A stretch of 63,939 nucleotides of DNA, the filler included, from Sanchytrium tribonematis (Eukaryota), in the NCBI GenBank assembly GCA_018985235.1. It is 21 parts of 21 records of this genome, joined end to end, with 100 filler letters (N's around TTAATTAATTAA, not from the genome) between each part and the next. Parts side by side here need not be neighbours in the genome. Positions count along the whole stretch, not along the records: positions 33,058 to 50,091 come from JADGIG010000126.1; 20 more parts are not named here. One strand, given 5' to 3'. How positions within the stretch are numbered: the stretch's first letter is position 1; each line of letters starts with the position of its first letter. Below the pieces are notes generated by a model, which was not told the origin of the DNA, ran no database searches, and worked only from the letters and a program-made list of their open reading frames with translations. The position numbers were made by a program, and so were the translations under genes. Below, piece after piece: positions 1 through 63,939 of the stretch.

Positions 1-407
1 GCACGTATTATATCACATAATAAATCAGGATCTTCTAATAATGCAGCACCCATCTTGCCTTTTAATGAAAATGGCTTAGGACATCCACAATTCAAATCAA
101 TGACTTTGATATCCTGTTTTAATGTTTGTGCTGCTTTGATGGCTAATTCGGGTTTACTGCAGCCTAATTGGAACACAAATTTGTTTGATTCTAACGGGGA
201 TGTTCTGAAATTGACATTTCCATTTTTGGAATACTCAATAATGCCATCTTTGCGTACTGTTCTTTCATTATCAATGATTCTTTGAGCTATAATTTCTGGA
301 CCATAAATAATATCAAAATCATAATCTAGGGCTAATAATCTGATGGGTAAAGAAGAGAATCGGACCATTGGCGCTAAAATCTTCTTGCCAACGAATTCCA
401 TCTCCAT
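1..407 (-). CDS. DUS2: tRNA-dihydrouridine synthase (Dus2-like), 3'-partial
   Basis: Own translation from ATG 407: MEMEFVGKKILAPMVRFSSLPIRLLALDY...FQLGCSKPELA...IDLNCGCPKPFSLKGKMGAALL. It has the Dus LAPMVR and DLNCGCP motifs. Missing from the ORF track because it runs off the window. Confidence 0.9.
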   Translation of the reverse strand, partial: MEMEFVGKKILAPMVRFSSLPIRLLALDYDFDIIYGPEIIAQRIIDNERTVRKDGIIEYSKNGNVNFRTSPLESNKFVFQLGCSKPELAIKAAQTLKQDIKVIDLNCGCPKPFSLKGKMGAALLEDPDLLCDIIR

Positions 408-913
408 GTTTGAACGTGGTTGCACAAAGAGTTAAAGACCAAATTATCATGATTCTATGGCAAAATACAAGCAGAAAATCTAACATGAGAATCATGTGGT
501 AACTTTGTATATAGTGTTTTTCTTTGAATTTTTATTTTTCAAATCAAATTGACACTGTATGGTTTATCTGACCCTGAGTTAAGATATTTATTGTGTTTAT
601 TAAATAAGGTATTGAATTTTATATTTGAATTTTTGTTCCTTTCGTAGTAAAATATTGTACAAACTTTGTGGATTTTACCTATTAAGATTCACTAAATTTT
701 TGTTAGCAGGATTGGAAATTTTAAATGGAAGCTACATCGACTCGAATGAATAGCAATCCAATGATCGAGTATCTTTACCACACAAGTGCCATAAATTCAT
801 AAATGAAGTACCGATCAATCAAAAAACTTCATTTTTCCTCTCATCTGATTGGCTATCCCGTCATTTATTTGCCATTCAAAACATTGGAATACCCCCATCA
901 TCAAACAGTAAAC

Positions 914-1488
914 ATGTCGATGTTGACTAAATTTAAGCAAATGACGATGGAGAAACTCACCAATACCTCCAAAACAGAAACATCTACTGATTTTAAGCAA
1001 ATGGAAATGATGACAGACCAACGTGGCAAATTAACCTCAAAATTACTCGCATCTGTTCAACGATATGTTAAACAACATGACCGCAAAGAGGTAGAGGGAT
1101 TTGTCAAGCGTGTGATGCCTGTAGAAGCCATTGGTGCCAGTATGATTACTATGGCCAATAATTTGGAAGGACCCCTCTCTAAATTGTTTTTACAAGTTGG
1201 TCAAGCTCAAGAACGACTAGGAGATGTCCAATTGGCATTTCATAATTCTGTTGAAGATGGATTTGTAGGCTATTTATCCAATTACATGGACCAACACAAG
1301 GATTATTTGCAATTAAAGAAGAAATTGGAATCTCGTCGATTAAAATTCGATGCGCAAGTGAATGAAGTCCAAAAAAGTAAAATACAAAATACGGAGACAG
1401 AAGAAAGATTGCAACACCATCAAGAGAAATATGAAGAAACTTTACAAGAAATGATGGCTAGAATGGAAGATTTAAATGGCAATCAAAT
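914..1488 (+). CDS. BAR-domain protein (endophilin/Gvp36-like), 3'-partial
   Basis: KFKQMTMEKL...T.TSTDFKQME, E.IGASMI and KKKLESRRLKFDA fit an N-BAR pattern. Probable ATG 914; cut by the spacer. Confidence 0.75.
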
Positions 1489-1588
1489 NNNNNNNNNNNN
1501 NNNNNNNNNNNNNNNNNNNNNNNNNNNNNNNNTTAATTAATTAANNNNNNNNNNNNNNNNNNNNNNNNNNNNNNNNNNNNNNNNNNNN
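1489..1588. other. Artificial contig-joining spacer (N44-TTAATTAATTAA-N44); first of 20 copies
   Basis: The identical 100-nt unit with six-frame stops also starts at 18839, 20423, 22006, 23585, 25154, 26718, 28279, 29840, 31400, 32958, 50092, 51641, 53188, 54732, 56271, 57810, 59347, 60880 and 62412. Confidence 0.99.
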
Positions 1589-1944
1589 TCTTGTTCAATC
1601 ATGGAGGAATTCCAGAGGTCGAACATATAATGTCTCTGCTTTGTTTTGTCATCGCACTGAGTGGTGTTTTTGACTGCCAGAGTATTAGCTTGCAATTCTA
1701 CAGGAGCCTCGCCTTTTGCGTGGTCATACACATGCAATTTTGAACAATCTCCTGTGGTTGTATACGTTGCAGTACTGTAAACAAAACTATCACTTATTAA
1801 GGAATTGAGTTTGGTCGAGTTTGTTACAGTTGGAACGACAGTGTCGGAGCTTTTGTCATAGTTGATTGATAATACGCATGATCCTGCCAGGCCAATCGAT
1901 TTTTTTACTTGCTCAGCAAACGCAAAATATAAAAAGGTCAACAT
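1589..1944 (-). CDS. Putative secreted protein, 3'-partial
   Basis: Short hydrophobic N-terminus MLTFLYFAFA followed by a Thr/Cys-containing region, open to the contig end. Confidence 0.55.
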
Positions 1945-2050
1945 AGATTGGATTTGGAGAGGATGCGGAATTTATAGCAAAAATGACGTGACGAATGTTA
2001 TGGACGTAGCTGGAAGATGTGACTGCAGCATTTCAACTTCAAAAAAAGGT

Positions 2051-2779
2051 TTATTTGTCTTCTAATATACGCTTTGCATACTCGACGCCATCAAGTTGAA
2101 CATTATAAATCCCATCATACCCTTTTGCGTACATTTTGCTCATTACTGGATAGTCCATTCCATTAAAGCCTCTTATATATTTATGCTGATCAAATACCCA
2201 ATAAATCAAACCTATGCTAAAGGCAGCTTTCAATAGTCCTTTTGCATAATCCCAGGTGCTTTTACCGGTGTTTTCCTTGTGGTACATCGTGGGAGTAAAT
2301 GAACCCAAAATATCGTCTTCCTCATGAAGAGGATCACCAATGTTTCTGCGGTCCCAAGGGTCATCGTAATTTCCATAAGGATCTTTATCAGTAACGTATT
2401 TAAATTCCCCGTTTCTCCAAATTGCGGGATGTTGTCCTTCTATTTTGCCCAAGTCGTAAGCACCAAATGGCAAAATACCGTCCGGGCGGCCAGAGGCTTC
2501 TTTAGACCACTTTATTGGATTACCCCAGTCATTTTCTAGTAAATTATTATATCTAATTGCAGCATCGTCTGATGGTAGATTTTGGATATCTTTGATCTCG
2601 TAATCAACAAGCTGAAAAGGGTCCGGGATGTCTTCATATTTTGTACTGCTGACTGGCTGATCAAATTGGGCATAAACATCAAGAGCATGTGGATCGGGTT
2701 TGTAGTTTGTTGTCAAATTACCTGTCATAAATGTTGGAAGTTTCCCAAGTAAAATTTTGGAGTGGAGTTTGGAAAACAT
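2051..2779 (-). CDS. NDUFB8: NADH:ubiquinone oxidoreductase subunit B8 (ASHI)-like
   Basis: DPYGNYDDPWDRRNIGDPLHEEDDILG matches the NDUFB8 signature. A single TM follows, and the N-terminus resembles a mitochondrial presequence. Confidence 0.8.
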   Translation of the reverse strand: MFSKLHSKILLGKLPTFMTGNLTTNYKPDPHALDVYAQFDQPVSSTKYEDIPDPFQLVDYEIKDIQNLPSDDAAIRYNNLLENDWGNPIKWSKEASGRPDGILPFGAYDLGKIEGQHPAIWRNGEFKYVTDKDPYGNYDDPWDRRNIGDPLHEEDDILGSFTPTMYHKENTGKSTWDYAKGLLKAAFSIGLIYWVFDQHKYIRGFNGMDYPVMSKMYAKGYDGIYNVQLDGVEYAKRILEDK

Positions 2780-2865
2780 TTGTATCAAAATTTGCTCCAG
2801 ATTTTCCAGTACAAGAGATGCATTAAAGCAATTTTATTTATTTATTAAAGCTTGAGTTGATAATT

Positions 2866-3294
2866 TTACTTGTTGGAAGTTTCGAGCTGCTGAATATGCC
2901 TAAAAAATAAGAATAGTTCTGCAAATAATACTAATAGGCAAAGCAACAAAGACGTAAGAACTTTGAAGGGAACATCCATAGTACCTGTAGCATACCATGA
3001 AGCTAAAAAAACGCTCGCAGCAGTAAATCCACAATTACCTATTCCAATAAACATTGGCTTGTCTTCCAAATAGTTATCCTCTGGCGGAGTCCGCAAATTT
3101 AAAAATTTCGATTTAGGATATTTCGGCTTGTCTGAATCTATTCTTGAAATAAAAGGGCTAATATCTTCAGCTATTTGCAGAACAAGTGAAATCGGGACAC
3201 GATGTTCATACAGTTTTAATTCATTTAGCTCAGTTGTGTTTGCTAATTTGGATAGATTCTCAAGTTGCAATTCCGATAGATTGAAATATAACAT
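2866..3294 (-). CDS. VMA12: ER V-ATPase assembly factor Vma12/TMEM199-like
   Basis: PK.PKS..L..R region, then two C-terminal TMs (N.GFTAASVFLASWY...LLVLFAELFLF). Confidence 0.6.
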   Translation of the reverse strand: MLYFNLSELQLENLSKLANTTELNELKLYEHRVPISLVLQIAEDISPFISRIDSDKPKYPKSKFLNLRTPPEDNYLEDKPMFIGIGNCGFTAASVFLASWYATGTMDVPFKVLTSLLLCLLVLFAELFLFFRHIQQLETSNK

Positions 3295-3323
3295 TCAAAG
3301 AAATGAAATAAAGGAGAAATGAT

Positions 3324-3470
3324 TTATTTCTTGTTCTGATGATTCTTGATATATTCTTGCAACACTTCGTTTTCTAGGGCTGTAAAAGAGATAGTCGCAT
3401 TTACGCGATCCTCCTTTGTTACCTGAGGATCTCTAAAAATTGCCATACTAACTTTGGTAGAAATATCCAT
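3324..3470 (-). CDS. Small 48-aa ORF, unknown function
   Basis: MDISTKVSMAIFRDPQVTKEDRVNATISFTALENEVLQEYIKNHQNKK. It fills the gap between VMA12 and RRS1, and its stop lies within AAATAAA like neighbouring genes. Confidence 0.4.
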   Translation of the reverse strand: MDISTKVSMAIFRDPQVTKEDRVNATISFTALENEVLQEYIKNHQNKK

Positions 3471-3505
3471 TTATCAAGGAGTAAACAACCGTTTGGGCAA
3501 AATCA

Positions 3506-4180
3506 ATGAGTACAGAAGTAGAACGAGAAATTCCAATGGCGATTGATCTGGGAGCATTGACTGTTGTGGATACTCTAGAAGCTCAAAAAATGAATGAAGA
3601 TAGGTTACGATCTCGAACTAGAGATAGTTGTCAATTGTTGATCAATCAATTATTTCAAGCAGACAGAACTACAGATGAAGATGGGATATACGCACAACTT
3701 CCAAAAGTGGTAACAGTCTTGCCTCGTGAAAAGCCCCTGCCTAAACCAAGAACACTCACAACCTGGGAAAAATTTGCTAAAAAGAAATGTATCATTAAGA
3801 AAAAAAATAGTGCTGTCGTTTTAGATGAAGAAACTAACGAATATAAACCGCGTTATGGCAGAAAGAGCAAAGCAAACGAGGTGCCATGGATTATCGAAGG
3901 AAAAATGAATGATGAGATTGATGCAGATCCTTATGCCGATAAGAAAAAAGCCAAAATAGAGCGAGTGGATAAAAATCAAAAGCAAAGAACTCAAAATATT
4001 AAAAAATCGGAGAAAAAGCAGGAAATCCAGAAAATGATCGAGCAAACAGAAGGCAGCAGAGTTGTACCTAAAGGTGGTAAGAAGAGAAAGGCGCCTTTGG
4101 TTACTGGTGATAAAGATATGAATGAGAAAAACAAAATGAGAAAACTAATGAATGAAGTTATGTTTAAAAAAGATAAATAA
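3506..4180 (+). CDS. RRS1: Ribosome biogenesis regulator Rrs1
   Basis: DLGAL, RDSCQLLINQLF, LPREKPLPKPR.LT.WEKFAKKK and PRYG motifs. Confidence 0.95.
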   Translation: MSTEVEREIPMAIDLGALTVVDTLEAQKMNEDRLRSRTRDSCQLLINQLFQADRTTDEDGIYAQLPKVVTVLPREKPLPKPRTLTTWEKFAKKKCIIKKKNSAVVLDEETNEYKPRYGRKSKANEVPWIIEGKMNDEIDADPYADKKKAKIERVDKNQKQRTQNIKKSEKKQEIQKMIEQTEGSRVVPKGGKKRKAPLVTGDKDMNEKNKMRKLMNEVMFKKDK

Positions 4181-4199
4181 ACATTTTCTAATTTCGGCC

Positions 4200-6047
4200 A
4201 TGTCAGATAATTCTATTCAAATTTATGCAAGAGTAAGGCCTTCTAGAAACCCTTTACCTGGTATTGAGATTGATGATGATAAGATTAAATTGAAAGTGCC
4301 TAAGTCAGATCAAGGCTTAATTAATCATCAAAAGGAAAATTATAACTTTCAATTTAACTCCGTTTTTCAAGATAGATGCTCACAAGTAGAAGTTTTTGAT
4401 AAAGTTGCATTGAAAATACTACTGCATGTGATGGAGGGATATCATGGTACAATATTTTGCTATGGTCAAACTGGAACTGGTAAAACATATACAATGACAG
4501 GTGGCAATGAAAATTATCAACAACGAGGTCTAATGCCAAGAGCGATTGAGTTTATATATAGCCATATTTTAAGACATTCGGAATACAAATATGATGTTGG
4601 GTGTTCCTATTTAGAAATATATAACGAGAACGGCTATGATTTACTAGATGATGCTAGGGATGCTTCGAAATTAGAAGAATTGAAAAGGGTTAACATTTTG
4701 GAAGATGAGGCAGGAAATTTTCATCTGAAAAACCTCAGGATAATGCCAAGTAATTCTGAAGATGATGCAATGAATTTCCTGTATTTGGGAGACACCAACA
4801 AAATGATGGCAGAGACTCCTAGTAATCCTCAATCATCAAGAAGTCATTGCGTTTTCACTCTTCATGTTCAAAGATCTGAACCGGGAAGCTCAAAGATTAC
4901 CAAAAGTTTACTACACCTAGTCGATTTGGCAGGTTCCGAACGAGTCTCAAGGACCGGCATTGACGGCAGGCTTTTGAAAGAGGCAAAGCACATAAACTTG
5001 AGTCTCCATTATTTAGAGCAGGTAATTATTTCATTACAGGATAAGGGTCGAAAGAAGCACGTTCCATACCGCAACTCAATGTTAACATGCATATTGAGGG
5101 AAGCTTTGGGTGGCAATTGTAAAACTACTATGATTGCAACGTTTGCCAACGAGGAAGGCTGTTTAGAGGAAGGGATTTCTACTTTTAGATTCGCTCAAAG
5201 GGTTGCTCTGGTTTCTAATAACGCGCATATCAATGAAGAGCTTGATCCAACTGCAATGATTCATTCTTTAAAAGTTGAAATTAAAAATTTAAAATGCCAG
5301 TTGTCTATGTTGACAGAGGGACATGATTTTGGTGATCTTACAGATATAGATACGGAATATTTAGATGAGAAGGCTAAGAATTTTATTGAAAAAGAGATTT
5401 CAGCAACTGATCTCATTACTCCAAACTTAAAGAAACTAGAGTACTTATTTAATGTAATTAGAAACAAATTTACTGAAAAGCGGTCGGCTCCTAAGCGAGA
5501 AGATTCAGGAAAGTCAAATTTTTTTGAAATTAGTGAGATTAAAAGACTCAATAACATGCTTTTCCAAAGAGATCAAGAGATAAAGATTCTTCTCGATTCT
5601 CAGTCAAAAGCAAAACCGTTGCAAACGGTATCAAAACAAATGGAATCTTTTAAATCATTTGACACCAACAAGAAGGAGGAATATTTCGAAGAGTTTAAGA
5701 AACAATACGATCGACTTCAATGGATAGAAGATCTTAAAAAGAAATATAACTCAACGGTATTAAGCGCGCAGTCTGCAAATAAGAAACTTGCTTTGATTAA
5801 AAGCCAAATTCAAAAGGAGCAGAACCACTCAAGCCCAGAATGCATTGCTTTCATCCAAGAGTACAAAGCTATTTTTGATAGCATTAAAGAAAAAAAACGA
5901 ATTTTGGACCACAACAAGCATCTTTTGGAGAAAAGCAAAAGTCAATTAAAAAACGATTTTGAGGCTTGGCTATTAAAAAAACAATCGAAGACATCAAACA
6001 GAAGTGAGTTTGAGCAACTTAAGCAATCTTTTACAGAGCAATTATAA
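4200..6047 (+). CDS. KIF6: Kinesin-9 family motor (KIF6-like)
   Basis: YGQTGTGKT, SSRSH, LVDLAGSER and INLSLHYLEQVI (KIF6/9-type), with a coiled-coil tail. ATG 4200. Confidence 0.85.
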   Translation: MSDNSIQIYARVRPSRNPLPGIEIDDDKIKLKVPKSDQGLINHQKENYNFQFNSVFQDRCSQVEVFDKVALKILLHVMEGYHGTIFCYGQTGTGKTYTMTGGNENYQQRGLMPRAIEFIYSHILRHSEYKYDVGCSYLEIYNENGYDLLDDARDASKLEELKRVNILEDEAGNFHLKNLRIMPSNSEDDAMNFLYLGDTNKMMAETPSNPQSSRSHCVFTLHVQRSEPGSSKITKSLLHLVDLAGSERVSRTGIDGRLLKEAKHINLSLHYLEQVIISLQDKGRKKHVPYRNSMLTCILREALGGNCKTTMIATFANEEGCLEEGISTFRFAQRVALVSNNAHINEELDPTAMIHSLKVEIKNLKCQLSMLTEGHDFGDLTDIDTEYLDEKAKNFIEKEISATDLITPNLKKLEYLFNVIRNKFTEKRSAPKREDSGKSNFFEISEIKRLNNMLFQRDQEIKILLDSQSKAKPLQTVSKQMESFKSFDTNKKEEYFEEFKKQYDRLQWIEDLKKKYNSTVLSAQSANKKLALIKSQIQKEQNHSSPECIAFIQEYKAIFDSIKEKKRILDHNKHLLEKSKSQLKNDFEAWLLKKQSKTSNRSEFEQLKQSFTEQL

Positions 6048-6086
6048 ACTTAATCAATAAAAAATTGAATAATATTTTAGGCCAAG

Positions 6087-7493
6087 ATGGATGATTCTCA
6101 AAAATCCGCACTTGTTGCTGAGGCAGACTATTTTTTTAAAAAGTCCGACTTGGAAAAAGCACTTGAGCTATATTCTAAAGTACTAACACTAGATGCGGAC
6201 AAACACAGTTTATTATATCGAGGTTATTGCTATTCCTCGAACGCAGACTATGATTTGGCATTAAAAGACGTGGAAACGCTTTTAAAGGTGGATTCAAACA
6301 ATTTTAAAGGAATCTTACTAAAAGCCAGTATTCTTTTCGACATGGGAGAATTTGAAATGTCATTGATTCTCTACATCAAAGCCCTAAATATGAAAGGGGG
6401 AGAAGAAGTGGATGCGGGTATATTTAAATGTAAAAATGCAATTTTGACATTATTTAATGATTCGGATGATTTTGGAGAAATGCAAGATCTAGACAAACTC
6501 ATAAAACGTCACATGCCGGATTTCGCGTCTGATTATTATTTTTTAAAATCAATTTCAGCCCAATTTGCAGAATCCAAAGATGTTCAAATTTCTCAAATTG
6601 CTGAGGACGGTTTATGTTATTTGAAAAAACGACTAGAATTTTGGAAAAACTACAAGCATCACGATAAAGTTGATGGCAAGAAAATAAGGGCAAAAGTTTC
6701 GCAAGAACTAAAATCAATAAAAGAAAAAAGAAAATTGCCTAGCCTGCCAAGCAAAAAAAATCATAGTAAGAAAAGCGTGTCAAACAAGCAACCAAGTCTA
6801 GTACAAGAATCCACAAAGGATTTGTCGCCAGAGTTGCTTTCGCAAGAAGATTTATGTAGAAGAATTAGAAAAACGTTTGAAAATGAGGATTTTAAATATG
6901 TTAAAATTTTATGCGAGGAGTATCTGAGAAGAGAGATTAAAATAGCCGGAAAACCTACGGCTCAGCAATATTGCGATGTTTTGCTGGATTATTCGCATGC
7001 GCTTTTAGAATTGCAAGAGTCTCTTGAAATTTCAAAGGCAAAAGCATCACAAGTGAAAAATATAACTCAAGTATTTCAACTCAACTCTTACTATCCAAGA
7101 TGCTTAAATATATTAGGGAAATGCTATGCCAAATCAGAAAAATTTGAAAAAGCTATTAAGCTGTGGGAAGAAAGAATGAAATTTGATAGTAGCCCAGTGG
7201 AAAAAGCATGGTTGTACCACGACTTGGGAAAGTGCTACCTGTCTCTTGGGAAAATTGACAAAAGCAAGGAATGTGGCCGATTGAGTTTGGAATTCAGCGA
7301 CCAAATAGGTAGTAGATCATGGTCAGCTGCATCGAAAATTCTATTGGGACAATGCTTTGAAGCTGAGGGATATGTCTGGGATGCGATATCTTACTTTGAA
7401 AAAGCGGTTAAATCGGCAAGAGCTTGCGGAGACAAGTCTCAACTGAACGGTCTAGAACAGCACCTGGTGCGTCTAAGAGCATCAATCAAATAA
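6087..7493 (+). CDS. TTC25: TPR protein, outer dynein arm docking complex subunit 4 (TTC25)-like
   Basis: N- and C-terminal TPR blocks. GEFEMSLILY, YL..RLEFW and EKAWLYHDLGKCYL resemble TTC25/ODAD4. Confidence 0.7.
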   Translation: MDDSQKSALVAEADYFFKKSDLEKALELYSKVLTLDADKHSLLYRGYCYSSNADYDLALKDVETLLKVDSNNFKGILLKASILFDMGEFEMSLILYIKALNMKGGEEVDAGIFKCKNAILTLFNDSDDFGEMQDLDKLIKRHMPDFASDYYFLKSISAQFAESKDVQISQIAEDGLCYLKKRLEFWKNYKHHDKVDGKKIRAKVSQELKSIKEKRKLPSLPSKKNHSKKSVSNKQPSLVQESTKDLSPELLSQEDLCRRIRKTFENEDFKYVKILCEEYLRREIKIAGKPTAQQYCDVLLDYSHALLELQESLEISKAKASQVKNITQVFQLNSYYPRCLNILGKCYAKSEKFEKAIKLWEERMKFDSSPVEKAWLYHDLGKCYLSLGKIDKSKECGRLSLEFSDQIGSRSWSAASKILLGQCFEAEGYVWDAISYFEKAVKSARACGDKSQLNGLEQHLVRLRASIK

Positions 7494-7573
7494 ATTTTAT
7501 TTGTGAAACTTGTACAATATTTGTGACCGAAAATTTCCTTCATGTGAGTACCCCTGGCAAGTCACTAATATCT

Positions 7574-9412
7574 ATGTCACAAATAACTAGAAGAGAGCGT
7601 TGGCCATCGCGTTTTGCTTATGTCGTTGCGTCTGCCAGCTCAGTCATAGGTATTGGAAATTTTCTTAGATTTCCTGGAATAGCCGCAAAACATCCAGGTA
7701 TAACATTTTTAATACCCTATTTTATATTAACATGGATTGTAGGATACGTCATAATCTCATTTGAGACTGCCACAGGAGAAATGTATAGATCAGGAATAGT
7801 GACTTTCTTCGATAGAGTTTATAAAAGATTTCGTGGATTCGGTATACTTCAGATGGTTTCCACGCTACTTACAATTTCTTACCTCAATGTCATACTTGGT
7901 TGGTTATTCATTTACATGATTAGGTCCAGTTATATGCCTTGGACTTACGATCCTCAAGAATATTTTCAAATTTATGTCTTGAATCAAAAAAGGTTTCGTT
8001 TCGATGTCTTGGCTGTCAGTATTCTTAGTGCAAGTGTGGTATGGATATTTTTATTCATGAGTATTTATAAAGGTGTCACTCACACAACAAAGATAGTTTA
8101 TATGACTTTGCCATTGTCTATATTAATGATGTTTATGTTGCTTCTGCGATCATTGACACTAGAAGGCTCGGGAACTATTTTATATAACTTTGTGACACTA
8201 ATAGATTGGGAAGCACTAGTTCGAACCAGAATTTGGCTAGAAGCCTTGGGACAAGTTTTATTTAGTTTGTGCATTGGAATCGGATCTTCATGTGCATACG
8301 GTTCTTATAGAATTAAAGACGGATATCTTATGAGAGATTGCTTCTCTATTGTACTTTTAAATTTATTGATTGAAATGTTTGGATGGATTATTATTGTTTG
8401 CATTGGAGGATATGAAGGATGGTCTAATACTGACATTGCAGAAAACAAATTCTCTCTGGCATTTGTCTTATACCCACAACTAGTACTAAAATTGCCATTT
8501 GCCTCATCCTGGAGTTTTCTTTATTATTTATTCATGTTGACATTTGGAATTAATTGCTCTCATGCTTCTTTAGAAAGCGTTGTTACAACATTGTTAGATT
8601 CTAAAAGATTTTCGAGATATGGACGTGTGAGAATTACCGCTATGGTCACACTAATTGGTTTATTAATGAGTGTTGTGTTTTGTGTATTTATAAGAATCAT
8701 AGAACCGGTAGATTATTTTACCAGTAACTTTTTACTAGTGATGGCTGGATTAGGTGAGATTCTCGTAGCTGGATACTTTTATAACAAAAAACTCGTCTCG
8801 CAACAATTAGGTTCAACAACAGTTAATATAGCTTATTATTCTTGGCTGCTAGCTCCACTCATCTCATCATTTCTGTACTATATTGTGGGTGATTATGTCA
8901 CTTGTTTGGTTATGGGATTTTCTATTTTTTTCATGGGATCTGCATTTGCTACTTTTACTACTCCATCTAAATTGTCTGCCAAGAAGATATTGAATTTGCT
9001 TTTCACTTATCAAGGTAAAATATTGATTCACCATTACAACGACACCCTACGAATGTCTGAAAGAACCTATTTCAAACTAAATATGTGGTGGTTCATATTT
9101 ATCAAATTCATATCGACACCTTTAATGATTTGCCTGTTATCTGTCTCAATTTTTCATTTGCCTAGTTACCCTTTAGATTATTTTATTGTGGGCGTTCTAC
9201 TTTGCATCATGGGAACAGGCATTGTCATTGCGCCTTACTATTTTCCCAATGCTTATTCATCATTTGTTCCCGAAGATAGAGTTGAAGAAGAAAGTAAGCT
9301 GCATCTGGATGAATGGCTAAGATATTGGTTTAGAAAAGAGCGTAAAATTTTAAGCGGCGAAACTCCGCCAAATTCGAGAACTGTGAGTGTGGTAGGTCAA
9401 AATGCATTCTAA
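7574..9412 (+). CDS. Sodium:neurotransmitter symporter (SLC6/NSS) family transporter
   Basis: RERW.SR, IGIGNFLRFP, FLIPY and W.EALGQVLFSL motifs; about 12 or more TMs. Confidence 0.9.
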   Translation: MSQITRRERWPSRFAYVVASASSVIGIGNFLRFPGIAAKHPGITFLIPYFILTWIVGYVIISFETATGEMYRSGIVTFFDRVYKRFRGFGILQMVSTLLTISYLNVILGWLFIYMIRSSYMPWTYDPQEYFQIYVLNQKRFRFDVLAVSILSASVVWIFLFMSIYKGVTHTTKIVYMTLPLSILMMFMLLLRSLTLEGSGTILYNFVTLIDWEALVRTRIWLEALGQVLFSLCIGIGSSCAYGSYRIKDGYLMRDCFSIVLLNLLIEMFGWIIIVCIGGYEGWSNTDIAENKFSLAFVLYPQLVLKLPFASSWSFLYYLFMLTFGINCSHASLESVVTTLLDSKRFSRYGRVRITAMVTLIGLLMSVVFCVFIRIIEPVDYFTSNFLLVMAGLGEILVAGYFYNKKLVSQQLGSTTVNIAYYSWLLAPLISSFLYYIVGDYVTCLVMGFSIFFMGSAFATFTTPSKLSAKKILNLLFTYQGKILIHHYNDTLRMSERTYFKLNMWWFIFIKFISTPLMICLLSVSIFHLPSYPLDYFIVGVLLCIMGTGIVIAPYYFPNAYSSFVPEDRVEEESKLHLDEWLRYWFRKERKILSGETPPNSRTVSVVGQNAF

Positions 9413-9506
9413 CATGTGCTTTAGCATTTAATTTTATATGTGGTAAAACGTTTTAGAATATGTAACCATTCATCAAATAAATTTGAGAACTTCCCCTGTA
9501 ATTGTA

Positions 9507-10946
9507 ATGCTGATTCTCCAAATATTTTTGGGTCAGCTTCTTCTGAATATGGCTCAAAGATTCGAACAACTTGATACCAAAATCAAATTTAATGCATCTC
9601 AGCCCAGCTTCAACTCAGGGGTGGCATCGGGCGATCCGAAGCCAGATAGGGTAATATTGTGGACCCGTGTGGAAAATTACACAGGGGGTGTGGATATTTA
9701 CATTAGCGAAGACAAGTATTTTAAAAACTTTACTAAAAGCAAGACCAGTACAAGTCCTGAAATTGATTTTATAGTAAAAGTTGACATGGTGAATCTCAAG
9801 CCTGGTACCACGTATTACTACAAATTTAGTGCAAAAGGTCTCGAATCGGAAGTTGGAAAAACAAAAACATTGCCGCTTGATACGGCCGAGTTGAAAGTAG
9901 CTGTAGCAAGCTGTGCAAATTATCCTTACGGATATTTCACTCCTTATCACAATATGGTTAGCTTGAAAGTCGATCTTTTGATTTTTTTAGGAGACTACAT
10001 ATATGAATACAAAAATGGAAAATACGGTGATGGGACAGATAAAGGCAGAATTCCAAACCCAAACCGGGATTGCATTACATTAGAAGATTATAGAATGAGA
10101 CATTTGCAATATAAGAAAGACAAGGATGTACAATTAATGCACAAAAATATACCTATGATTGCCGTCTACGACGATCATGAATTTGCAAATAATGCTTATA
10201 AAAATGGAAGTCGAGATTATCCCGATTTGTTCAAGGAAAGAAAATATGCTGCTATGCGTGCTTATTTCGAATATATCCCAATAAGAGTTTTTCCAAGTGA
10301 AATTGATGCCCCAATTTATCGGACTTTTGAAATTGGAAACCTTTTGGAACTGATAATGCTTGATACCAGAATTTATAGAGATGTGTCAGATGTGCGCGAC
10401 CCAAAAATTGTAGGCAGTCCTAATCGAACAATACTTGGAACAGAGCAAGAAGCCTGGTTAGAAAACTTACCTATCAAAAAAACTAAATGGACATTTTATG
10501 GAAATCAAATTCTTTTTAGTGTTTTCTTTTCTCCATTGCACAAGCTTAATATACCGCTTGCGATTGACGCTTGGGATGCGTATCCTGCAAGCAGACGAAA
10601 AATGATCAATTTTATACATCATCGAAATCAAGCATCAAATTCTACACCAATTATTCTAAGTGGCGATCTGCATGTATCTATGCTAAACAAAATAAGCGGA
10701 ATCACAGAAATTGTCACACCAGCAGTAGCTTCTCCAAGTATTGAGCGCAAATCAATTGCTACTTTTACAGAAAAACTACTTAAACTAAACGGCGAAAATC
10801 TGTGGTCGAATCTAAACGACAAAGGATTTGTACTATTAAATATCAAGTACGACAAGATTGATGTGAAATGGATTCACTGTAAAGTATCGGAGTTCCCAAA
10901 ATCATATGACTTTAAAGTAGGGTTTGAAACTGTCCTTAGTAATTAG
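9507..10946 (+). CDS. phoD: PhoD-family alkaline phosphatase
   Basis: GVASGDP.PDRVILWTR, LGDYIYE, DDHEFANN, LDTR, DAWDAY and LSGDLH motifs. Confidence 0.93.
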   Translation: MLILQIFLGQLLLNMAQRFEQLDTKIKFNASQPSFNSGVASGDPKPDRVILWTRVENYTGGVDIYISEDKYFKNFTKSKTSTSPEIDFIVKVDMVNLKPGTTYYYKFSAKGLESEVGKTKTLPLDTAELKVAVASCANYPYGYFTPYHNMVSLKVDLLIFLGDYIYEYKNGKYGDGTDKGRIPNPNRDCITLEDYRMRHLQYKKDKDVQLMHKNIPMIAVYDDHEFANNAYKNGSRDYPDLFKERKYAAMRAYFEYIPIRVFPSEIDAPIYRTFEIGNLLELIMLDTRIYRDVSDVRDPKIVGSPNRTILGTEQEAWLENLPIKKTKWTFYGNQILFSVFFSPLHKLNIPLAIDAWDAYPASRRKMINFIHHRNQASNSTPIILSGDLHVSMLNKISGITEIVTPAVASPSIERKSIATFTEKLLKLNGENLWSNLNDKGFVLLNIKYDKIDVKWIHCKVSEFPKSYDFKVGFETVLSN

Positions 10947-11110
10947 AAAATAAATATTCATAGATATATGCGAAACTGATTATTTGCGTAATAATCAAAG
11001 TTTGAAGACGTGAAATCATGGATTGGGCCACTAATGACGAGATTTCGCCAAAAGTTACGTGATTCAACCAATAGATAAAATATAAATTCCATGACTGGTT
11101 ACATTGATTT

Positions 11111-11935
11111 ATGCTTCTTACTGTATACCTAATCTGTTTTTGTGTAGATATCAGGGATCATGATTTAGGAGCTGACAAATCAAATGCAATAATGGATGTG
11201 GCAAATGTAAATACGACATCCGGTCTAACTAACGGAACGCTGTATGAATCAATTAAACACTCTACAGCTGCAGAAGTTGCAGTATCCGCCGGGGCATCCT
11301 GGTCGATTTGGAAAATACTAGGCACTCTAGCAAAAACGCAAGGTGCAATGATGTTGAATTATGTTTTAAATGAATTCCCAGTTTTTGAACAATTTCTTCA
11401 CGAAATCACCGAGAAAAAAGATCCCGATTATTTTTACGAAATATTTCTGGATGAGTTGAATGTAATATTGAAAGATAGAACTGACAATCAAATTCAGTTG
11501 CCAGATTCCCATGCTCTTAAAACATGGATTCAGGAAACAGAAGAAGGTACAGAATTTGCTGTTAATGCAATCTTAAAGAAGTTTGGTAAAGAAATGAATG
11601 CAAAAGGGTCACAGGAAGGACTTAATGAATTGCAAAAGGTACATCAGAAATTGAATATTGATGTCAAACGAATTGCGGATCATCATGTAACCTATTTCAA
11701 GCAATTGCCTGATCAGACTGCCCTACAATTTTCTGACGTTGTGAATGTAAAATTAAGAAGTCTAAAAAAACCCTTTTGGAGGAGAATGGCAGATAGCTGG
11801 AAAAAGGTATCAAAACGAAATAAGATATTGTCATTAGCTGGGTCAATAGTTGGCGGTGCTCTCATTGCCTTTTTGCTAACTAAACATTTCAATCATCACT
11901 CCAAAGATAGAAAACAAATTTCAGGGCTGCAATAA
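11111..11935 (+). CDS. Hypothetical protein with short N-terminal hydrophobic segment and C-terminal TM
   Basis: 274-aa ORF; MLLTVYLICFC at the start and ILSLAGSIVGGALIAFLL near the end. Confidence 0.65.
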   Translation: MLLTVYLICFCVDIRDHDLGADKSNAIMDVANVNTTSGLTNGTLYESIKHSTAAEVAVSAGASWSIWKILGTLAKTQGAMMLNYVLNEFPVFEQFLHEITEKKDPDYFYEIFLDELNVILKDRTDNQIQLPDSHALKTWIQETEEGTEFAVNAILKKFGKEMNAKGSQEGLNELQKVHQKLNIDVKRIADHHVTYFKQLPDQTALQFSDVVNVKLRSLKKPFWRRMADSWKKVSKRNKILSLAGSIVGGALIAFLLTKHFNHHSKDRKQISGLQ

Positions 11936-12003
11936 ATTGTTTGTCAAATACTTTGTGAATACTGTGGCGAAGGGATATTCCAAGCCCAACCCCTCACCCC
12001 TTC

Positions 12004-12486
12004 ATGTTTGGTTGTCACTGGGCAAACTGCAAAAAAATCTGCCATACAGATCTGGCCTTGTATCATCATGTTATCTACTTTCACGTGCCACAATTTGAGC
12101 GATATTCCATTTTGCGATGTGACTGGAAAAAATGTTATTGCTATTTTAAAACAAGAGCAGAATTGATAAGTCATATCAAATGTCACTTGAGGCGTCCTAC
12201 ATTTAGGTGTGTAGAATGTGGGAAATGGTTTAACAGTAAAAATGAATTCTCAAGACATAAGGCCTTTCATGGCCATTTGAGAACAGAAAATTATACCGAG
12301 GCACCAATTCAGTTGCCCTTTCAACCCGTAAAAGCGGTAGTAATGGAATGGCCTGTTAGTGAGACTTTGCCAACTACAAAAAATGATGTGCTATTATATC
12401 CAAAAATACCTGAATTTGAAAACACTTTATCCAAATTAAGATTGACGCTCAATATATATATTAGAAGAGCTGTAATTACAAAATAA
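12004..12486 (+). CDS. C2H2 zinc-finger transcription factor (PacC/GLI-like Trp-containing fingers)
   Basis: Three fingers: CHWANC...H...H, CDWKKC...HIKCH and CVEC...HKAFH. Confidence 0.8.
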   Translation: MFGCHWANCKKICHTDLALYHHVIYFHVPQFERYSILRCDWKKCYCYFKTRAELISHIKCHLRRPTFRCVECGKWFNSKNEFSRHKAFHGHLRTENYTEAPIQLPFQPVKAVVMEWPVSETLPTTKNDVLLYPKIPEFENTLSKLRLTLNIYIRRAVITK

Positions 12487-12530
12487 ATTAAATTCTTATG
12501 AAAACAAGTTTTTCTGAAAATTAGCCCCGT

Positions 12531-13357
12531 ATGTTTGCAAGAAGTTTGGCTGTAGTCATTCCCACTGCTGGTGTCCTGTTTGCGTATAAAAAGGCAGATG
12601 CAGCTATAGAAGATGACGGACTTCATCCGACCACTTTTCCATGGTCCCATAAAGGCCCTTTGAGTGGATTTGATCATTTTTCAATAAGACGTGGATTTCA
12701 AGTGTATCAAGAAGTTTGTTCTAGTTGCCATTCATTAGAAAGACTCGCATTCCGTAATTTAGTAGGAGTTTCTCACACCTTAGAGGAAGCAAAAGGATTG
12801 GCTGAAGCAATCGAGGTCGAAGACGGTCCAAATGATGAAGGTGAAATGTATATGAGACCAGGAAAACTCAGCGACTATATTCCAAGTCCTTATCCTAATG
12901 AACAAGCTGCCAGAGCTGCCAATGCTGGTGCTTACCCTCCAGATTTATCTTTAATTGTAAAAGCTAGACATGGTGGTGAAAATTATGTATACTCACTTCT
13001 AACTGGATATAATGATCCACCCGCTGGTGTGGAGGTGCGAGAGGGTCTCCACTATAATCCTTACTTCCCCGGTGGAGCCATTGGTATGGCACAAAATATT
13101 TATGATGAGGTAGTCGAATTTGAGGATGGTATTTATTAATTTATGAAGGAACTCCTGCCTCGGCTTCTCAAATTGCCAAAGATGTGGTCACTTTTCTTGC
13201 TTGGGCTAGTGAACCGGAATTAGAAGAAAGAAAGCGACTAGGTTTGAAAGCACTTGTACTTTTTGCTGGATTATCTGCAGCGTCCTTATACATGAAAAGA
13301 CATAAGTGGTCGTATTTGAAATCTCGTGTAATACTTCCACCAAAAATTAAAAAGTAA
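12531..13357 (+). CDS. CYT1: Cytochrome c1, two exons (12531-13128, 13149-13357)
   Basis: CSSCH haem motif and PPDLSLI. Removing the intron gives [38 protein letters not shown], a TM and [11 protein letters not shown]. Confidence 0.95.
13129..13148 (+). other. 20-nt spliceosomal intron (GTATTTATTAATTTATGAAG)
   Basis: GT...AG ends, an in-frame TAA inside, and removal exactly restores the conserved EDGTPA of cytochrome c1. Confidence 0.88.
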
Positions 13358-13361
13358 ATTT

Positions 13362-13814
13362 TTATTTTCCTTCTGGATCTTTCAACAAGGGTAAAAGTTT
13401 CTTCTTGGTCATAGACTCCACTTGTCGAACAACAAATTTGTTTCTTCCTTTATAAGGAAAAAACATTCTGCTTGGATGCCTAAAATTCTCAAAAAATGGT
13501 CTCATTTCATACGCTTGAATGTCAGTATGTTTGATGTCTGGCGTGAAGCTCGGTAGATCTATGTCTTCTGTCAAAGTAACAATGGCTTTCTTATATCTTT
13601 TTCTGTCCCTTCGTGATCGATCCTTATTTATATGCATTATCATTGTATTTACTTTCAAACAATCAATTTCATAAATTTGCTTCAAGTAGTCCTTGATATC
13701 TAGCTTATTAAAATGAAGAGGAACCATGAATTGTGCCTCATTTTTCGCTTTGGTGCTATTTAAAACTAGTCTAAATATCGCAGAAGGAAAGAAAACTTTT
13801 CGTTGTGAATTCAT
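13362..13814 (-). CDS. MRP20: Mitochondrial ribosomal protein uL23m
   Basis: VFFP, F.VPL.FNKLDIKDYL..IY...KVNT and YKKAIVTL. Confidence 0.85.
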   Translation of the reverse strand: MNSQRKVFFPSAIFRLVLNSTKAKNEAQFMVPLHFNKLDIKDYLKQIYEIDCLKVNTMIMHINKDRSRRDRKRYKKAIVTLTEDIDLPSFTPDIKHTDIQAYEMRPFFENFRHPSRMFFPYKGRNKFVVRQVESMTKKKLLPLLKDPEGK

Positions 13815-13836
13815 CTAACAAGGGATTTCCAAAAAA

Positions 13837-14775
13837 ATGCAAGCTTCATGGGATTTGGACTCGTTTGCAATGGTAGATGAACTGATAGAAACTCCAGTTA
13901 AACAAGGTCATCCCGAGAATCAACCTAGAATTTTGCCATATTATGATGATAGCGAAGCTGATGAAAACTTTAGCCCTGTAAAATGTTCAAAGTCAAGAAT
14001 GACCGAGAAGAATGATATTTTAGAACGCTTGATGAATCAGGAGCACAAAAAGCAGACTCTTATATCTCAACACCATAATATAAGTGAAAAATTGCTTGAA
14101 AGGAGTCGGTCGAAAGAGAGTAGCCCGACAAAATTTGCAGGTGCAGCTTATAAAAGGCCATCTGAATATCCAGTCGATAAAAAACTGAATTCTCAAATAC
14201 CTGTAAAGAAATTTTTGCAAAATCTCAATTACACTCCTATACCAGAAAAGAATTTTAAAAATGAACCTAATCAATTGCTTATTCAAAAGCCTCCAATTAT
14301 AAAAAGTGACTCAAAATATAATGATTGGAAAAGTGATGAAGGAGATTCAAATATAGAATTAAAAATTGATCCTTCAACTCAAGACCTTGTTCAAAATCAT
14401 GTGAAGAAATCTATGGATGAATCAGTGCAAGTAGAGATTCACAAAGATCAATTAGAGCTTGTTCAAAGTGTTAGTGTTGGAATTCAGTTTAGTACTGAAA
14501 TGACGAGTATATCTGTACAGGCTGGCGAATTCAAACCTAAACCTTTGATTGTAAATATGGGGACTCAAACAAATTTAGATTATTTTGATCCACTTCTCTC
14601 CTTGTCGAAATTATCCATAAAAGAAGAATTGGAAAAACCAGCCGTGCCTATGGAAAAACTTAAGAAACCAAATTCGGACAATTTGTTGAAAAACATTACC
14701 ACTAAGAAAATACCCAACTATAAACAAATGCTACTTCAGAGATTCATTAAGGATGTACATAAGCTAATGGATTAA
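13837..14775 (+). CDS. Hypothetical low-complexity protein
   Basis: 312-aa ORF with several S/T-x-x-x-Q segments (SVGIQ, SISVQ, NMGTQT); family not recognised. Confidence 0.65.
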   Translation: MQASWDLDSFAMVDELIETPVKQGHPENQPRILPYYDDSEADENFSPVKCSKSRMTEKNDILERLMNQEHKKQTLISQHHNISEKLLERSRSKESSPTKFAGAAYKRPSEYPVDKKLNSQIPVKKFLQNLNYTPIPEKNFKNEPNQLLIQKPPIIKSDSKYNDWKSDEGDSNIELKIDPSTQDLVQNHVKKSMDESVQVEIHKDQLELVQSVSVGIQFSTEMTSISVQAGEFKPKPLIVNMGTQTNLDYFDPLLSLSKLSIKEELEKPAVPMEKLKKPNSDNLLKNITTKKIPNYKQMLLQRFIKDVHKLMD

Positions 14776-14818
14776 TAAATACTTGTTCCTGACTTGTGTA
14801 ATTCCAAACACTCCTTTG

Positions 14819-15787
14819 ATGGACTTGCCCAACTTAATTTTGCATGATATTGGTTTAAAAGAGTGCCTAGATCAATTGCTAGATGCACCTGAGGGACAAA
14901 TTGCTTCCTTTTTGACTTACACTGCTATCAAGCCATTGAAATTAGACAATATGATAGCATGCTCCAAATTTATGATTGAAAAAGCTTCAAAGATCAGCCT
15001 TCCAAACGGGGTTGACTTAGTGGGTACCGGAGGTGATGGACACTCTACAATTAATGTCTCAACAATAAGTGCATTAATTGCAGCTTCCATGGGAGTGAAA
15101 ATGGCAAAGCATGGAAATAGGTCTGCGTCTTCTAAATGTGGAAGTGCTGACTTTCTAGAGCATTTAGGGTATGATCTACTAAAATCTGATGAGGAAATTC
15201 GGTTGAATTTTGAAAAGTATAATTTTGCATTTCTTTATGCACCAAAATACCACTCGTCTATGAAAAAGTTAAAATCCATTAGAAAAGAGCTTGGATTTCC
15301 CACGATTTTCAATCTCATGGGACCCTTAACAAATCCGAGTTTGCCTAAAAAAGCTGTAGTTGGTGTGGCAAAACCAGAATGGGGCCAGCTAATGGCAGAA
15401 TGTTTAATTGCCCAAAATTACGAGCGAGCAATGGTTGTTTGCGGGTTTGAGTGCTTGGACGAGATTTCACCATGTGGTAAAACACACTCTTGGCTAGTCG
15501 AAAATGGTAACTTTAAGTATTTAATATTGGAACCGTCTTTATTTGGATTGGCGCCACATTTATTGGAAGACATTAAAGGAGGTGATGCTTCATACAATGG
15601 AAATATATTTAATACTCTTGTGAACAACTGCGATGATATTCCAGCAATTAGGGACGTTATTTGCATAAATGTAGCGGCATTATTATGGGTAGATAGAGGA
15701 ACAGAATTTAAAGCTGGCATAGAATTGGCAAAAGCTCATTTAATTAGTGCAAATTTAAAAGATTTCTTAAAAAATATCTTAAAGTAG
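14819..15787 (+). CDS. TRP4: Anthranilate phosphoribosyltransferase
   Basis: DLVGTGGDG, NVST, KHGNRSASSKCGSAD, TIFNLMGPLTNP and LDEISP. Confidence 0.95.
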   Translation: MDLPNLILHDIGLKECLDQLLDAPEGQIASFLTYTAIKPLKLDNMIACSKFMIEKASKISLPNGVDLVGTGGDGHSTINVSTISALIAASMGVKMAKHGNRSASSKCGSADFLEHLGYDLLKSDEEIRLNFEKYNFAFLYAPKYHSSMKKLKSIRKELGFPTIFNLMGPLTNPSLPKKAVVGVAKPEWGQLMAECLIAQNYERAMVVCGFECLDEISPCGKTHSWLVENGNFKYLILEPSLFGLAPHLLEDIKGGDASYNGNIFNTLVNNCDDIPAIRDVICINVAALLWVDRGTEFKAGIELAKAHLISANLKDFLKNILK

Positions 15788-15789
15788 TG

Positions 15790-16716
15790 CTAAATTCGCA
15801 GCGATGATATAAATTGGTTGCAGCAGAGTTGCTTTTGATCGTCAATTCTCTCTCGCCAATTTCCAGCACTGGAAAATAAATGTGTCAATAAATCTAGATA
15901 TCTGGGATTCTGGATTGTCAAAATTTCGCTATTTTCAATGACAAACGGAATAGTGGACCCTCGTTCAAAATCAAATGTAAAATTACAAAAAGTTTTCTTT
16001 GGTAATTTTTTTTGCAAGTCCCTATCTAAACCAACAAAACTAATAAAATCATGCATTCTATCAGATGTGAGTTTTTTCTTAGCTATCCAAAAGATAGTTT
16101 GGTAATTCATAATTTCGAGGCAATTGTTAATTTTTATAAATACATTTTTCAGCTCGTCTACAAAATTTGTATTTAATTTAAAAAGCTCCATATGTTCAAT
16201 CGGCACAATCAATCCATGCGATTCAGAGATAGGTCCTTTCGCAGCGGTTATATACACAGAATTTAAAACATGAGTAACTAATGAGGTATCAAACCCACTT
16301 GAAGACATACAAAACCAGCATTCAAACTTTTTTCGCTTTGGCAACCGATTTTTTTGGACCGGCTTAGAATTCAGAGGGGAAAGAAGCTCCATGGCGTATA
16401 TATCAGGAAGATCTTGGTAATTATCCGGCAAAAAAACCTGATATTGTTCATTTTCTGCAACTGATATAATTTTTGTAAACACTTTCTTAATTGGGTAGAA
16501 TAAAAATGCATCTGAAATTTGTTGATGGTAGTGCCAATTGTCATTTTTCCAAACAAGAAAGCCATTTTGAAAAATGTCCTGAACTTTTGTTTGCAAACCA
16601 ATTTTGAAGACAAAACGTTTTACCAAAGTCTTTTTACAGCCGTCTAACTCGATGCCTTCGACTTCGCTTGAAATTACCAATTGATTGTCGACATTTTTAA
16701 CTACGACTTTTTGCAT
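15790..16716 (-). CDS. Cwf19-like (CWF19L1/Drn1) protein with CwfJ C-terminal HIT-like domain
   Basis: CWFCMSS...YITAAKGPI...HGLIVPIEH and a terminal WRE motif. Confidence 0.75.
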   Translation of the reverse strand: MQKVVVKNVDNQLVISSEVEGIELDGCKKTLVKRFVFKIGLQTKVQDIFQNGFLVWKNDNWHYHQQISDAFLFYPIKKVFTKIISVAENEQYQVFLPDNYQDLPDIYAMELLSPLNSKPVQKNRLPKRKKFECWFCMSSSGFDTSLVTHVLNSVYITAAKGPISESHGLIVPIEHMELFKLNTNFVDELKNVFIKINNCLEIMNYQTIFWIAKKKLTSDRMHDFISFVGLDRDLQKKLPKKTFCNFTFDFERGSTIPFVIENSEILTIQNPRYLDLLTHLFSSAGNWRERIDDQKQLCCNQFISSLRI

Positions 16717-16741
16717 GGTTTCTAAAAAATTCCAAAATTTA

Positions 16742-18622
16742 TTAAGTCAACTTTTTTTTACGATAAAACCTAGTTTCTTCAGGATCAAACCCTTTTTCAA
16801 CACTACCATATACAGCCCAATCAGGTGTTTCCTGCATATAGTCGGTGCTTGTGAAAGTATTTCCGGATTTCAATAGCCGATGAAATTGGTCAAAATCAAT
16901 CCAAGTGTGCCACTTGTTATTTATCTTAAATTTAGTGTTACTGATTAGAACACAGCAAGAATGCTCATGCTCGCAAGAGATCTCGTATGTATGTCCAAAT
17001 TTTTCATTAAAAGCTTTCACGAGAATTGTACAAAATCTCACAACTTCCACATGATATGGAACATTTTTCATTGTGAGACTGGAAGCTTCCGAATTGCCAC
17101 AATATGTGACACCCTTGACCTCAATAAAATCTGGTACTCCAATCTTTAATAAATCGACATATTCTTCAATCTCGCTCATATTGAATTCTTTAACAAGTGT
17201 CAGTCTATAAACAGTTCTTTGACCCTTACTTTTTAAAAACTCCAAACTGGACAAGAATCTTTCCCAAAAATCACCAAATAAAGGCCTGTCAACCTCTTTA
17301 AGGGAATCCTTGGTAGAAGCATCAATAGAAACATACAATTGCGTCACTGGTTTCAAATCGCGAATGGCCTCAGGAAATTGAGCGTTGGTAACTAAAAATG
17401 ACGATATTTGCTGTTTGTGCAGCAAGTCTAAGAACTCGTTGATTTTCGGATACATAATTGGCTCTCCTACAAGACTTAATGCACAATGTCGCACAGTTTT
17501 AGCTTCCTCAAACCGCTCTGGAATAACCCCCGGCATGCCTTTTAGCTGCTTAATCATCTGCTGGTGGTTTGCAATAGCACCATCAATTATTTCTTCCGGC
17601 TCATTCATTTGCCATCTCCAACTCGTTCCGACGGGGTTGCTATGATGTCTCCAACAAAACACACATTTGTTCGCACAGGCTAAGGAGGGAGTAGTTTCCA
17701 TGCATAGATGCGATGCAATATTATAAAAAGTGTGCTTATAACATCCACCCCGTCCCCGCAGCATCGATTTAGTCCATCGACAGATTTTCACGCCTGAATG
17801 AGATCCAATTATTTTGTAGCCTTGCTTCGTAAGAGATTTATGAAGCAGTGGGGTGACCATTGGCTTAGCTGGATCTTGTGAGACAATATCAGTCGATCTT
17901 GAATCAACTATTGTGTTTTGATTTCTGTTTCTCAATTTGCTTTCAGTTATTTTTTCTGCCATACCAGACATTTCTTCAAGGTCAAGAATATCACCGTCGT
18001 TTTCACTGTCTGAATTATACATATCAATAGCTTCATCCTCCATTTTGTTTAAATAATTACAAATATTCTTAGACCACTTTTGAAAACTTTTTTCCATTTC
18101 ATTATTTCTGTCACCGCAAAGGAGTGGAGCGATACGAATAGCTCCCATTTGCTTCAATTCCTTGTCAACTTTTTTGCCAAACCTACAATAATTCAGTTTA
18201 TATTCTGAATCGCCTAACGCAAAAACTGAGTATTTCAGTTTAAACGCTTTACTTACTCTGAAGTCATCTACCACATCTTTCAACCATACAGAAAACCAAT
18301 CCGCGGTATCTGGAGCTAAACCGTCAGTCCAAGTCGAGAGTATAAACAAACAAATGGATTCCTCTTGAAAGAAGTCTTCTGTATCGTAATTGCTTATATC
18401 TATGATTTTCGAATTCGGAATTTGTTTCTGCAGATCTGCGGCCATCTGTTTAGAAGTTAATGTAGTTGTGGCATAAAATATTTTCACACTCTGAGATAAT
18501 GATTGCGAATCAACGATAGGATATTTTCTGGTTGTCTTTCGTTTATAGATGATCACAAACGCGAGAATTGCCATCAAAATTTGAATCCTATAGGTAGAGT
18601 ACAAAGTCAGTAAAAACTCCAT
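16742..18622 (-). CDS. TYW1: tRNA wybutosine synthesis protein 1 (flavodoxin plus radical SAM)
   Basis: N-terminal TM, a flavodoxin domain, GSHSGVKICRWTK, CANKCVFCWRH and HCALSLVGEP. Confidence 0.97.
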   Translation of the reverse strand: MEFLLTLYSTYRIQILMAILAFVIIYKRKTTRKYPIVDSQSLSQSVKIFYATTTLTSKQMAADLQKQIPNSKIIDISNYDTEDFFQEESICLFILSTWTDGLAPDTADWFSVWLKDVVDDFRVSKAFKLKYSVFALGDSEYKLNYCRFGKKVDKELKQMGAIRIAPLLCGDRNNEMEKSFQKWSKNICNYLNKMEDEAIDMYNSDSENDGDILDLEEMSGMAEKITESKLRNRNQNTIVDSRSTDIVSQDPAKPMVTPLLHKSLTKQGYKIIGSHSGVKICRWTKSMLRGRGGCYKHTFYNIASHLCMETTPSLACANKCVFCWRHHSNPVGTSWRWQMNEPEEIIDGAIANHQQMIKQLKGMPGVIPERFEEAKTVRHCALSLVGEPIMYPKINEFLDLLHKQQISSFLVTNAQFPEAIRDLKPVTQLYVSIDASTKDSLKEVDRPLFGDFWERFLSSLEFLKSKGQRTVYRLTLVKEFNMSEIEEYVDLLKIGVPDFIEVKGVTYCGNSEASSLTMKNVPYHVEVVRFCTILVKAFNEKFGHTYEISCEHEHSCCVLISNTKFKINNKWHTWIDFDQFHRLLKSGNTFTSTDYMQETPDWAVYGSVEKGFDPEETRFYRKKKLT

Positions 18623-18647
18623 GTTTGACACCTTTTTATTATTTTTG

Positions 18648-18797
18648 TTAATGATTCATATAACACAATTTAAATTCTTCGACTTCTTTTTTGCACTTCC
18701 TCCAGTCTTTGTGTTCATTGTAACATAATAATACATTTTCGTTCAATTTAAGACATGGACCATCTTCAATTTGATATTTTTCGGCATTTTGTATCAT
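18648..18797 (-). CDS. COA4: Twin CX9C mitochondrial protein, Coa4-like (49 aa)
   Basis: Own translation: ...GPCLKLNENVLLCYNEHKDWRKCKKEVEEFKLCYMNH, a CX9C-DWRKC-X9C pattern. Below the ORF-track cutoff. Confidence 0.75.
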   Translation of the reverse strand: MIQNAEKYQIEDGPCLKLNENVLLCYNEHKDWRKCKKEVEEFKLCYMNH

Positions 18798-18938
18798 AAG
18801 GAGAATTGCCAAAAAACGTGTTTTTTGGACAAATAACANNNNNNNNNNNNNNNNNNNNNNNNNNNNNNNNNNNNNNNNNNNNTTAATTAATTAANNNNNN
18901 NNNNNNNNNNNNNNNNNNNNNNNNNNNNNNNNNNNNNN

Positions 18939-20216
18939 ACTGGTATGTCAGATAATATTTGCTTTGAGCTTGACATTCATCATGGCTTTGTCAATGCCAT
19001 TTGGAATCTTCAAGGTGATTATAAGATAAACATACTTAAACTGTTTTTGAAAAGAAACTTGAAAGAAGATAAATTGAGAGATTTCATAATGCAGCATTTG
19101 GAGCACTATTTGAACAATCCTGAAGGTTTATTCTATCACCATGATATGTTAGAAACTATATATAAATATCAAAAAAAGCTTCAACATCAATTAATTACAA
19201 TTCTCAGTAAGCTCGGATGCAAAATTATTTATGCAGATTTTCACGTAATGTGGATTGACACTCAAAAGGTTAATGAAACAACGGCGCTTAATTTTATCAA
19301 ATTTATAGGAAACACAGTCAAGCAAGTTCAATTATTCAAATTAATGGACATTAAGGTGTCCCAAATTTGGTCAAAATTGTTATTTGTAAACAAAAATAAT
19401 TATGTTGGGAAAAATGTGGATGACGAAATGGCTTACAAAGTGGATTTGTTTTATTATCTACCAAATGATTTAAGAGAGAATATGCAATCTATTTTGCTAG
19501 AAATGTTGCATCAAATATTTAGTGAACGACTGCACGATGAAAATCAATATAAAAAGGCATTTAGAAAACATTCCGAGTACAACTTTATATCTACACTTAG
19601 AGCCGTTCACAAGCAAGTTGAAACTGCATACACAAAAAAGTTTCCAAACATTTTGAGAAATGCTCCACCAAATGAATTCGCAATCGTAGAAATCTTAAGG
19701 GTATTTTTGCCCTTTATAAAAGCAATTAAAGGCGGCGATATGATAGCAGAAGATGTCATGCAACAAGTACAATTGCTAGAAATTGGCTCAATTAAATTTT
19801 ACCAATTTCAAAAGCCATTGGGATTTGATTTAGTATTAAAGGTATTTTGTAAAACCTGTTCAACTCATATCGATTTAGATTTTCAAAGATTAATTAAGTA
19901 CTATATGAATGGGGAAACTCACAGATTTCTTATGTGTCCAGCATGCGGTGATGTGCTACAAAAATCAATGGTGGAAAATTATTTGAGCGACTTTTTAACC
20001 AGAGAAATTCAAAATATGATGAGTACAGACATTTACTGCAATCTTTGCAACAGAATTATGGCTGGATACATCAATGAAAATTGCACATGCACTGGATCAT
20101 ACTCAAAACAAGAAAAGAGGAGCAATTTACTGGGCATACTAAGAGATATTACCGCAATATTGAAACTTCCCATTCTTTCTAAAAAAATTCTTACTTTTAC
20201 GGAGTTGGAAGAATAA
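18939..20216 (+). CDS. POL2: DNA polymerase epsilon catalytic subunit, C-terminal part
   Basis: IIYADF motif, CysA (CKTC...CPAC) and CysB (CNLC...CTC) metal-binding motifs; 5'-partial. Confidence 0.8.
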   Translation, partial: TGMSDNICFELDIHHGFVNAIWNLQGDYKINILKLFLKRNLKEDKLRDFIMQHLEHYLNNPEGLFYHHDMLETIYKYQKKLQHQLITILSKLGCKIIYADFHVMWIDTQKVNETTALNFIKFIGNTVKQVQLFKLMDIKVSQIWSKLLFVNKNNYVGKNVDDEMAYKVDLFYYLPNDLRENMQSILLEMLHQIFSERLHDENQYKKAFRKHSEYNFISTLRAVHKQVETAYTKKFPNILRNAPPNEFAIVEILRVFLPFIKAIKGGDMIAEDVMQQVQLLEIGSIKFYQFQKPLGFDLVLKVFCKTCSTHIDLDFQRLIKYYMNGETHRFLMCPACGDVLQKSMVENYLSDFLTREIQNMMSTDIYCNLCNRIMAGYINENCTCTGSYSKQEKRSNLLGILRDITAILKLPILSKKILTFTELEE

Positions 20217-20225
20217 ATTTTTCCA

Positions 20226-20422
20226 TCATTTTGGGCCAGGAATATTGAAGCAAACATCTCTTCCTTTGTAGGTTTTTGGAAATGCAATCACTTCTTGAAT
20301 ATTCGACTCTCCGCAGATAATAGAAACTAGTCTATCAAATCCCAACGCTATACCACCATGAGGCGGAGCACCACTTTTAAGACCATTTAACAAGTGCCCA
20401 AATTGATGAATTTGAGTCTCGG
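20226..20422 (-). CDS. MSD1: Mitochondrial aspartyl-tRNA synthetase, C-terminal fragment
   Basis: Own translation: [26 protein letters not shown]...[10 protein letters not shown] (class II motif 3, bacterial-type AspRS). Confidence 0.9.
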
Positions 20423-20522
20423 NNNNNNNNNNNNNNNNNNNNNNNNNNNNNNNNNNNNNNNNNNNNTTAATTAATTAANNNNNNNNNNNNNNNNNNNNNN
20501 NNNNNNNNNNNNNNNNNNNNNN

Positions 20523-21209
20523 CATTTGGCATATCTTGAATAATTGATCTAATTCACTATTACCTGGGAATAATGGTTTTTTAATTATCATTTCTGCTAA
20601 AATGACCCCTAAAGACCATAAATCAACCGGGGAAGAATATCGTGGATATTTGACTAATAATTCAGGTGCTCTGTACCATCTAGTGGCTACATATTCTGTA
20701 TAAGGGGGTCTACTTCTAATTTCTCTAGCTAATCCAAAATCAGCCAATTTGACGACATAATTTGAATTTTCAAAACAAAATAAAATATTTTCTGGTTTGA
20801 TGTCTCTGTGGAAATATCCGTGTCTATGAGCATATCCAATACCTAACAATAGTTGTAACATGATAGATTGCATCTGAACAGGTGTTAAAAGTGGAATAAT
20901 TTGACATAAATTATACTCACAAAAATCAAATACGAGGTATAATTCTAAATGTTCCCGCATGACTTCGCGTAATTTGATAATATTGACATGATTGAGTATT
21001 TTTAATGCTTTGACTTCCCTTAAATTGATACACTCATTCCAATTTTGATATTTCTTTTTTAATCTTTTAATGGCTACAAATGGGATATTTGAAGTCGATA
21101 TAGTCAATGATTGTGTAGATTGATACGATTCAATCAATTGTGCTTTTAATACGACTGCAAATGCGCCTTCACCAATCGTATTTAAGATTTTATAGTGAGA
21201 TAAAGACAT
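20523..21209 (-). CDS. MAK/ICK/Ime2 (RCK) family Ser/Thr kinase, 3'-partial
   Basis: W.EC.NLREVK.L, HRDIKPEN and DFGLAREIRSRPPYTEYVATRWYRAPE. Confidence 0.9.
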
Positions 21210-21423
21210 TTGGACGTGTTTCAAATGAAATTTATTAATTTTTTAAAAAGACCAAATATAAAATAGAAATGAGTATGAGGACTAGAAAAGAGCAGAATAT
21301 ACATGCAAATATCTTCAATTTTGAGTTTCTAGTTTGGTGATTTGATTTTAGACTGGATTGGGTAGACGACATGTGTGTTTTGAAAATAAAATTAAAGGAA
21401 ATTTTTAGATTTACAATTTTATT

Positions 21424-22005
21424 TTACAGTGGGACATTCAAATATTGACTTGATTTGGCAGCGATCTTACCTATGTTATTTGCATTTAATGAATCTGAAT
21501 AAATTTCAGAAGAATAATGGGCATCGGGTGACCAACAATCTGGATTACTTGAATTTGTAGCATGTGAGCGTGATTTATCAGATTTAAACATTGAATCTAC
21601 CGTACTAGTGGTCTCAATAGATTGAGAATTGATAGAATCAGCAGCAGGGATAATATTCCATTCCAAATCCACATTTTGTGAAAATGTCAAATCATCCATC
21701 AATCCCTTGTTATTATATGATCCCATGTAGTTGGTGTCTGTAGAGTTTGATGTAGATTTGTACTTAGTTGATATTTTGGAGAAGATAGTTGATAAATGAC
21801 TTGAAATGACTGATTCTGGTTTTCTCTTCAGCATTTGTTTATAAACAGCTATCAACAATAAGCAACAGAATAATAATACGGATGCAACAATGGTTATTAT
21901 CACAAATGTATTATTCTTTTGTGGCTCTTCTTCTGAAGTCGTATGGAATACTGGAGGCGACAAGGAGTAAGTTGTTGAATTTGTCAATGAATCTGTAGAA
22001 CTGGG
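21424..22005 (-). CDS. Single-pass membrane protein with Ser-rich tail, 5'-partial
   Basis: TM FVIITIVASVLLFCCLLLIAVY followed by K/R residues. Confidence 0.6.
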   Translation of the reverse strand, partial: PSSTDSLTNSTTYSLSPPVFHTTSEEEPQKNNTFVIITIVASVLLFCCLLLIAVYKQMLKRKPESVISSHLSTIFSKISTKYKSTSNSTDTNYMGSYNNKGLMDDLTFSQNVDLEWNIIPAADSINSQSIETTSTVDSMFKSDKSRSHATNSSNPDCWSPDAHYSSEIYSDSLNANNIGKIAAKSSQYLNVPL

Positions 22006-22281
22006 NNNNNNNNNNNNNNNNNNNNNNNNNNNNNNNNNNNNNNNNNNNNTTAATTAATTAANNNNNNNNNNNNNNNNNNNNNNNNNNNNNNNNNNNNNNN
22101 NNNNNAAGAGATTTGTGGATCATTTAAACAGTAATAAGCCACCTATTCCTATTGAATTTGATGTTGAATTATATCCAGATATGACTTATAATGCTGAATT
22201 CCATCAGAAATATTTGGTAGAGGCAATTGAAAGAGAAACACTCTGGCCTACAACAAAAAATATTGCTATGCGTCTAAAATC

Positions 22282-23163
22282 TTGATTGAAAATTATTGTC
22301 CGATTATTTTTAAGCATTCAAATTCAATAGGAATCACAAATACAGACTCAAGAACCTTATTTTGGACTAAAATTGGATTATACTTATCCATCTTCTTCAC
22401 ACTAGGGTCATTTGCCACTTCTATTTATGGATGTAAGATTAATGATACTATTTGGGCAGCTGGTTTTGCTATAGGCTCAACAATCTGTGCCGGAGCGGCC
22501 TATAAATTTGATACAAGTTTGAGTTCCCAAAAAAGAGTCATGGAAGAATTAGCACAAAGAGGACAAGCACCAGTAGCAAATATCATGGAAAGAAACAAAT
22601 ATTGGATTTTGTCAATGACACCGCGTCAAATTGACGAAAATTACAGGAATGCATTTTTAAATGCTGATTTAGTCGAATTTGGTCGAATTTATTCATCCGC
22701 AGTTCTTAAAATGTACCACTCCTCTCATTTGTCATCAGAAATGGCATATTACACGCTATTCAATATTTGGTTGACACCTCAATTTGAAACACAATTTGAA
22801 TCTATTGCTAAATTGGTATTTCCAGCTGCCCGACCAAATAGAAACGAATTAATTGCGACTATTGAAAAATACAAAGCAGTGGAATTCAAATTAAGATCCC
22901 CTTTAAAATCCATATTTTTATATTTTAAAGCAAATGAGTGGGAAATTCCTCAAGAATTGGCTCATTTTGAGTCAGGTAGCGAAGTAAATGACTGTGTCAT
23001 GTGTCAATATCCGATGGATGATTTAAAAATAGCACAAAGACTGGCGTGTGGCAATTTGATGCATCAAAATTGTTTAACTGAATATGAGCTACGAAATGAT
23101 TCAAAATGTCCTTTTTGTAGTAAAAAACATGATATAACACCCTTTGCACTTATGCATGGATGA
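22282..23163 (+). CDS. RING-finger protein with two TMs (start uncertain)
   Basis: C-terminal CVMC...CGN.MH.NC...CPFC. No in-frame ATG precedes the TMs, and an upstream open frame (22106-22285) may be an exon. Confidence 0.7.
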   Translation: MIENYCPIIFKHSNSIGITNTDSRTLFWTKIGLYLSIFFTLGSFATSIYGCKINDTIWAAGFAIGSTICAGAAYKFDTSLSSQKRVMEELAQRGQAPVANIMERNKYWILSMTPRQIDENYRNAFLNADLVEFGRIYSSAVLKMYHSSHLSSEMAYYTLFNIWLTPQFETQFESIAKLVFPAARPNRNELIATIEKYKAVEFKLRSPLKSIFLYFKANEWEIPQELAHFESGSEVNDCVMCQYPMDDLKIAQRLACGNLMHQNCLTEYELRNDSKCPFCSKKHDITPFALMHG

Positions 23164-23188
23164 AATGAATAAATAACAAAGTCACTTT

Positions 23189-23584
23189 TTAATGTTTTAC
23201 TTTATAAATAATCTCAAAGAATTGCAATAAACTTCCAATTAGAAAGAACCAACTGCCTAGATAACTAGTCAATGCAACGCCATCCATTGTAAAAAATCCA
23301 ATAAATCCACTAATGAAAAATCCAACACTTCCCAAAATATTGAAGAATCCAATATACCATCCCAAACTCGTCAATTTAATATGCCACCAAGTGTCCTGTA
23401 CTTCAAACATGATACATAATGAACTGAGTATCAAAAATAAGGCACCAATGACTTGTGGGAGCCAATATAACAAATATAAGATTATTTCATTTTCTACTTG
23501 TAAAATGCCAACAATTGGACCAATTCCAAAGACGATAGTCCCAATAAATTGTAATACACTTGCAGCATATCCTAATTCATGCAT
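23189..23584 (-). CDS. Multi-pass membrane protein (YrhK-like repeats), 5'-partial
   Basis: Repeated Q/N-x-I/L-G-x-x-F...S TM motif (QFIGTIVF, QVIGALF, NILGSVGF, SYLGSWFF). Confidence 0.6.
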   Translation of the reverse strand: MHELGYAASVLQFIGTIVFGIGPIVGILQVENEIILYLLYWLPQVIGALFLILSSLCIMFEVQDTWWHIKLTSLGWYIGFFNILGSVGFFISGFIGFFTMDGVALTSYLGSWFFLIGSLLQFFEIIYKVKH

Positions 23585-23684
23585 NNNNNNNNNNNNNNNN
23601 NNNNNNNNNNNNNNNNNNNNNNNNNNNNTTAATTAATTAANNNNNNNNNNNNNNNNNNNNNNNNNNNNNNNNNNNNNNNNNNNN

Positions 23685-25147
23685 CCTCTATTATAAAGGT
23701 TTGGAATATAAATGATTTATCCTTGCCCGTTCACAGTATCAAAGTCCAAGAGCCAATCTATGAATTGCACCAAGGTGATAATAAGATAATCGCCGTGACT
23801 CAGTTCCAAAATTTTTTGGAGTTTAATTCTGATACCTTTGCACTGACTAAAAATTTAGTTGGGCACAATGATGAAATAACTCAAGTTGGATTCCTAGAAG
23901 ACGCTATCTTAGTAATTAGTAACAGCGCCAGCTTTCGAATATACTGTGACAATCTATCATATTTAATTAAAGCGCATGAAGATTTAATAACTTGTTTTGA
24001 CGTGATAAATAATTCAATTATAAGTGGCTCTAAAGATTCCGTATTGAAGCTTTGGAAATACAATGGCAGTGGAAGGATGATTTTTGAGGAAAAAAGTTTT
24101 ACCGGTCATGTCGGTCCTATCACATCTTGCTGTTTTAATTCCGATTCGAAATCTATTTGCAGTGTTTCAGGAGACTTAACATTGAAGAAATGGTCTAATG
24201 ATGGCCACTGTACGTTTACTGTCAAGGCTCATGATATGGATATTAATTGCGTCAAAATTTCGCCAAACAGTGAAATCATTGCAACGGCTTCAAGAGATAA
24301 AACAATTAAGCTCTGGGATTTTAGGTCAGGAGCATCCAAGGGTCGTTTGTCTGGTCACAAAAGATCTGTGTGTTGCTGCAATTTTTCGAAAGACGAACGC
24401 TTACTAGTCTCCAGTAGTGCTGACGCCACTCTGAGGCTATGGTCTTTGTCAGAAAAATCTTGTATCAGAACCATTGAGGCACATAGTCAATCTGCTCTTT
24501 ATGTCAATTTCTTTAATTGTTCATCACAATTAATTTCCAGTTGTTCTAATGGAACTCTTAAAATATGGGACAAATCTTCTGGTAACGAACTATCGACTAT
24601 AGAAGGGCACGAGGGTAAGGTCTGGAGTGTTGATGTTAAAAATGATGGCGAACAAATTGTTAGTGGCTCAACTGATTCCACGATTCGTTTCTACACTGAT
24701 AATACTCTTAAGTATCAGGAAGAGCAATTGAAAATACTTGAAAAAAGTATCGAAGCAGATCAATTGGTGCAAAATTTAGCAAGAAATGGAGAGTTTTTGA
24801 AGGCGCTTGACTACTGCAAGGAGCTTAAGATGCCTTCAAAATTTATTAAAATTTTTAAAGAGGCTTACAAAAAAGATGAAAGTGTCGGAAGAAAACTGTC
24901 ACATTTAGACTTGAGCGAGTTTTATTCAAAATGGCTCATGTTCCATAAAACTCATTTTTATGGTCAAATTCTAATCGCAGAATTTATACTAAATCAAAAT
25001 TTAGATGTGACTGACTTAATAGAACCTACAATGAAAGAGTTTGCCAGAGTCGACAATCTAATGGTTGATTCTCAAGTTTTAAATCTGATTGCTACACAAA
25101 GTGCTCCATTATGTCAGAAGCAGGCGAAAAAGTTTAATAAATTTTGA
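23685..25147 (+). CDS. UTP13: WD40 U3 snoRNP protein Utp13/TBL3, 5'-partial
   Basis: Multiple WD40 repeats including AHD.DIN.V.ISPN..IIATAS.DKT.KLW, GHKR and GHEGKVW, plus a Utp13-like C-terminus (Q.VQN..R.G.F.KA...P). Confidence 0.85.
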
Positions 25148-25369
25148 GGTGATNNNNNNNNNNNNNNNNNNNNNNNNNNNNNNNNNNNNNNNNNNNNTTA
25201 ATTAATTAANNNNNNNNNNNNNNNNNNNNNNNNNNNNNNNNNNNNNNNNNNNNGATTTCATTTATTTTGACTTGGATAGTCGCATTTCTAATTGGTAGAA
25301 AACAAAGATTGAACAATAGATTACCTGACAATGATCTACAAAATACGGAATAGAGTAAATAAATGCATT

Positions 25370-25963
25370 TTATTTGACATGACGCACATTAAATCCAAAT
25401 AATTTAACTTTATATTTCTCTACGGTTTTTAATCTAAATTTTGCAAAATTATCAGGATAAGTCAACATTAACATTTTAGGGAAACTAGTGCCAAAATACG
25501 CACCATCTACTTGTAATAAATCAGGGTTTTGTTGATCATACACATCATCGCAACATGGGCAATAAATTCGCACTTTTGATTGAAATGGAATATCTGTTTC
25601 TCCAATTGGCAGTACATTTTGATTACATTTCAGTCTAGGACACTTTCCAAATTCTCCTTTTTTGTATTTATCCATCATTTTATGCAATCCAAAGCGAGAT
25701 AGAACATATCTGGCATGAATTAGCCCGTAAACGTGTCCTGCTTCTCGCTGTAGATCATCATTCTCTGTCTGATCCGTAATGACTTGTATACTTTCCATTA
25801 AATAGTCTGTATACGTCGGGAGACCTGTTAAATTAAATCTATCAACAATATAATCGTGATCTACATAGCAATAAAATTTAGACTGCTTTAATGCAAGAAA
25901 CCAATCTATCCATTGAGTGGAAGAGGAGCCAGAGGAAGTATCCGATGCGCCAAATGCCAACAT
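25370..25963 (-). CDS. Casein kinase II regulatory beta subunit
   Basis: WI.WF, DYI.DRFNLTGL, YGLIHARY, FG.CPR..C, YCP.C.DVY and DGAYFGTSFP. Confidence 0.95.
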   Translation of the reverse strand: MLAFGASDTSSGSSSTQWIDWFLALKQSKFYCYVDHDYIVDRFNLTGLPTYTDYLMESIQVITDQTENDDLQREAGHVYGLIHARYVLSRFGLHKMMDKYKKGEFGKCPRLKCNQNVLPIGETDIPFQSKVRIYCPCCDDVYDQQNPDLLQVDGAYFGTSFPKMLMLTYPDNFAKFRLKTVEKYKVKLFGFNVRHVK

Positions 25964-26518
25964 GTTTGGACGATTTCAAGGAGTTGATTCGCAAATTTGT
26001 GATTGGAAATTGACGTCGCACTAGAAATGACAACGTCGTCACAAACAAACCAGTGACGAAATAAACTTGAAATGAATATATTCGACATGTCATATTCGTA
26101 ATTCATGGCAATATGGCGAAATTAATAAAAGTCACGCACTAATCAGTGCTTATCAGTCAAATAATAAACCAAACACGCTAATTAATAAGTAATGATCAGA
26201 TTTCAGAGCCTTCTTGCTTGACTTACAACCTACGAGTCTGAAAGAAAGCCATGTGGTAATAGGCGTGATTATTACGCGCGTATGATAACCCCCGTCTTTT
26301 CAAGATAACAACTGATAAAAGTAGAAATTCGGCTATAAAATCAGATCGAGTGTAGATATTGGAAAGAGATTGATCGCGGCTTGTCAATTAGAGGCAAACA
26401 TTACATTTCAAGCATCAAATCAGCGTCCTTCATTTAGGGATGTGAAAAAAAATCAGATCGAAGATTTCATACAAATTAACATCACGAACCCTCTCGCCCT
26501 CAAAACATATTTGAACCC

Positions 26519-26717
26519 ATGGATCTCGACAGAATTTTGAATGAAGAGCCTACTATCAGTCCCGCACAGCTACTATCCCTTGGAATATGTCCAATATGTC
26601 AAAAGCAGTTAGCGGATAAATCTTCATGCCAGCGACACATAAAGCTAGTGCATAGCCCACCTTTACCCTGCTTATATTGTCATAGAAAGATTAAATTTAA
26701 AGGCAGGATAGACTTAC
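26519..26717 (+). CDS. C2H2 zinc-finger protein, 3'-partial
   Basis: CPICQK...RHIKLVH, then CLYC. Confidence 0.65.
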
Positions 26718-26817
26718 NNNNNNNNNNNNNNNNNNNNNNNNNNNNNNNNNNNNNNNNNNNNTTAATTAATTAANNNNNNNNNNNNNNNNNNNNNNNNNNN
26801 NNNNNNNNNNNNNNNNN

Positions 26818-28278
26818 AGCATCTTAATTGTTGACAGTCTCAAGAATGCAAAAAAGATTGCTTTTGAATTAAATGAAAGAGAAAAATTAGTCACTCTTAC
26901 AGGGGAAATCATTTACAAAAATGGATCAATGAGCGGCGGATCTTTAAATGAAAAATCCAAATTTACAAAGTCGCAAATTGAAAAACTTCAAGCAGAAAAA
27001 TCCAAAATTTTAAAGGCCATTCAGTCATTAGCAGATAAAAAGGACGAATTACATTTAAAGGAATTGGATGACGAAATCAAAACCATCAACGTCCATTTGG
27101 ATAGAAACAACGAAGCCATCTTAAAAGCTAATGAAGATCAAAAAGAATTTCAAAAGCTAATATCCAGTTACAAGAATTATTTAGAATCTCAAGATAACAC
27201 CTATGAAGACTTCATGCAACAGGTAGGGCTAGCAAAAGAACTTTATCAGGACTCACTCTCAAAACTTAGAGAATTCGAAAAAAAGCATTACAAACCGTTA
27301 CTTGATCTTACTAGGTGCAAATCCATTCAAGAATATGAAGAATGTGAAGTGGCAATATCGAACAACAAGTTAATTGAGTTTGAAAATAAGGAGAAAGAAC
27401 TAATCGAAATCCATAAGGAAAAAGATTTAGTAGTTCAAAAAATTGAGCTCGATGGTAAAAAATTGATTTTGATTGAAAAATCCTTACAAGACTCAATACA
27501 AACAAGATCGGAAATTTCTATTGAGCTTAAGCATCTTACAAAGTTATGCGATAGCATCAAAAAGAAACTTGATGATTTATATACTAAATACGTAGCTGAA
27601 TTAAAAAAATCAGTTGCCAATTACGATGATGAAATGCAGCTTCATCTTGAGAATTCAAAAAAATGTGCAAAGCTCTTGTCCAAGAAGAAAGATGAAATTA
27701 GAAAGTTACTGAATAATAAAGCGAGGCTGTTTGATAGGAAAGCATCGGAAGTCAGAATGTGTAAAATTAAAGATGTTGATGTAGAATTAGTGGACCAAGA
27801 TATGAAAGAAGCTGTAAATACACAAATGATTGTCGGCGAAGTCAATTTAGATAATGATAACACATTAACTGAGGAAACAAAACAACTAGGACAAATTCAA
27901 ATTGATTATGAAGTTCTTGACATAAAGTATCGGGAAAATTCTGGTGCTGAGATTGAAATTGAACTAGAAAACGACATCAAAAAAATTGAAGCCGAAATGG
28001 AGACACTTGGAAACTTTCACCACGTTCAAGAAAAATTGCAAGAAGTCGAATCTAAATTGAAATTATCCGAGAAGGATTTTAATCGTTCAAAGAAAGACGC
28101 GAGATCCACGAAGCAAGACTTCATGGAAGTAAAGAAGAGTAGGGTAGGAAAATTTATGGAGGCCTTTTCTGTGATGTCAGACAACATTGATCATATTTAC
28201 AAGCAGTTAACTGCCAGCAGATCGCTGGAAAGCGGCGGAACTGCATATTTGACACTAGATGACAATGAAGAACCTTAC
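26818..28278 (+). CDS. SMC1: Cohesin subunit Smc1, internal fragment
   Basis: Hinge end VTLTGEII.KNGSMSGG, a coiled coil, ID.IYK.LT and GGTAYL.LD..EEPY. The frame is open across the whole contig. Confidence 0.9.
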
Positions 28279-28862
28279 NNNNNNNNNNNNNNNNNNNNNN
28301 NNNNNNNNNNNNNNNNNNNNNNTTAATTAATTAANNNNNNNNNNNNNNNNNNNNNNNNNNNNNNNNNNNNNNNNNNNNCTTGAAGAACGCGTATTAAAAT
28401 CATTAGAATCAAGCCACTTTGTTTCATAATTTGGCGTGATGTGTCAATACATTGTGAGTGAATCAAATTAAATAATTTTTAAATTTGAAGTAATCAGTTG
28501 AAAATCAATTGAATATCAACATAATTTAAGAATCAAAAACAAGCTAGTTAGTTAGTATCTATAGTAAAATCAATGCAGCTCCACAAAATCATACCAGTCA
28601 TCTCAGAAAGTATCTACTCTCGATTATAAAGACCAATTAGTTTAAATGAGTATAAGATCAGGCAAGTTGATACAAATGGCTTTGAAGAAAAACTCCCCTT
28701 TTATAAAAAAATTATATTTTTTTCATAACTTTGTTTATTGTCCGGGTAAACACACTGTGATTGACTATTCATAACCCCATGTTCACGACGTTGACACAGC
28801 TGATGGCCAATCACGTTACCCTGTTTCTATTTGGATTCAAAAAAACCGACTCCCAGGATGCT

Positions 28863-29766
28863 TTATTCACCGTTATTTCTCACAACTTTGACCATACGCT
28901 CTTTAAAAGAGTCCGCCAATTTTTTTAAAGTCTCTTCTGGAAAATTTTGCCACTCTTTGATAAAGATATTTTCCAATTCGTCAATAGACCCTGGAAAATC
29001 TATTTTTGAAAGCTTATTATGTATCAGCGCCCAGACATCCTCAATTGGATTAAGGTCTGGCGAGCACGCTGGCCACTCTAATTACTTGATTCCTTTAGAA
29101 ATGAGCCAATCAGATATGGACTTTGCACGATAAATTGGAGCAGGCTCAAAAATACCTTTAGATGCATTTAATTCGGGCACAAGTTGCTTTTGCAATAAAA
29201 TTGATAATCAACCATCAATGGTTGCTAATGAACCTTTACCTTGTTATGAGAAACAGCCCCAAAACATGCAACCTTTAATAAGCTTCTGCAATCTAGCTAA
29301 AAACACATCGGATCGCTTCACATTCGAATAATAGTACTTTACACTGTCAAATTCAGCCAAACGAACCATTTTCTCGTCCCTAAAAATGATCCGTCGGGAA
29401 AATTCTGAATCCTTATCAATTGCAGCAAGCATTTTTTTGCCAAAATTATATCTCGCAACCTTGTGATGTTCTTTAAAAACAATTCCAGTTGGTCTTTGAC
29501 GTTTACAAATCCATTTTCTTTCATAAAACGCCACAAAGTTGAACGTGAATAATCCGCTTTTAACCCATTTAAGATAGTTTTGAAAACTCTTGAATATTCT
29601 TTTTTATTTGAAGCATTTCGCGACCCTGTATTTTACCTTTAAAGTGCTTTACTTTGGGTGGCAAATTTGCCACTTTTCTATATTTTTTTAAAAAGCTACG
29701 TACTTGATCACGAGTTAGTCCCAAAGTCTTACTGATTACTATAGGCTGTTTATCATTTGTATCCAT
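28863..29766 (-). mobile_element. Degenerate Tc1/mariner-IS630 transposase (pseudogene)
   Basis: HTH fragments (SRSTLWRFMKENG), IIFRDEK, MFWGCFS and WPACSPDLNPIEDVW, spread over several frames with stops. Confidence 0.88.
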
Positions 29767-29939
29767 GTCGCACGCACGCTAGAGAGAATGTATTTATTGA
29801 GGGCCTTTAATAAGCCACCCCGATGCTGTAAACTCATTGNNNNNNNNNNNNNNNNNNNNNNNNNNNNNNNNNNNNNNNNNNNNTTAATTAATTAANNNNN
29901 NNNNNNNNNNNNNNNNNNNNNNNNNNNNNNNNNNNNNNN

Positions 29940-31365
29940 GCCAACCAATTTTCTATTGTGTATCAAAGGACATGCCCGTAAGGCAGTGCATTTAGCAGGA
30001 ATTTGGGAAAATTATACGGTTACTACACAGATTGAAGTAACTAATGAAGAAGGTGAAAAAGGTCTACAAGATCAAGTTCACACTTTCAAACGCGTCTCTT
30101 ATTCTCAAACCAAAGCAGCTCTTGTTGACAAATACTTGACAAAAAGTATGTATTTAGAGTTGTATCGACGTTGTTCAACTATGAGAATGAAGAATCAAAC
30201 TGTGAATAGTTATGAACAGTATGCATTTGAAATTTTTGAGGCATTGGACTCATTTGACAAGTTATTGAAACACAAAGAAGAATTGAAAAATGAGAATACA
30301 AAAAGAATCAGTGTAACTCAAGAGAGTTTACGCAATGCCTTTATCAATGGATTACCGGACTACATTAAGGACCAACTGATGTTAAATTTGCCACCCAAAT
30401 TTGAGGATATCATTTCCATGGCCCAGAAGATTCAAGACAATCTTGGTGACTCAAAAAATAAAGATCAACCAAAACAATACAATATGGAGAAACAAAACTT
30501 TAGAAAAACAAAAGAAAAAACAGAAAAACCAAAAGAAACCGATGAAGAACCAAAATGCTATTATTGCAAGAAGAAGGGACACCTGAAGAGAGACTGTCCA
30601 AAATTGATTAACAAAAACAAACAACACAACAAGAAAGAAGATCCAATGGAGATGGATTTGGTACAGTCCACTGTAAATAGCATTATTGCGCAAACAACTC
30701 GACCAAATTTATTAGTGAAAATCCAGGATCAAGAATTTAAGGCTTTATTAGACACAGGAAGCCCTGTATCTTTCATTTCCGGTACAAAAATATCTAAATT
30801 AAAAGATGTAGATATGAGTGACTGTACCAGACCATTCTTGGGTTTTGGTGGAAATGAAGTTTTAGTCAAACATGAATGTAAAATTAAAATGGAATTAACT
30901 GGTTTCAGTCCCACCTTGCATTCTACAAGGAAACTGTATGTGGCTGATAACATGAAAGTGGATCTATTATTAGGAACTGATTTTATGGAGAGTATGCAAA
31001 TCAATATTGATTTGGCAAATAAGGAAATCAAATATGCTGATTTCAGTTACAAGTATGGAACACCAACTCATCTGATTCCCTCTCTAGAAATGGACGATGA
31101 TGATGATAAATTACAGATTTTAAATGTGCAGGAGGAGACAAATTTAGAATCCGATTCTGATGGTGAAAATAAATTACCACCAGAACCAATTATTCCTGCC
31201 AGCCCTTGTTTTGATAAGAAACAATTACAAGCATTCAAGACAATGGTAACAGAGTACCAGAAATTTATCGAACGGAAACCAACATACATCAAGGATTACA
31301 TTTTTACAAATGAAGAAGAAGAAGAAGAAGAAGATTTATTAAAGGGATTCTCAATTAGTCAATGA
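29940..31365 (+). mobile_element. Ty3/Gypsy-type LTR retrotransposon gag-protease fragment
   Basis: AFINGLP, CCHC knuckle CYYCKKKGHLKRDC, DPMEMD, aspartic protease ALLDTGS and LLGTDF. It stops before the RT. Confidence 0.85.
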
Positions 31366-31499
31366 CTATTTTGAATACCTGATAACAATCAATGTAAATN
31401 NNNNNNNNNNNNNNNNNNNNNNNNNNNNNNNNNNNNNNNNNNNTTAATTAATTAANNNNNNNNNNNNNNNNNNNNNNNNNNNNNNNNNNNNNNNNNNNN

Positions 31500-31812
31500 C
31501 ATGTTCATGTACTCTTAAGAATTCTGACTTTTGCAAATCAGTCAGACTATCTAAATAGCCTTCTTTTTTAGATAATCCAATAAATATATCATGTAGACGC
31601 TTAATTTTGATATATTCATCTACGTTATAAAATTCGTATTCGTATATCATATTCCATTGCTCCACGGGATTAGACTCTTCTACTATAACATCAACTTCTG
31701 GCCATCGAGCATTTCCTATTAAGCAATGAACAAATGGCAAATTCACAAACAGCATACCCCTTATTTTTGACAGCGTGCTTTTGTATTTTGAAGTGTGACC
31801 CATGTTGTACAA
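31500..31812 (-). CDS. Hypothetical protein, 3'-partial
   Basis: Open frame to the contig end; no recognised motif. Confidence 0.35.
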
Positions 31813-31929
31813 TGTTGTTGTGATTGGAATGCAATGTCGTCATTTGTAGATTGTCAAATTAATGACACAGAACATTTCAACGAATCAAATTCAATCATAC
31901 AAATTGCAAAAGTAGTCACAAATATTCAA

Positions 31930-32493
31930 TTATAGATTCAATTTATTGTTATATATCATATTGTCATGTCTGCTCGCATGTATAATCCCATTTTGTATCC
32001 AATAATCCACTAATTTCAATATTTCAGATTTACTATAAAAATACAATATTTCCAATTCTTCTAAATAAATCAAATCTCGTTTTTGAATATATTCTACAAC
32101 ATCATTCACATCACCCTTTAATTCCATTTTGATTTCTAATAATTTACGACTCATTTCTTGATTTAGTTGCCATTCTTTATCTTTTGGAGAAGTTGCCAAT
32201 TCTTTTTGTCGTTTTAATTCTAATTGAGCATCTTGATCTTGTAATTCTCTATTCCGTTGTTCTCTCAAATGCCTCATGTATTCTTTATACTCTTGTTTTT
32301 GTTTTCTTCTTTTTGCTTTTTTAGATCCATATAATTTATTACCTGTTGCTTCTATTTCTTCATCATTCTCTTCTATTTCACCATCATTTTCTAGTTCCAT
32401 GGGTTCTTTTTTATTGAAATAAATGAGTAAAAGAATGAGAATTAATGAAAATATTAAAATAACTGGTAAAAAAATGATGATTTGCCAAAACAT
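31930..32493 (-). CDS. DDRGK1/UFBP1-like ER membrane protein
   Basis: N-terminal TM, acidic patch, G.KK.KR coiled coil and a C-terminal winged-helix-like block (V.YIQKR..I.LEEL...NGII). The DDRGK motif itself is degenerate. Confidence 0.6.
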   Translation of the reverse strand: MFWQIIIFLPVILIFSLILILLLIYFNKKEPMELENDGEIEENDEEIEATGNKLYGSKKAKRRKQKQEYKEYMRHLREQRNRELQDQDAQLELKRQKELATSPKDKEWQLNQEMSRKLLEIKMELKGDVNDVVEYIQKRDLIYLEELEILYFYSKSEILKLVDYWIQNGIIHASRHDNMIYNNKLNL

Positions 32494-32515
32494 GGTTACA
32501 AAAAATATAATTGAT

Positions 32516-32957
32516 TTACATGTTTATTGAATTTTGAAGCAGTTGCCTCACATGAGTCGCATTTCTTCCAAATAATGCAGCTTTTAATTGTACATTAAAT
32601 CCAATATATTCTATATATTCAGGCTCGATCCTTTTTCGCTTTCCCAAATCTACTTTTGAATCTTCAAAGTAATTCAACAGATATCCAAATGTGACCAGAT
32701 CCATGTACAATTTATCATCCTCAATGGAATGAATTAAATTGAAAAATGCTTTCTTATTTTGAAGCATCGAAATGTGAACATTCGAATATTTTCTACCCAC
32801 AATTGCCAAATAAAATCCGTAACTATCCATAAAGTCGTAAGTTGTCGCACCGAATGCAGTATTTTGAAAGTTAACTTGTTTTTTAATAGCATTGTACTGG
32901 AATTCAGAGTATGAAGATTCAAAATCTCCGTTCCAGAATAAATACAAAAAGGCATTA
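32516..32957 (-). CDS. Hypothetical protein, 5'-partial
   Basis: Open frame of more than 140 codons from the contig edge. Confidence 0.5.
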
Positions 32958-33189
32958 NNNNNNNNNNNNNNNNNNNNNNNNNNNNNNNNNNNNNNNNNNN
33001 NTTAATTAATTAANNNNNNNNNNNNNNNNNNNNNNNNNNNNNNNNNNNNNNNNNNNNTTGTAGGTACAGCTCAAAGATATGTGAACGACAATGGTAAAAC
33101 GAGGTTTCTTATCTGACGCTAATAAATTTATAATAATTCTGTTAAATTAGTTGAATTGCTGGATATAACGAGTTTATAGAATGCACTCA

Positions 33190-33506
33190 ATTTTCAGAAT
33201 CCAATGATTTCCAATTTCAAGGCATTTCACTCGTCATTTTACTCACAATTGGATTCTTTTGTGGTCAAGTATTTGGATTTATTGGTATTTCAAATGTTCC
33301 TGCTACGGTCACCACATTAATCAAAAATATGGATATTTGGAATTGTCATTTTTAAAGAATCTTTGCAATGGAATACAATTGCGGGATGTATTTTAGTATT
33401 TATTGTGACTATTTTATTAGTCATTGAGAACATTTATCAGACTAGAGTAGAAAATGAACGAGAAAGAGAAAATAGCAACAAAACAGTCTTGAATGAAACA
33501 TTTTGA
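33190..33506 (+). pseudogene. Frameshifted remnant of an EamA/DMT (SLC35G-like) transporter C-terminus
   Basis: Frame 1 reads ...GFFCGQVFGFIGISNVPATVTTLIKNMDI; frame 2 reads IFGIVIFKESLQWNTIAGCILVFIV... The joining segment is deleted and there are stops upstream. Confidence 0.5.
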
Positions 33507-33537
33507 ATAAATTTTTTTGAATCATTTATTTCTCAGG

Positions 33538-34380
33538 TTACCAAACACCACCATACTTCCAATTTCTTCTGTTCCAATTTCTTGGGTTTTGCCTCTCGTC
33601 TGCCAATTCTTTTTGTTGTTCCTCCATTTGCTCATTTTCATATCTTTCTTGCTCCAATAAATACATCTCAAAATCCTCATCAGGGTTTTTATCCCAATTG
33701 ATTCGATCCTTTAATGCTTGTGGGTAATTTGCAGTCACTTTCTCATTTCTAAATAATTTCACAAATCGATCATAATAGGGTGAAGATAATTCACCCAGTT
33801 GATTAGAATACACTACACCTATTTGGGGATTACCATATTTCTCAGATATCTCCAAAAATGCTTTTTTCTGTGCATTTCTATTCAATGGTCGATTCACAAA
33901 GAAATATACTGCAAAATCCAACATTAAGTCATGGATTTGGTCAGGATTGCTCTCGGATACTTTGTCATACAATTCATTCATCACATGATAAAAGCGAGGC
34001 TGGCTCAATTCTTCACCAAAATGAAAAATTGAAACAATCACAAGTTTGCAAACTTCATTCCATTTGTCTTTCCTTTCTTTAGCCCATTTTCCTGCATAAT
34101 AAAGAGCAAAAACAGGCCATGCGAGATCGAAATTGATAATCTCTTTTAAATCAAGAGAATTTTCAAAGAACCCAAAATACTTGACTTCAGATTCTTCTTC
34201 ACTCAATGGCTTTAAGTCATTTCTTTCAACCATTTTCAAATATGTTTTCTGTCTTTCTAAACTATCGCGTTGTCTTGCGGCCGCTTGTTGTCTATAGATG
34301 ACCTCTATTGCTTCAGCTTCAGCGACTGCCCTGGTGAGACCAGTATATATTCCAAATACACACAACAATGCAAACAACAT
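33538..34380 (-). CDS. Secreted helical family protein, divergent member E
   Basis: Signal MLFALLCVFG from ATG 34380. Shares the W..AL.Y, SQ..Y.VM..LY and DFA..F..RP motifs with genes B, C and D. Confidence 0.8.
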   Translation of the reverse strand: MLFALLCVFGIYTGLTRAVAEAEAIEVIYRQQAAARQRDSLERQKTYLKMVERNDLKPLSEEESEVKYFGFFENSLDLKEIINFDLAWPVFALYYAGKWAKERKDKWNEVCKLVIVSIFHFGEELSQPRFYHVMNELYDKVSESNPDQIHDLMLDFAVYFFVNRPLNRNAQKKAFLEISEKYGNPQIGVVYSNQLGELSSPYYDRFVKLFRNEKVTANYPQALKDRINWDKNPDEDFEMYLLEQERYENEQMEEQQKELADERQNPRNWNRRNWKYGGVW

Positions 34381-34623
34381 GGGGAGTGGGTTCCTGTTCG
34401 CTTTTTTATCAATTTGAAGTATCACGTGGTAGCACTATTTCAATCACGTGGGGGTATTTTACTACCCCTGGGTTAAACTGTCAAAATAGTCAAATGGACG
34501 CCCCAAAAGTGTCCCGAACGCATCAAAATCAACTATTTCACTAAATACTCTTCTTCAACCACTGGACCATCTCCAATTCACCCATTCTTGAATATAAGTA
34601 CATTTTTATTTATTAATTTGATT

Positions 34624-35580
34624 TTAGTTGAAATTCTTATTCAAGATAATCCATTCATGCGTAAGTGCTTCCCTTGCAGTCAATCTTAGATTTGGATCAG
34701 TGTGAGTTAATTTCTTTATAAAATCAATCATTTGTGGCTCAAATTCACTCAAATACGCTTCAAATAATGTTGTATCACTCGGAAATACTTTTAAACCCTT
34801 TCTATAACCATCCTTGTCATCATAAAACTTGACATTAGTAAATATCTCCAATACTGCCACCCCCAACATTGCACCTAATTGAAACATGTCTGCTTTTTTA
34901 GGATCATAAAAATCATTAGTCCACTGTCCATATTCATTTATCATTTGTGGTGGCATATAAACATATGTACCCATTGGAACATTTATAAAATCTGCTTCAC
35001 TATTTGATTCTCGCATGTGCTCTAAATCAGCTAATACATAATGACCCTCTTTTTCCAATATGTTTTCTGGTTTAATATCCAAATGTGCATATCCCTTAGA
35101 ATGAATAAAATCTAATCCGCTTAAAATTTGACGCATTACATTTTTCATTTTATCGATAAATTCTGACTTGTGACTATTGGCTTCAGATTTCATTTTTCTA
35201 AGATCGATTAAATAATTGGACAAATCAGTGTCATAAAAGGGCATTATGATTTGAAAACAATCTAAAGTATAAGACTTTCCATCAACTTGACGTTTGAATT
35301 GTTTTGAACCACCATCTTCACCTTTAATGACATTTGGATGATCGAATTGAGTCATCATTTTTATTTCTGATGCGATCCCACTTTTTAATTGACTACTAAA
35401 TTTAGTGGCGCAGAGAATTTTAACTGCCTCTACGACATTATTTGAATTCGTGTGTGAACATACTTGGGAAGTTCGGAGTTCAAATCGTCCAAATTTTCTG
35501 ACTTGTGATGCATCTTTGATCATTTTTAATTCTGACACTGAATATGTAAATTCGGCAAAAGAGAGTAAAGCAAAAATCAT
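34624..35580 (-). CDS. Atypical Ser/Thr protein kinase with signal-like N-terminus
   Basis: AVK, HPNVI, HLDIKPEN and D.F.LG are present. DFG is replaced by DLE, APE by PPQ, and there is no GxGxxG. N-terminus MIFALLSFA. Confidence 0.85.
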   Translation of the reverse strand: MIFALLSFAEFTYSVSELKMIKDASQVRKFGRFELRTSQVCSHTNSNNVVEAVKILCATKFSSQLKSGIASEIKMMTQFDHPNVIKGEDGGSKQFKRQVDGKSYTLDCFQIIMPFYDTDLSNYLIDLRKMKSEANSHKSEFIDKMKNVMRQILSGLDFIHSKGYAHLDIKPENILEKEGHYVLADLEHMRESNSEADFINVPMGTYVYMPPQMINEYGQWTNDFYDPKKADMFQLGAMLGVAVLEIFTNVKFYDDKDGYRKGLKVFPSDTTLFEAYLSEFEPQMIDFIKKLTHTDPNLRLTAREALTHEWIILNKNFN

Positions 35581-35744
35581 TTTTCAAGGAGTTTCAATTG
35601 ATTGATTTTGAGTGGCTCAAAAGTGACACAAGAAAAACATGTGATTGTGAAACAAATAGATTTTCAATCAACTTGCAATCATTTACATGTCATTTGATTG
35701 GCTTATATAATATTAAATTGTCAATTGTCTTTTCTTCAATTTTG

Positions 35745-36290
35745 ATGCCCCAAAATCAATCACATCATCATGTTTTTCAAGGTGCTCCACAAAATACATC
35801 ATATACCCTATCCCATACATTTTGTTCTCCAGAATATACCTTTCAATGCATCGAATTCCCCAAATTATCATTTATTTGGAACTCAAAAAAGCAGAAATTA
35901 TATTTAGAAAATGGTAAAGCCATATTATACAGTTATAGGCCAGTTTTATTATATCCATTTGGCATGTTAAAAATCAAGAATGCAGTGACTAGTGAGACTA
36001 TTTGTGAATTATCTTGTAGAGAAGGGATTTTATCAAGGAAATATTTGGCAGAATTTAAACAAGGTTCATATACAATTAAAAATTCAAGAACAGGAATGCA
36101 TATTTATGATGGGAATCCGAAAAAGGGTGGTATTGAAATTGCAACATTGGATGCTTATTGGCGAGGATCACCTAAAAAAATCACTTTTTTGAAACAAAAT
36201 GTGGATCCTGCCATGATAATTACAATTGCAGTATGTGTAGGTCGAATAGAAAGAAAGAAAAACAGTTCTTCTGGAGGGCAAACAAATTAA
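35745..36290 (+). CDS. LURP-one/Tubby-C-like family, copy 1
   Basis: Paralogue of copies 2-6 (VFQG.P, FCS, LSF.W, NVDPAM.ITIA). Fold inferred from the terminal VDPA-hydrophobic helix. Confidence 0.7.
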   Translation: MPQNQSHHHVFQGAPQNTSYTLSHTFCSPEYTFQCIEFPKLSFIWNSKKQKLYLENGKAILYSYRPVLLYPFGMLKIKNAVTSETICELSCREGILSRKYLAEFKQGSYTIKNSRTGMHIYDGNPKKGGIEIATLDAYWRGSPKKITFLKQNVDPAMIITIAVCVGRIERKKNSSSGGQTN

Positions 36291-36293
36291 TAA

Positions 36294-36316
36294 TTTACCA
36301 GTTCTGTAATTGGTCA
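36294..36316 (+). promoter_or_regulatory. Conserved upstream motif TTTACCAGTT(C/T)TGT(A/G)ATTGG; also at 36911, 37507, 38150 and 38720
   Basis: Occurs 58-68 nt upstream of the ATG of copies 2-6. The best copies contain an inverted CCAAT. Confidence 0.65.
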
Positions 36317-36353
36317 AAAAATTAATTAAATTCGTTACATCTCTTTTCCTTTC

Positions 36354-36869
36354 ATGTCCAACAATTCAGTCACTCCAAATTTGCACTATGTCTTTCAAGG
36401 ATCTAAAGAAGATACTACTTATACACTCAACTATACGTTCTGCTCAACAGAAGTAGCACTCAATTGCAATGAACATCCCAATTTATCATTTAAATGGCAT
36501 GGCTACAAATCCAATCTTATATTAGACGATGGCAGAATACTGTTACACGCAAAGGCGGGTTTTTTAAAATATAAAGTCGTAAATGTGCTGACAAATGAAG
36601 AATATTGTGAAATTGCACCAAGAAGAGCAGGATTGAAACAAAAATATGAGGCTAAATTCTCTGATCATATGTATTCAATTGAAATTCGAGATAGATATTT
36701 AAGAATATATTATGGGAATCGAAAAGAAGATGGATTAGAGGTATTACATTTAAAATTGGGATTTCGAGGTCCTAAATTATTATATATTAAAAAGAATGTA
36801 GATCCCGCTATGATGATTACAATTGCACTGACTGTACACAAGATATTTCAGGCACAACATTCAAATTGA
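36354..36869 (+). CDS. LURP-one/Tubby-C-like family, copy 2
   Basis: YVFQG, LSFKW, EEYCEI and KKNVDPAMMITIA. Confidence 0.75.
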   Translation: MSNNSVTPNLHYVFQGSKEDTTYTLNYTFCSTEVALNCNEHPNLSFKWHGYKSNLILDDGRILLHAKAGFLKYKVVNVLTNEEYCEIAPRRAGLKQKYEAKFSDHMYSIEIRDRYLRIYYGNRKEDGLEVLHLKLGFRGPKLLYIKKNVDPAMMITIALTVHKIFQAQHSN

Positions 36870-36969
36870 TTTTACTAATAAATTTGCCATTTGGGCAATC
36901 AAATTAAAAATTTACCAGTTTTGTAATTGGTCAGAATATTAATTAAATCACAAGATTTTCTTTCCTTTC

Positions 36970-37473
36970 ATGTCTGACAATTCTATCACTCCAAACATAC
37001 AATATGTCTTTCAAGGATCCCCAAAAGATACCACTTATACAATCAATTCCTCATTCTGGTCCACTAAATATGTACTAAAGTGCAATGAATATCAAAATTT
37101 ATCATTTCTATGGCATGGACGCAAAACGCAACTCATTTTAGACGATGGCAGAATATTATTACACTCCATAAAGACGGGGTTTAGACAATATAAAGTGATA
37201 AATATGTTGACCAATGAAGAATATTGTGAAATCGCAATCAAAAAGAAAGTATACAGGGGAGAATATGAGGCTAAATTTACTGATCATATGTACTCTATTC
37301 AAATTATTAAAAATTACTTGACAATTTACAAAGAAGGAATTGAAGTGGCAAATTGGGATATGGGGTTTCGAGTTCCTTGGGTTCTGAAAATCAAGAAGAA
37401 TGTGGATCCAGCCATGGTTATTACAATTACAATGACTGTGATAATCATATATCGTCAACAAACATCTCTTTAA
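36970..37473 (+). CDS. LURP-one/Tubby-C-like family, copy 3
   Basis: Closest to copy 2; KKNVDPAMVITIT. Confidence 0.75.
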   Translation: MSDNSITPNIQYVFQGSPKDTTYTINSSFWSTKYVLKCNEYQNLSFLWHGRKTQLILDDGRILLHSIKTGFRQYKVINMLTNEEYCEIAIKKKVYRGEYEAKFTDHMYSIQIIKNYLTIYKEGIEVANWDMGFRVPWVLKIKKNVDPAMVITITMTVIIIYRQQTSL

Positions 37474-37574
37474 TATTTGCAACATCTGTGCAAGTATTTG
37501 AAAGGATTTACCAGTTTGTTGATTGGACAAATAAATCAAAAATCAATTAAATGAATCATCTCACTTTGAAATGG

Positions 37575-38104
37575 ATGTCTTCTGATACAAATATCCACTA
37601 TGTCTTTCAAGGTGCCCCTCAAGATACCACATTCATCTTCAAATATTCATTTTGTTCCCCAGAACTCAAAATACTTTGCAATGAATTTCCCAATTTGTCA
37701 TTTAAATGGAACACACTCCGCACTGCCCTCATTTTAAATGATGACAGAACCTTGTTATTTGCTCGTCGTTTGTCCATGTTCTCATATAAAATGAAAATTC
37801 GAAATATGTTGACGAGTGAAGATTTTTGCGAAATTGCCCTTGTAACGCAGGATTTACACACAAATATTTGGCCACTTTTAGTAATCATTTTTACACCATA
37901 CAGATGCGGGATAGACGAATCATCGTATATTATGGGAATCCAAAGCAGGGTGGATATCAAGTGGCTCTTTTAGATCTTAGTTTATTTGGAAGGGCAAAAC
38001 TACTTAAAATTAAAAAGAATGTAGATCCTGCCATGATGATTACAATTGCAATGACTGTACTCAATATTTATGGACGCCAAGTAGCCTCGACTTCTAATTT
38101 TTAA
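37575..38104 (+). pseudogene. LURP-one/Tubby-C-like family, copy 4 (1-nt frameshift at ~37838)
   Basis: The N-half is in ORF 37551 and the C-half in ORF 37826. Adding one C to GCCCT restores EIAPCNAG, matching paralogue EIAPRRAG. Confidence 0.7.
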
Positions 38105-38208
38105 ATAGAATCATCTGATATAATTAATTTATGCAATCAAATGAAAGCGTTTACCCGTTCTGTGATTTGTTAATAAATTGAACAAATTTACAACTTTCCC
38201 CATCCAAC

Positions 38209-38700
38209 ATGACCATTCTCAAATCTGATGTCACATTTACAATGACTCATACAATCTGTAGTCCAGAAACCCTATTTTTTTGCAATGAAACCCCTCATCT
38301 ATCATTTTCATGGAATTTACGCAAAACAGCCCTCTTTTCAGAAACTGGTGAAATGCTCTACAAAGCTACATGTCCCTCTATGCGCTCTTATAAAATGGTA
38401 GTCAGTAATATGATTACGAACCAGTCTATCTGTAATGTCAATGTGCAAGTCAACGGATTTAGCATCGGATCACGTAAATATGTGGCCACATTTGATCATC
38501 ATGTTTATGCCATCCAATTTGTCAAAAGACATTTAAAAATATACAGTGGTGAATCTTTAGATAAATCAGAAATAGCCGATTTAAAATTAAATTGGATGGG
38601 TATTGCAAAATCATTTAAAATTAAGAAAAATGAGGATCCTGCTTTGATGATTACATTAATATCCTGTGCTTTACGAATATTTGCAAGACAATCTAGTTAA
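38209..38700 (+). CDS. LURP-one/Tubby-C-like family, copy 5
   Basis: ICSPE, LSFSW and KIKKNEDPALMITL. Confidence 0.75.
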   Translation: MTILKSDVTFTMTHTICSPETLFFCNETPHLSFSWNLRKTALFSETGEMLYKATCPSMRSYKMVVSNMITNQSICNVNVQVNGFSIGSRKYVATFDHHVYAIQFVKRHLKIYSGESLDKSEIADLKLNWMGIAKSFKIKKNEDPALMITLISCALRIFARQSS

Positions 38701-38777
38701 TCAATCTATTTGCAATCCTTTTACCAGTTCTGTGATTCGTTGACTCGTAATAAAATCTTGCCATTTCTCCCCTTGTC

Positions 38778-39296
38778 ATGTCCACTCCAAATTGCAATAT
38801 CTCCTATATCTTCCCAGGTGCGCCCATATTCACAACATATCAAGTCACCATCAACTACGCATTCTGTTCAGGATCCACGACATTCAAATGCAATGATACA
38901 GATTCCAAATTCGAATGGAATGATTATAAACACAAATTAATTGTAAGTGACTCTACCGTATTAAAATCCAAATTCAATAATATCCTTTCACGCACCATAA
39001 CACTCAAAAATGCATCCAAGCAATTCATTTGTGAGATATTTCCACGATATGCTGGATTAAAACACAAATATATTGCCCAATTTCAACATCACTTTTATTC
39101 TATTGATTATTCTACCCGACACATGATCATTTATTATGGGAATCCCAAACAAGGTGGATTTGAAGTGGCTACTTTTGATGTAAAATTGCGAGGTGGTGAT
39201 AAAACATTTAGAGTGATTCAAAATGTGGATCCTGGGATGATGATTGCTATTGCCATGAGTGTATTGAGGATTAGAAGTAGACAGCAGGCTAATTAA
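38778..39296 (+). CDS. LURP-one/Tubby-C-like family, copy 6
   Basis: IFPGAP, FCS, YYGNPKQGG and NVDPGMMIAIA. Confidence 0.75.
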   Translation: MSTPNCNISYIFPGAPIFTTYQVTINYAFCSGSTTFKCNDTDSKFEWNDYKHKLIVSDSTVLKSKFNNILSRTITLKNASKQFICEIFPRYAGLKHKYIAQFQHHFYSIDYSTRHMIIYYGNPKQGGFEVATFDVKLRGGDKTFRVIQNVDPGMMIAIAMSVLRIRSRQQAN

Positions 39297-39329
39297 GAAA
39301 CATAAAATAAAAATTAAACGTTTATTATA

Positions 39330-39629
39330 TTATTTGGACTCGCGATTACGACCATAGCAATCTGGGTCTACGTAGCATTCTCCCCATTGTTGCGAAATTT
39401 CCTTACCCTTATATGGGATTTTTTTACAATTTCTACAGTCTGGTGTTTTGATTCCTTCGAGGAAAGTAGGCTTATCTAGCGCACTTCCAGGGAGAGTAGA
39501 ATCAGCTTCAGAATCTTTAACATTCAATGGTTCTGCATCTGAATCAATTCCACGATCTGTTGGATCAGTGCGAAGGTCCTCTGTTTGAATGGTAGGCAAT
39601 CCAAATACTCCAAAGAATGCGATCAACAT
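39330..39629 (-). CDS. Small secreted Cys-containing protein (cassette gene A)
   Basis: Signal MLIAFFGVFG, an acidic region and four Cys (CRNC...C....C). The mature part is unlike the neighbouring family. Confidence 0.7.
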   Translation of the reverse strand: MLIAFFGVFGLPTIQTEDLRTDPTDRGIDSDAEPLNVKDSEADSTLPGSALDKPTFLEGIKTPDCRNCKKIPYKGKEISQQWGECYVDPDCYGRNRESK

Positions 39630-39862
39630 GGGGAAGTAATATCATCTCTCTTAAGTAGCAATTTGGGGAATCATGTGGTCGTACATTGCACTCCTGAATA
39701 GCAATTGAGGTATTTGATTGGCTATCTTATATTGAAACAATGTGATCTGTGCGTATCGATTTTTCGATTTGTGGGGTATCGCACATGTTGGGTACAATGG
39801 AAATCATATTGTGATTCAAAAATCTAATAGTCATTTATGTTCAGAAAACACCATTGTCTACA
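39598..39862 (-). repeat. Promoter/5'UTR/signal-peptide cassette, copy A
   Basis: High nucleotide identity to 41634-41899, 43223-43418 and 44129-44330. Confidence 0.93.
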
Positions 39863-40097
39863 GATCACTGAGAGTCCCACATCTCATTATTTCTTCATGA
39901 ATCCCATTCCAACATCCAATTTATCTGATTTTATCACATTCACAGTTTACCGTAAAAGATTGCGAGTGCATTTATTTGCAATGAAGATCCAAATCGTCAT
40001 TTATTTACAAATTGTCCAGAAGGTCAGTATCCCAATGAATGCGCAGGCTCTGGCTAAAATTCACTATGTCACTTTAAAAATTAAAATCAATATTGAT

Positions 40098-40665
40098 TTA
40101 TTCGCGGATTGCCTTTTGAGTTAAATATGGAGATGAAGACTATTCTGTAGAATGAAATGCTTTTATTTCTGCAGTATTGAAATAGTAGCAAATTTGTCCT
40201 ATAACGGATTTGAGGCCGGATCGAGGATCCTGTCAGAAACATTATATTCACTCATTCTGGAAAGTTCATTAACGGTATTAATTGTTCTTCATAAGATTGA
40301 GGTCTATCAACGAAAAAGATACTTGCAAAATCCTTTAATAACGATCTGATTTGAATTGGAAAATTACCAAACGCATACATGATACTAGCACAGATTCTGG
40401 GATCCTTTGCATACATTGAACAGTAATATAATGCATTCACAGCCCATCGCAAATTTTAAGTCAAAAGTAGAGTTTTTAAGTGATTTCTCGTAGTACTTTT
40501 TCATCGATTGCAATTCAACTTTTGTTTCATCACCAGTGGCAATGTGGAAAAGGATCTTGCTACTCTGCATCTTCCCATTGAGAATTTGATCGGGCAAACC
40601 GTTCTTCACTAGGATGCACTATATCATTAGCAGTACCTTCAAAATTTTCTTCCGCTGTATTTTTG
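40098..40665 (-). pseudogene. Decayed copy of gene D (43459-44160) lacking the 5' cassette
   Basis: Colinear DNA similarity (WAVNALYYCS.YA.DPRICASI, SLLKDFA..F.V.RPQSYEEQ) with internal deletions and frameshifts. Confidence 0.88.
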
Positions 40666-40771
40666 AGCGTATTAATGATTAAAACTGGACAACAACCTAA
40701 TATATATCTAATGACTCAACAAAGTAGGATTCATTAAAATAAATTTATTCAGCTTCTTTCTCCAGTTGCTC

Positions 40772-41665
40772 TCATTTGACAACTTGAAATTCAAAATTTT
40801 GTAATTCTTCAGGCATCCATGTTTTCACTGATTCACTCTTATAAAAATCAATAAATTTGTCCTCTATTGGATAAGCCCTATAATGTTGACTCAATTGATC
40901 AATCATAAATCTCAAATCCACATTGTAGTGCTTTGCAATGCACTCAATCACATGAATTTGATACAATTCAGATCGGGGTCTAACTGCATAAAACCATTTA
41001 GCCATATTCTTTAAAAATGCAGATAGTTGTCCATTAATCAAGGTTTTGTAGACAGTGTACATGACCTCGTGATAAATCTTGTCTTGCGGTGAATCAGTTC
41101 CAAGAGTTTTAAAAGATTGAAACAGAGTTTTGCAAATACTATCCAAATTTCCCGTTTCCAGCCATTCTTTAGCGATAAATGGATTATTCTCAATTTTAAA
41201 ATCAATCCATTCTGCTAAATAAAACAATGAATTAATTGTCCATGCAGGGTCTATTCTCAGTATATTGTTTTGAAACATTTCAAGATCAGAGTCAAATAAT
41301 TCAAAATATTTCATATGAATAACTTCATTTGAGTAGCGCTTCACACTGTATCTCATGCTTAATAATTTATGAGCATTTTCAAGATTGGTCAATGAACCTA
41401 CTTTCAATAATGGTTTTTCTGCTACAAATGTTTGTGAATTCACCCAATCATCTTGAACATCCTGATCATATTGAGTGCTGGCGTAAAATTCAATGACTTT
41501 GAACTTTGAGACAGGTTCATATTTAGTTTTATAGTGAGAATTAGCTGGGTTTACTTCGCCAAACCACGGCGGAACCTTGAGAGATGAATCCATTGTAGGC
41601 CAACCGTTATCACCTTCCTCAGCTCTTTTAAGTAATCCAAATACTCCAAAGAATGCGATCAACAT
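40772..41665 (-). CDS. Secreted helical family protein B
   Basis: MLIAFFGVFG-LLKR-AEE. Family motifs PAWTINSLFY, PQDKIYHEVM and AKWFYAVRP. Confidence 0.85.
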   Translation of the reverse strand: MLIAFFGVFGLLKRAEEGDNGWPTMDSSLKVPPWFGEVNPANSHYKTKYEPVSKFKVIEFYASTQYDQDVQDDWVNSQTFVAEKPLLKVGSLTNLENAHKLLSMRYSVKRYSNEVIHMKYFELFDSDLEMFQNNILRIDPAWTINSLFYLAEWIDFKIENNPFIAKEWLETGNLDSICKTLFQSFKTLGTDSPQDKIYHEVMYTVYKTLINGQLSAFLKNMAKWFYAVRPRSELYQIHVIECIAKHYNVDLRFMIDQLSQHYRAYPIEDKFIDFYKSESVKTWMPEELQNFEFQVVK

Positions 41666-41899
41666 GGGGGAGTAACGTCATCTCGCTTAAATACAATTTG
41701 GGGGATCATGTGGTCGTACAATTACTCTCCTATTTAGCAATTAAGCAAGATGATTGGCTATCTTATATTGAAACATTGTGATCTGTGCGTATCTATTTTT
41801 CGATTTGTGGGGTATCGCACATGTTGATCACAATGGAAATCATATTGTGATTCAAAAATCAAATAGTCATTCATGTTCAGAAAACACAATCTATCTACA
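41634..41899 (-). repeat. Promoter/5'UTR/signal-peptide cassette, copy B
   Basis: See copy A. Contains the most perfect hairpin (41774-41835). Confidence 0.93.
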
Positions 41900-42219
41900 A
41901 CTTGTCCAAAAAAAGTACCCCAAAATGGTAATAGATTATAAGCACCATTCTACTTTCGTATTAATAAAGTATCCATTTAAGACTCAAAATTCAAAAGATG
42001 CGTAATCATCAATGTGGGTCTCAAATTGGCAGATTTGAAATCTAATTTCTAAAGAGTGGCTTTAAGAATTGAAAATGAAATCGAATTCGGATGTTGCAAT
42101 TGTGAATTGTTGACAAGGAATACGCAGGCATTGATTAATATTTGCTATTTTACTTTGATTTGAATAAATATCCACCATGTTGAAACAATTGACATTTCAT
42201 GTAATCACCCGTTTAATAC

Positions 42220-43254
42220 TTAATCATTTATTTCATAAACTGGATCCACAGGTCCGGTGTAAGCAGGAGGATCAATATTCGTTGTCAATGCGTGTCCTCC
42301 TAGTGTGGCGAAATACTTTTGAAATTTGTCTTCGAATTGAGAATTTAGCTCTTTAACAATAAAATTTTCAATTTGATTTTTTGGAACAATTAATTTTCCA
42401 ATTTGATATTCTGGGGCATTCAAATAATCAAATTTTAATTCAAATTTCTCTTCTAGAAATCCCTGTAATTCGTCTCTATTTTTCTCATATGCTAATGAAA
42501 ATGCCTTGCTATTCATCTTTTGTAAATAGGCCTCACGCAATTTCATAATTGCTTTAATTCCAATAGATTTAGCTGTATTTAAATTATTAACATATTTCAA
42601 AGTTAGTTGTGTGATGACTTTTTCTTGCTCTGCCAAATTTTTAGGTCTATTCTTGACGAAATTATCATTAAAGCTCATTAACAAGTCTGAAAGGACTTCA
42701 GGTCTATTCTCGATTACATAATTATATAAATCAACCATCACATCCAAATAAACACCATATTGAGAGAAACCATCCCCTAATGAATTCAAAGCATCAAAAT
42801 AAGCATACATGATTTTGCCTAGAGTGCCATATTCTGCCCATACTGTAAGATCCACTTTCTCCCCGTCATCTGTTACTCTTTTAATTAAGAACATTCTCAA
42901 ATAATATGGCAAATTTAATACCCATCCAGGATTCTTTTTTGAGATCTCAGCCATTGGAAACTTGGCTTCTTGAAATGCATTATTATACATCTGAGTTCTA
43001 GAATTGTGATTTACCTTGTAATTATGATTCTTTGCCCTTTTCAATAAACTTTTAAGTTTTTCTTCGGCTACTTTCGAATCCACAATGTTTGCACTTGGAT
43101 CAAAGACTCTGTTTTTGGTGCCAAACCAATTTGATTTATACTGATTTGAAGGAAGTACATTGCTAATGAAATGACTCGGTGGTTCAATTGTGCCATCAAC
43201 TTTTGCCTTAGTACTTTTAGGCAATCCAAATACTGCTAGTAATGCGATCAACAT
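42220..43254 (-). CDS. Secreted helical family protein C
   Basis: ATG 43254, MLIALLAVFG. Family motifs PGWVLNLPYY, SQYGVYLDVM and NFVKNRP. Confidence 0.85.
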   Translation of the reverse strand: MLIALLAVFGLPKSTKAKVDGTIEPPSHFISNVLPSNQYKSNWFGTKNRVFDPSANIVDSKVAEEKLKSLLKRAKNHNYKVNHNSRTQMYNNAFQEAKFPMAEISKKNPGWVLNLPYYLRMFLIKRVTDDGEKVDLTVWAEYGTLGKIMYAYFDALNSLGDGFSQYGVYLDVMVDLYNYVIENRPEVLSDLLMSFNDNFVKNRPKNLAEQEKVITQLTLKYVNNLNTAKSIGIKAIMKLREAYLQKMNSKAFSLAYEKNRDELQGFLEEKFELKFDYLNAPEYQIGKLIVPKNQIENFIVKELNSQFEDKFQKYFATLGGHALTTNIDPPAYTGPVDPVYEIND

Positions 43255-43418
43255 GGGAAGTACTGTCATCTCTCTTACGTAGCAATTTGGGGGATCATGT
43301 GGTCGTACAATTACTCTCCTGAATAGCAATTAAGCCAGATGATTGGCTATTTTATATTGAAACAGTCTGATCTGTGCGTATCTATTTTTCGATTTGTGGG
43401 GTATCGCACATGTTGATC
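43223..43418 (-). repeat. Promoter/5'UTR/signal-peptide cassette, copy C
   Basis: See copy A. Similarity ends within the right hairpin arm (GATC). Confidence 0.93.
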
Positions 43419-43458
43419 TTTGAATAAACAATCAGTCAATATTAAAATTAATATTAAT

Positions 43459-44160
43459 TTATTCGCTGATTGCCTCTTGAGTCAATTTTGGAGGATAGTA
43501 TGCTCTTACTTCAGCAGTATTGAAATACTGAGTTGCAAATTTGTCCTTGAAATCGGGGTTGAGACCATTGAGGATCCTCTCAGAAATTGTATATTCATTC
43601 ATTCTGGCAAGTTTATCAATGGCATTAATTTGTTCTTCATAAGATTGAGGTCTTTCTACGAAAAAGACCCTTGCAAAATCCTTTAATAATGATTTGATTT
43701 GAATTGGAAGATTTCGAAAATGTTCAAACATCTCTATCATTACTTTAAAATAAACTTCATTTTGAGTAAATTCGGCATCAAATCTACCAAACGCATACAC
43801 GATACTAGCACAGATTCTGGGATCCCTTGCATAAATTGAACAGTAATATAATGCATTTACAGCCCATGCTTTATCGTTTTGCATCGCAAATTCTAAGTTG
43901 AAAGTAGAAATTTCAAATGATTTCTTGTAGTACTTTTTCATCGATTCAAAATTTGTTAGATCACGTGTGGCCATGTTGAACAGCATCTTACTGTTTTCAT
44001 CCTTTTCTTTAGAGAAACTTTTATCTGCATCTTCCCATTGCGAATTTGATGGTGCTAACCATCCTTCTCTAGGATGCACTAATTCATCAGTTGTACCTGG
44101 AAACTTTTCTTCCTCGGCTCTTTTAAACAATCCAAATACTGCTAGTAATGCGATCAACAT
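43459..44160 (-). CDS. Secreted helical family protein D
   Basis: MLIALLAVFG-LFKR-AEEE. Family motifs KAWAVNALYY, TQNEVYFKVM and DFARVFFVERP. Confidence 0.85.
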   Translation of the reverse strand: MLIALLAVFGLFKRAEEEKFPGTTDELVHPREGWLAPSNSQWEDADKSFSKEKDENSKMLFNMATRDLTNFESMKKYYKKSFEISTFNLEFAMQNDKAWAVNALYYCSIYARDPRICASIVYAFGRFDAEFTQNEVYFKVMIEMFEHFRNLPIQIKSLLKDFARVFFVERPQSYEEQINAIDKLARMNEYTISERILNGLNPDFKDKFATQYFNTAEVRAYYPPKLTQEAISE

Positions 44161-44330
44161 GGGGAAGTAACGTCATCTCGCTTAAATACAAATTTGGGGG
44201 GTCATGTGGTCATACAATTACTCTCCTATTTCGCAATTAAGCAAGATGATTGGCTATTTTATATTGAAACAATGTGATCTGTGCGTATCTATTTTTCGAT
44301 TTGTGGGGTATCGCACATGTTGATCACAAT
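44129..44330 (-). repeat. Promoter/5'UTR/signal-peptide cassette, copy D
   Basis: See copy A. Similarity ends at GATCACAAT, the right hairpin arm. Confidence 0.93.
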
Positions 44331-44366
44331 ATCCACTGTCATTTTCAATCAATTTGCAATCATTTA

Positions 44367-45260
44367 TTAAAGACTAGACACAATTTGATCCCCAACGAGT
44401 GAAAATGTGTAATATCCGGGTGATTGATTACTAAATCCAATTCCAGTGCCATAAATCACAAATTGATCAAATCGATACTCAAAATCCTTTGTTTTTGACC
44501 ATTGGATGGGTTGGTTTTGATAAATAGTGTGTGGGAACCCATTAGATTCGAATCCAGCAGCCATAATAATCACATCAGATGCTACAAATTGGAAATCAGT
44601 CAATTTGGTGTATTTGTGAATAATGGTGAACGAAATACACATGGCTTTACGTAGATTTCTTTGGATCCATTCTGATGTGGCACCATCACCAACAATGTAC
44701 ATACGATGGCATAATTGAAGATTTTCAACTAATTTTGGATAATTTAATGCTTCGTACATATTTAAGACGGTTGCATTGCCAATGCGTGCTTTTAATTCAT
44801 TTGAGATGGGTCTGGGATGTCCACCACTTGCCATGAATACCTTGCTGCATTTATATTTATGATTTAAGATATATTGGTCTTTTTTGATGATTTGCATTTC
44901 TGAAATGTGTGCTTTTATTTTTGAGAATTTACGGGATTTGGACATGTAATCATGCATTTCCAATGTCATATTGACTAAATGACCTAGTGATGGTAACCCA
45001 TAGTCATTCATGATGCGATCATACGCATGAATCATATTTGGCTTTAATTTCAATTTTTGACCGTATAATCCATAATAATAATTGGCTGCATTGCTGCTAT
45101 ACGATTTGAATTTGGATATTTCACCACCTTGAAATTTAGAATCAAATAAATACATGCTGGATTTTGGATATTTTTGAGTCAATTGCCACGCCAAAGTCGT
45201 CCCAGATGGACCAGCACCAACAACGCATAATGTAGATGTGATAACAGCAATCAACAACAT
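44367..45260 (-). CDS. FAD/NAD-binding oxidoreductase-like protein
   Basis: VVGAGPSG Rossmann motif, MASGGHP and a second IVGDGAT motif. Confidence 0.75.
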   Translation of the reverse strand: MLLIAVITSTLCVVGAGPSGTTLAWQLTQKYPKSSMYLFDSKFQGGEISKFKSYSSNAANYYYGLYGQKLKLKPNMIHAYDRIMNDYGLPSLGHLVNMTLEMHDYMSKSRKFSKIKAHISEMQIIKKDQYILNHKYKCSKVFMASGGHPRPISNELKARIGNATVLNMYEALNYPKLVENLQLCHRMYIVGDGATSEWIQRNLRKAMCISFTIIHKYTKLTDFQFVASDVIIMAAGFESNGFPHTIYQNQPIQWSKTKDFEYRFDQFVIYGTGIGFSNQSPGYYTFSLVGDQIVSSL

Positions 45261-45374
45261 TTAATCAATTAGCAGATTAACAACATTCTTATTAAATAGA
45301 AGTATATGTCGTCATTTTAAAGCCACAAAATGCCATGGCGTCATTTTTGGCAATTGTTAAATTTTGCCATTTAT

Positions 45375-46046
45375 TTATTTAAAAATGGGCTGTCTACACA
45401 TGGGACATGAATAATCACCGTCACGAGTCAAACACCATTCTTTTAAACATGCTTTATGGAATTCATGCTTGCAATTTGTCCGTATAGCGACAGATTCATC
45501 ACCCCACTCATAATTTTCAAAACAAATGCAACATGGTTCTTTCATTGCCAGTATCTCATAATCATGTCCAATAGTAAAATATCCGTCTATATCTGATGAT
45601 TCATCTACCATTTGCCAATAATCTACAATTGGGTATGAAATTATAATACTATCCAAATCTAAAGATGCTTCACTTTGATTTTTAGAGGCGTAATAGCGAG
45701 TCATCAAGTAAATCGCACATAGTATGAAATTTAACGAGAATACACTACCAATAATGATGATGACAAGTGGATTGTAGACATAACAGGACCAAGTTACAAT
45801 CAAACCCAATAAATTCAAAAACATGAAAATATGACATTTCTTGTATTTGTGCCATGCTCTACTCAATTCATACAAATCTACTTCTTCAGCAAATATTCGA
45901 AAGTAGTAAATAAACAAAAACCATGCGAAAAAGGACCCCATTCCAATGCCCATAAACATTAATGTCGTATACGCTGTTGCCGTATAGCTTAATACTGTCA
46001 ATATTATAATAAATATCAATCCCACGATATTGCGAACAGATAGCAT
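45375..46046 (-). CDS. Membrane-anchored RING-H2 E3 ligase
   Basis: Four TMs, then CCICFE...CKHEFHKACL.EW...CPMCR. Confidence 0.88.
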   Translation of the reverse strand: MLSVRNIVGLIFIIILTVLSYTATAYTTLMFMGIGMGSFFAWFLFIYYFRIFAEEVDLYELSRAWHKYKKCHIFMFLNLLGLIVTWSCYVYNPLVIIIIGSVFSLNFILCAIYLMTRYYASKNQSEASLDLDSIIISYPIVDYWQMVDESSDIDGYFTIGHDYEILAMKEPCCICFENYEWGDESVAIRTNCKHEFHKACLKEWCLTRDGDYSCPMCRQPIFK

Positions 46047-46269
46047 GCACTAGATTGGAGCAGTGATGGCTTATTTAATCAAATATTGACCAATTGGAAA
46101 ATATCCAATCGGAATAAAGTTTGCAACATGCGCATCTCCCTGAAAAATCAGATGGTATCTGCATTCTCTAGAGTATTCTTTAAATGCAATAATGGATATT
46201 GGTATGCAAGATGCAATATTCTGAATTATTTTGAATATCATTCATAAATTGATTTACTTTGTCAAAGAA

Positions 46270-46545
46270 ATGCCAAAGTCTCGACCATCTGGCAGACCCA
46301 AAAAAATTCATGAAAAAGAAATTGAATCAGACCAGCTCAAGAAGCTGAGAGAAATTACAACCAAATCCACTTCTTTAGTTGAAAAAGGTTCACAGCTCGC
46401 AACAGAAAATATAGATGAATTTAAAGAACCAGTAACTAGAAAGAATGTACCCAAAGTGACTAGAAAAGCTGGTGAGAAACTTGTAAAGCCTTTACAAGTT
46501 AGTAAAGGAAGGCGCATCCTCAATTCATATTCAAAATATTACTAA
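46270..46545 (+). CDS. Small basic protein with AT-hook-like GRPKK
   Basis: MPKSRPSGRPKK; otherwise unrecognised. Confidence 0.4.
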   Translation: MPKSRPSGRPKKIHEKEIESDQLKKLREITTKSTSLVEKGSQLATENIDEFKEPVTRKNVPKVTRKAGEKLVKPLQVSKGRRILNSYSKYY

Positions 46546-46681
46546 TTTGGTCAAAGACAAAAACGATTAAATAAAATTAGTAAAGCAATCGTCTTCATGA
46601 GCAACTTCTGACGTCTCCCAATCATTTTTTTGACGACACGACGCCCCTCATATATAATCTATCCCTCATCAATCACTTTGA

Positions 46682-46939
46682 ATGAGAGATTTGTGTCATT
46701 TATATCTGTTTGATAGTGAATACGAAAATGAGACTATAATACGATTGGTAGATGAAGAAGCAAGTCGCATTGAAATGAGAATTAAAAAGCGCAATGAAAG
46801 GAAAAAAAGAAGAAGGAAAATTTGGGATGAAAAGATGAAAGAGAATTGTATCCAAACATTAAAAAAAGCTGCCAATTTAAGACGAAAAAACGAAATTAAA
46901 TTAGCAAGACTCTTTAAATTGTTGGAAAAATACAAATAA
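46682..46939 (+). CDS. Small basic coiled-coil protein
   Basis: 85-aa K/R/E-rich ORF ending in AAATAAA. Confidence 0.45.
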   Translation: MRDLCHLYLFDSEYENETIIRLVDEEASRIEMRIKKRNERKKRRRKIWDEKMKENCIQTLKKAANLRRKNEIKLARLFKLLEKYK

Positions 46940-46941
46940 AT

Positions 46942-47277
46942 TTACTCTATACCACTTACAATCTCTACAATATCGTCATTTCTGTTTAGAACTGCATTTT
47001 CAGAATATTCATTTCGAGATTCTTCAAGAAATGCATTTAATGGAATGGGTGTTTCTGATCTTCTCATTCGATGTCGTAGCAAATTAATATTACGCTGCTT
47101 ATCCATATCTGCTTTGTGGTTAAAATATACACACAGTGCACCAAATGAGACACATCCACTCGCAATCATAATGGTCAATAATGGATTTCTGTAGATTTGT
47201 GACCAAATTAATGTGAATATCGTCATGGAAATCAGTAGAATTACTAATCTGACTTGTTTGGCACTAGGCAATTTCAT
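46942..47277 (-). CDS. Small two-TM membrane protein
   Basis: Two hydrophobic segments and a polar tail. Confidence 0.55.
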   Translation of the reverse strand: MKLPSAKQVRLVILLISMTIFTLIWSQIYRNPLLTIMIASGCVSFGALCVYFNHKADMDKQRNINLLRHRMRRSETPIPLNAFLEESRNEYSENAVLNRNDDIVEIVSGIE

Positions 47278-47364
47278 CCTATCTCAATTGCAACCAAGAT
47301 TAAAATGGAACATAAAATCAAGTTGAGCCAATCAAAGTGACCCAATCAAATTTGTATTAATTTA

Positions 47365-47754
47365 CTAGGTATATAGCTTATAAATCACAGCAGATGCAAA
47401 TAATACAAATGCAGGTACCCAAATCTTTAATGGATTCATGACTGGTGCTTCTAATTTAGGCTCTGTTTTATATAATTCTTTTGTAGGGCTTTTCGCATCT
47501 CTCAAATCCATCATTGAATCCACTTTTTGAAATTTAATATAATTGTTGTAAACACCATTCTCTAATTTCATCGGATATGACTCACTGCATTTCCATTCTC
47601 CATCTACAACAAATTTAAATTCAAAATCTTCCCCATCAATTTCGATCTCAAATATCATTTCATTTTGATTCATTTTTAGTCCTTCTTTCCAATTATTAAA
47701 TGATCCAAATATCTCTACTTGATCAGCCTTGGATTCATATGTAATACGGACCAT
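47365..47754 (-). CDS. AMPK-beta-type glycogen-binding (CBM48-like) domain with C-terminal TM
   Basis: V.IFGSFNNW...FKFVVDGEW...GVYNN.I and a tail anchor IWVPAFVLFASAVIY. Confidence 0.8.
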   Translation of the reverse strand: MVRITYESKADQVEIFGSFNNWKEGLKMNQNEMIFEIEIDGEDFEFKFVVDGEWKCSESYPMKLENGVYNNYIKFQKVDSMMDLRDAKSPTKELYKTEPKLEAPVMNPLKIWVPAFVLFASAVIYKLYT

Positions 47755-47835
47755 ATCAAATCTCAAAACAATTGAAAATGGCACTTTGAAAAGTGTTTCC
47801 GCCAATCATATCTTGAAACAAATCACCTATATTTA

Positions 47836-49080
47836 TTAATCTTCAAATTTTGGAGTTTCAGCTTGCTTCTTAGCGGTTGTCTTCAAGTTCCTACCATTTC
47901 CTGTCACTTGAATATGTTCTATTTCTTCTGTTTGTGCGTTATATCTTTCTATATTTCGACAAATGATTGTTTCTGTCCATTGATAATATCCGCCACCATA
48001 GCCAGGTCCATAGCCAGGATATGGGTAACCAGGATAGTATCCCGGATAGCCAGGGTAATAGCCAGGGTAGCCAGGTGCATAATATCCAGTATGCGTTACC
48101 TCATATTTCAATAATCGACTTAAAGCTAGTTCCGTCTGCTGATCAGAACCCACTTTTAGCAATTTGATCTTATTTTCTTGAGAAGGCTCAACATTCAACT
48201 GTAAGTCATATCCCTCAGGATTATCGTGTTTTACGACTTGAGCATAAAGATTGAATGATCTCCCGATTTCAACTGGATCTCCGTTGTTGATACTGAATGC
48301 CTGCCAATTGGTGTTGTAACGGCTTCCTTGACATTCAATTGTTAATGGAATATCAGGTAGCTGGTCACCAGGTCTATAGCGAGTGCAATAAAATTGGCGA
48401 TTAGGATATTCAATCATGGCGAAATCAAATTGCCATTTGCCCCAAACATATTCGCCATACGCGACTTCTTTTGTTTCTTCTTCACCCACTTGGATCCCCA
48501 CTTGGATTCCCAATCTAAGTCCATTTTGAACATATTTTAGAGTTCTTTTGCCTTCATTGAAATCAATCACTTTGTCTTCGTTTAATTGCAATGAAATGGG
48601 AGCCTTGATAGATCTGATACCATTTTTGACTCTATCAATACATGTGAATTGTCTTTCAGGAACATCATAAGTTTTTTTAATGCGATCACCACTGCCACAT
48701 AATATTTGAAAAGTTTCTCTGTTTGTAGAATCTGTTGTAAAAACAAAGTCTTCTTTCAATGAAAATTGAATGCCATTGTTTCCGACATCAGTCTGAGTCA
48801 ACTTGTATGAAAAAGTACCCAAATTCGTCCATCCTCTTGACGTATACACTTTTAAAACTGGTGTTTTTTTAACAGATTTAATAGCAAATCTGATTTTCAA
48901 TTCCCATTTTTGTCTTTTCAATTTGAATACGCTATCTTTGCCATCTATAAATGGTTGAATAATAGTATATTCATTCTCATTATTAAGTGATTTGACATTA
49001 CACGTCGTTTCAAAGCTTCCAACTGGATATGCGCCACAAATGCCTCCTGAACAAACAGCCAATACAAGTGAATAAAACAT
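47836..49080 (-). CDS. Secreted protein with Gly/Tyr/Pro repeat insert
   Basis: Signal MFYSLVLA and GY(Y)P repeats at about 47985-48085. Paralogue of 49219-50091. Confidence 0.8.
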   Translation of the reverse strand: MFYSLVLAVCSGGICGAYPVGSFETTCNVKSLNNENEYTIIQPFIDGKDSVFKLKRQKWELKIRFAIKSVKKTPVLKVYTSRGWTNLGTFSYKLTQTDVGNNGIQFSLKEDFVFTTDSTNRETFQILCGSGDRIKKTYDVPERQFTCIDRVKNGIRSIKAPISLQLNEDKVIDFNEGKRTLKYVQNGLRLGIQVGIQVGEEETKEVAYGEYVWGKWQFDFAMIEYPNRQFYCTRYRPGDQLPDIPLTIECQGSRYNTNWQAFSINNGDPVEIGRSFNLYAQVVKHDNPEGYDLQLNVEPSQENKIKLLKVGSDQQTELALSRLLKYEVTHTGYYAPGYPGYYPGYPGYYPGYPYPGYGPGYGGGYYQWTETIICRNIERYNAQTEEIEHIQVTGNGRNLKTTAKKQAETPKFED

Positions 49081-49218
49081 GATGTATTTAGATAGTTTGG
49101 TTTATAAATGATAAAATGATGCCATGGATGATGAATTTCAAGTCACGATGCGTTGAAAATGATGGTTTCATGTCGCAATATGGCAAAATGATGATGTCAT
49201 GTTAACTTGATCATTTAT

Positions 49219-50091
49219 TTAGATATTTTTACAAATCAATTGATACATGGGATGGGTTTTTGGTGTATATCTCAGTGTTTCATATAAAACCAATTTGTTA
49301 TCCACAACTTCAAGTGGATATTGGTTCTCATAATATGGTTCATCTAATAGTTGCAATGCGTACATCCCATTCATTTTGGTCACTCTTGCATATATTTCAA
49401 TAAATCCCTCTAAATTCACCACATTTCCATGATGAATTTTGAATTTCCTGTAAATTGGATGTAAATTATTGTGACATTCAATATTTAATGGCAAATCTGG
49501 CAATTCATCACCAGATGTGTATTTCTCACATGTCAATTGACCATCGCCATAATCAAGTGTGGCAATTTCAAATTGCCAATGATTCCATATCAATTTGCCA
49601 TATTGGATCGTCTTGACGCCATTTGCGCCCAATTCTAATCCCAATTCATTCCCATTTCTCACATATTTAATGGTTTTAATCCCACTTTTGAATTCAATTG
49701 ATGCTTCATTTTCAAGCGTGATAGGTGCTTTAATTTCACGCAATCCATTATTTAGTTTATCAAAACATGTCAACATTTGTGATTCTGGAATTGGATATTC
49801 TTTAGATAACTCACTACCACATTTAATCGTATATTTCCCACTTAAATAATTCCCATCCATGGCAATTGTATCAAAATCCAACGAATCCCTAATAAATCGA
49901 ATGTCTTTACCATTTCCCTCTTTTTTCAATTCAAATACTCCATTCCCCAATTGCTGACTTCCAATCCATGCAGATATCTTTAAAAATGGCAATTTCTTGC
50001 AATATTTTAATCCAAATTTGATATTTAATGGATACTCATCTAAATAAGAATCTATTTTAATTAAATCATCTTTTCCATTTATATTTGGGTG
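49219..50091 (-). CDS. Paralogue of the 47836 protein, 5'-partial
   Basis: Shares I.CGS, TC.D...NG.R.IKAPI.L, YG...W..WQF and GD.LPD.PL.IEC. Open to the contig end. Confidence 0.8.
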   Translation of the reverse strand, partial: HPNINGKDDLIKIDSYLDEYPLNIKFGLKYCKKLPFLKISAWIGSQQLGNGVFELKKEGNGKDIRFIRDSLDFDTIAMDGNYLSGKYTIKCGSELSKEYPIPESQMLTCFDKLNNGLREIKAPITLENEASIEFKSGIKTIKYVRNGNELGLELGANGVKTIQYGKLIWNHWQFEIATLDYGDGQLTCEKYTSGDELPDLPLNIECHNNLHPIYRKFKIHHGNVVNLEGFIEIYARVTKMNGMYALQLLDEPYYENQYPLEVVDNKLVLYETLRYTPKTHPMYQLICKNI

Positions 50092-50363
50092 NNNNNNNNN
50101 NNNNNNNNNNNNNNNNNNNNNNNNNNNNNNNNNNNTTAATTAATTAANNNNNNNNNNNNNNNNNNNNNNNNNNNNNNNNNNNNNNNNNNNNATTCATCAA
50201 TTTTTATTGGTGCAATGTAAAATGGATAAATGAGAAATACGGTACTACCCGTTTTTAATTGGTTGACTCAAATTAAATAAATTGAAAAATACTGTTCTGC
50301 ACGATATTTTTCTGTGCTGTTTAACAGATTTGGACATAAAAGAAAGACAAGCCCCACTTAACA

Positions 50364-51125
50364 ATGATCTTTACAATCCAGATTGCAGCACTTCCTCAAG
50401 AACCACTTCCATATTTGCCAACTCAATTGGCAGATGGCTTCAGTGGCGTATTAGCCACATCTGACGAGCTTCAAGCAGATGACAAACATCCCTATACGAC
50501 ATATAGAATGACACACGGTGATTCAATTTGTCAAGCTGATCTATCTTCAGATACAGATATTTACGCATTTATCACTTGCACCACCACCCCAGCAGTCTCC
50601 ATTGACAAAGCAATCTCAAGAGTTGTTACTGGTGACTTGCCATCACACGATGAAAAGAATATCTTTGGCCAAAAGTACACTGCTTATGATTTCCATCAAT
50701 ATTCACTTGATTTTTATCAAAATGATCTTTGCGTTGTTAGTAAAGAAGGCGGCCTGGCATGTGGTACTCAATCAAAATTGGGATATTACGAGTATAAGCT
50801 TGATCAAATGAAACAGCCAAAAGATGTTACAGATATCAGATTATCTCAAGATCCAAAATATTCTTTCATGTGCTTGAGAAATTGGAATGGAGAAGTGTGG
50901 TGTCGTCAATATGACATGGATAAAGATGCAGAATGGCATCGGATTGAGCAATTTAAAGACAGAGAAGAAAGCAATTTTGTCGACTCGATTCAAATTGTCG
51001 GATCTTCTATTTGTGCACATTTTCAAGATGTTACTGAAATTTCAACATATCAATGCATTGAAATTGGATCTACTTTTGATGAAGATGCAGTTGGGGGACA
51101 GACAATGAAGCCCCATACTTTATAA
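50364..51125 (+). CDS. Putative secreted beta-propeller-like (tectonin-like) protein
   Basis: Repeated C-x7-9-C blades (LCVVSKEGGLAC, MCLRNWNGEVWC) and a short signal. The fold call is tentative. Confidence 0.55.
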   Translation: MIFTIQIAALPQEPLPYLPTQLADGFSGVLATSDELQADDKHPYTTYRMTHGDSICQADLSSDTDIYAFITCTTTPAVSIDKAISRVVTGDLPSHDEKNIFGQKYTAYDFHQYSLDFYQNDLCVVSKEGGLACGTQSKLGYYEYKLDQMKQPKDVTDIRLSQDPKYSFMCLRNWNGEVWCRQYDMDKDAEWHRIEQFKDREESNFVDSIQIVGSSICAHFQDVTEISTYQCIEIGSTFDEDAVGGQTMKPHTL

Positions 51126-51231
51126 GTAAACAATTTATGATTTTATTTTGAAACACGATACCCAATCTGAGTACAAAGGGGTATTTGTGAAATGAGTGAT
51201 TAAAAATAGAGAAGGGGTGATTTCAAACCCA

Positions 51232-51640
51232 ATGTTGCTTCATTCAACATCAAATGCAAGAAATCTAATACGCATCATCAAATTAAACCCATTCAAAATT
51301 GCCATTGTGATATTTGCAATCATATCCATTTATATCCAAATATTGCCACTATATCACTTCAAATACAATACCATGCACTTGAATAACTATCCACAAGTCT
51401 ATCAATCATCAGATTATTCATTTGAATTGACCAATAAAGTGATCTACACGAGTGTAAAATCAAAAATATCTACAAATTTCGATCAATTCGCTCAAAAATC
51501 ATTTATATCCACTTTACAATACACTGATTATGAACTAGTCATCTTCAATGACACAGATTGTGCACAATTAATCAAATTTCATTATCCAAAATATTTGCAA
51601 ATGTTCAACACATTCAAATTTGGAGTCATGAAATCCGATT
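51232..51640 (+). CDS. Glycosyltransferase family 32 (Och1-like), 3'-partial
   Basis: Type II TM, then Y....FNDTDC...I...YP.....F......V.KSD. Confidence 0.7.
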
Positions 51641-51740
51641 NNNNNNNNNNNNNNNNNNNNNNNNNNNNNNNNNNNNNNNNNNNNTTAATTAATTAANNNN
51701 NNNNNNNNNNNNNNNNNNNNNNNNNNNNNNNNNNNNNNNN

Positions 51741-52555
51741 CAGACCAATTTAAACAAATCTCTGAAGCATTTGAAGTATTAAGTGATCCAGAAAAAAGAA
51801 AGACGTATGATCGATTTGGAGTAGATGGATTAAAGAATGGCGGTGGATTTAAATTTCATGATGCCAATGATATCTTTTCAAGCGTGTTTGGCCAATTTGC
51901 AAATATGCATGGGATGGGTGGTATGGGCAATAATTTCCATTCTCAATCTTTTGGATTCGGTGGATTTGAAGAAGAAGATCCATTTAGTCGATTCCAGCCA
52001 CGACAATCCAAACCAAAACCAAAACAACATGAAATTCAAATCTCTTTAGAAGATATGTATTCTGGAGTAGTCAAGAAATTCAATATTACACGGTCCACTA
52101 TTGCCAATTATGGTCAAAGAATGGAGTCTAAAGTGCCTATAGAAGTAGAAATTAAACCTGGATATAAAGAAATGACTAAATTGACATTTCATGGTAAAGG
52201 AGATGAAATTCGCCCAAATTTGTTTCAAGATGTTCAATTTATCATTAAACAAATTCCTCATCCGATATTCACTAGAATTGACAATGATCTCAAGGTGGTT
52301 GTGACAGTGAGTTTAAAAGAAGCATTATGTGGTTTTGAGCATATTATTACGACTTTAAATGGCAAGAAATTGAGAATATCGACTTTGGATAATTTAATGG
52401 TAATTCAAACTGGCCAACAAGTGAGATATTCAGGATATGGGATGCCTAGTAGTAAATATGCAGGGCAATATGGTGATTTAATAGTAGAATTTAAAGTGAA
52501 TGTGCCCAGCCATTTAACAAGAGAGCAACGGGATTCTATTGCCATGATTTTGTAA
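51741..52555 (+). CDS. Type II DnaJ/Hsp40 (Sis1/DNAJB-like), 5'-partial
   Basis: J-domain end [24 protein letters not shown], a G/F region, [18 protein letters not shown] and GDLIV.F.V. Confidence 0.92.
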
Positions 52556-52565
52556 TAAAAACTTT

Positions 52566-52961
52566 TTATTTTTTGGTAATTGATAGTGAACTGAATTTAT
52601 AGCAGCCTTCAATAGTAGTGAGCAATCGTTCTAGCACTTCTTTGTGTGAGTAGGGATTACCCGGTGATTCCAGTCTGTATTGAGTTGTTGTAAAGCACTT
52701 CTCTTGCATGAATGTGATATCATCGTTCCAATCTAATTGGTCTGAAAAATGTTCCTTCAGTTCGACCCATTTGACTTGTTTGGTAATCGGACTATTACCC
52801 CATGGATGTTGCACCGATGTCCATATTTTATCTGATAATTTCGTGGCAAAAGGCTTTTTCTCAGTGAATATTGTGTTGGTGGTAAATTTCACAGAAGATT
52901 TTTGGTAAATTCGGAAATTGAAGGCAGAAGCAGCAAATGCATTCAAGATAATGATCATCAT
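52566..52961 (-). CDS. Putative secreted hypothetical protein
   Basis: Short signal MMIIILNAFAA; 131 aa. Confidence 0.55.
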   Translation of the reverse strand: MMIIILNAFAASAFNFRIYQKSSVKFTTNTIFTEKKPFATKLSDKIWTSVQHPWGNSPITKQVKWVELKEHFSDQLDWNDDITFMQEKCFTTTQYRLESPGNPYSHKEVLERLLTTIEGCYKFSSLSITKK

Positions 52962-53287
52962 TTTCAATTTAGCGGCATGCTACTTTTATAAAGCCGTGCA
53001 AACATTTAATTGATTTTTATCAAATAGAATCAATCTAATTTGCTTGACCGACAAGCAAGAAGCCAATGAATGTTGGTAGATTCCTTGCACTTTTTTTGTT
53101 ATTAAATTTAGTTAAAAATGGATATAATTTATTCAAACAAATGTATTTGCCATGGAACTCTTTTGACTTTGTTTGCCTTTTTTAATANNNNNNNNNNNNN
53201 NNNNNNNNNNNNNNNNNNNNNNNNNNNNNNNTTAATTAATTAANNNNNNNNNNNNNNNNNNNNNNNNNNNNNNNNNNNNNNNNNNNN

Positions 53288-53559
53288 GGATATTGTGGGT
53301 TTGTATTGGTAAAATGGATATTTAATTCACTTGGATGGTACTCATATGACATTAACATGATGATATCTTTGTTAATGGCCATTGGTAGCACCCCAAAACC
53401 AGAATAGTCAATGTGTTCACCGATTAAATTGATTCTGCCAGGTGCTCGGATGCCAAATTGTGGGGATTGATTGTATGCCTGTTTAAATTTGGATTGGATT
53501 TCTGCAATGCGCTGTGGGTCTAAATCTGTTGGAAAGACAGTAGGGATAGTTAATGTCAT
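53288..53559 (-). CDS. GAL1: Galactokinase (GHMP family), 3'-partial
   Basis: Signature RAPGRINLIGEHIDYSGFGVLPMAI. Confidence 0.9.
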
Positions 53560-53635
53560 TTGTATCAGGGGGCAAATTTGTGCGAATCATTTGCATGGGA
53601 ACGTGGAAAGAAATATTGGGTGTGTAATCTTAGAT

Positions 53636-54163
53636 TCATTTTATTAACTTAACTGGTCTTTGGACGGGTTTTTTGGATGGGTTTTCACTAGTAGCAACTC
53701 GAGGAATCTCAATTAAACTTGTACCAACACCTTTAAGGAATGACAATAATATCCTCCTTTCAGTCTGTCTTGGAGATGGTAAAGTTGCTTCCGATGCGGC
53801 TTTTCGCAAATAAAATTGTGTCGCTCTTGTGTTAATTGCTACTTTAACGTTAAAAACTGCTTTTTCTGGTAGACCTGCTGAGTTTATTAAAAGTGTGGTA
53901 AGTTCTATAAGATTAGTCGCGCTTGCGGTTCTTACGTAAGAGACAAGTCTCATTTCAAAAACATTATTAATTTCTATGCCTTTTTTTGCCAAATCTTCTG
54001 CAGGTATCTGTAAACTGGAAACTAATTGCTGATTTATAAGAGTGATTCCAAATTTATGCAATATATGATTTAATTTACCCACTTTAATATCCAGCTTTTG
54101 CTGAGCCTCTTCTCTCGAATATAATTTTAATGTGCCAAATATCAGTAAAATAGCAAGTAGCAT
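53636..54163 (-). CDS. Putative secreted basic protein
   Basis: Signal MLLAILLIFG; 175 aa. Confidence 0.6.
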   Translation of the reverse strand: MLLAILLIFGTLKLYSREEAQQKLDIKVGKLNHILHKFGITLINQQLVSSLQIPAEDLAKKGIEINNVFEMRLVSYVRTASATNLIELTTLLINSAGLPEKAVFNVKVAINTRATQFYLRKAASEATLPSPRQTERRILLSFLKGVGTSLIEIPRVATSENPSKKPVQRPVKLIK

Positions 54164-54276
54164 TACAAAGATGTGTCTTTATTATCAAATATATACATTC
54201 AGCCCTGTTATTCCTAAAATTCGAATCACAGCATCTGAAATTCCTGAAATTTAAAAACACGCTGATCCATCAAAAT

Positions 54277-54731
54277 CTATGGTTTATTATCATAATCAAT
54301 TCGAATCTTTCTTTCTTTAATAATCAATTTATCCACATGTTCTTGATAAGCAGCAGTTGCCAATTCCTGAGTCCCATAAGTCACATATCCAAATCCTAAG
54401 AATTCCCCAGATTGTCGAGTAATCAAATTAATATCCAAACAATTTGGAAAATGTCCACTCAAATCTTCTTTTGTCGTGTCATATGGCAAATTACCAACAT
54501 ACAATTTGAGAGATGGCTTTGAAACACTTCTTTTTCTCTCATTTGCAATTTGAATGAATAATTGTCTGCCTTCTAATTGCATCTGTGATTCTTTATTTCT
54601 CTGAATCACTACATCTACATCAGCATCATTCTCCAACTGCACAAATGAAATCCCTTTTGACTTCCCATCTGTTGTTTTAGGAAGATGTACATCAGTAACA
54701 GGCACATTAATCAGTTGCTGGATCTGTTCTG
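54277..54731 (-). CDS. Tandem RRM RNA-binding protein (nucleolin/Nsr1-like), 5'-partial
   Basis: KSKGISFV, LYVGNLPY and GFGYVTY. Confidence 0.85.
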
Positions 54732-54831
54732 NNNNNNNNNNNNNNNNNNNNNNNNNNNNNNNNNNNNNNNNNNNNTTAATTAATTAANNNNNNNNNNNNN
54801 NNNNNNNNNNNNNNNNNNNNNNNNNNNNNNN

Positions 54832-55072
54832 GAAATCCGGAGCTAGTTTCAACACTCGTCATAACTGTGTTTGCGTCGCAATTTACCACTGATGAAGATT
54901 CGTGTCCCCAGAGCGAATTTCCAGTGCGATCGACATTGAGCCCTTCTATTTCACCATTTCCGCAAATCAATTTAAGATCATGTTTGCCATTTTTATATTT
55001 TAGCCCAGTAACAACAACATTTGGAGCACAATTTAATAGTTCCGAAGCATTGATTAATACAAAATGTATCAT
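54832..55072 (-). CDS. Putative secreted Cys-containing protein, 3'-partial
   Basis: MIHFVLINA, with a repeated C..N.V.T unit. Confidence 0.55.
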
Positions 55073-55229
55073 GCGATATTGTTCAAACCAGGCAAGTCCT
55101 TTAAGTAATAATTTTGTTACACAAATGCGTTTGACAATATTGTACTTTACCTTGTGATACCAAAGACAAGCTCAAGCAGTCTTTAAAAGTCTTCAAAATG
55201 CCGCAAGTTGAAGTTTTAAAGTAAAGGGG

Positions 55230-55568
55230 ATGGGAAATAATAAACTAACAAAAAGAAAATCAAAAATAGATTTTGCTCCAAAGCAAAATGAACTCGAACA
55301 GGAAATGCCTCGAAAGCTAAAAGAAATGCTTCAAGCGGATATCAGAAGGAAAGAGCCCACTACCGTAAAAAGGAAATGGACAAATGCTGATTTTAGCAAC
55401 GCCACAAAAAGTTTAAGTGATAAAAAAAAGGAGCAACGAAAAAACTATTTTAAAAAGAAAAAAGACAAAAAGAAGAGAGTGGCAAAAAATGATGACGGTT
55501 ATGTACGTGAAGTGTTTGAGTTTGGAGATATCAGCCATTGTCCACCTGATCTCAATAAATTTTTTTAA
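55230..55568 (+). CDS. CCDC137-like nucleolar protein
   Basis: EMPRKLKEM, a Lys-rich middle and terminal FGDI..CPPDL. Confidence 0.6.
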   Translation: MGNNKLTKRKSKIDFAPKQNELEQEMPRKLKEMLQADIRRKEPTTVKRKWTNADFSNATKSLSDKKKEQRKNYFKKKKDKKKRVAKNDDGYVREVFEFGDISHCPPDLNKFF

Positions 55569-55595
55569 TTTTCTAGTTTTCTGTGATACTCCTTA

Positions 55596-56270
55596 ATGCA
55601 ACAGAGTGGTCAAAATTTGACTTTGGGTAGAACGAAGTCGAAATTTAATCGAGGAGGTCCAGGCCAACTCAGGCCAATGACCGAAAATCCCGGCCAAGGC
55701 AAATTAGTGGGCCAAACTGAGGAAGAACACGAGAAAGGATTTTTTGCTCGAATGGCAAGATCATGTACTTGTAGTTTTTGTTTTACGGATACTTGTTTAG
55801 TTGGCTCAGTAGACCCTGCTGGACGAAATGTAAAAAAAGTTCAGGATTGGAGAGAAAAAGTCACAATTTGTATTATATTTGGTATACTTATGGCGTTTGT
55901 AGCCTTTTTCACCGTAGCTCTACAGGAAGTTTTGTGTCCCAAGGATCAGAGCTCTTTAGACAGTAAAAGTACAGCAGATCAAAAGCTCTTCAATACTGTC
56001 TTTGGTTATGGTTTTCTTATCTCTAGTAATCCTGTTTTGCAAAGCATCAATAAGGATGGATCTGTAAGTGAGCAATTTAGTCGCGACTCTTTGGTGCAGG
56101 CTATCAACCCTGGTGCGTGTAATGGTTTGTCAAATACTGCAGCAACCATGAATTTAGATGGAATTTGTGGAGGCTCTTGTAAAGACTTTAATACATTATC
56201 TCCTAAGGTTAGTAGTGCAACTGTGGAGTCTTTAAGCACCTACGACAATGTTTTGGGTAATAACAACAAG
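55596..56270 (+). CDS. Chitin synthase (division 2, class IV/Chs3-like) N-terminus, 3'-partial
   Basis: Q.WREKV.ICII......FVAFFT......LCP, typical of division-2 chitin synthases. Confidence 0.75.
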
Positions 56271-56370
56271 NNNNNNNNNNNNNNNNNNNNNNNNNNNNNN
56301 NNNNNNNNNNNNNNTTAATTAATTAANNNNNNNNNNNNNNNNNNNNNNNNNNNNNNNNNNNNNNNNNNNN

Positions 56371-56760
56371 CAAAATGGGTCAAAAACTATCAAATCTTTC
56401 AAATGAATTCCAATCTAGCACTGGTCAAGTCAAATACGCGATATTACAACAAATAAGAAGTGAATTAAAAGAGTATCAAGACCATTTTAATGAAAATAAT
56501 GAAAATATTCAAAATTTAGAGAAAGAAATCTTGAGAATGAAAAATAATTTGAAAAATGACAAGGAAATTGTAAATAGATTAAAAACAGCATTACCAGAAT
56601 TGAATCAGAATCATGATTTATCCAGAAAATCATTAAAACAATTGGATTTGGATATCGAATATTTAAAAGATAAACTATTGCTTCTTCAAGGACAGAAATT
56701 ACAATTTGGAGTGGGCGTGGCAGAATATGATTGTCAAGTATCTTTGAGAAATAAATTGAG
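56371..56760 (+). CDS. Coiled-coil protein fragment (3' end uncertain)
   Basis: Heptad-rich open frame. The track ORF continues antisense over the next gene. Confidence 0.45.
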
Positions 56761-56766
56761 TTGTAT

Positions 56767-56994
56767 TTATTTTCCTCTCCTTCTCCTTTTCTTTTTCTTT
56801 TTACAAATCATACCAGATGCAGTATATTCCTGCAAACAATTACTTCCATCAGAAGTACAGTATCCATTTCTACCACAATATCCATATGTATAATCACTGC
56901 AATAATGTTTTATCCCATGATCTTGCATCCCACAAATTTGAGTTGATTGTTGAGGCATTGGTGTTGCTAATATTTGAATTATCACGTGGAACAT
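56767..56994 (-). CDS. Small secreted hevein/CBM18-like peptide with polybasic tail
   Basis: MFHVIIQILA, CG...C...YCG..GYC......C and C-terminal KKKKKRRRRGK. Confidence 0.6.
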   Translation of the reverse strand: MFHVIIQILATPMPQQSTQICGMQDHGIKHYCSDYTYGYCGRNGYCTSDGSNCLQEYTASGMICKKKKKRRRRGK

Positions 56995-57237
56995 GTGCAA
57001 AATAGGTGATGTATCATTTTATTGCTATTTATCCTTTGTCTTTTAAATTAATTGGAGAAGCTAAATGAATTGATTTAAAATTAAAATTTCATTGGAGAAA
57101 ATTTAATAAAAATAATAATTGAATTAGCGCTGCTAATGAGATCAATCGAGAATTTCTAGCTAGTTGACTTAATTGTATATTTAAATCAGTTTAAAAATTA
57201 AAAATGCTTTCAAAAATGTACCACTCCATATCATTTA

Positions 57238-57384
57238 TTAAACGGCAGGTTTGAATAAGTTCGGCTTTTGGCAATAACCCCATCCATTGCACTTGTATGG
57301 TTTAGGGCATATTTTATTCTGATATTTTGGTCCACAAAGTACGATTGCAGAAATAGATTGAATCATAAAGAACGAGAACAACAT
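57238..57384 (-). CDS. Small secreted truncated hevein/CBM18-like peptide (48 aa)
   Basis: ATG 57384, MLFSFFMIQSISA, then CGPKYQNKICPKPYKCNGWGYC. Confidence 0.55.
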   Translation of the reverse strand: MLFSFFMIQSISAIVLCGPKYQNKICPKPYKCNGWGYCQKPNLFKPAV

Positions 57385-57909
57385 AATAATTGGGAGTACG
57401 ACGCTTAAATAGACTAGACGCGCTTTGTAGTTGCATCTGATTGGATATCTTAAATAAACAATGGGTAAACAGATTGATGATATGCGCATACAAATGAGCA
57501 ATTTAAATCATAATTTGGCAAGCAATTTTAATTGGTCCTTGTTATAACTCTAATAAACTTGATGCTACTTTAATTAGTCGTTTTGCAGACAATAGAATTC
57601 CATTAATTAGCTTATTTGTAGAATATTATTAAAACTGTTTAAAAGCAATTTATCATCAATTTCAATGCAGTCAGCGAGTTTAAAATTCAATTAAATTTGC
57701 TTTAAATATATACTGATTTGGTACCAATATAGTCGCAGTTGTGGCATATACGAGCAGCAACGCGTATAACATCATTTTTGCAATCTTTCCCTCCAAACTT
57801 GGAGAAATGNNNNNNNNNNNNNNNNNNNNNNNNNNNNNNNNNNNNNNNNNNNNTTAATTAATTAANNNNNNNNNNNNNNNNNNNNNNNNNNNNNNNNNNN
57901 NNNNNNNNN

Positions 57910-58249
57910 TATTTGGGAATTGGGTTACAACATCATTAAAATGGCAATGATTAATACTCAATTTAGTAGCATGTGGTAAATATGGATAATTTGAGAATAA
58001 TGGCAAATATTGACCCATTAAAATAATCTCTTTTACGAAATTAGAATAATTGATAAATGGATTCTCTAATAAATATCCATATTTAACGTGTTCTATTAAT
58101 CCCTCTATAAATATGAATTTGGAGAATACTAAATTGGCATATTCTTGATAAACTGATTTGCAAATAAAATAATAATTGAAATTTAATGGTAAATACTCGT
58201 ATATATTGAGTATGATTTCTAATGGTAAATGGCTATTGATCAGACACAT
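57910..58249 (-). CDS. F-box (probably LRR) protein, 3'-partial
   Basis: LPLEIILNIYEYL...ICK F-box, then L.I..C..N. Confidence 0.6.
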
Positions 58250-58461
58250 GAAATCAAAGTGACGTGGTCTATTTTATAGTGATTCTAGAGGTCTAAAATA
58301 AGATTGCAAACGCGTTTCATCCGATTAAAAAATCTAATTCAAGTTAACTTTTTCACTTTTAATGCAGTCTTTGCCAGCGCAATTCAAACGAGTATTCAAA
58401 CATCCAGAAATAGTGTGGTGGCTTGTTGTAGATTTGAAATCATAAAATAATTAGATGAAAT

Positions 58462-59346
58462 CTACATTGTAATTTTACTAAAAGTCTTTGTTTTTCGTTT
58501 CTTCTTTCCTTTAAATGAGGTTTGATACGTCTTGAAGATAACCACAGCAAGAACCACAATATCTACAGCCATTTTTAATCCTTGAAATATCCCAAAATTC
58601 ATTTCCATTTTCACAGATTTTCCAGTCCAATAACTCAATGTTGCAATCAATAAAGAGTTTGTCATTGACTTGCTACTAGTGTGCTGTACACTGCTACTTG
58701 CTAATTTAGTTGTCGATGCTTTGGTGACAAAGAATTGCCCTAAATGAATAAAAGTAACGCGTTTTGATGGAAGCACCTAGTGTGACGACTATTTCGCTGC
58801 TAGAATTTATTGATAAGCTATTCAAATTATCAACAGACGGTGCTTGTGCGCTAATAAATGTCATATTTGCTGATATGCTACTCATTGGGGCATCTGATTT
58901 ACTAATTGGCTCTGTATTACCCGTCATCGTATTCTGCAAATTGGCAATTGTTCCTTGAGCTGCTGAAATACTTTTACCAGTCACACTCGTCACTAACAAA
59001 GTCGGATTCGTTGAAATACCTGGATTTGTACTCAATTTCGTGGTAATTGTCATTTGTGGTGGATATATGGATGATTTAAATGGGATGTAACATCTTTGAC
59101 TCCCATTGTCAGCAGTAGCACCAGTCGTTGTACATTTATTAGCAAATGGCATTTTGGAGATCGCATTAGCAATGAGATTACTACTCATAAAACACACCAC
59201 CATACTAGAATAGTCTGCAATTGTGACATCAGTAAACTTGTTACTATTAATATTAATATCAGTGGGTTTTTGAAAAGCAACTTTTCCTTGAAACGAATTC
59301 GAGTCCATATTACAGGATAAGCAAACCAATGTTACATTTAAACAGC
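58462..59346 (-). CDS. Ser/Thr-rich type I membrane protein, 5'-partial, probably two exons (intron ~58740-58758)
   Basis: A GT-AG intron joins ORF 58706-59329 to ORF 58462-58776, giving an ectodomain, TM MAVDIVVLAVVIF and KKKRK. Confidence 0.55.
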
Positions 59347-59446
59347 NNNNNNNNNNNNNNNNNNNNNNNNNNNNNNNNNNNNNNNNNNNNTTAATTAATT
59401 AANNNNNNNNNNNNNNNNNNNNNNNNNNNNNNNNNNNNNNNNNNNN

Positions 59447-59763
59447 TCATTCCATTATTTATACATCCGGTTGTTAAATTAATTGCGCCAATATATTGGT
59501 GCGTATTAAACAAGAGTAATGTCAAGTCTCAAATTATTCCAATTGCCGGAATTATTTTGTTAGAAGTACAAGTCGTCTTATTTTATTTAAGCACCATTGG
59601 TAAAATAGCGACGCGAGAGGCATTTATTCCATTTTTGATTGTTTTGTTTATTCTTTTGATATTCTTGTCAATATCTTCTGCAGTCTTTTTACTATCGCTG
59701 AAAAAGCCTGAAGAAAAGAGACAGCCAATTACAGATCCTGGGCGAATGATTACTGCCAAATAA
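59447..59763 (+). CDS. Multi-pass membrane protein, C-terminal fragment
   Basis: Frame open from the contig start, with 2-3 hydrophobic segments. Confidence 0.5.
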
Positions 59764-59971
59764 TTTAAATAAATCATTAAAGCAAAATCAAACATTAAAA
59801 TTTGCAATGGCATTTATTGACAATTTTACCAAAGGGCGAATCATAAACTTATTTCGGTGCATTCACTTTAATCAGGTATTTATAATGAAGAAATCGCATT
59901 GTCATATTTGTTGCAATTGCACTTGTCAAAATCACAAATAATTCTTTTCCAGGTTGCCCCATTTGTCTCGA

Positions 59972-60879
59972 ATGGAGCACAAACATATCTTAGAATCTTT
60001 CAAAGCACCCATCAGACATGCAATTGGATATGGGTCTAGAATATTTCCACAACAATCTACTATAAACACCAAAAAGCAAATTGATTTTATAATTGGCACA
60101 ACACATGCTGGTCATTTTCACGCAATGAATATCAAGCAATACCCTAAACATTACAGCGCATTAAAATATTTTGGAAGTGATTTTGTAAGTAGGGTTCAAT
60201 CCCAAGGAGCTAATGTTTATTACAACACTTACTGTAAATCGGAATCTACCGAGGATACTTATAAATATGGAGTGGTTACCATTGATCATTTATGCAGTGA
60301 TTTGTTAAATTGGAACTCTTTATTTTTTGCAGGCAGATTCCATAAACCTGTGGTGACCTATTACCATGATGTGCGAGTCTCATTAGCAAATCAAGTTAAT
60401 TTAATGAATGCTGTAAAATTAGCCATTTGCATGAATTTTAACAAATATCAAAAACACACTACACCTGTCAAACCTCATTGGGAGTCATATGTCGAATTCC
60501 CATTTGTTGATTTAATACGAGAAATAGCCATGTTTAGTTATTATGGGGATTTTCGAACTCAAATTGGCATTGACACCTCGAAAGTGGATAAAATGATCAA
60601 TCATCAATTGCATTATTTCAAAACGCTATATCATCCAATCATCAGAAACGGAATGTACGATTACGTCATGATTAAAGATGATATGTTATTTGTAAGAACT
60701 GAACCAAAAATATTAGGCAAACATTTGGTTGATTTGCCGAGCCATTTCAGGTATAAACTAGGAAGAAGACATTTCAAGGCAGGTGGAAAGCTTCATTATA
60801 CTGGAGTTGTTTTGGATGAGAATAAAGTAGCAATGGACATGATAGAAGATGGCACTCGATTGAGAGATTTAAGTATTCT
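59972..60879 (+). CDS. TAM41: Mitochondrial phosphatidate cytidylyltransferase Tam41, 3'-partial
   Basis: AIGYGS..FPQ, IDFI, P.HYS, VYYN, KYGV, DL.NW..L..AGR.HKPV and SY.GDFR. Confidence 0.93.
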
Positions 60880-60979
60880 NNNNNNNNNNNNNNNNNNNNN
60901 NNNNNNNNNNNNNNNNNNNNNNNTTAATTAATTAANNNNNNNNNNNNNNNNNNNNNNNNNNNNNNNNNNNNNNNNNNNN

Positions 60980-61752
60980 TTAAAGTATTTGTAAACAGCC
61001 AATACACCAGTCAAATTTATAAAAATACATTTGGAAGCAAGAATATTCAAGTATTATATCCAGGGACAGAATATATCAAATATACTGGAAATGAATTATT
61101 TGCATTAAATTATCAAGTGATTAGCAGTATTAACAGATTTGAGGGTAAAAAACAAATTCAACGCGCTATTTATGCATATTATAAACTAATAAATAGAATG
61201 AAGCATTCAAATTTGCCAATTTCTAATATTAAATTATTATTGGTTGGTGGATTTGATGTGAATTTAAAAGAGAATTTGACCACATTGGAACATCTAATAG
61301 ATATTTGTAATGAATTACAACTAGATTATAATGTATTCAATGGTGTAGAAGTGTCAGAAATTGATTTATCCAAATCTGTGACATTTATTAAATCTTGCAC
61401 AAATTTGCAAAAACAATGTATTTTAAGCAAATCTAAAGCAATTATCTATACACCCAGTCATGAACACTTTGGAATAGTCCCCATTGAAGCCATGAGTTAT
61501 GGAATACCTGTAATTGGAATGAATTCTGGAGGTGTCAAAGAAACAATTATTATGAAACAATCTGGTTATTTGGTAAATGAAGGGAATTTGGAGAGTATCA
61601 GTGAAGAAATGAGTATTTATTTACATGAATTATTGACAAATAAACAAATTTGGCAAGATATGAGCAGATTCAACAAACAAAGAAAGAAATTCACTGTCAA
61701 ACAAATGATTCAGGAATTGGAAGATGCTTTGAATGAAGTAAAAGTTGAATAA
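60980..61752 (+). CDS. ALG2: Alpha-1,3/1,6-mannosyltransferase Alg2, 5'-partial
   Basis: VNSQYT, V.YP, SINRFE.KK, YTP..EHFGIVPIEAM and NSGG.KET. Confidence 0.9.
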
Positions 61753-61953
61753 ATAAATTGAAATTTGTTTAGAAGCACTAGCAATATAACAATTTTGCTC
61801 TCAATTCTCTAGATTAGTTGTGATTCTGGACAAGATTATCTAATTTTATCCTTCCAATTGTATATTTGCAATCAGATATTTACCTTGCAGTTTATCACTT
61901 TGTTCTGTGATTGGTCTGTAATAAAATAAAGGAAAGTTGTTCCAAGTTTTATA

Positions 61954-62411
61954 ATGACAACTTCCTCACTCTCAAATACTTGCTCCACTGCATATGACGC
62001 TGTGCTCACGTGTATGAAGTCAACTTCTATACCTGATACTTGTTCAAAATGTGCCGATTCAACTAATTCACTTTTGACAAAATGCAATCGAAATGACTTA
62101 AAAAGTGAGACAATATGGCCTATTGCTATTCGCTGCCACAAAGAAGACGACCAAGTGTGTGCTGCAGATCCCAATTTTATTGAACGCACATTGACTTGTC
62201 CTGACAAATGCGCTCAATTTATTTCAAAAATGGTATTAAAAGGAAATAGCACTCAAGAAACAGAACCTGGTCAGAGAGAAAAGGTGGAAAAGTGTGCTGC
62301 ACTATATCAATCTGGAAATGACACACAAAATGACAATTCAACCAATTCTGATGCCAGCTCATCAGCAAATACATTTGTGTATTCAATCTTGACTGTGTCA
62401 ACATTGCTACT
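61954..62411 (+). CDS. Cys-rich extracellular protein with GPI-like C-terminus, 3'-partial
   Basis: About 10 Cys, an S/N-rich spacer and a hydrophobic tail. Confidence 0.55.
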
Positions 62412-62785
62412 NNNNNNNNNNNNNNNNNNNNNNNNNNNNNNNNNNNNNNNNNNNNTTAATTAATTAANNNNNNNNNNNNNNNNNNNNNNNNNNNNNNNNN
62501 NNNNNNNNNNNGGTGAGATGGAATAAACATGTAGAAATGTGGAAATGATGATTAAATAATGGAAAATCATCATTTTATCGTGAAACTTTCGGCCTAGAAT
62601 TTCGAATTTCTCAATAAAATCACATTGGTGACGAGTAAATCCCAAATGATGATTTCTTGAGTTATCAGGTAGAATTAATATTTGTTTAAAAAATCAACTT
62701 TTAAAACGATTTGGTCACGCGATGGACGTTTTTGAGCGATGACGCATTAATCTCATCCAGATGAAATCATTTGGGGAAGCACTTG

Positions 62786-63939
62786 ATGCATCTGCTTTCT
62801 CTAGTTCTCGCTGTTGATATTCTCACAAAGATCGGACAGGAAGATTTAAAGCATAGAAAACAAATGAAGATGAAAATCTCAAGTCAAACAGCTTCCCCGT
62901 TCAAATATTTCACTCAACCGGTAAGCCACTTTCAATCCAACTTGGCAGAGACATGGCAGCAGGCATATTACAGTATCCCGTCTAGCAGTGTATCTGAATA
63001 TGCCATATTATACATTGGTGGAGAAGGACCTTTAAATGTGAGAATTTCTGATGCTGTAATGAGTAGACTAGCTAAGCGACTCAATGCAGTACAATACGGG
63101 GTAGAGCATCGTGGATATGCACTAAATAGTTCATTTCCCACACAATTTGTGACTGCAGATGAAGCCGTTGAAGACTTAGCCACTTTTGCAAATTCGTTTG
63201 GCCCCACCAAGAAATGGATTCTTATTGGAGGTAGTTACTCTGGCTCACTTGTGCACTACACGGTTGGCAAGTATCCTGAACTGTTCCACACGGGATGGTC
63301 AAGTTCCGCCCCATTACACGCAAAAGAAGATTTTTATGAATACGACCAAGTGGTAGCCCGTGCTTTGCCAGAAGGGTGTCGAAAAATGATTCAACTAGCT
63401 GCTATTGAAATGGACAGAGTGCAAAAAGAAGATAGAAAGAAATTTGACAGCTGGAAATTGAACACCTTTCAAACCACAGAAATGAATGATGCCGACTTTT
63501 TATTTCAATTATCGGATGATTTTGCTGGTATTATTCAATATAATTACTTTCCAAGTAGCTATATCAACTCCTTGTGCAATGGGACTGAAATTGTTGAAAA
63601 TAAAGACAGCTCCAATTCTCATGGCTTGGATGAAAATGATGGTGAAGCAGATGATGAAAACGATGATTTCAAAAGCCTCCAATCTTATTTTGGCTTTGCA
63701 TCTGCTAGATTATTAAAATTGAACCCTGAAGATAAATTAGACTCGAAAGAAATAGAAATTGAAAATTTGAAGAAGCGAGAAAACAAACCGGAAAAACAAA
63801 AATTGGACTTGGAGTCATTCATTGAGAAATATCTAGCAATCATCGAGGAGATTAATCAGTCGGAATGGCCCACGCTTTCGATGGGAAATTGGGGCTATCA
63901 GTGCTGCACACAATTTGGTTGGTGGCAGACTGCGCCCAA
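62786..63939 (+). CDS. Peptidase family S28 serine carboxypeptidase, 3'-partial
   Basis: Own translation from ATG 62786: MHLLSLVLA...YFTQPVSHF, YIGGEGP, EHRGY, GGSYSG, KYP, SSAP, W.YQ.CTQFGWWQT. Not in the ORF track because it has no stop. Confidence 0.92.
   Translation, partial: MHLLSLVLAVDILTKIGQEDLKHRKQMKMKISSQTASPFKYFTQPVSHFQSNLAETWQQAYYSIPSSSVSEYAILYIGGEGPLNVRISDAVMSRLAKRLNAVQYGVEHRGYALNSSFPTQFVTADEAVEDLATFANSFGPTKKWILIGGSYSGSLVHYTVGKYPELFHTGWSSSAPLHAKEDFYEYDQVVARALPEGCRKMIQLAAIEMDRVQKEDRKKFDSWKLNTFQTTEMNDADFLFQLSDDFAGIIQYNYFPSSYINSLCNGTEIVENKDSSNSHGLDENDGEADDENDDFKSLQSYFGFASARLLKLNPEDKLDSKEIEIENLKKRENKPEKQKLDLESFIEKYLAIIEEINQSEWPTLSMGNWGYQCCTQFGWWQTAP

Follow-up and report, generated by a model that had tools for sequence, protein, structure and literature searches.

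A probable 20-nucleotide spliceosomal intron in the cytochrome c1 gene of the sanchytrid fungus Sanchytrium tribonematis

Tiny spliceosomal introns have been described in heterotrich ciliates (15-16 nt), mikrocytids (16-17 nt) and the nucleomorphs of chlorarachniophytes (18-21 nt) (PMC10245619). Intron-poor lineages tend to have strong splicing motifs and lineages with short introns weak ones (PMC2483917). Our literature search, incomplete in its coverage, found no description of sanchytrid introns, and a remark on them in supplementary material is possible; the words intron and splicing are absent from the accessible text of the sanchytrid genome paper (PMC8371127), and introns this short are not mentioned in the available portion of PMC8476143. 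Published sanchytrid proteomes consist of ORFs predicted on genomic contigs with TransDecoder, without splicing (PMC8371127).

Here we analyze 63,939 nt (filler included) of the genome of Sanchytrium tribonematis, a fungus that parasitises algae (assembly GCA_018985235.1), referred to as the window, which comprises about 20 contigs with N spacers between them. The contig at positions 1589-18838 (17,250 nt, ~35% G+C; the genome has 34.6%, PMC8371127, Table 1) carries eukaryotic genes that use the standard code, abut one another and are almost uninterrupted. Gene order at 2051-18655 is very compact: RRS1 and kinesin, as well as TrpD, CwfJ and TYW1, overlap or abut by a few bases, and cytochrome c1 and MRPL23 are four bases apart.

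The cytochrome c1 gene is read in two frames. The upstream frame, exon 1 (12531-13128, + strand), encodes a short presequence and the heme-binding motif CSSCH, and aligns with chicken cytochrome c1 over residues 5-174 (E 7e-86). The downstream frame, exon 2 (13149-13357, + strand), begins GTPASASQ, ends with a C-terminal membrane anchor and a stop, and matches residues 173-235 of the chicken protein, anchor included (E 2e-21; both are PDB matches). The two frames align to consecutive stretches of solved cytochrome c1 chains and cover positions 1-164 and 162-217 of the 219 positions of Pfam PF02167. The CxxCH heme motif in exon 1, the full PF02167 domain and the C-terminal anchor identify the product as mitochondrial cytochrome c1.

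Between the two frames lies a 20-nt insert (13129-13148, + strand) that reads GTATTTATTAATTTATGAAG and has a G+C content of 15%, versus 42% and 39% in the flanking exons. It is in phase 1, beginning behind the first base of the Gly codon in EDG, which is the last base of exon 1; a TAA lies in frame at 13137-13139, and the insert displaces the reading frame by 2. Reading frames and homologue matches thus confirm the initial annotation, according to which the insert splits EDG-TPA, carries a stop and shifts the frame. The sequence EDGTPA had also been called invariant, which is nearly correct: TPA continues after DG in 101 of the 105 homologues that passed the filter of our script, while the first residue is often D and the motif is therefore not strict. 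Using a profile built from 116 full-length homologues, we evaluated every deletion of 1-45 nt that starts at 13105-13149 and restores the frame, 457 in all. The top score (484.2 bits) belongs to the 20-nt cut, tied with four slides that yield the same protein (13128-13132, five with the cut itself), and the cut 13129-13148 is the only one among the 457 with GT/GC..AG ends. Removing exactly 20 nt brings back the C-terminal anchor, as originally proposed, in a product of 268 aa.

Genomic reads lacking the 20 nt would speak against an intron, as the initial annotation pointed out; the 20 nt are present in a Logan contig of the DNA run X1, which covers 1589-14642 at depth 309 with 0 differing letters and 0 gaps. 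X1 may be the source of the window DNA, so this agreement is not independent. A search of sequencing runs with 8800-18700 matched one DNA run, and no RNA run among those listed. That the insert is an artefact of assembly or amplification, or that this cytochrome c1 gene is a decayed second copy, is highly improbable. This reading would draw on the whole-genome amplification behind the published sanchytrid genomes (PMC8371127), on the possibility that the sole DNA run with the insert is the source, and on a 1-nt frameshift elsewhere in the window, near 37832; against it stand the depth and gaplessness of the X1 contig, a break at the same codon in four other lineages, and conservation of exon 2 that equals that of exon 1.

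The proteins closest to the window cytochrome c1, whose upstream frame is an EukProt entry, are from Amoeboradix gromovi (82%) and from three ENA metagenome entries (79-83%), followed by Blastocladiomycota. In a one-gene tree (32 rows, 169 columns), the window protein, A. gromovi and the three ENA proteins form one clade with support 100/98. All four of these homologues leave cytochrome c1 at the same DG codon as the window, with the tails DDG-T (A. gromovi), DDG-TL and DDG-IL (two ENA proteins) and EDG-TCYSYRHTCYCISNS (the third). The public S. tribonematis protein and its A. gromovi orthologue are 201-202 aa long and have no anchor, because an ORF caller was run on genomic contigs; the earlier expectation that gene callers miss such introns was borne out.

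A query with exon 2 found P0124, an ORF beginning MVLVIHI-GTPA. P0124 and P0006 represent the gap read in two frames, their pairing being based on the equal length (12,293 nt) of their ENA contigs and on the fit itself. Only four DNA strings satisfy both proteins, and all are a 19-nt insert at the same site that starts GTAC, contains TATTCAT and ends (A/C)G behind the same G; when tails were shuffled, solutions appeared in 0 of 300 controls. Here and below, introns of relatives are decoded from protein tails, not from DNA. The intron-derived peptide of P0006/P0124 recurs on a second ENA contig (P0138). Exon 2 is conserved as strongly as exon 1: window and relative are identical at 51/62 positions in exon 2 (P0124) and at 140/169 in exon 1.

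These comparisons bear on two explanations without splicing. Ribosomal frameshifting or bypassing, in which the insert stays in the mRNA and the ribosome shifts frame or hops, is very unlikely. The two frames do overlap over a few codons, and the insert can form a weak hairpin within a longer stem (z -1.9, 10 of 200 shuffles equally good), but the 20 nt would require a -1 shift and the 19 nt of the relative a +1 shift; one frameshift could not serve both species, with their inserts of different length, whereas splicing can. Frameshifting would also add 6-7 residues to the DG-TPA turn that full-length homologues lack, bypassing would have to deal with a take-off codon (GGT) that differs from the landing codon (GGA), and GT..AG ends are preserved in two unrelated genes (see below). 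A split gene whose halves are made separately, or a truncated soluble cytochrome c1 in which the 202-aa half alone is used, deserves hardly any credence: ORF callers do give the halves as separate entries (P0001, P0124), but in the window the first Met of exon 2 comes no earlier than residue 49 of 69, though exon 2 is conserved from the first residue, and there is no space for a promoter. Complex III requires the cytochrome c1 anchor, which counts against the truncated form. A miniature intron, the reading first put forward for this insert, is the sole one that fits both the 20 nt of the window and the 19 nt decoded for the relative, and is supported on that ground.

Outside the sanchytrid clade, no intron was found in 80 metagenome loci related to cytochrome c1 (best 76% identical, none from this clade) wherever the DG motif could be located, and a degenerate search pattern spanning the intron and exon 2 had 0 matches in a collection of genome contigs and 0 in one of viral contigs. 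The partial Coelomomyces model P0013 departs at DDG and continues MGNT, while P0139 and P0140 of its cluster continue normally. This may hint at a same-site intron in the sister phylum, with a position predating sanchytrids, or at a contig-end effect. Human CYC1 may also carry an intron within this Gly codon, a lead that our literature search did not confirm.

A second candidate intron was found in an unrelated gene. It has 19 nt (58740-58758, - strand; GTTACTTTTATTCATTTAG), would lie in phase 1 within an Arg codon, has a candidate branch A at 58745, and was identified by scanning for GT..AG pieces that join open frames, here of 195 and 91 codons; the tails of paralogues provide further evidence (see below). 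Among 37 frame-joining candidates of 17-24 nt, it is the only one besides the cytochrome c1 intron within 1 mismatch of the 3' motif. The chance expectation for this fit is 0.017, with a background rate from 1 event in 2164 and a motif that was derived from the two cytochrome c1 introns and chosen once the second candidate had already been seen. Other frame-joining candidates from the scan were rejected as fusions of neighbouring genes.

The upstream exon of this gene (58759-59344, - strand) encodes an LRR-like protein with a Ser/Thr stalk, runs off the contig end and has 11 homologues (E up to 0.001). The downstream exon (58462-58739, - strand; coding score 10.2) encodes a Ser/Thr-rich stretch, a hydrophobic segment and a basic tail, followed by a stop. 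The LRR label of 58462-59344 was assigned by eye; the gene has no match in Pfam, its ESM Atlas search returned only matches below 0.9, and a word-based search for longer homologues found none. Seven of the 11 homologues (P0127-P0137) are named Sanchytrium tribonematis, and the other four are ENA members. Together with the cytochrome c1 tree and the G+C content, these names point to a sanchytrid, most likely S. tribonematis, as the origin of the window. The downstream exon weakly resembles the C-terminus of the full-length family member P0134 (9/31 identical, E 0.006 pairwise). A hydrophobic segment and a basic tail also form the end of three of the four ENA members, as they do in the downstream frame of the window, although the match is weak.

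Six of the seven S. tribonematis paralogues exit the stalk at an Arg and stop shortly after. Paralogue tails read R-ILYSF-R, R-IFNLF-R, R-SFDSY-R, R-IFLII-stop, R-KLFFI-stop and R-I-stop, the corresponding window sequence being R-YFYSF-R; the seventh paralogue ends R-NFNLC-R-TK. When every Arg in the last 50 residues was tried, six of the seven fitted a GT..AG intron with TYAT at -8..-5, of 19 nt in four cases and of 20 nt in two, the latter requiring that the stop codon be TAG; the paralogue that did not fit has a stop one codon past the Arg. The same fit was obtained in 0/4 ENA members, 2/116 cytochrome c1 C-termini and 6/70 window ORFs (one of them the LRR-like gene), and at 12/494 arbitrary CGT starts. 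The paralogues share ancestry and are therefore not independent events. As decoded, the pattern appears to be preserved in the DNA and not in the peptide. For the Ser/Thr-rich character of exon 2 as decoded from the tails, the test did not reach significance (48, 90, 252 and 22 of 400 null values were as high). Run X1 also contains a second gene copy, and over 151 nt we counted 12 differences between the two. Of these, two fall in the intron, at positions 5 and 8, and none in GT, TATTCAT or TTAG; the single difference in the downstream exon is silent only in the spliced frame. The LRR-like receptor family is expanded in S. tribonematis, and its public models end before the membrane segment, apparently at one common tiny intron.

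Taking these observations together, we are confident that 13129-13148 is a U2-type spliceosomal intron of 20 nt, which probably belongs to a small sanchytrid class of introns with 19-20 bases. Both window introns have GT and AG ends, and the relative (P0006/P0124) decodes as GT...(A/C)G; precise removal restores the conserved frame in cytochrome c1; and position is fixed while length and sequence vary, five clade proteins breaking at DG with 20 nt versus 19 nt. A U12-type (minor) intron was considered and rejected. The U12 consensus is RTATCCTT at the donor and TCCTTAAC at the branch; the donor here reads GTATTTAT, and a branch motif of the U12 type is absent. Non-spliceosomal excision of the Ire1 type has a vanishingly small probability. 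CNGCNG is the consensus at Ire1 borders, and none lies at the borders of the insert (the nearest are at 13021 and 13275); nor are there twin hairpins with cut sites in their loops, and what is conserved instead are GT..AG ends and a branch-like motif. The attraction of such excision is the matching size of HAC1/XBP1-like introns (19-26 nt), with 20 nt in filamentous fungi and 19 nt in Candida albicans, and with a border sequence given as CTGCAG (PMC2606855).

In the mechanism proposed for the U2-type intron, the major spliceosome would remove 20 nt from the cytochrome c1 pre-mRNA to yield a 268-residue protein with its membrane anchor. U1 and U6 would recognise a GTAY-type donor, U2 would pair with the WATTYAT motif, and the near-fixed intron length may help to define the splice sites. 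The 3' portion common to the cases is WATTYAT-N-W-AG. Relative to the U2 target TACTAAC, the C-to-T changes in WATTYAT amount to G-U wobbles at two C positions; in the alignment of the two, the A at -10 is the second base, and a pyrimidine precedes the branch A. The putative branch motif of the window intron, drawn from a comparison of eight cases, is AATTTAT (13138-13144, + strand), with a candidate branch A at 13143 (-6). A branch point at this A, six bases from the intron end, would produce a lariat loop of 14-15 nt and a 5-nt tail. TYAT at -8..-5 with A at -6 is present in the window intron and allowed in 8/8 other informative cases; the A at -6 is fixed in five cases and allowed in the rest. 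This pattern points to -6 as the branch position, the one known from Stentor.

A rather unlikely alternative is that the intron is real and spliceosomal, with 19-20 nt as the short tail of a wider length range and with the branch A at -10. Just two intron positions were looked at, the window intron contains a canonical-looking TTAAT (13136-13140, + strand; A at 13139, -10), and the A at -10 is fixed in the 19-nt cases. On the other hand, all nine length estimates (two read from DNA, seven decoded) are 19 or 20 nt, scans of the window up to 45 nt gave no further convincing frame-breaking intron, and P0131 excludes an A at -10 and has none at -9.

A CwfJ-domain gene (15790-16746, - strand; Pfam PF04677, E 2e-13), which we take to belong to the CWF19L1/Drn1-like splicing-associated family, lies 2.4 kb from the intron on the same contig. 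Spliceosome genes are known here from the A. gromovi annotation only, which lists Prp8, Brr2, SF3B1, Prp31, Prp38, the U2AF small subunit and Snu13 (PMC8371127, supplement 4). Rfam has 0 matches in the window and no snRNA there.

The sanchytrid lineage looks intron-poor. Within 32 Pfam-supported ORFs (26.9 kb), the only frame-breaking intron is the one in cytochrome c1, in a scan that misses stop-free introns of 18, 21 or 24 nt; three in-frame candidates of 18/24 nt are present in the window. Pfam scans covered 16, 134 and 141 ORFs, from 322 stop-free stretches of at least 33 aa outside longer ORFs, and no other family was split across two frames among the ORFs scanned, some short intergenic ORFs at 37-50 kb having been left out. 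The proposal of a miniaturised intron system thus stands in that a second gene family has 19-20-nt candidates, and has to be narrowed in that the genome looks intron-poor, with few tiny introns. GT plus the 3' motif occurs at nine window sites (null 2.5), mostly antisense or intergenic, and the motif alone is not specific; a 20-letter pattern search gave 1 match versus 0.38 expected. Two further pieces were observed. Directly upstream of the RRS1 start codon lies a GT..AG piece of 22 nt (3457-3478, + strand) that shares the 3' motif and is a possible 5' UTR intron. Near residue 117 of an SMC1-like coiled coil (26818-28278, + strand) there is an 18-nt GT..AG piece that is in frame and has no stop; it shares its start, GTTAC, and its end, TTTAG, with the second intron, and may be a hidden intron or chance.

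Other genes were noted in the window. A KIF9/KIF6-like kinesin lies beside a TPR protein, presumably TTC25-like (4152-7493, + strand); these are cilium-associated families, and the flagellum of this lineage is non-motile. A complete PhoD-family phosphatase (9447-10946, + strand; Pfam E 5e-81) belongs to a mostly bacterial family. At 35550-39296 (+ strand), a tandem array holds about six paralogous genes of 170-250 aa with almost no Pfam match, which to us look LURP-one/tubby-like; in the copy at 37551-38104 the break comes from the 1-nt shift near 37832, and an intron is not involved. Four secreted-type genes (39330-44172, - strand) have a common start, MLIA(F/L)(F/L)(G/A)VFGL, and otherwise unrelated sequences. 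Mobile elements are represented by a broken DDE (Tc1/mariner-like) transposase remnant (28804-29780, - strand) and a Ty3/gypsy-type gag-protease ORF (29941-31365, + strand).

None of the fungal spliceosomal introns in the literature searched is as short as 19-20 bases, and sanchytrid introns are probably the shortest spliceosomal class in fungi. If so, the fungal minimum moves from ~25 nt (microsporidia) to 19-20 nt, and a true fungus joins the few lineages at the apparent steric floor of the spliceosome. With the balance leaning slightly against it, we also entertain a broader proposal: that spliceosomal introns of sanchytrids are locked to 19-20 nt genome-wide, shorter than in any other fungus or opisthokont, and have their branch A at -6 within WATTYAT. 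This would be a further, independent route to the geometry seen in Stentor, here in a genome with few introns, and the branch-binding site of U2 snRNA may have changed to compensate. Being both intron-poor and short-intron, sanchytrids provide a test of the rule that relates motif strength to these two properties. Since public proteomes list truncated proteins as complete, some inferences of gene loss and domain loss in the phylum need re-checking, as does a receptor-like family apparently without a membrane anchor.

How does this locus compare with known systems? Ire1-spliced HAC1/XBP1 introns (19-26 nt) are alike in length only, being non-spliceosomal and having CTGCAG-type borders in stem-loops, which are absent at the window insert (PMC2606855). 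Chlorarachniophyte nucleomorph introns are also GT-AG and AT-rich at 18-21 nt, with a donor barely extending beyond GT(A), but nucleomorphs are intron-rich (>800 introns in ~300 genes) and their introns have no branch signature (PMC10245619, PMC2483917), whereas sanchytrids have a host-type fungal nucleus, rare introns and a common 3' motif. Mikrocytids, with introns of 16-17 nt, are likewise parasites with two adjacent lengths, conserved sequence and at most a few hundred introns; they differ in being rhizarians with a mitosome and 17-19 spliceosomal proteins, and their metabolic genes have no introns, while the sanchytrid intron sits in a respiratory-chain gene (PMC10245619). Ultra-short introns of myxozoans and dicyemids also reflect extreme shortening in opisthokont parasites, but these are animals with numerous introns and a longer median of 22-27 nt (PMC13644364). 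Microsporidia are similarly holomycotan parasites with an intron-poor, compact genome and GT-AG introns (PMC6349667, PMC3629993). Sanchytrids, in contrast, are true fungi sister to Blastocladiomycota, with the intron deep in the coding sequence, a looser donor, and a length 5-6 nt below the ~25 nt of Encephalitozoon cuniculi (PMC6349667). Short microsporidian introns are spliced at <20% (PMC6349667, PMC3629993). The sanchytrid break ruins an essential protein unless spliced; splicing must therefore be efficient, unlike that of most short microsporidian introns. Introns of Stentor coeruleus (15-16 nt) are alike in being GT-AG, AU-rich and of near-fixed length, in conserving an A six bases before the 3' end, with a 5-nt tail, and in occurring with the standard code in a genome where the majority of genes are intronless (PMC9505925). 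The sanchytrid introns are 4 nt longer, with a loop of 14-15 versus 10-11 nt and a branch that is inferred, and they occur in an unrelated lineage. Tiny spliceosomal introns are already known, and the sanchytrids would be a new lineage in which to find them.

Follow-up and report, generated by a model that had tools for sequence, protein, structure and literature searches.

In the Hessian fly, the SSSGP genes form tandem clusters in which promoter, 5'UTR and signal-peptide region are conserved and the mature region is diverged, introns and 3'UTRs being conserved as well (PMC2955719). The authors of that study propose short conversion tracts that start in the flanking sequences, together with functional constraint (PMC2955719). 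In the lpl genes of Staphylococcus aureus, compared over many genomes, each tandem paralog contains a conserved block in the middle of the ORF, with one variable region on its 5' side and one on its 3' side, and this block acts as the recombination site by which these are reshuffled (PMC2568036). Among fungi, the Pneumocystis msg-I system places a constant leader (UCS/CRJE), served by a single-copy promoter, on the variable bodies of some 80 genes via a junction by a kexin KR site, with one gene expressed per cell (PMC10622565). In the Crinkler (CRN) family, duplication and recombination of fragments diversify secreted proteins behind a conserved N-terminus marked by the protein motif FLAK after the signal peptide (PMC3726527), and recurrent gene conversion acts on the AvrPm17 effector paralogs in a lineage-specific cluster of powdery mildew, where it keeps the mature proteins identical (PMC9335242). 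All five systems are taken here as the cited sections of these papers describe them.

The window analysed here, a stretch of 63,939 nucleotides, contains an array comparable to each of these in part. It is located on a contig (33058–50091) bounded by runs of N on each side and comprises four tandem minus-strand genes with uninterrupted ORFs (A to D), in which a common 5' part, termed the head, precedes the body of the protein. The analogy to the Hessian fly genes drawn in the initial annotation holds for the tandem cluster, the conserved head and the diverged mature region (PMC2955719, in the sections cited); sequence homology of the array to SSSGP genes was not found. The organism is likely an alga-parasitic, early-diverging fungus of the sanchytrid type with a compact genome. 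The nearest named TYW1 is that of Paraphysoderma (59 %), while a tree of this one gene, built from a selection of 18 among at least 120 hits, did not place the lineage (72/72). Sanchytrid genomes are given as 10.5–11.2 Mb with ~35 % GC in the cited part of 10.1101/2020.11.19.389700, and the long contigs of the window have 33.5–35.8 % GC and short spacers.

Gene A (39330–39629, minus strand) codes for 99 aa, namely the shared head and an unrelated body with an acidic stretch followed by four Cys. Its frame has a codon-usage z of 3.98 and would be open by chance with a probability of 0.27 %, and AATAAA occurs no more than 10 nt past the stop. The genes B (40772–41665; 297 aa), C (42220–43254; 344 aa counted from the head ATG, with a further in-frame ATG 15 nt upstream at 43269) and D (43459–44160; 233 aa), all on the minus strand, belong as old paralogs to a single orphan helical family, together with gene E (33538–34380, minus strand; 280 aa) outside the array. 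The family also includes a frameshifted, headless pseudogene of D (D-prime, 40077–40664, minus strand); it and gene E had been overlooked when four members were counted.

The four head copies (A, 39597–39790; B, 41633–41829; C, 43218–43418; D, 44128–44330; all minus strand) each consist of a likely promoter and 5'UTR followed by 11 signal codons. By BLASTN of the contig against the window all six pairs of the block were recovered with 199–267 aligned nt, 85.2–93.7 % identity and E-values of 1e-60 to 1e-95 (starts at 39593–39598, 41614–41634, 43206–43218 and 44109–44128), confirming a block of ~200–260 bp in four high-identity copies. A 24-nt core has four mismatch-free occurrences in the window, and none of 100 shuffles yielded any match. 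Among A–D, the 162 nt 5' of the ATG are 86–96 % identical and the first 33 coding nt 85–100 %, against a random-pair background (n = 300) of 49 ± 4 % with a maximum of 64 %. When identity is plotted over the signal/mature boundary, it collapses beyond ~+33. The 50 nt past the stop are at background (38–58 %), i.e., the 3'UTR is not conserved; similarity here is confined to the 5' side, which together with the uninterrupted ORFs differs from the SSSGP genes (PMC2955719, sections cited). The extent of about –170 to codon 11 originally given for each copy can be refined: the four-way block runs from ~–165 to +33, A and B share ~75 nt more upstream (39791–39862 and 41830–41899, minus strand), and B and D share ~6 further codons (KRAEE). 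Gene E has only the proximal ~60 nt and the signal in common with the heads (72 %; 34348–34439, minus strand, 72 % to B over 93 nt). The heads of C and D begin ~40 nt past the stop of D and ~37 nt past that of the upstream oxidoreductase-like gene, respectively, so that the head takes up approximately the whole spacer.

Judged by hydropathy only, the predicted signal of 11 residues is short and has no basic n-region, and no hydrophobic segment follows the head. Residues 13–14 are KR in B and D, which may represent a candidate kexin cleavage site; KR does not occur at that place in A, C and E. Two CACGTG sites precede the ATG of E (~–70 and ~–48), and the head of D contains CATGTG/CACATG and GCCAATC motifs. 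The DNA folding z of –2.2 for head D is due to a hairpin that is strong only in B and D. With respect to RNA genes, Rfam gave no match at E ≤ 1 in the contig, and no tRNA was found in the window.

The bodies of B, C and D are full-length homologs (22–26 % identity; tblastn E-values of 6e-8 to 4e-14), and including E the amino acid identity is 21–26 %; among A–D, only the body of A appears unrelated by sequence. BLAST identities are used because gaps inflate the values from global alignment, in which even the unrelated A reaches 24–29 %. The contrast between a conserved non-coding head (86–96 % upstream) and variable bodies (21–26 % aa) was correctly recognized in the initial annotation, but B, C and D proved clearly alignable over their full length. 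New payloads are not the rule: a single old family accounts for three of the four bodies, and A alone is foreign. The bodies have reached saturation at synonymous sites, with 140 of 287 degenerate codons for the same residue identical versus 131.9 expected from codon usage; the heads of A–D have not, with 45 of 48 identical versus 16.6 expected. The head residues which E has in common with A and B use identical codons in 5/5 cases, and those in common with C and D in 5/7. Since E keeps most head codons, selection at the nucleotide level or older conversion also acts. Between B and B-like contigs of X1, a run from which the assembly may derive, pN is 0.10 and pS 0.12 with no stop; the resulting dN/dS of ~0.8 (27 differences, among the 40 of 162 matches listed) does not exceed 1. 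In the cited sections on the SSSGP genes dN/dS > 1 as well as expression were demonstrated (PMC2955719).

No relative of the B/C/D/E family was found in the searches made. Pfam at the curated cut-off yielded no match for A–E, the best E-value against PDB sequences was 0.37, and a profile search with B–E retained 2 of 4,581 candidates (lengths 128–602), both being the window's own proteins, as was the single candidate (1/1) in the homolog search for gene A. All ten proteins looked up were singleton clusters. For D a helical bundle is predicted at about residues 95–225 (model pLDDT 59, core 70–85); the model of B has a pLDDT of 51. Foldseek searches with the predicted folds against PDB and viral models gave no match at E ≤ 0.001, and the best VIA matches (Z 6.1, rmsd 2.8, 77 aligned; Z 5.7, rmsd 5.1, 139 aligned) are generic helical bundles. 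The absence of a usable ESM Atlas match for D or A speaks for neither novelty nor absence. The cassette had no match in metagenome contigs, and no related locus was found in metagenome or viral contigs, the metagenome scan being by signal-peptide pattern only.

Several observations indicate that heads have been exchanged. The heads are mosaic, in that two mutually incompatible groupings are supported within the core: AC|BD at 7 sites, AB|CD at 5 and AD|BC at none. If only the part that aligns well is considered, clustering of these sites is weak (12 sites, 4 runs, p = 0.075), and p = 0.005 is reached only with the poorly aligned flanks included. As seen in one assembly and one run, the sites hint that the two sides of the block may differ in their history. 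D-prime matches D at 483 of 562 aligned nt (86 %) from D +37 onwards and begins exactly at the edge of the D head; the ~110 nt before it hold no trace of a head (local score 16 versus a shuffle mean of 19). Among the X1 matches listed, no contig spans the array, and further divergent bodies occur on other head types. In a 726-nt X1 record the body is C-like, with 73 differences in 468 nt, and the start is of the B/D type; a 316-nt X1 record joins a D-like start to a B-like body. The latter appears to bear an A/C-type letter at –20, because the depths add up (72.3 = 48.1 + 24.2), which would make a third combination. The mosaic heads, the headless D-prime and the variation of head types on X1 contigs bear out the earlier suggestion that the head is homogenised or shuffled.

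We consider it likely that ectopic recombination restricted to the 5' side, together with selection, homogenises a complete promoter/signal unit, and that meanwhile the bodies diverge in a family that is old and likely secreted. The head would unite promoter, 5'UTR and export signal, and it would be the last long homology among the paralogs. Exchange would begin in the head because no other long homology is left between them; conversion tracts or unequal crossovers would start there and halt at about codon 12, where the bodies are too different. Selection for a common programme of expression and secretion would keep the result. Events that on rare occasions resolve at the 3' edge of the head could transfer it to a different body, as in A, or leave a body without one, as in D-prime, and the unit would once have recruited a foreign ORF (A). 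The products may be co-expressed secreted proteins at the host interface, with about an even chance of an effector-like role; otherwise, they would be surface or wall proteins.

Purifying selection alone, by which the head would be a dense regulatory element plus signal conserved since old duplications with no recent exchange, appears unlikely. The block does take up nearly all non-coding DNA available, E keeps the proximal part and most head codons, an adjoining six-gene array also retains a short upstream motif, and E-box-like sites precede 5 of 9 other ORFs with a hydrophobic start versus 4 of 46 others (post hoc, p = 0.003). However, this explanation needs ~90 % conservation over 200 nt despite saturated synonymous sites in the bodies, while the adjoining array shows just 45–83 % over 60 upstream nt at 26–62 % protein identity. 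It also leaves the incompatible groupings, the foreign body of A and the headless D-prime without explanation, and the X1 contigs suggest that one body type occurs with different head types. We are similarly doubtful of a bolder reading, in which the head would be a portable module for launching effectors and would recombine preferentially at an edge at codon 12. Paralogs and haplotypes would swap it, and it would bring ORFs that are non-homologous or newly born, such as A, into a regulon for secretion towards the host. If true, this would be a mechanism of gene birth active within one population of an algal-parasitic fungal lineage.

A mobile origin of the block, as a MITE or a different short element that was inserted before ORFs and provided promoter and start codon, is very unlikely. 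An inverted repeat (44146–44331, arms 44146–44161 and 44316–44331; 16 nt, 88 %) coincides with the ATG and the 5' edge of head D; 10 nt of it are perfect in B, C and D and 7 nt in A, ATT flanks it on either side in B and D but not in C, and one X1 contig has the distal half only and then runs into different sequence (loose end at 44249). The left arm is broken in A, however, E possesses most of the right arm with no left arm, and equally long repeats occur in 5 of 136 genomic tiles. The homology moreover does not stop at the right arm but takes in the signal codons, ~22 nt further, and all four window copies lead into open frames. Only 19 of 81,121 X1 contigs lie on the block, and the summed depth at its distal end (316, versus 32–50 for unique contigs) is consistent with few copies, not hundreds, depth not being equal to copy number. 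Even less probable is an assembly or amplification artefact in which one head was placed on several bodies by misassembly or chimera formation. The assembly is fragmented, the only run with this stretch may be its source, no spanning contig is among the matches listed, and, if the lineage is indeed of the sanchytrid type, such genomes have been made by whole-genome amplification (10.1101/2020.11.19.389700, part cited). Yet collapse would not yield heads differing by 6–15 % with private sites in each, the seven X1 pieces matching the window (among the matches listed) have 0 differences at a depth of 32–50, those of A, C and D continue into the head, and the extra X1 contigs differ from the window all along, which is not chimera-like. 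Both objections raised in the initial annotation, mobile element and misassembly, are thus disfavoured by open frames behind the window copies and by heads with private sites. Least probable is switching as in Pneumocystis msg-I, with one active site swapping silent bodies at a fixed junction. In its favour, head and body meet abruptly at codon 12, followed by KR in B and D, one body lacks a head (D-prime), and in a low-depth X1 contig (10.9) a B/D-type start is linked to sequence flanking the A position. Each intact body owns a full head, however, while the msg-I promoter is single-copy (PMC10622565, as cited), and D-prime is frameshifted and not an intact silent copy.

The preferred reading, 5'-restricted exchange plus selection, has close precedents, and the array is not an undescribed system as had been suggested, since both the pattern and its explanation by gene conversion have been published for the SSSGP genes. 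In contrast to these, the array comes from a fungus, encodes larger proteins in B–E (233–344 aa) and includes one body that is foreign. Unlike msg-I, the family is small, with four full heads on four intact ORFs; unlike CRN, the conserved part is mostly non-coding, and FLAK is absent from the N-termini of the array proteins; unlike AvrPm17, conversion would spare the body. As the process is known from insects and bacteria, the advance lies in the lineage and the 5'-only form, not in the principle. Our literature search found neither a head-conserved, body-variable pattern in fungi nor an effector study for this likely algal-parasitic fungal lineage. The array represents a compact fungal family of this kind with direct signs of exchange, in that the heads are mosaic, one body has no head and another is foreign. 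Its 200-nt head is a candidate minimal promoter and a ready probe for genes that may be host-directed in this little-studied and likely alga-parasitic lineage.

Four tandem minus-strand genes, A-D (ATG at 39629, 41665, 43254 and 44160, respectively), are located on a contig of 17,034 nt (33058-50091; 33.5 % GC) between N spacers, the genes of which are eukaryotic, close-packed and mostly without interruption. Each carries a common head of about -165 to +33 around the ATG, comprising a putative promoter and 5'UTR and 11 signal codons. The block reported by the initial annotation for four genes is real: all six head pairs align (199-267 nt, 85-94 % identity), and a 24-nt core is exact in all four copies and was matched in none of 100 shuffles. 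Identity amounts to 86-96 % across the 162 nt 5' of the ATG versus a background of 49 ± 4 %, and equals background across the 50 nt 3' of the stops. Since the spacers before C and D consist almost entirely of head, which begins ~40 nt past the preceding stop, the head likely holds the entire promoter. CATGTG/CACATG and GCCAATC motifs are present, which we take to be a putative E-box and CCAAT site, respectively; a search of the head for RNA genes yielded no Rfam family match and no tRNA. An imperfect inverted repeat of 28-33 nt at -13 to -89 was observed in D (44173-44249) and B (41678-41753); in C it is less pronounced and in A it is disrupted, and heads A and C possess a direct repeat of 16-18 nt there instead.

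The bodies following the heads of B, C and D are homologous to each other and to that of gene E (33538-34380), an older paralog outside the array. At 21-26 % identity, this homology covers the greater part of the sequences (tblastn E 6e-8 to 7e-15), which have W, Y, Q-x-Y, VM and F-x-x-x-RP in common. Helical bundles were predicted for B-E with moderate to low confidence; sequence-family, homolog and structure searches recognised no family, homolog or fold, and no hydrophobic segments were detected past the leader. The signal leader of A-E was assessed by hydropathy alone, and comparably short hydrophobic starts occur on other ORFs of the window, e.g. that for PhoD phosphatase. Gene A (99 aa) resembles the others nowhere outside the head, and a homolog search found none. 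Its codon usage (z 3.98), its openness by chance in 0.27 % of shuffles and an AATAAA right behind the stop make it look like a real gene. The proposal that the head fronts new payloads thus applies to the unrelated body of A, one of four, and fails for the homologs B, C and D.

Codons of body residues common to the paralogs are identical in 140 of 287 cases (131.9 predicted from codon usage) versus 45 of 48 (16.6 predicted) for head codons of A-D, indicating an old age for the bodies and, for the heads, either a recent origin or constraint at the nucleotide level. Sites of the head core unite A with C against B with D (7) or A with B against C with D (5), and none supports the third grouping, counts in which adjacent sites may together reflect one event. 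The test for clustering of these mosaic sites is weak if confined to the core (p 0.075), reaching p 0.005 once poorly aligned flanks are added. A further ~75 nt of 5' homology is restricted to A and B, KRAEE 3' of the head to B and D. The frameshifted pseudogene D-prime (40077-40664, minus strand), between A and B, equals D in 483 of 562 aligned nt, beginning at +37, the end of the head; no head remnant was detected before it. The 200-nt head is exceptional, because a neighbouring array of six tandem paralogs (35745-39296, plus strand), taken as a control, has closer proteins (26-62 % identity), yet only 45-83 % identity across 60 upstream nt. The latter proteins (~165-180 aa) gave no Pfam match at cut-off; five of their genes carry a short upstream motif like TTTACCAGTTCTG, and the member at 37551 appears frameshifted.

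Placement of the head before ORFs as a mobile element (MITE) could draw on a perfect 10-nt inverted repeat that, in B, C and D, joins the head's 5' edge to the start codon; however, homology runs ~22 nt past this repeat, E carries most of the right arm without the left, the left arm of A is broken, and an equally long repeat occurs in 5 of 136 genomic tiles. Moreover, just 19 of 81,121 contigs fall on the head in X1, the sole sequencing run carrying the stretch (contigs only, possibly the assembly's own source). Among the X1 contigs listed, one contains just the distal half of the head. Heads made alike by misassembly (collapse) would fit the lack of a contig across the whole array among the matches listed, but are improbable with heads 6-15 % apart and private sites in each.

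Ectopic conversion or unequal crossover would rather begin in the head, the sole long homology remaining among the paralogs, and exchange tracts would end where the bodies diverge. Occasional resolution at the 3' edge of the head may shift heads between bodies, and selection may maintain a common programme of expression and export. The base of this mechanism is observed: heads that are nearly identical and mosaic, homologous bodies with saturated synonymous sites, one body lacking a head and one foreign body. That selection acts on the head as well is suggested by E, which retains the proximal 60 nt plus signal at 72 % and most common head codons, and by E-box-like sites upstream of other hydrophobic-start ORFs. 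Among 60 ORFs of the window (A-D, E and one head-overlapping ORF left out), CAC[AG]TG/CATGTG was found upstream of five of nine with hydrophobic start versus 4 of 46 others (p 0.003, post hoc threshold), possibly reflecting a secretome regulon.

Several other genes were noted. A protein kinase (34627-35580, minus strand) has a short hydrophobic leader, is possibly secreted and is preceded by CACATG and GCCAATC; 26 nt upstream of it (35660-35685) are almost the same as 44341-44366, directly 5' of head D. An FAD/NAD-binding oxidoreductase-like ORF (44367-45260, minus strand; Pfam matches below cut-off) has a hydrophobic start overlapping the dinucleotide-binding motif. Two related, unannotated genes (47836-49860, minus strand; 414 and 213 aa) share a 50-nt repeat, the first with a hydrophobic leader and a stretch rich in GYYPGY. 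A gag-protease ORF (30148-31365, plus strand) with zinc knuckle and aspartyl protease represents a Ty3-like LTR retrotransposon fragment. TYW1, on another contig of the window, has three relatives at 67-70 %, and its closest named match is Paraphysoderma sedebokerense at 59 %; in a one-gene tree it groups with these three (100/100), a group that the tree itself does not place (72/72).

The analogy to Hessian fly SSSGP clusters, likewise head-conserved and body-diverged, is borne out; these operate alike, and conversion starting from flanks was already proposed, so that the designation as an undescribed system is not upheld (accessible part of PMC2955719). SSSGP 3'UTRs are conserved according to the same portion, whereas the 3' flanks of A-D are at background; no homology between A-E and SSSGP was detected. 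As far as the available excerpts reach, A-D also resemble the tandem lpl cluster of S. aureus (PMC2568036), Pneumocystis msg-I, but with four heads in place of its single-copy promoter (PMC10622565), and CRN effectors, the motif of which is missing here (PMC3726527). Conversion between paralogous effector genes of fungi has been described (PMC9335242, in part), and a limited literature search on fungi found no account of 5'-only head conservation.

The compact gene arrangement, the GC content and the P. sedebokerense match of TYW1 suit a fungus of sanchytrid type, a probable placement. Published sanchytrids are parasites of algae with genomes of 10.5-11.2 Mb and ~35 % GC (10.1101/2020.11.19.389700, as excerpted). 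The chances are about even that A-D encode proteins that are co-expressed and secreted at the interface with the host; routine recruitment of unrelated ORFs by the head seems rather unlikely. In keeping with recombination, X1 holds additional divergent head/body copies, the records of which were presumptively paired across two alignments via length and depth: a 726-nt record whose body resembles C (468 nt, 73 differences) and whose start is of B/D type, a 316-nt record with B-like body and D-like start, a D-like record with an apparently more diverged leader, and a record (depth 10.9) in which a B/D-type start is fused to sequence flanking the position of A. Between B and its own variant contigs, pN is 0.10 and pS 0.12 with no stops (27 differences among the matches listed), suggesting that the B protein changes fast; positive selection is not proven. 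Across 39200-44600, the variants occur at about half depth (11-28 versus 32-50) and diverge from B and C by some 10-16 %; should these variants be alleles, the A-D locus would be extremely polymorphic.
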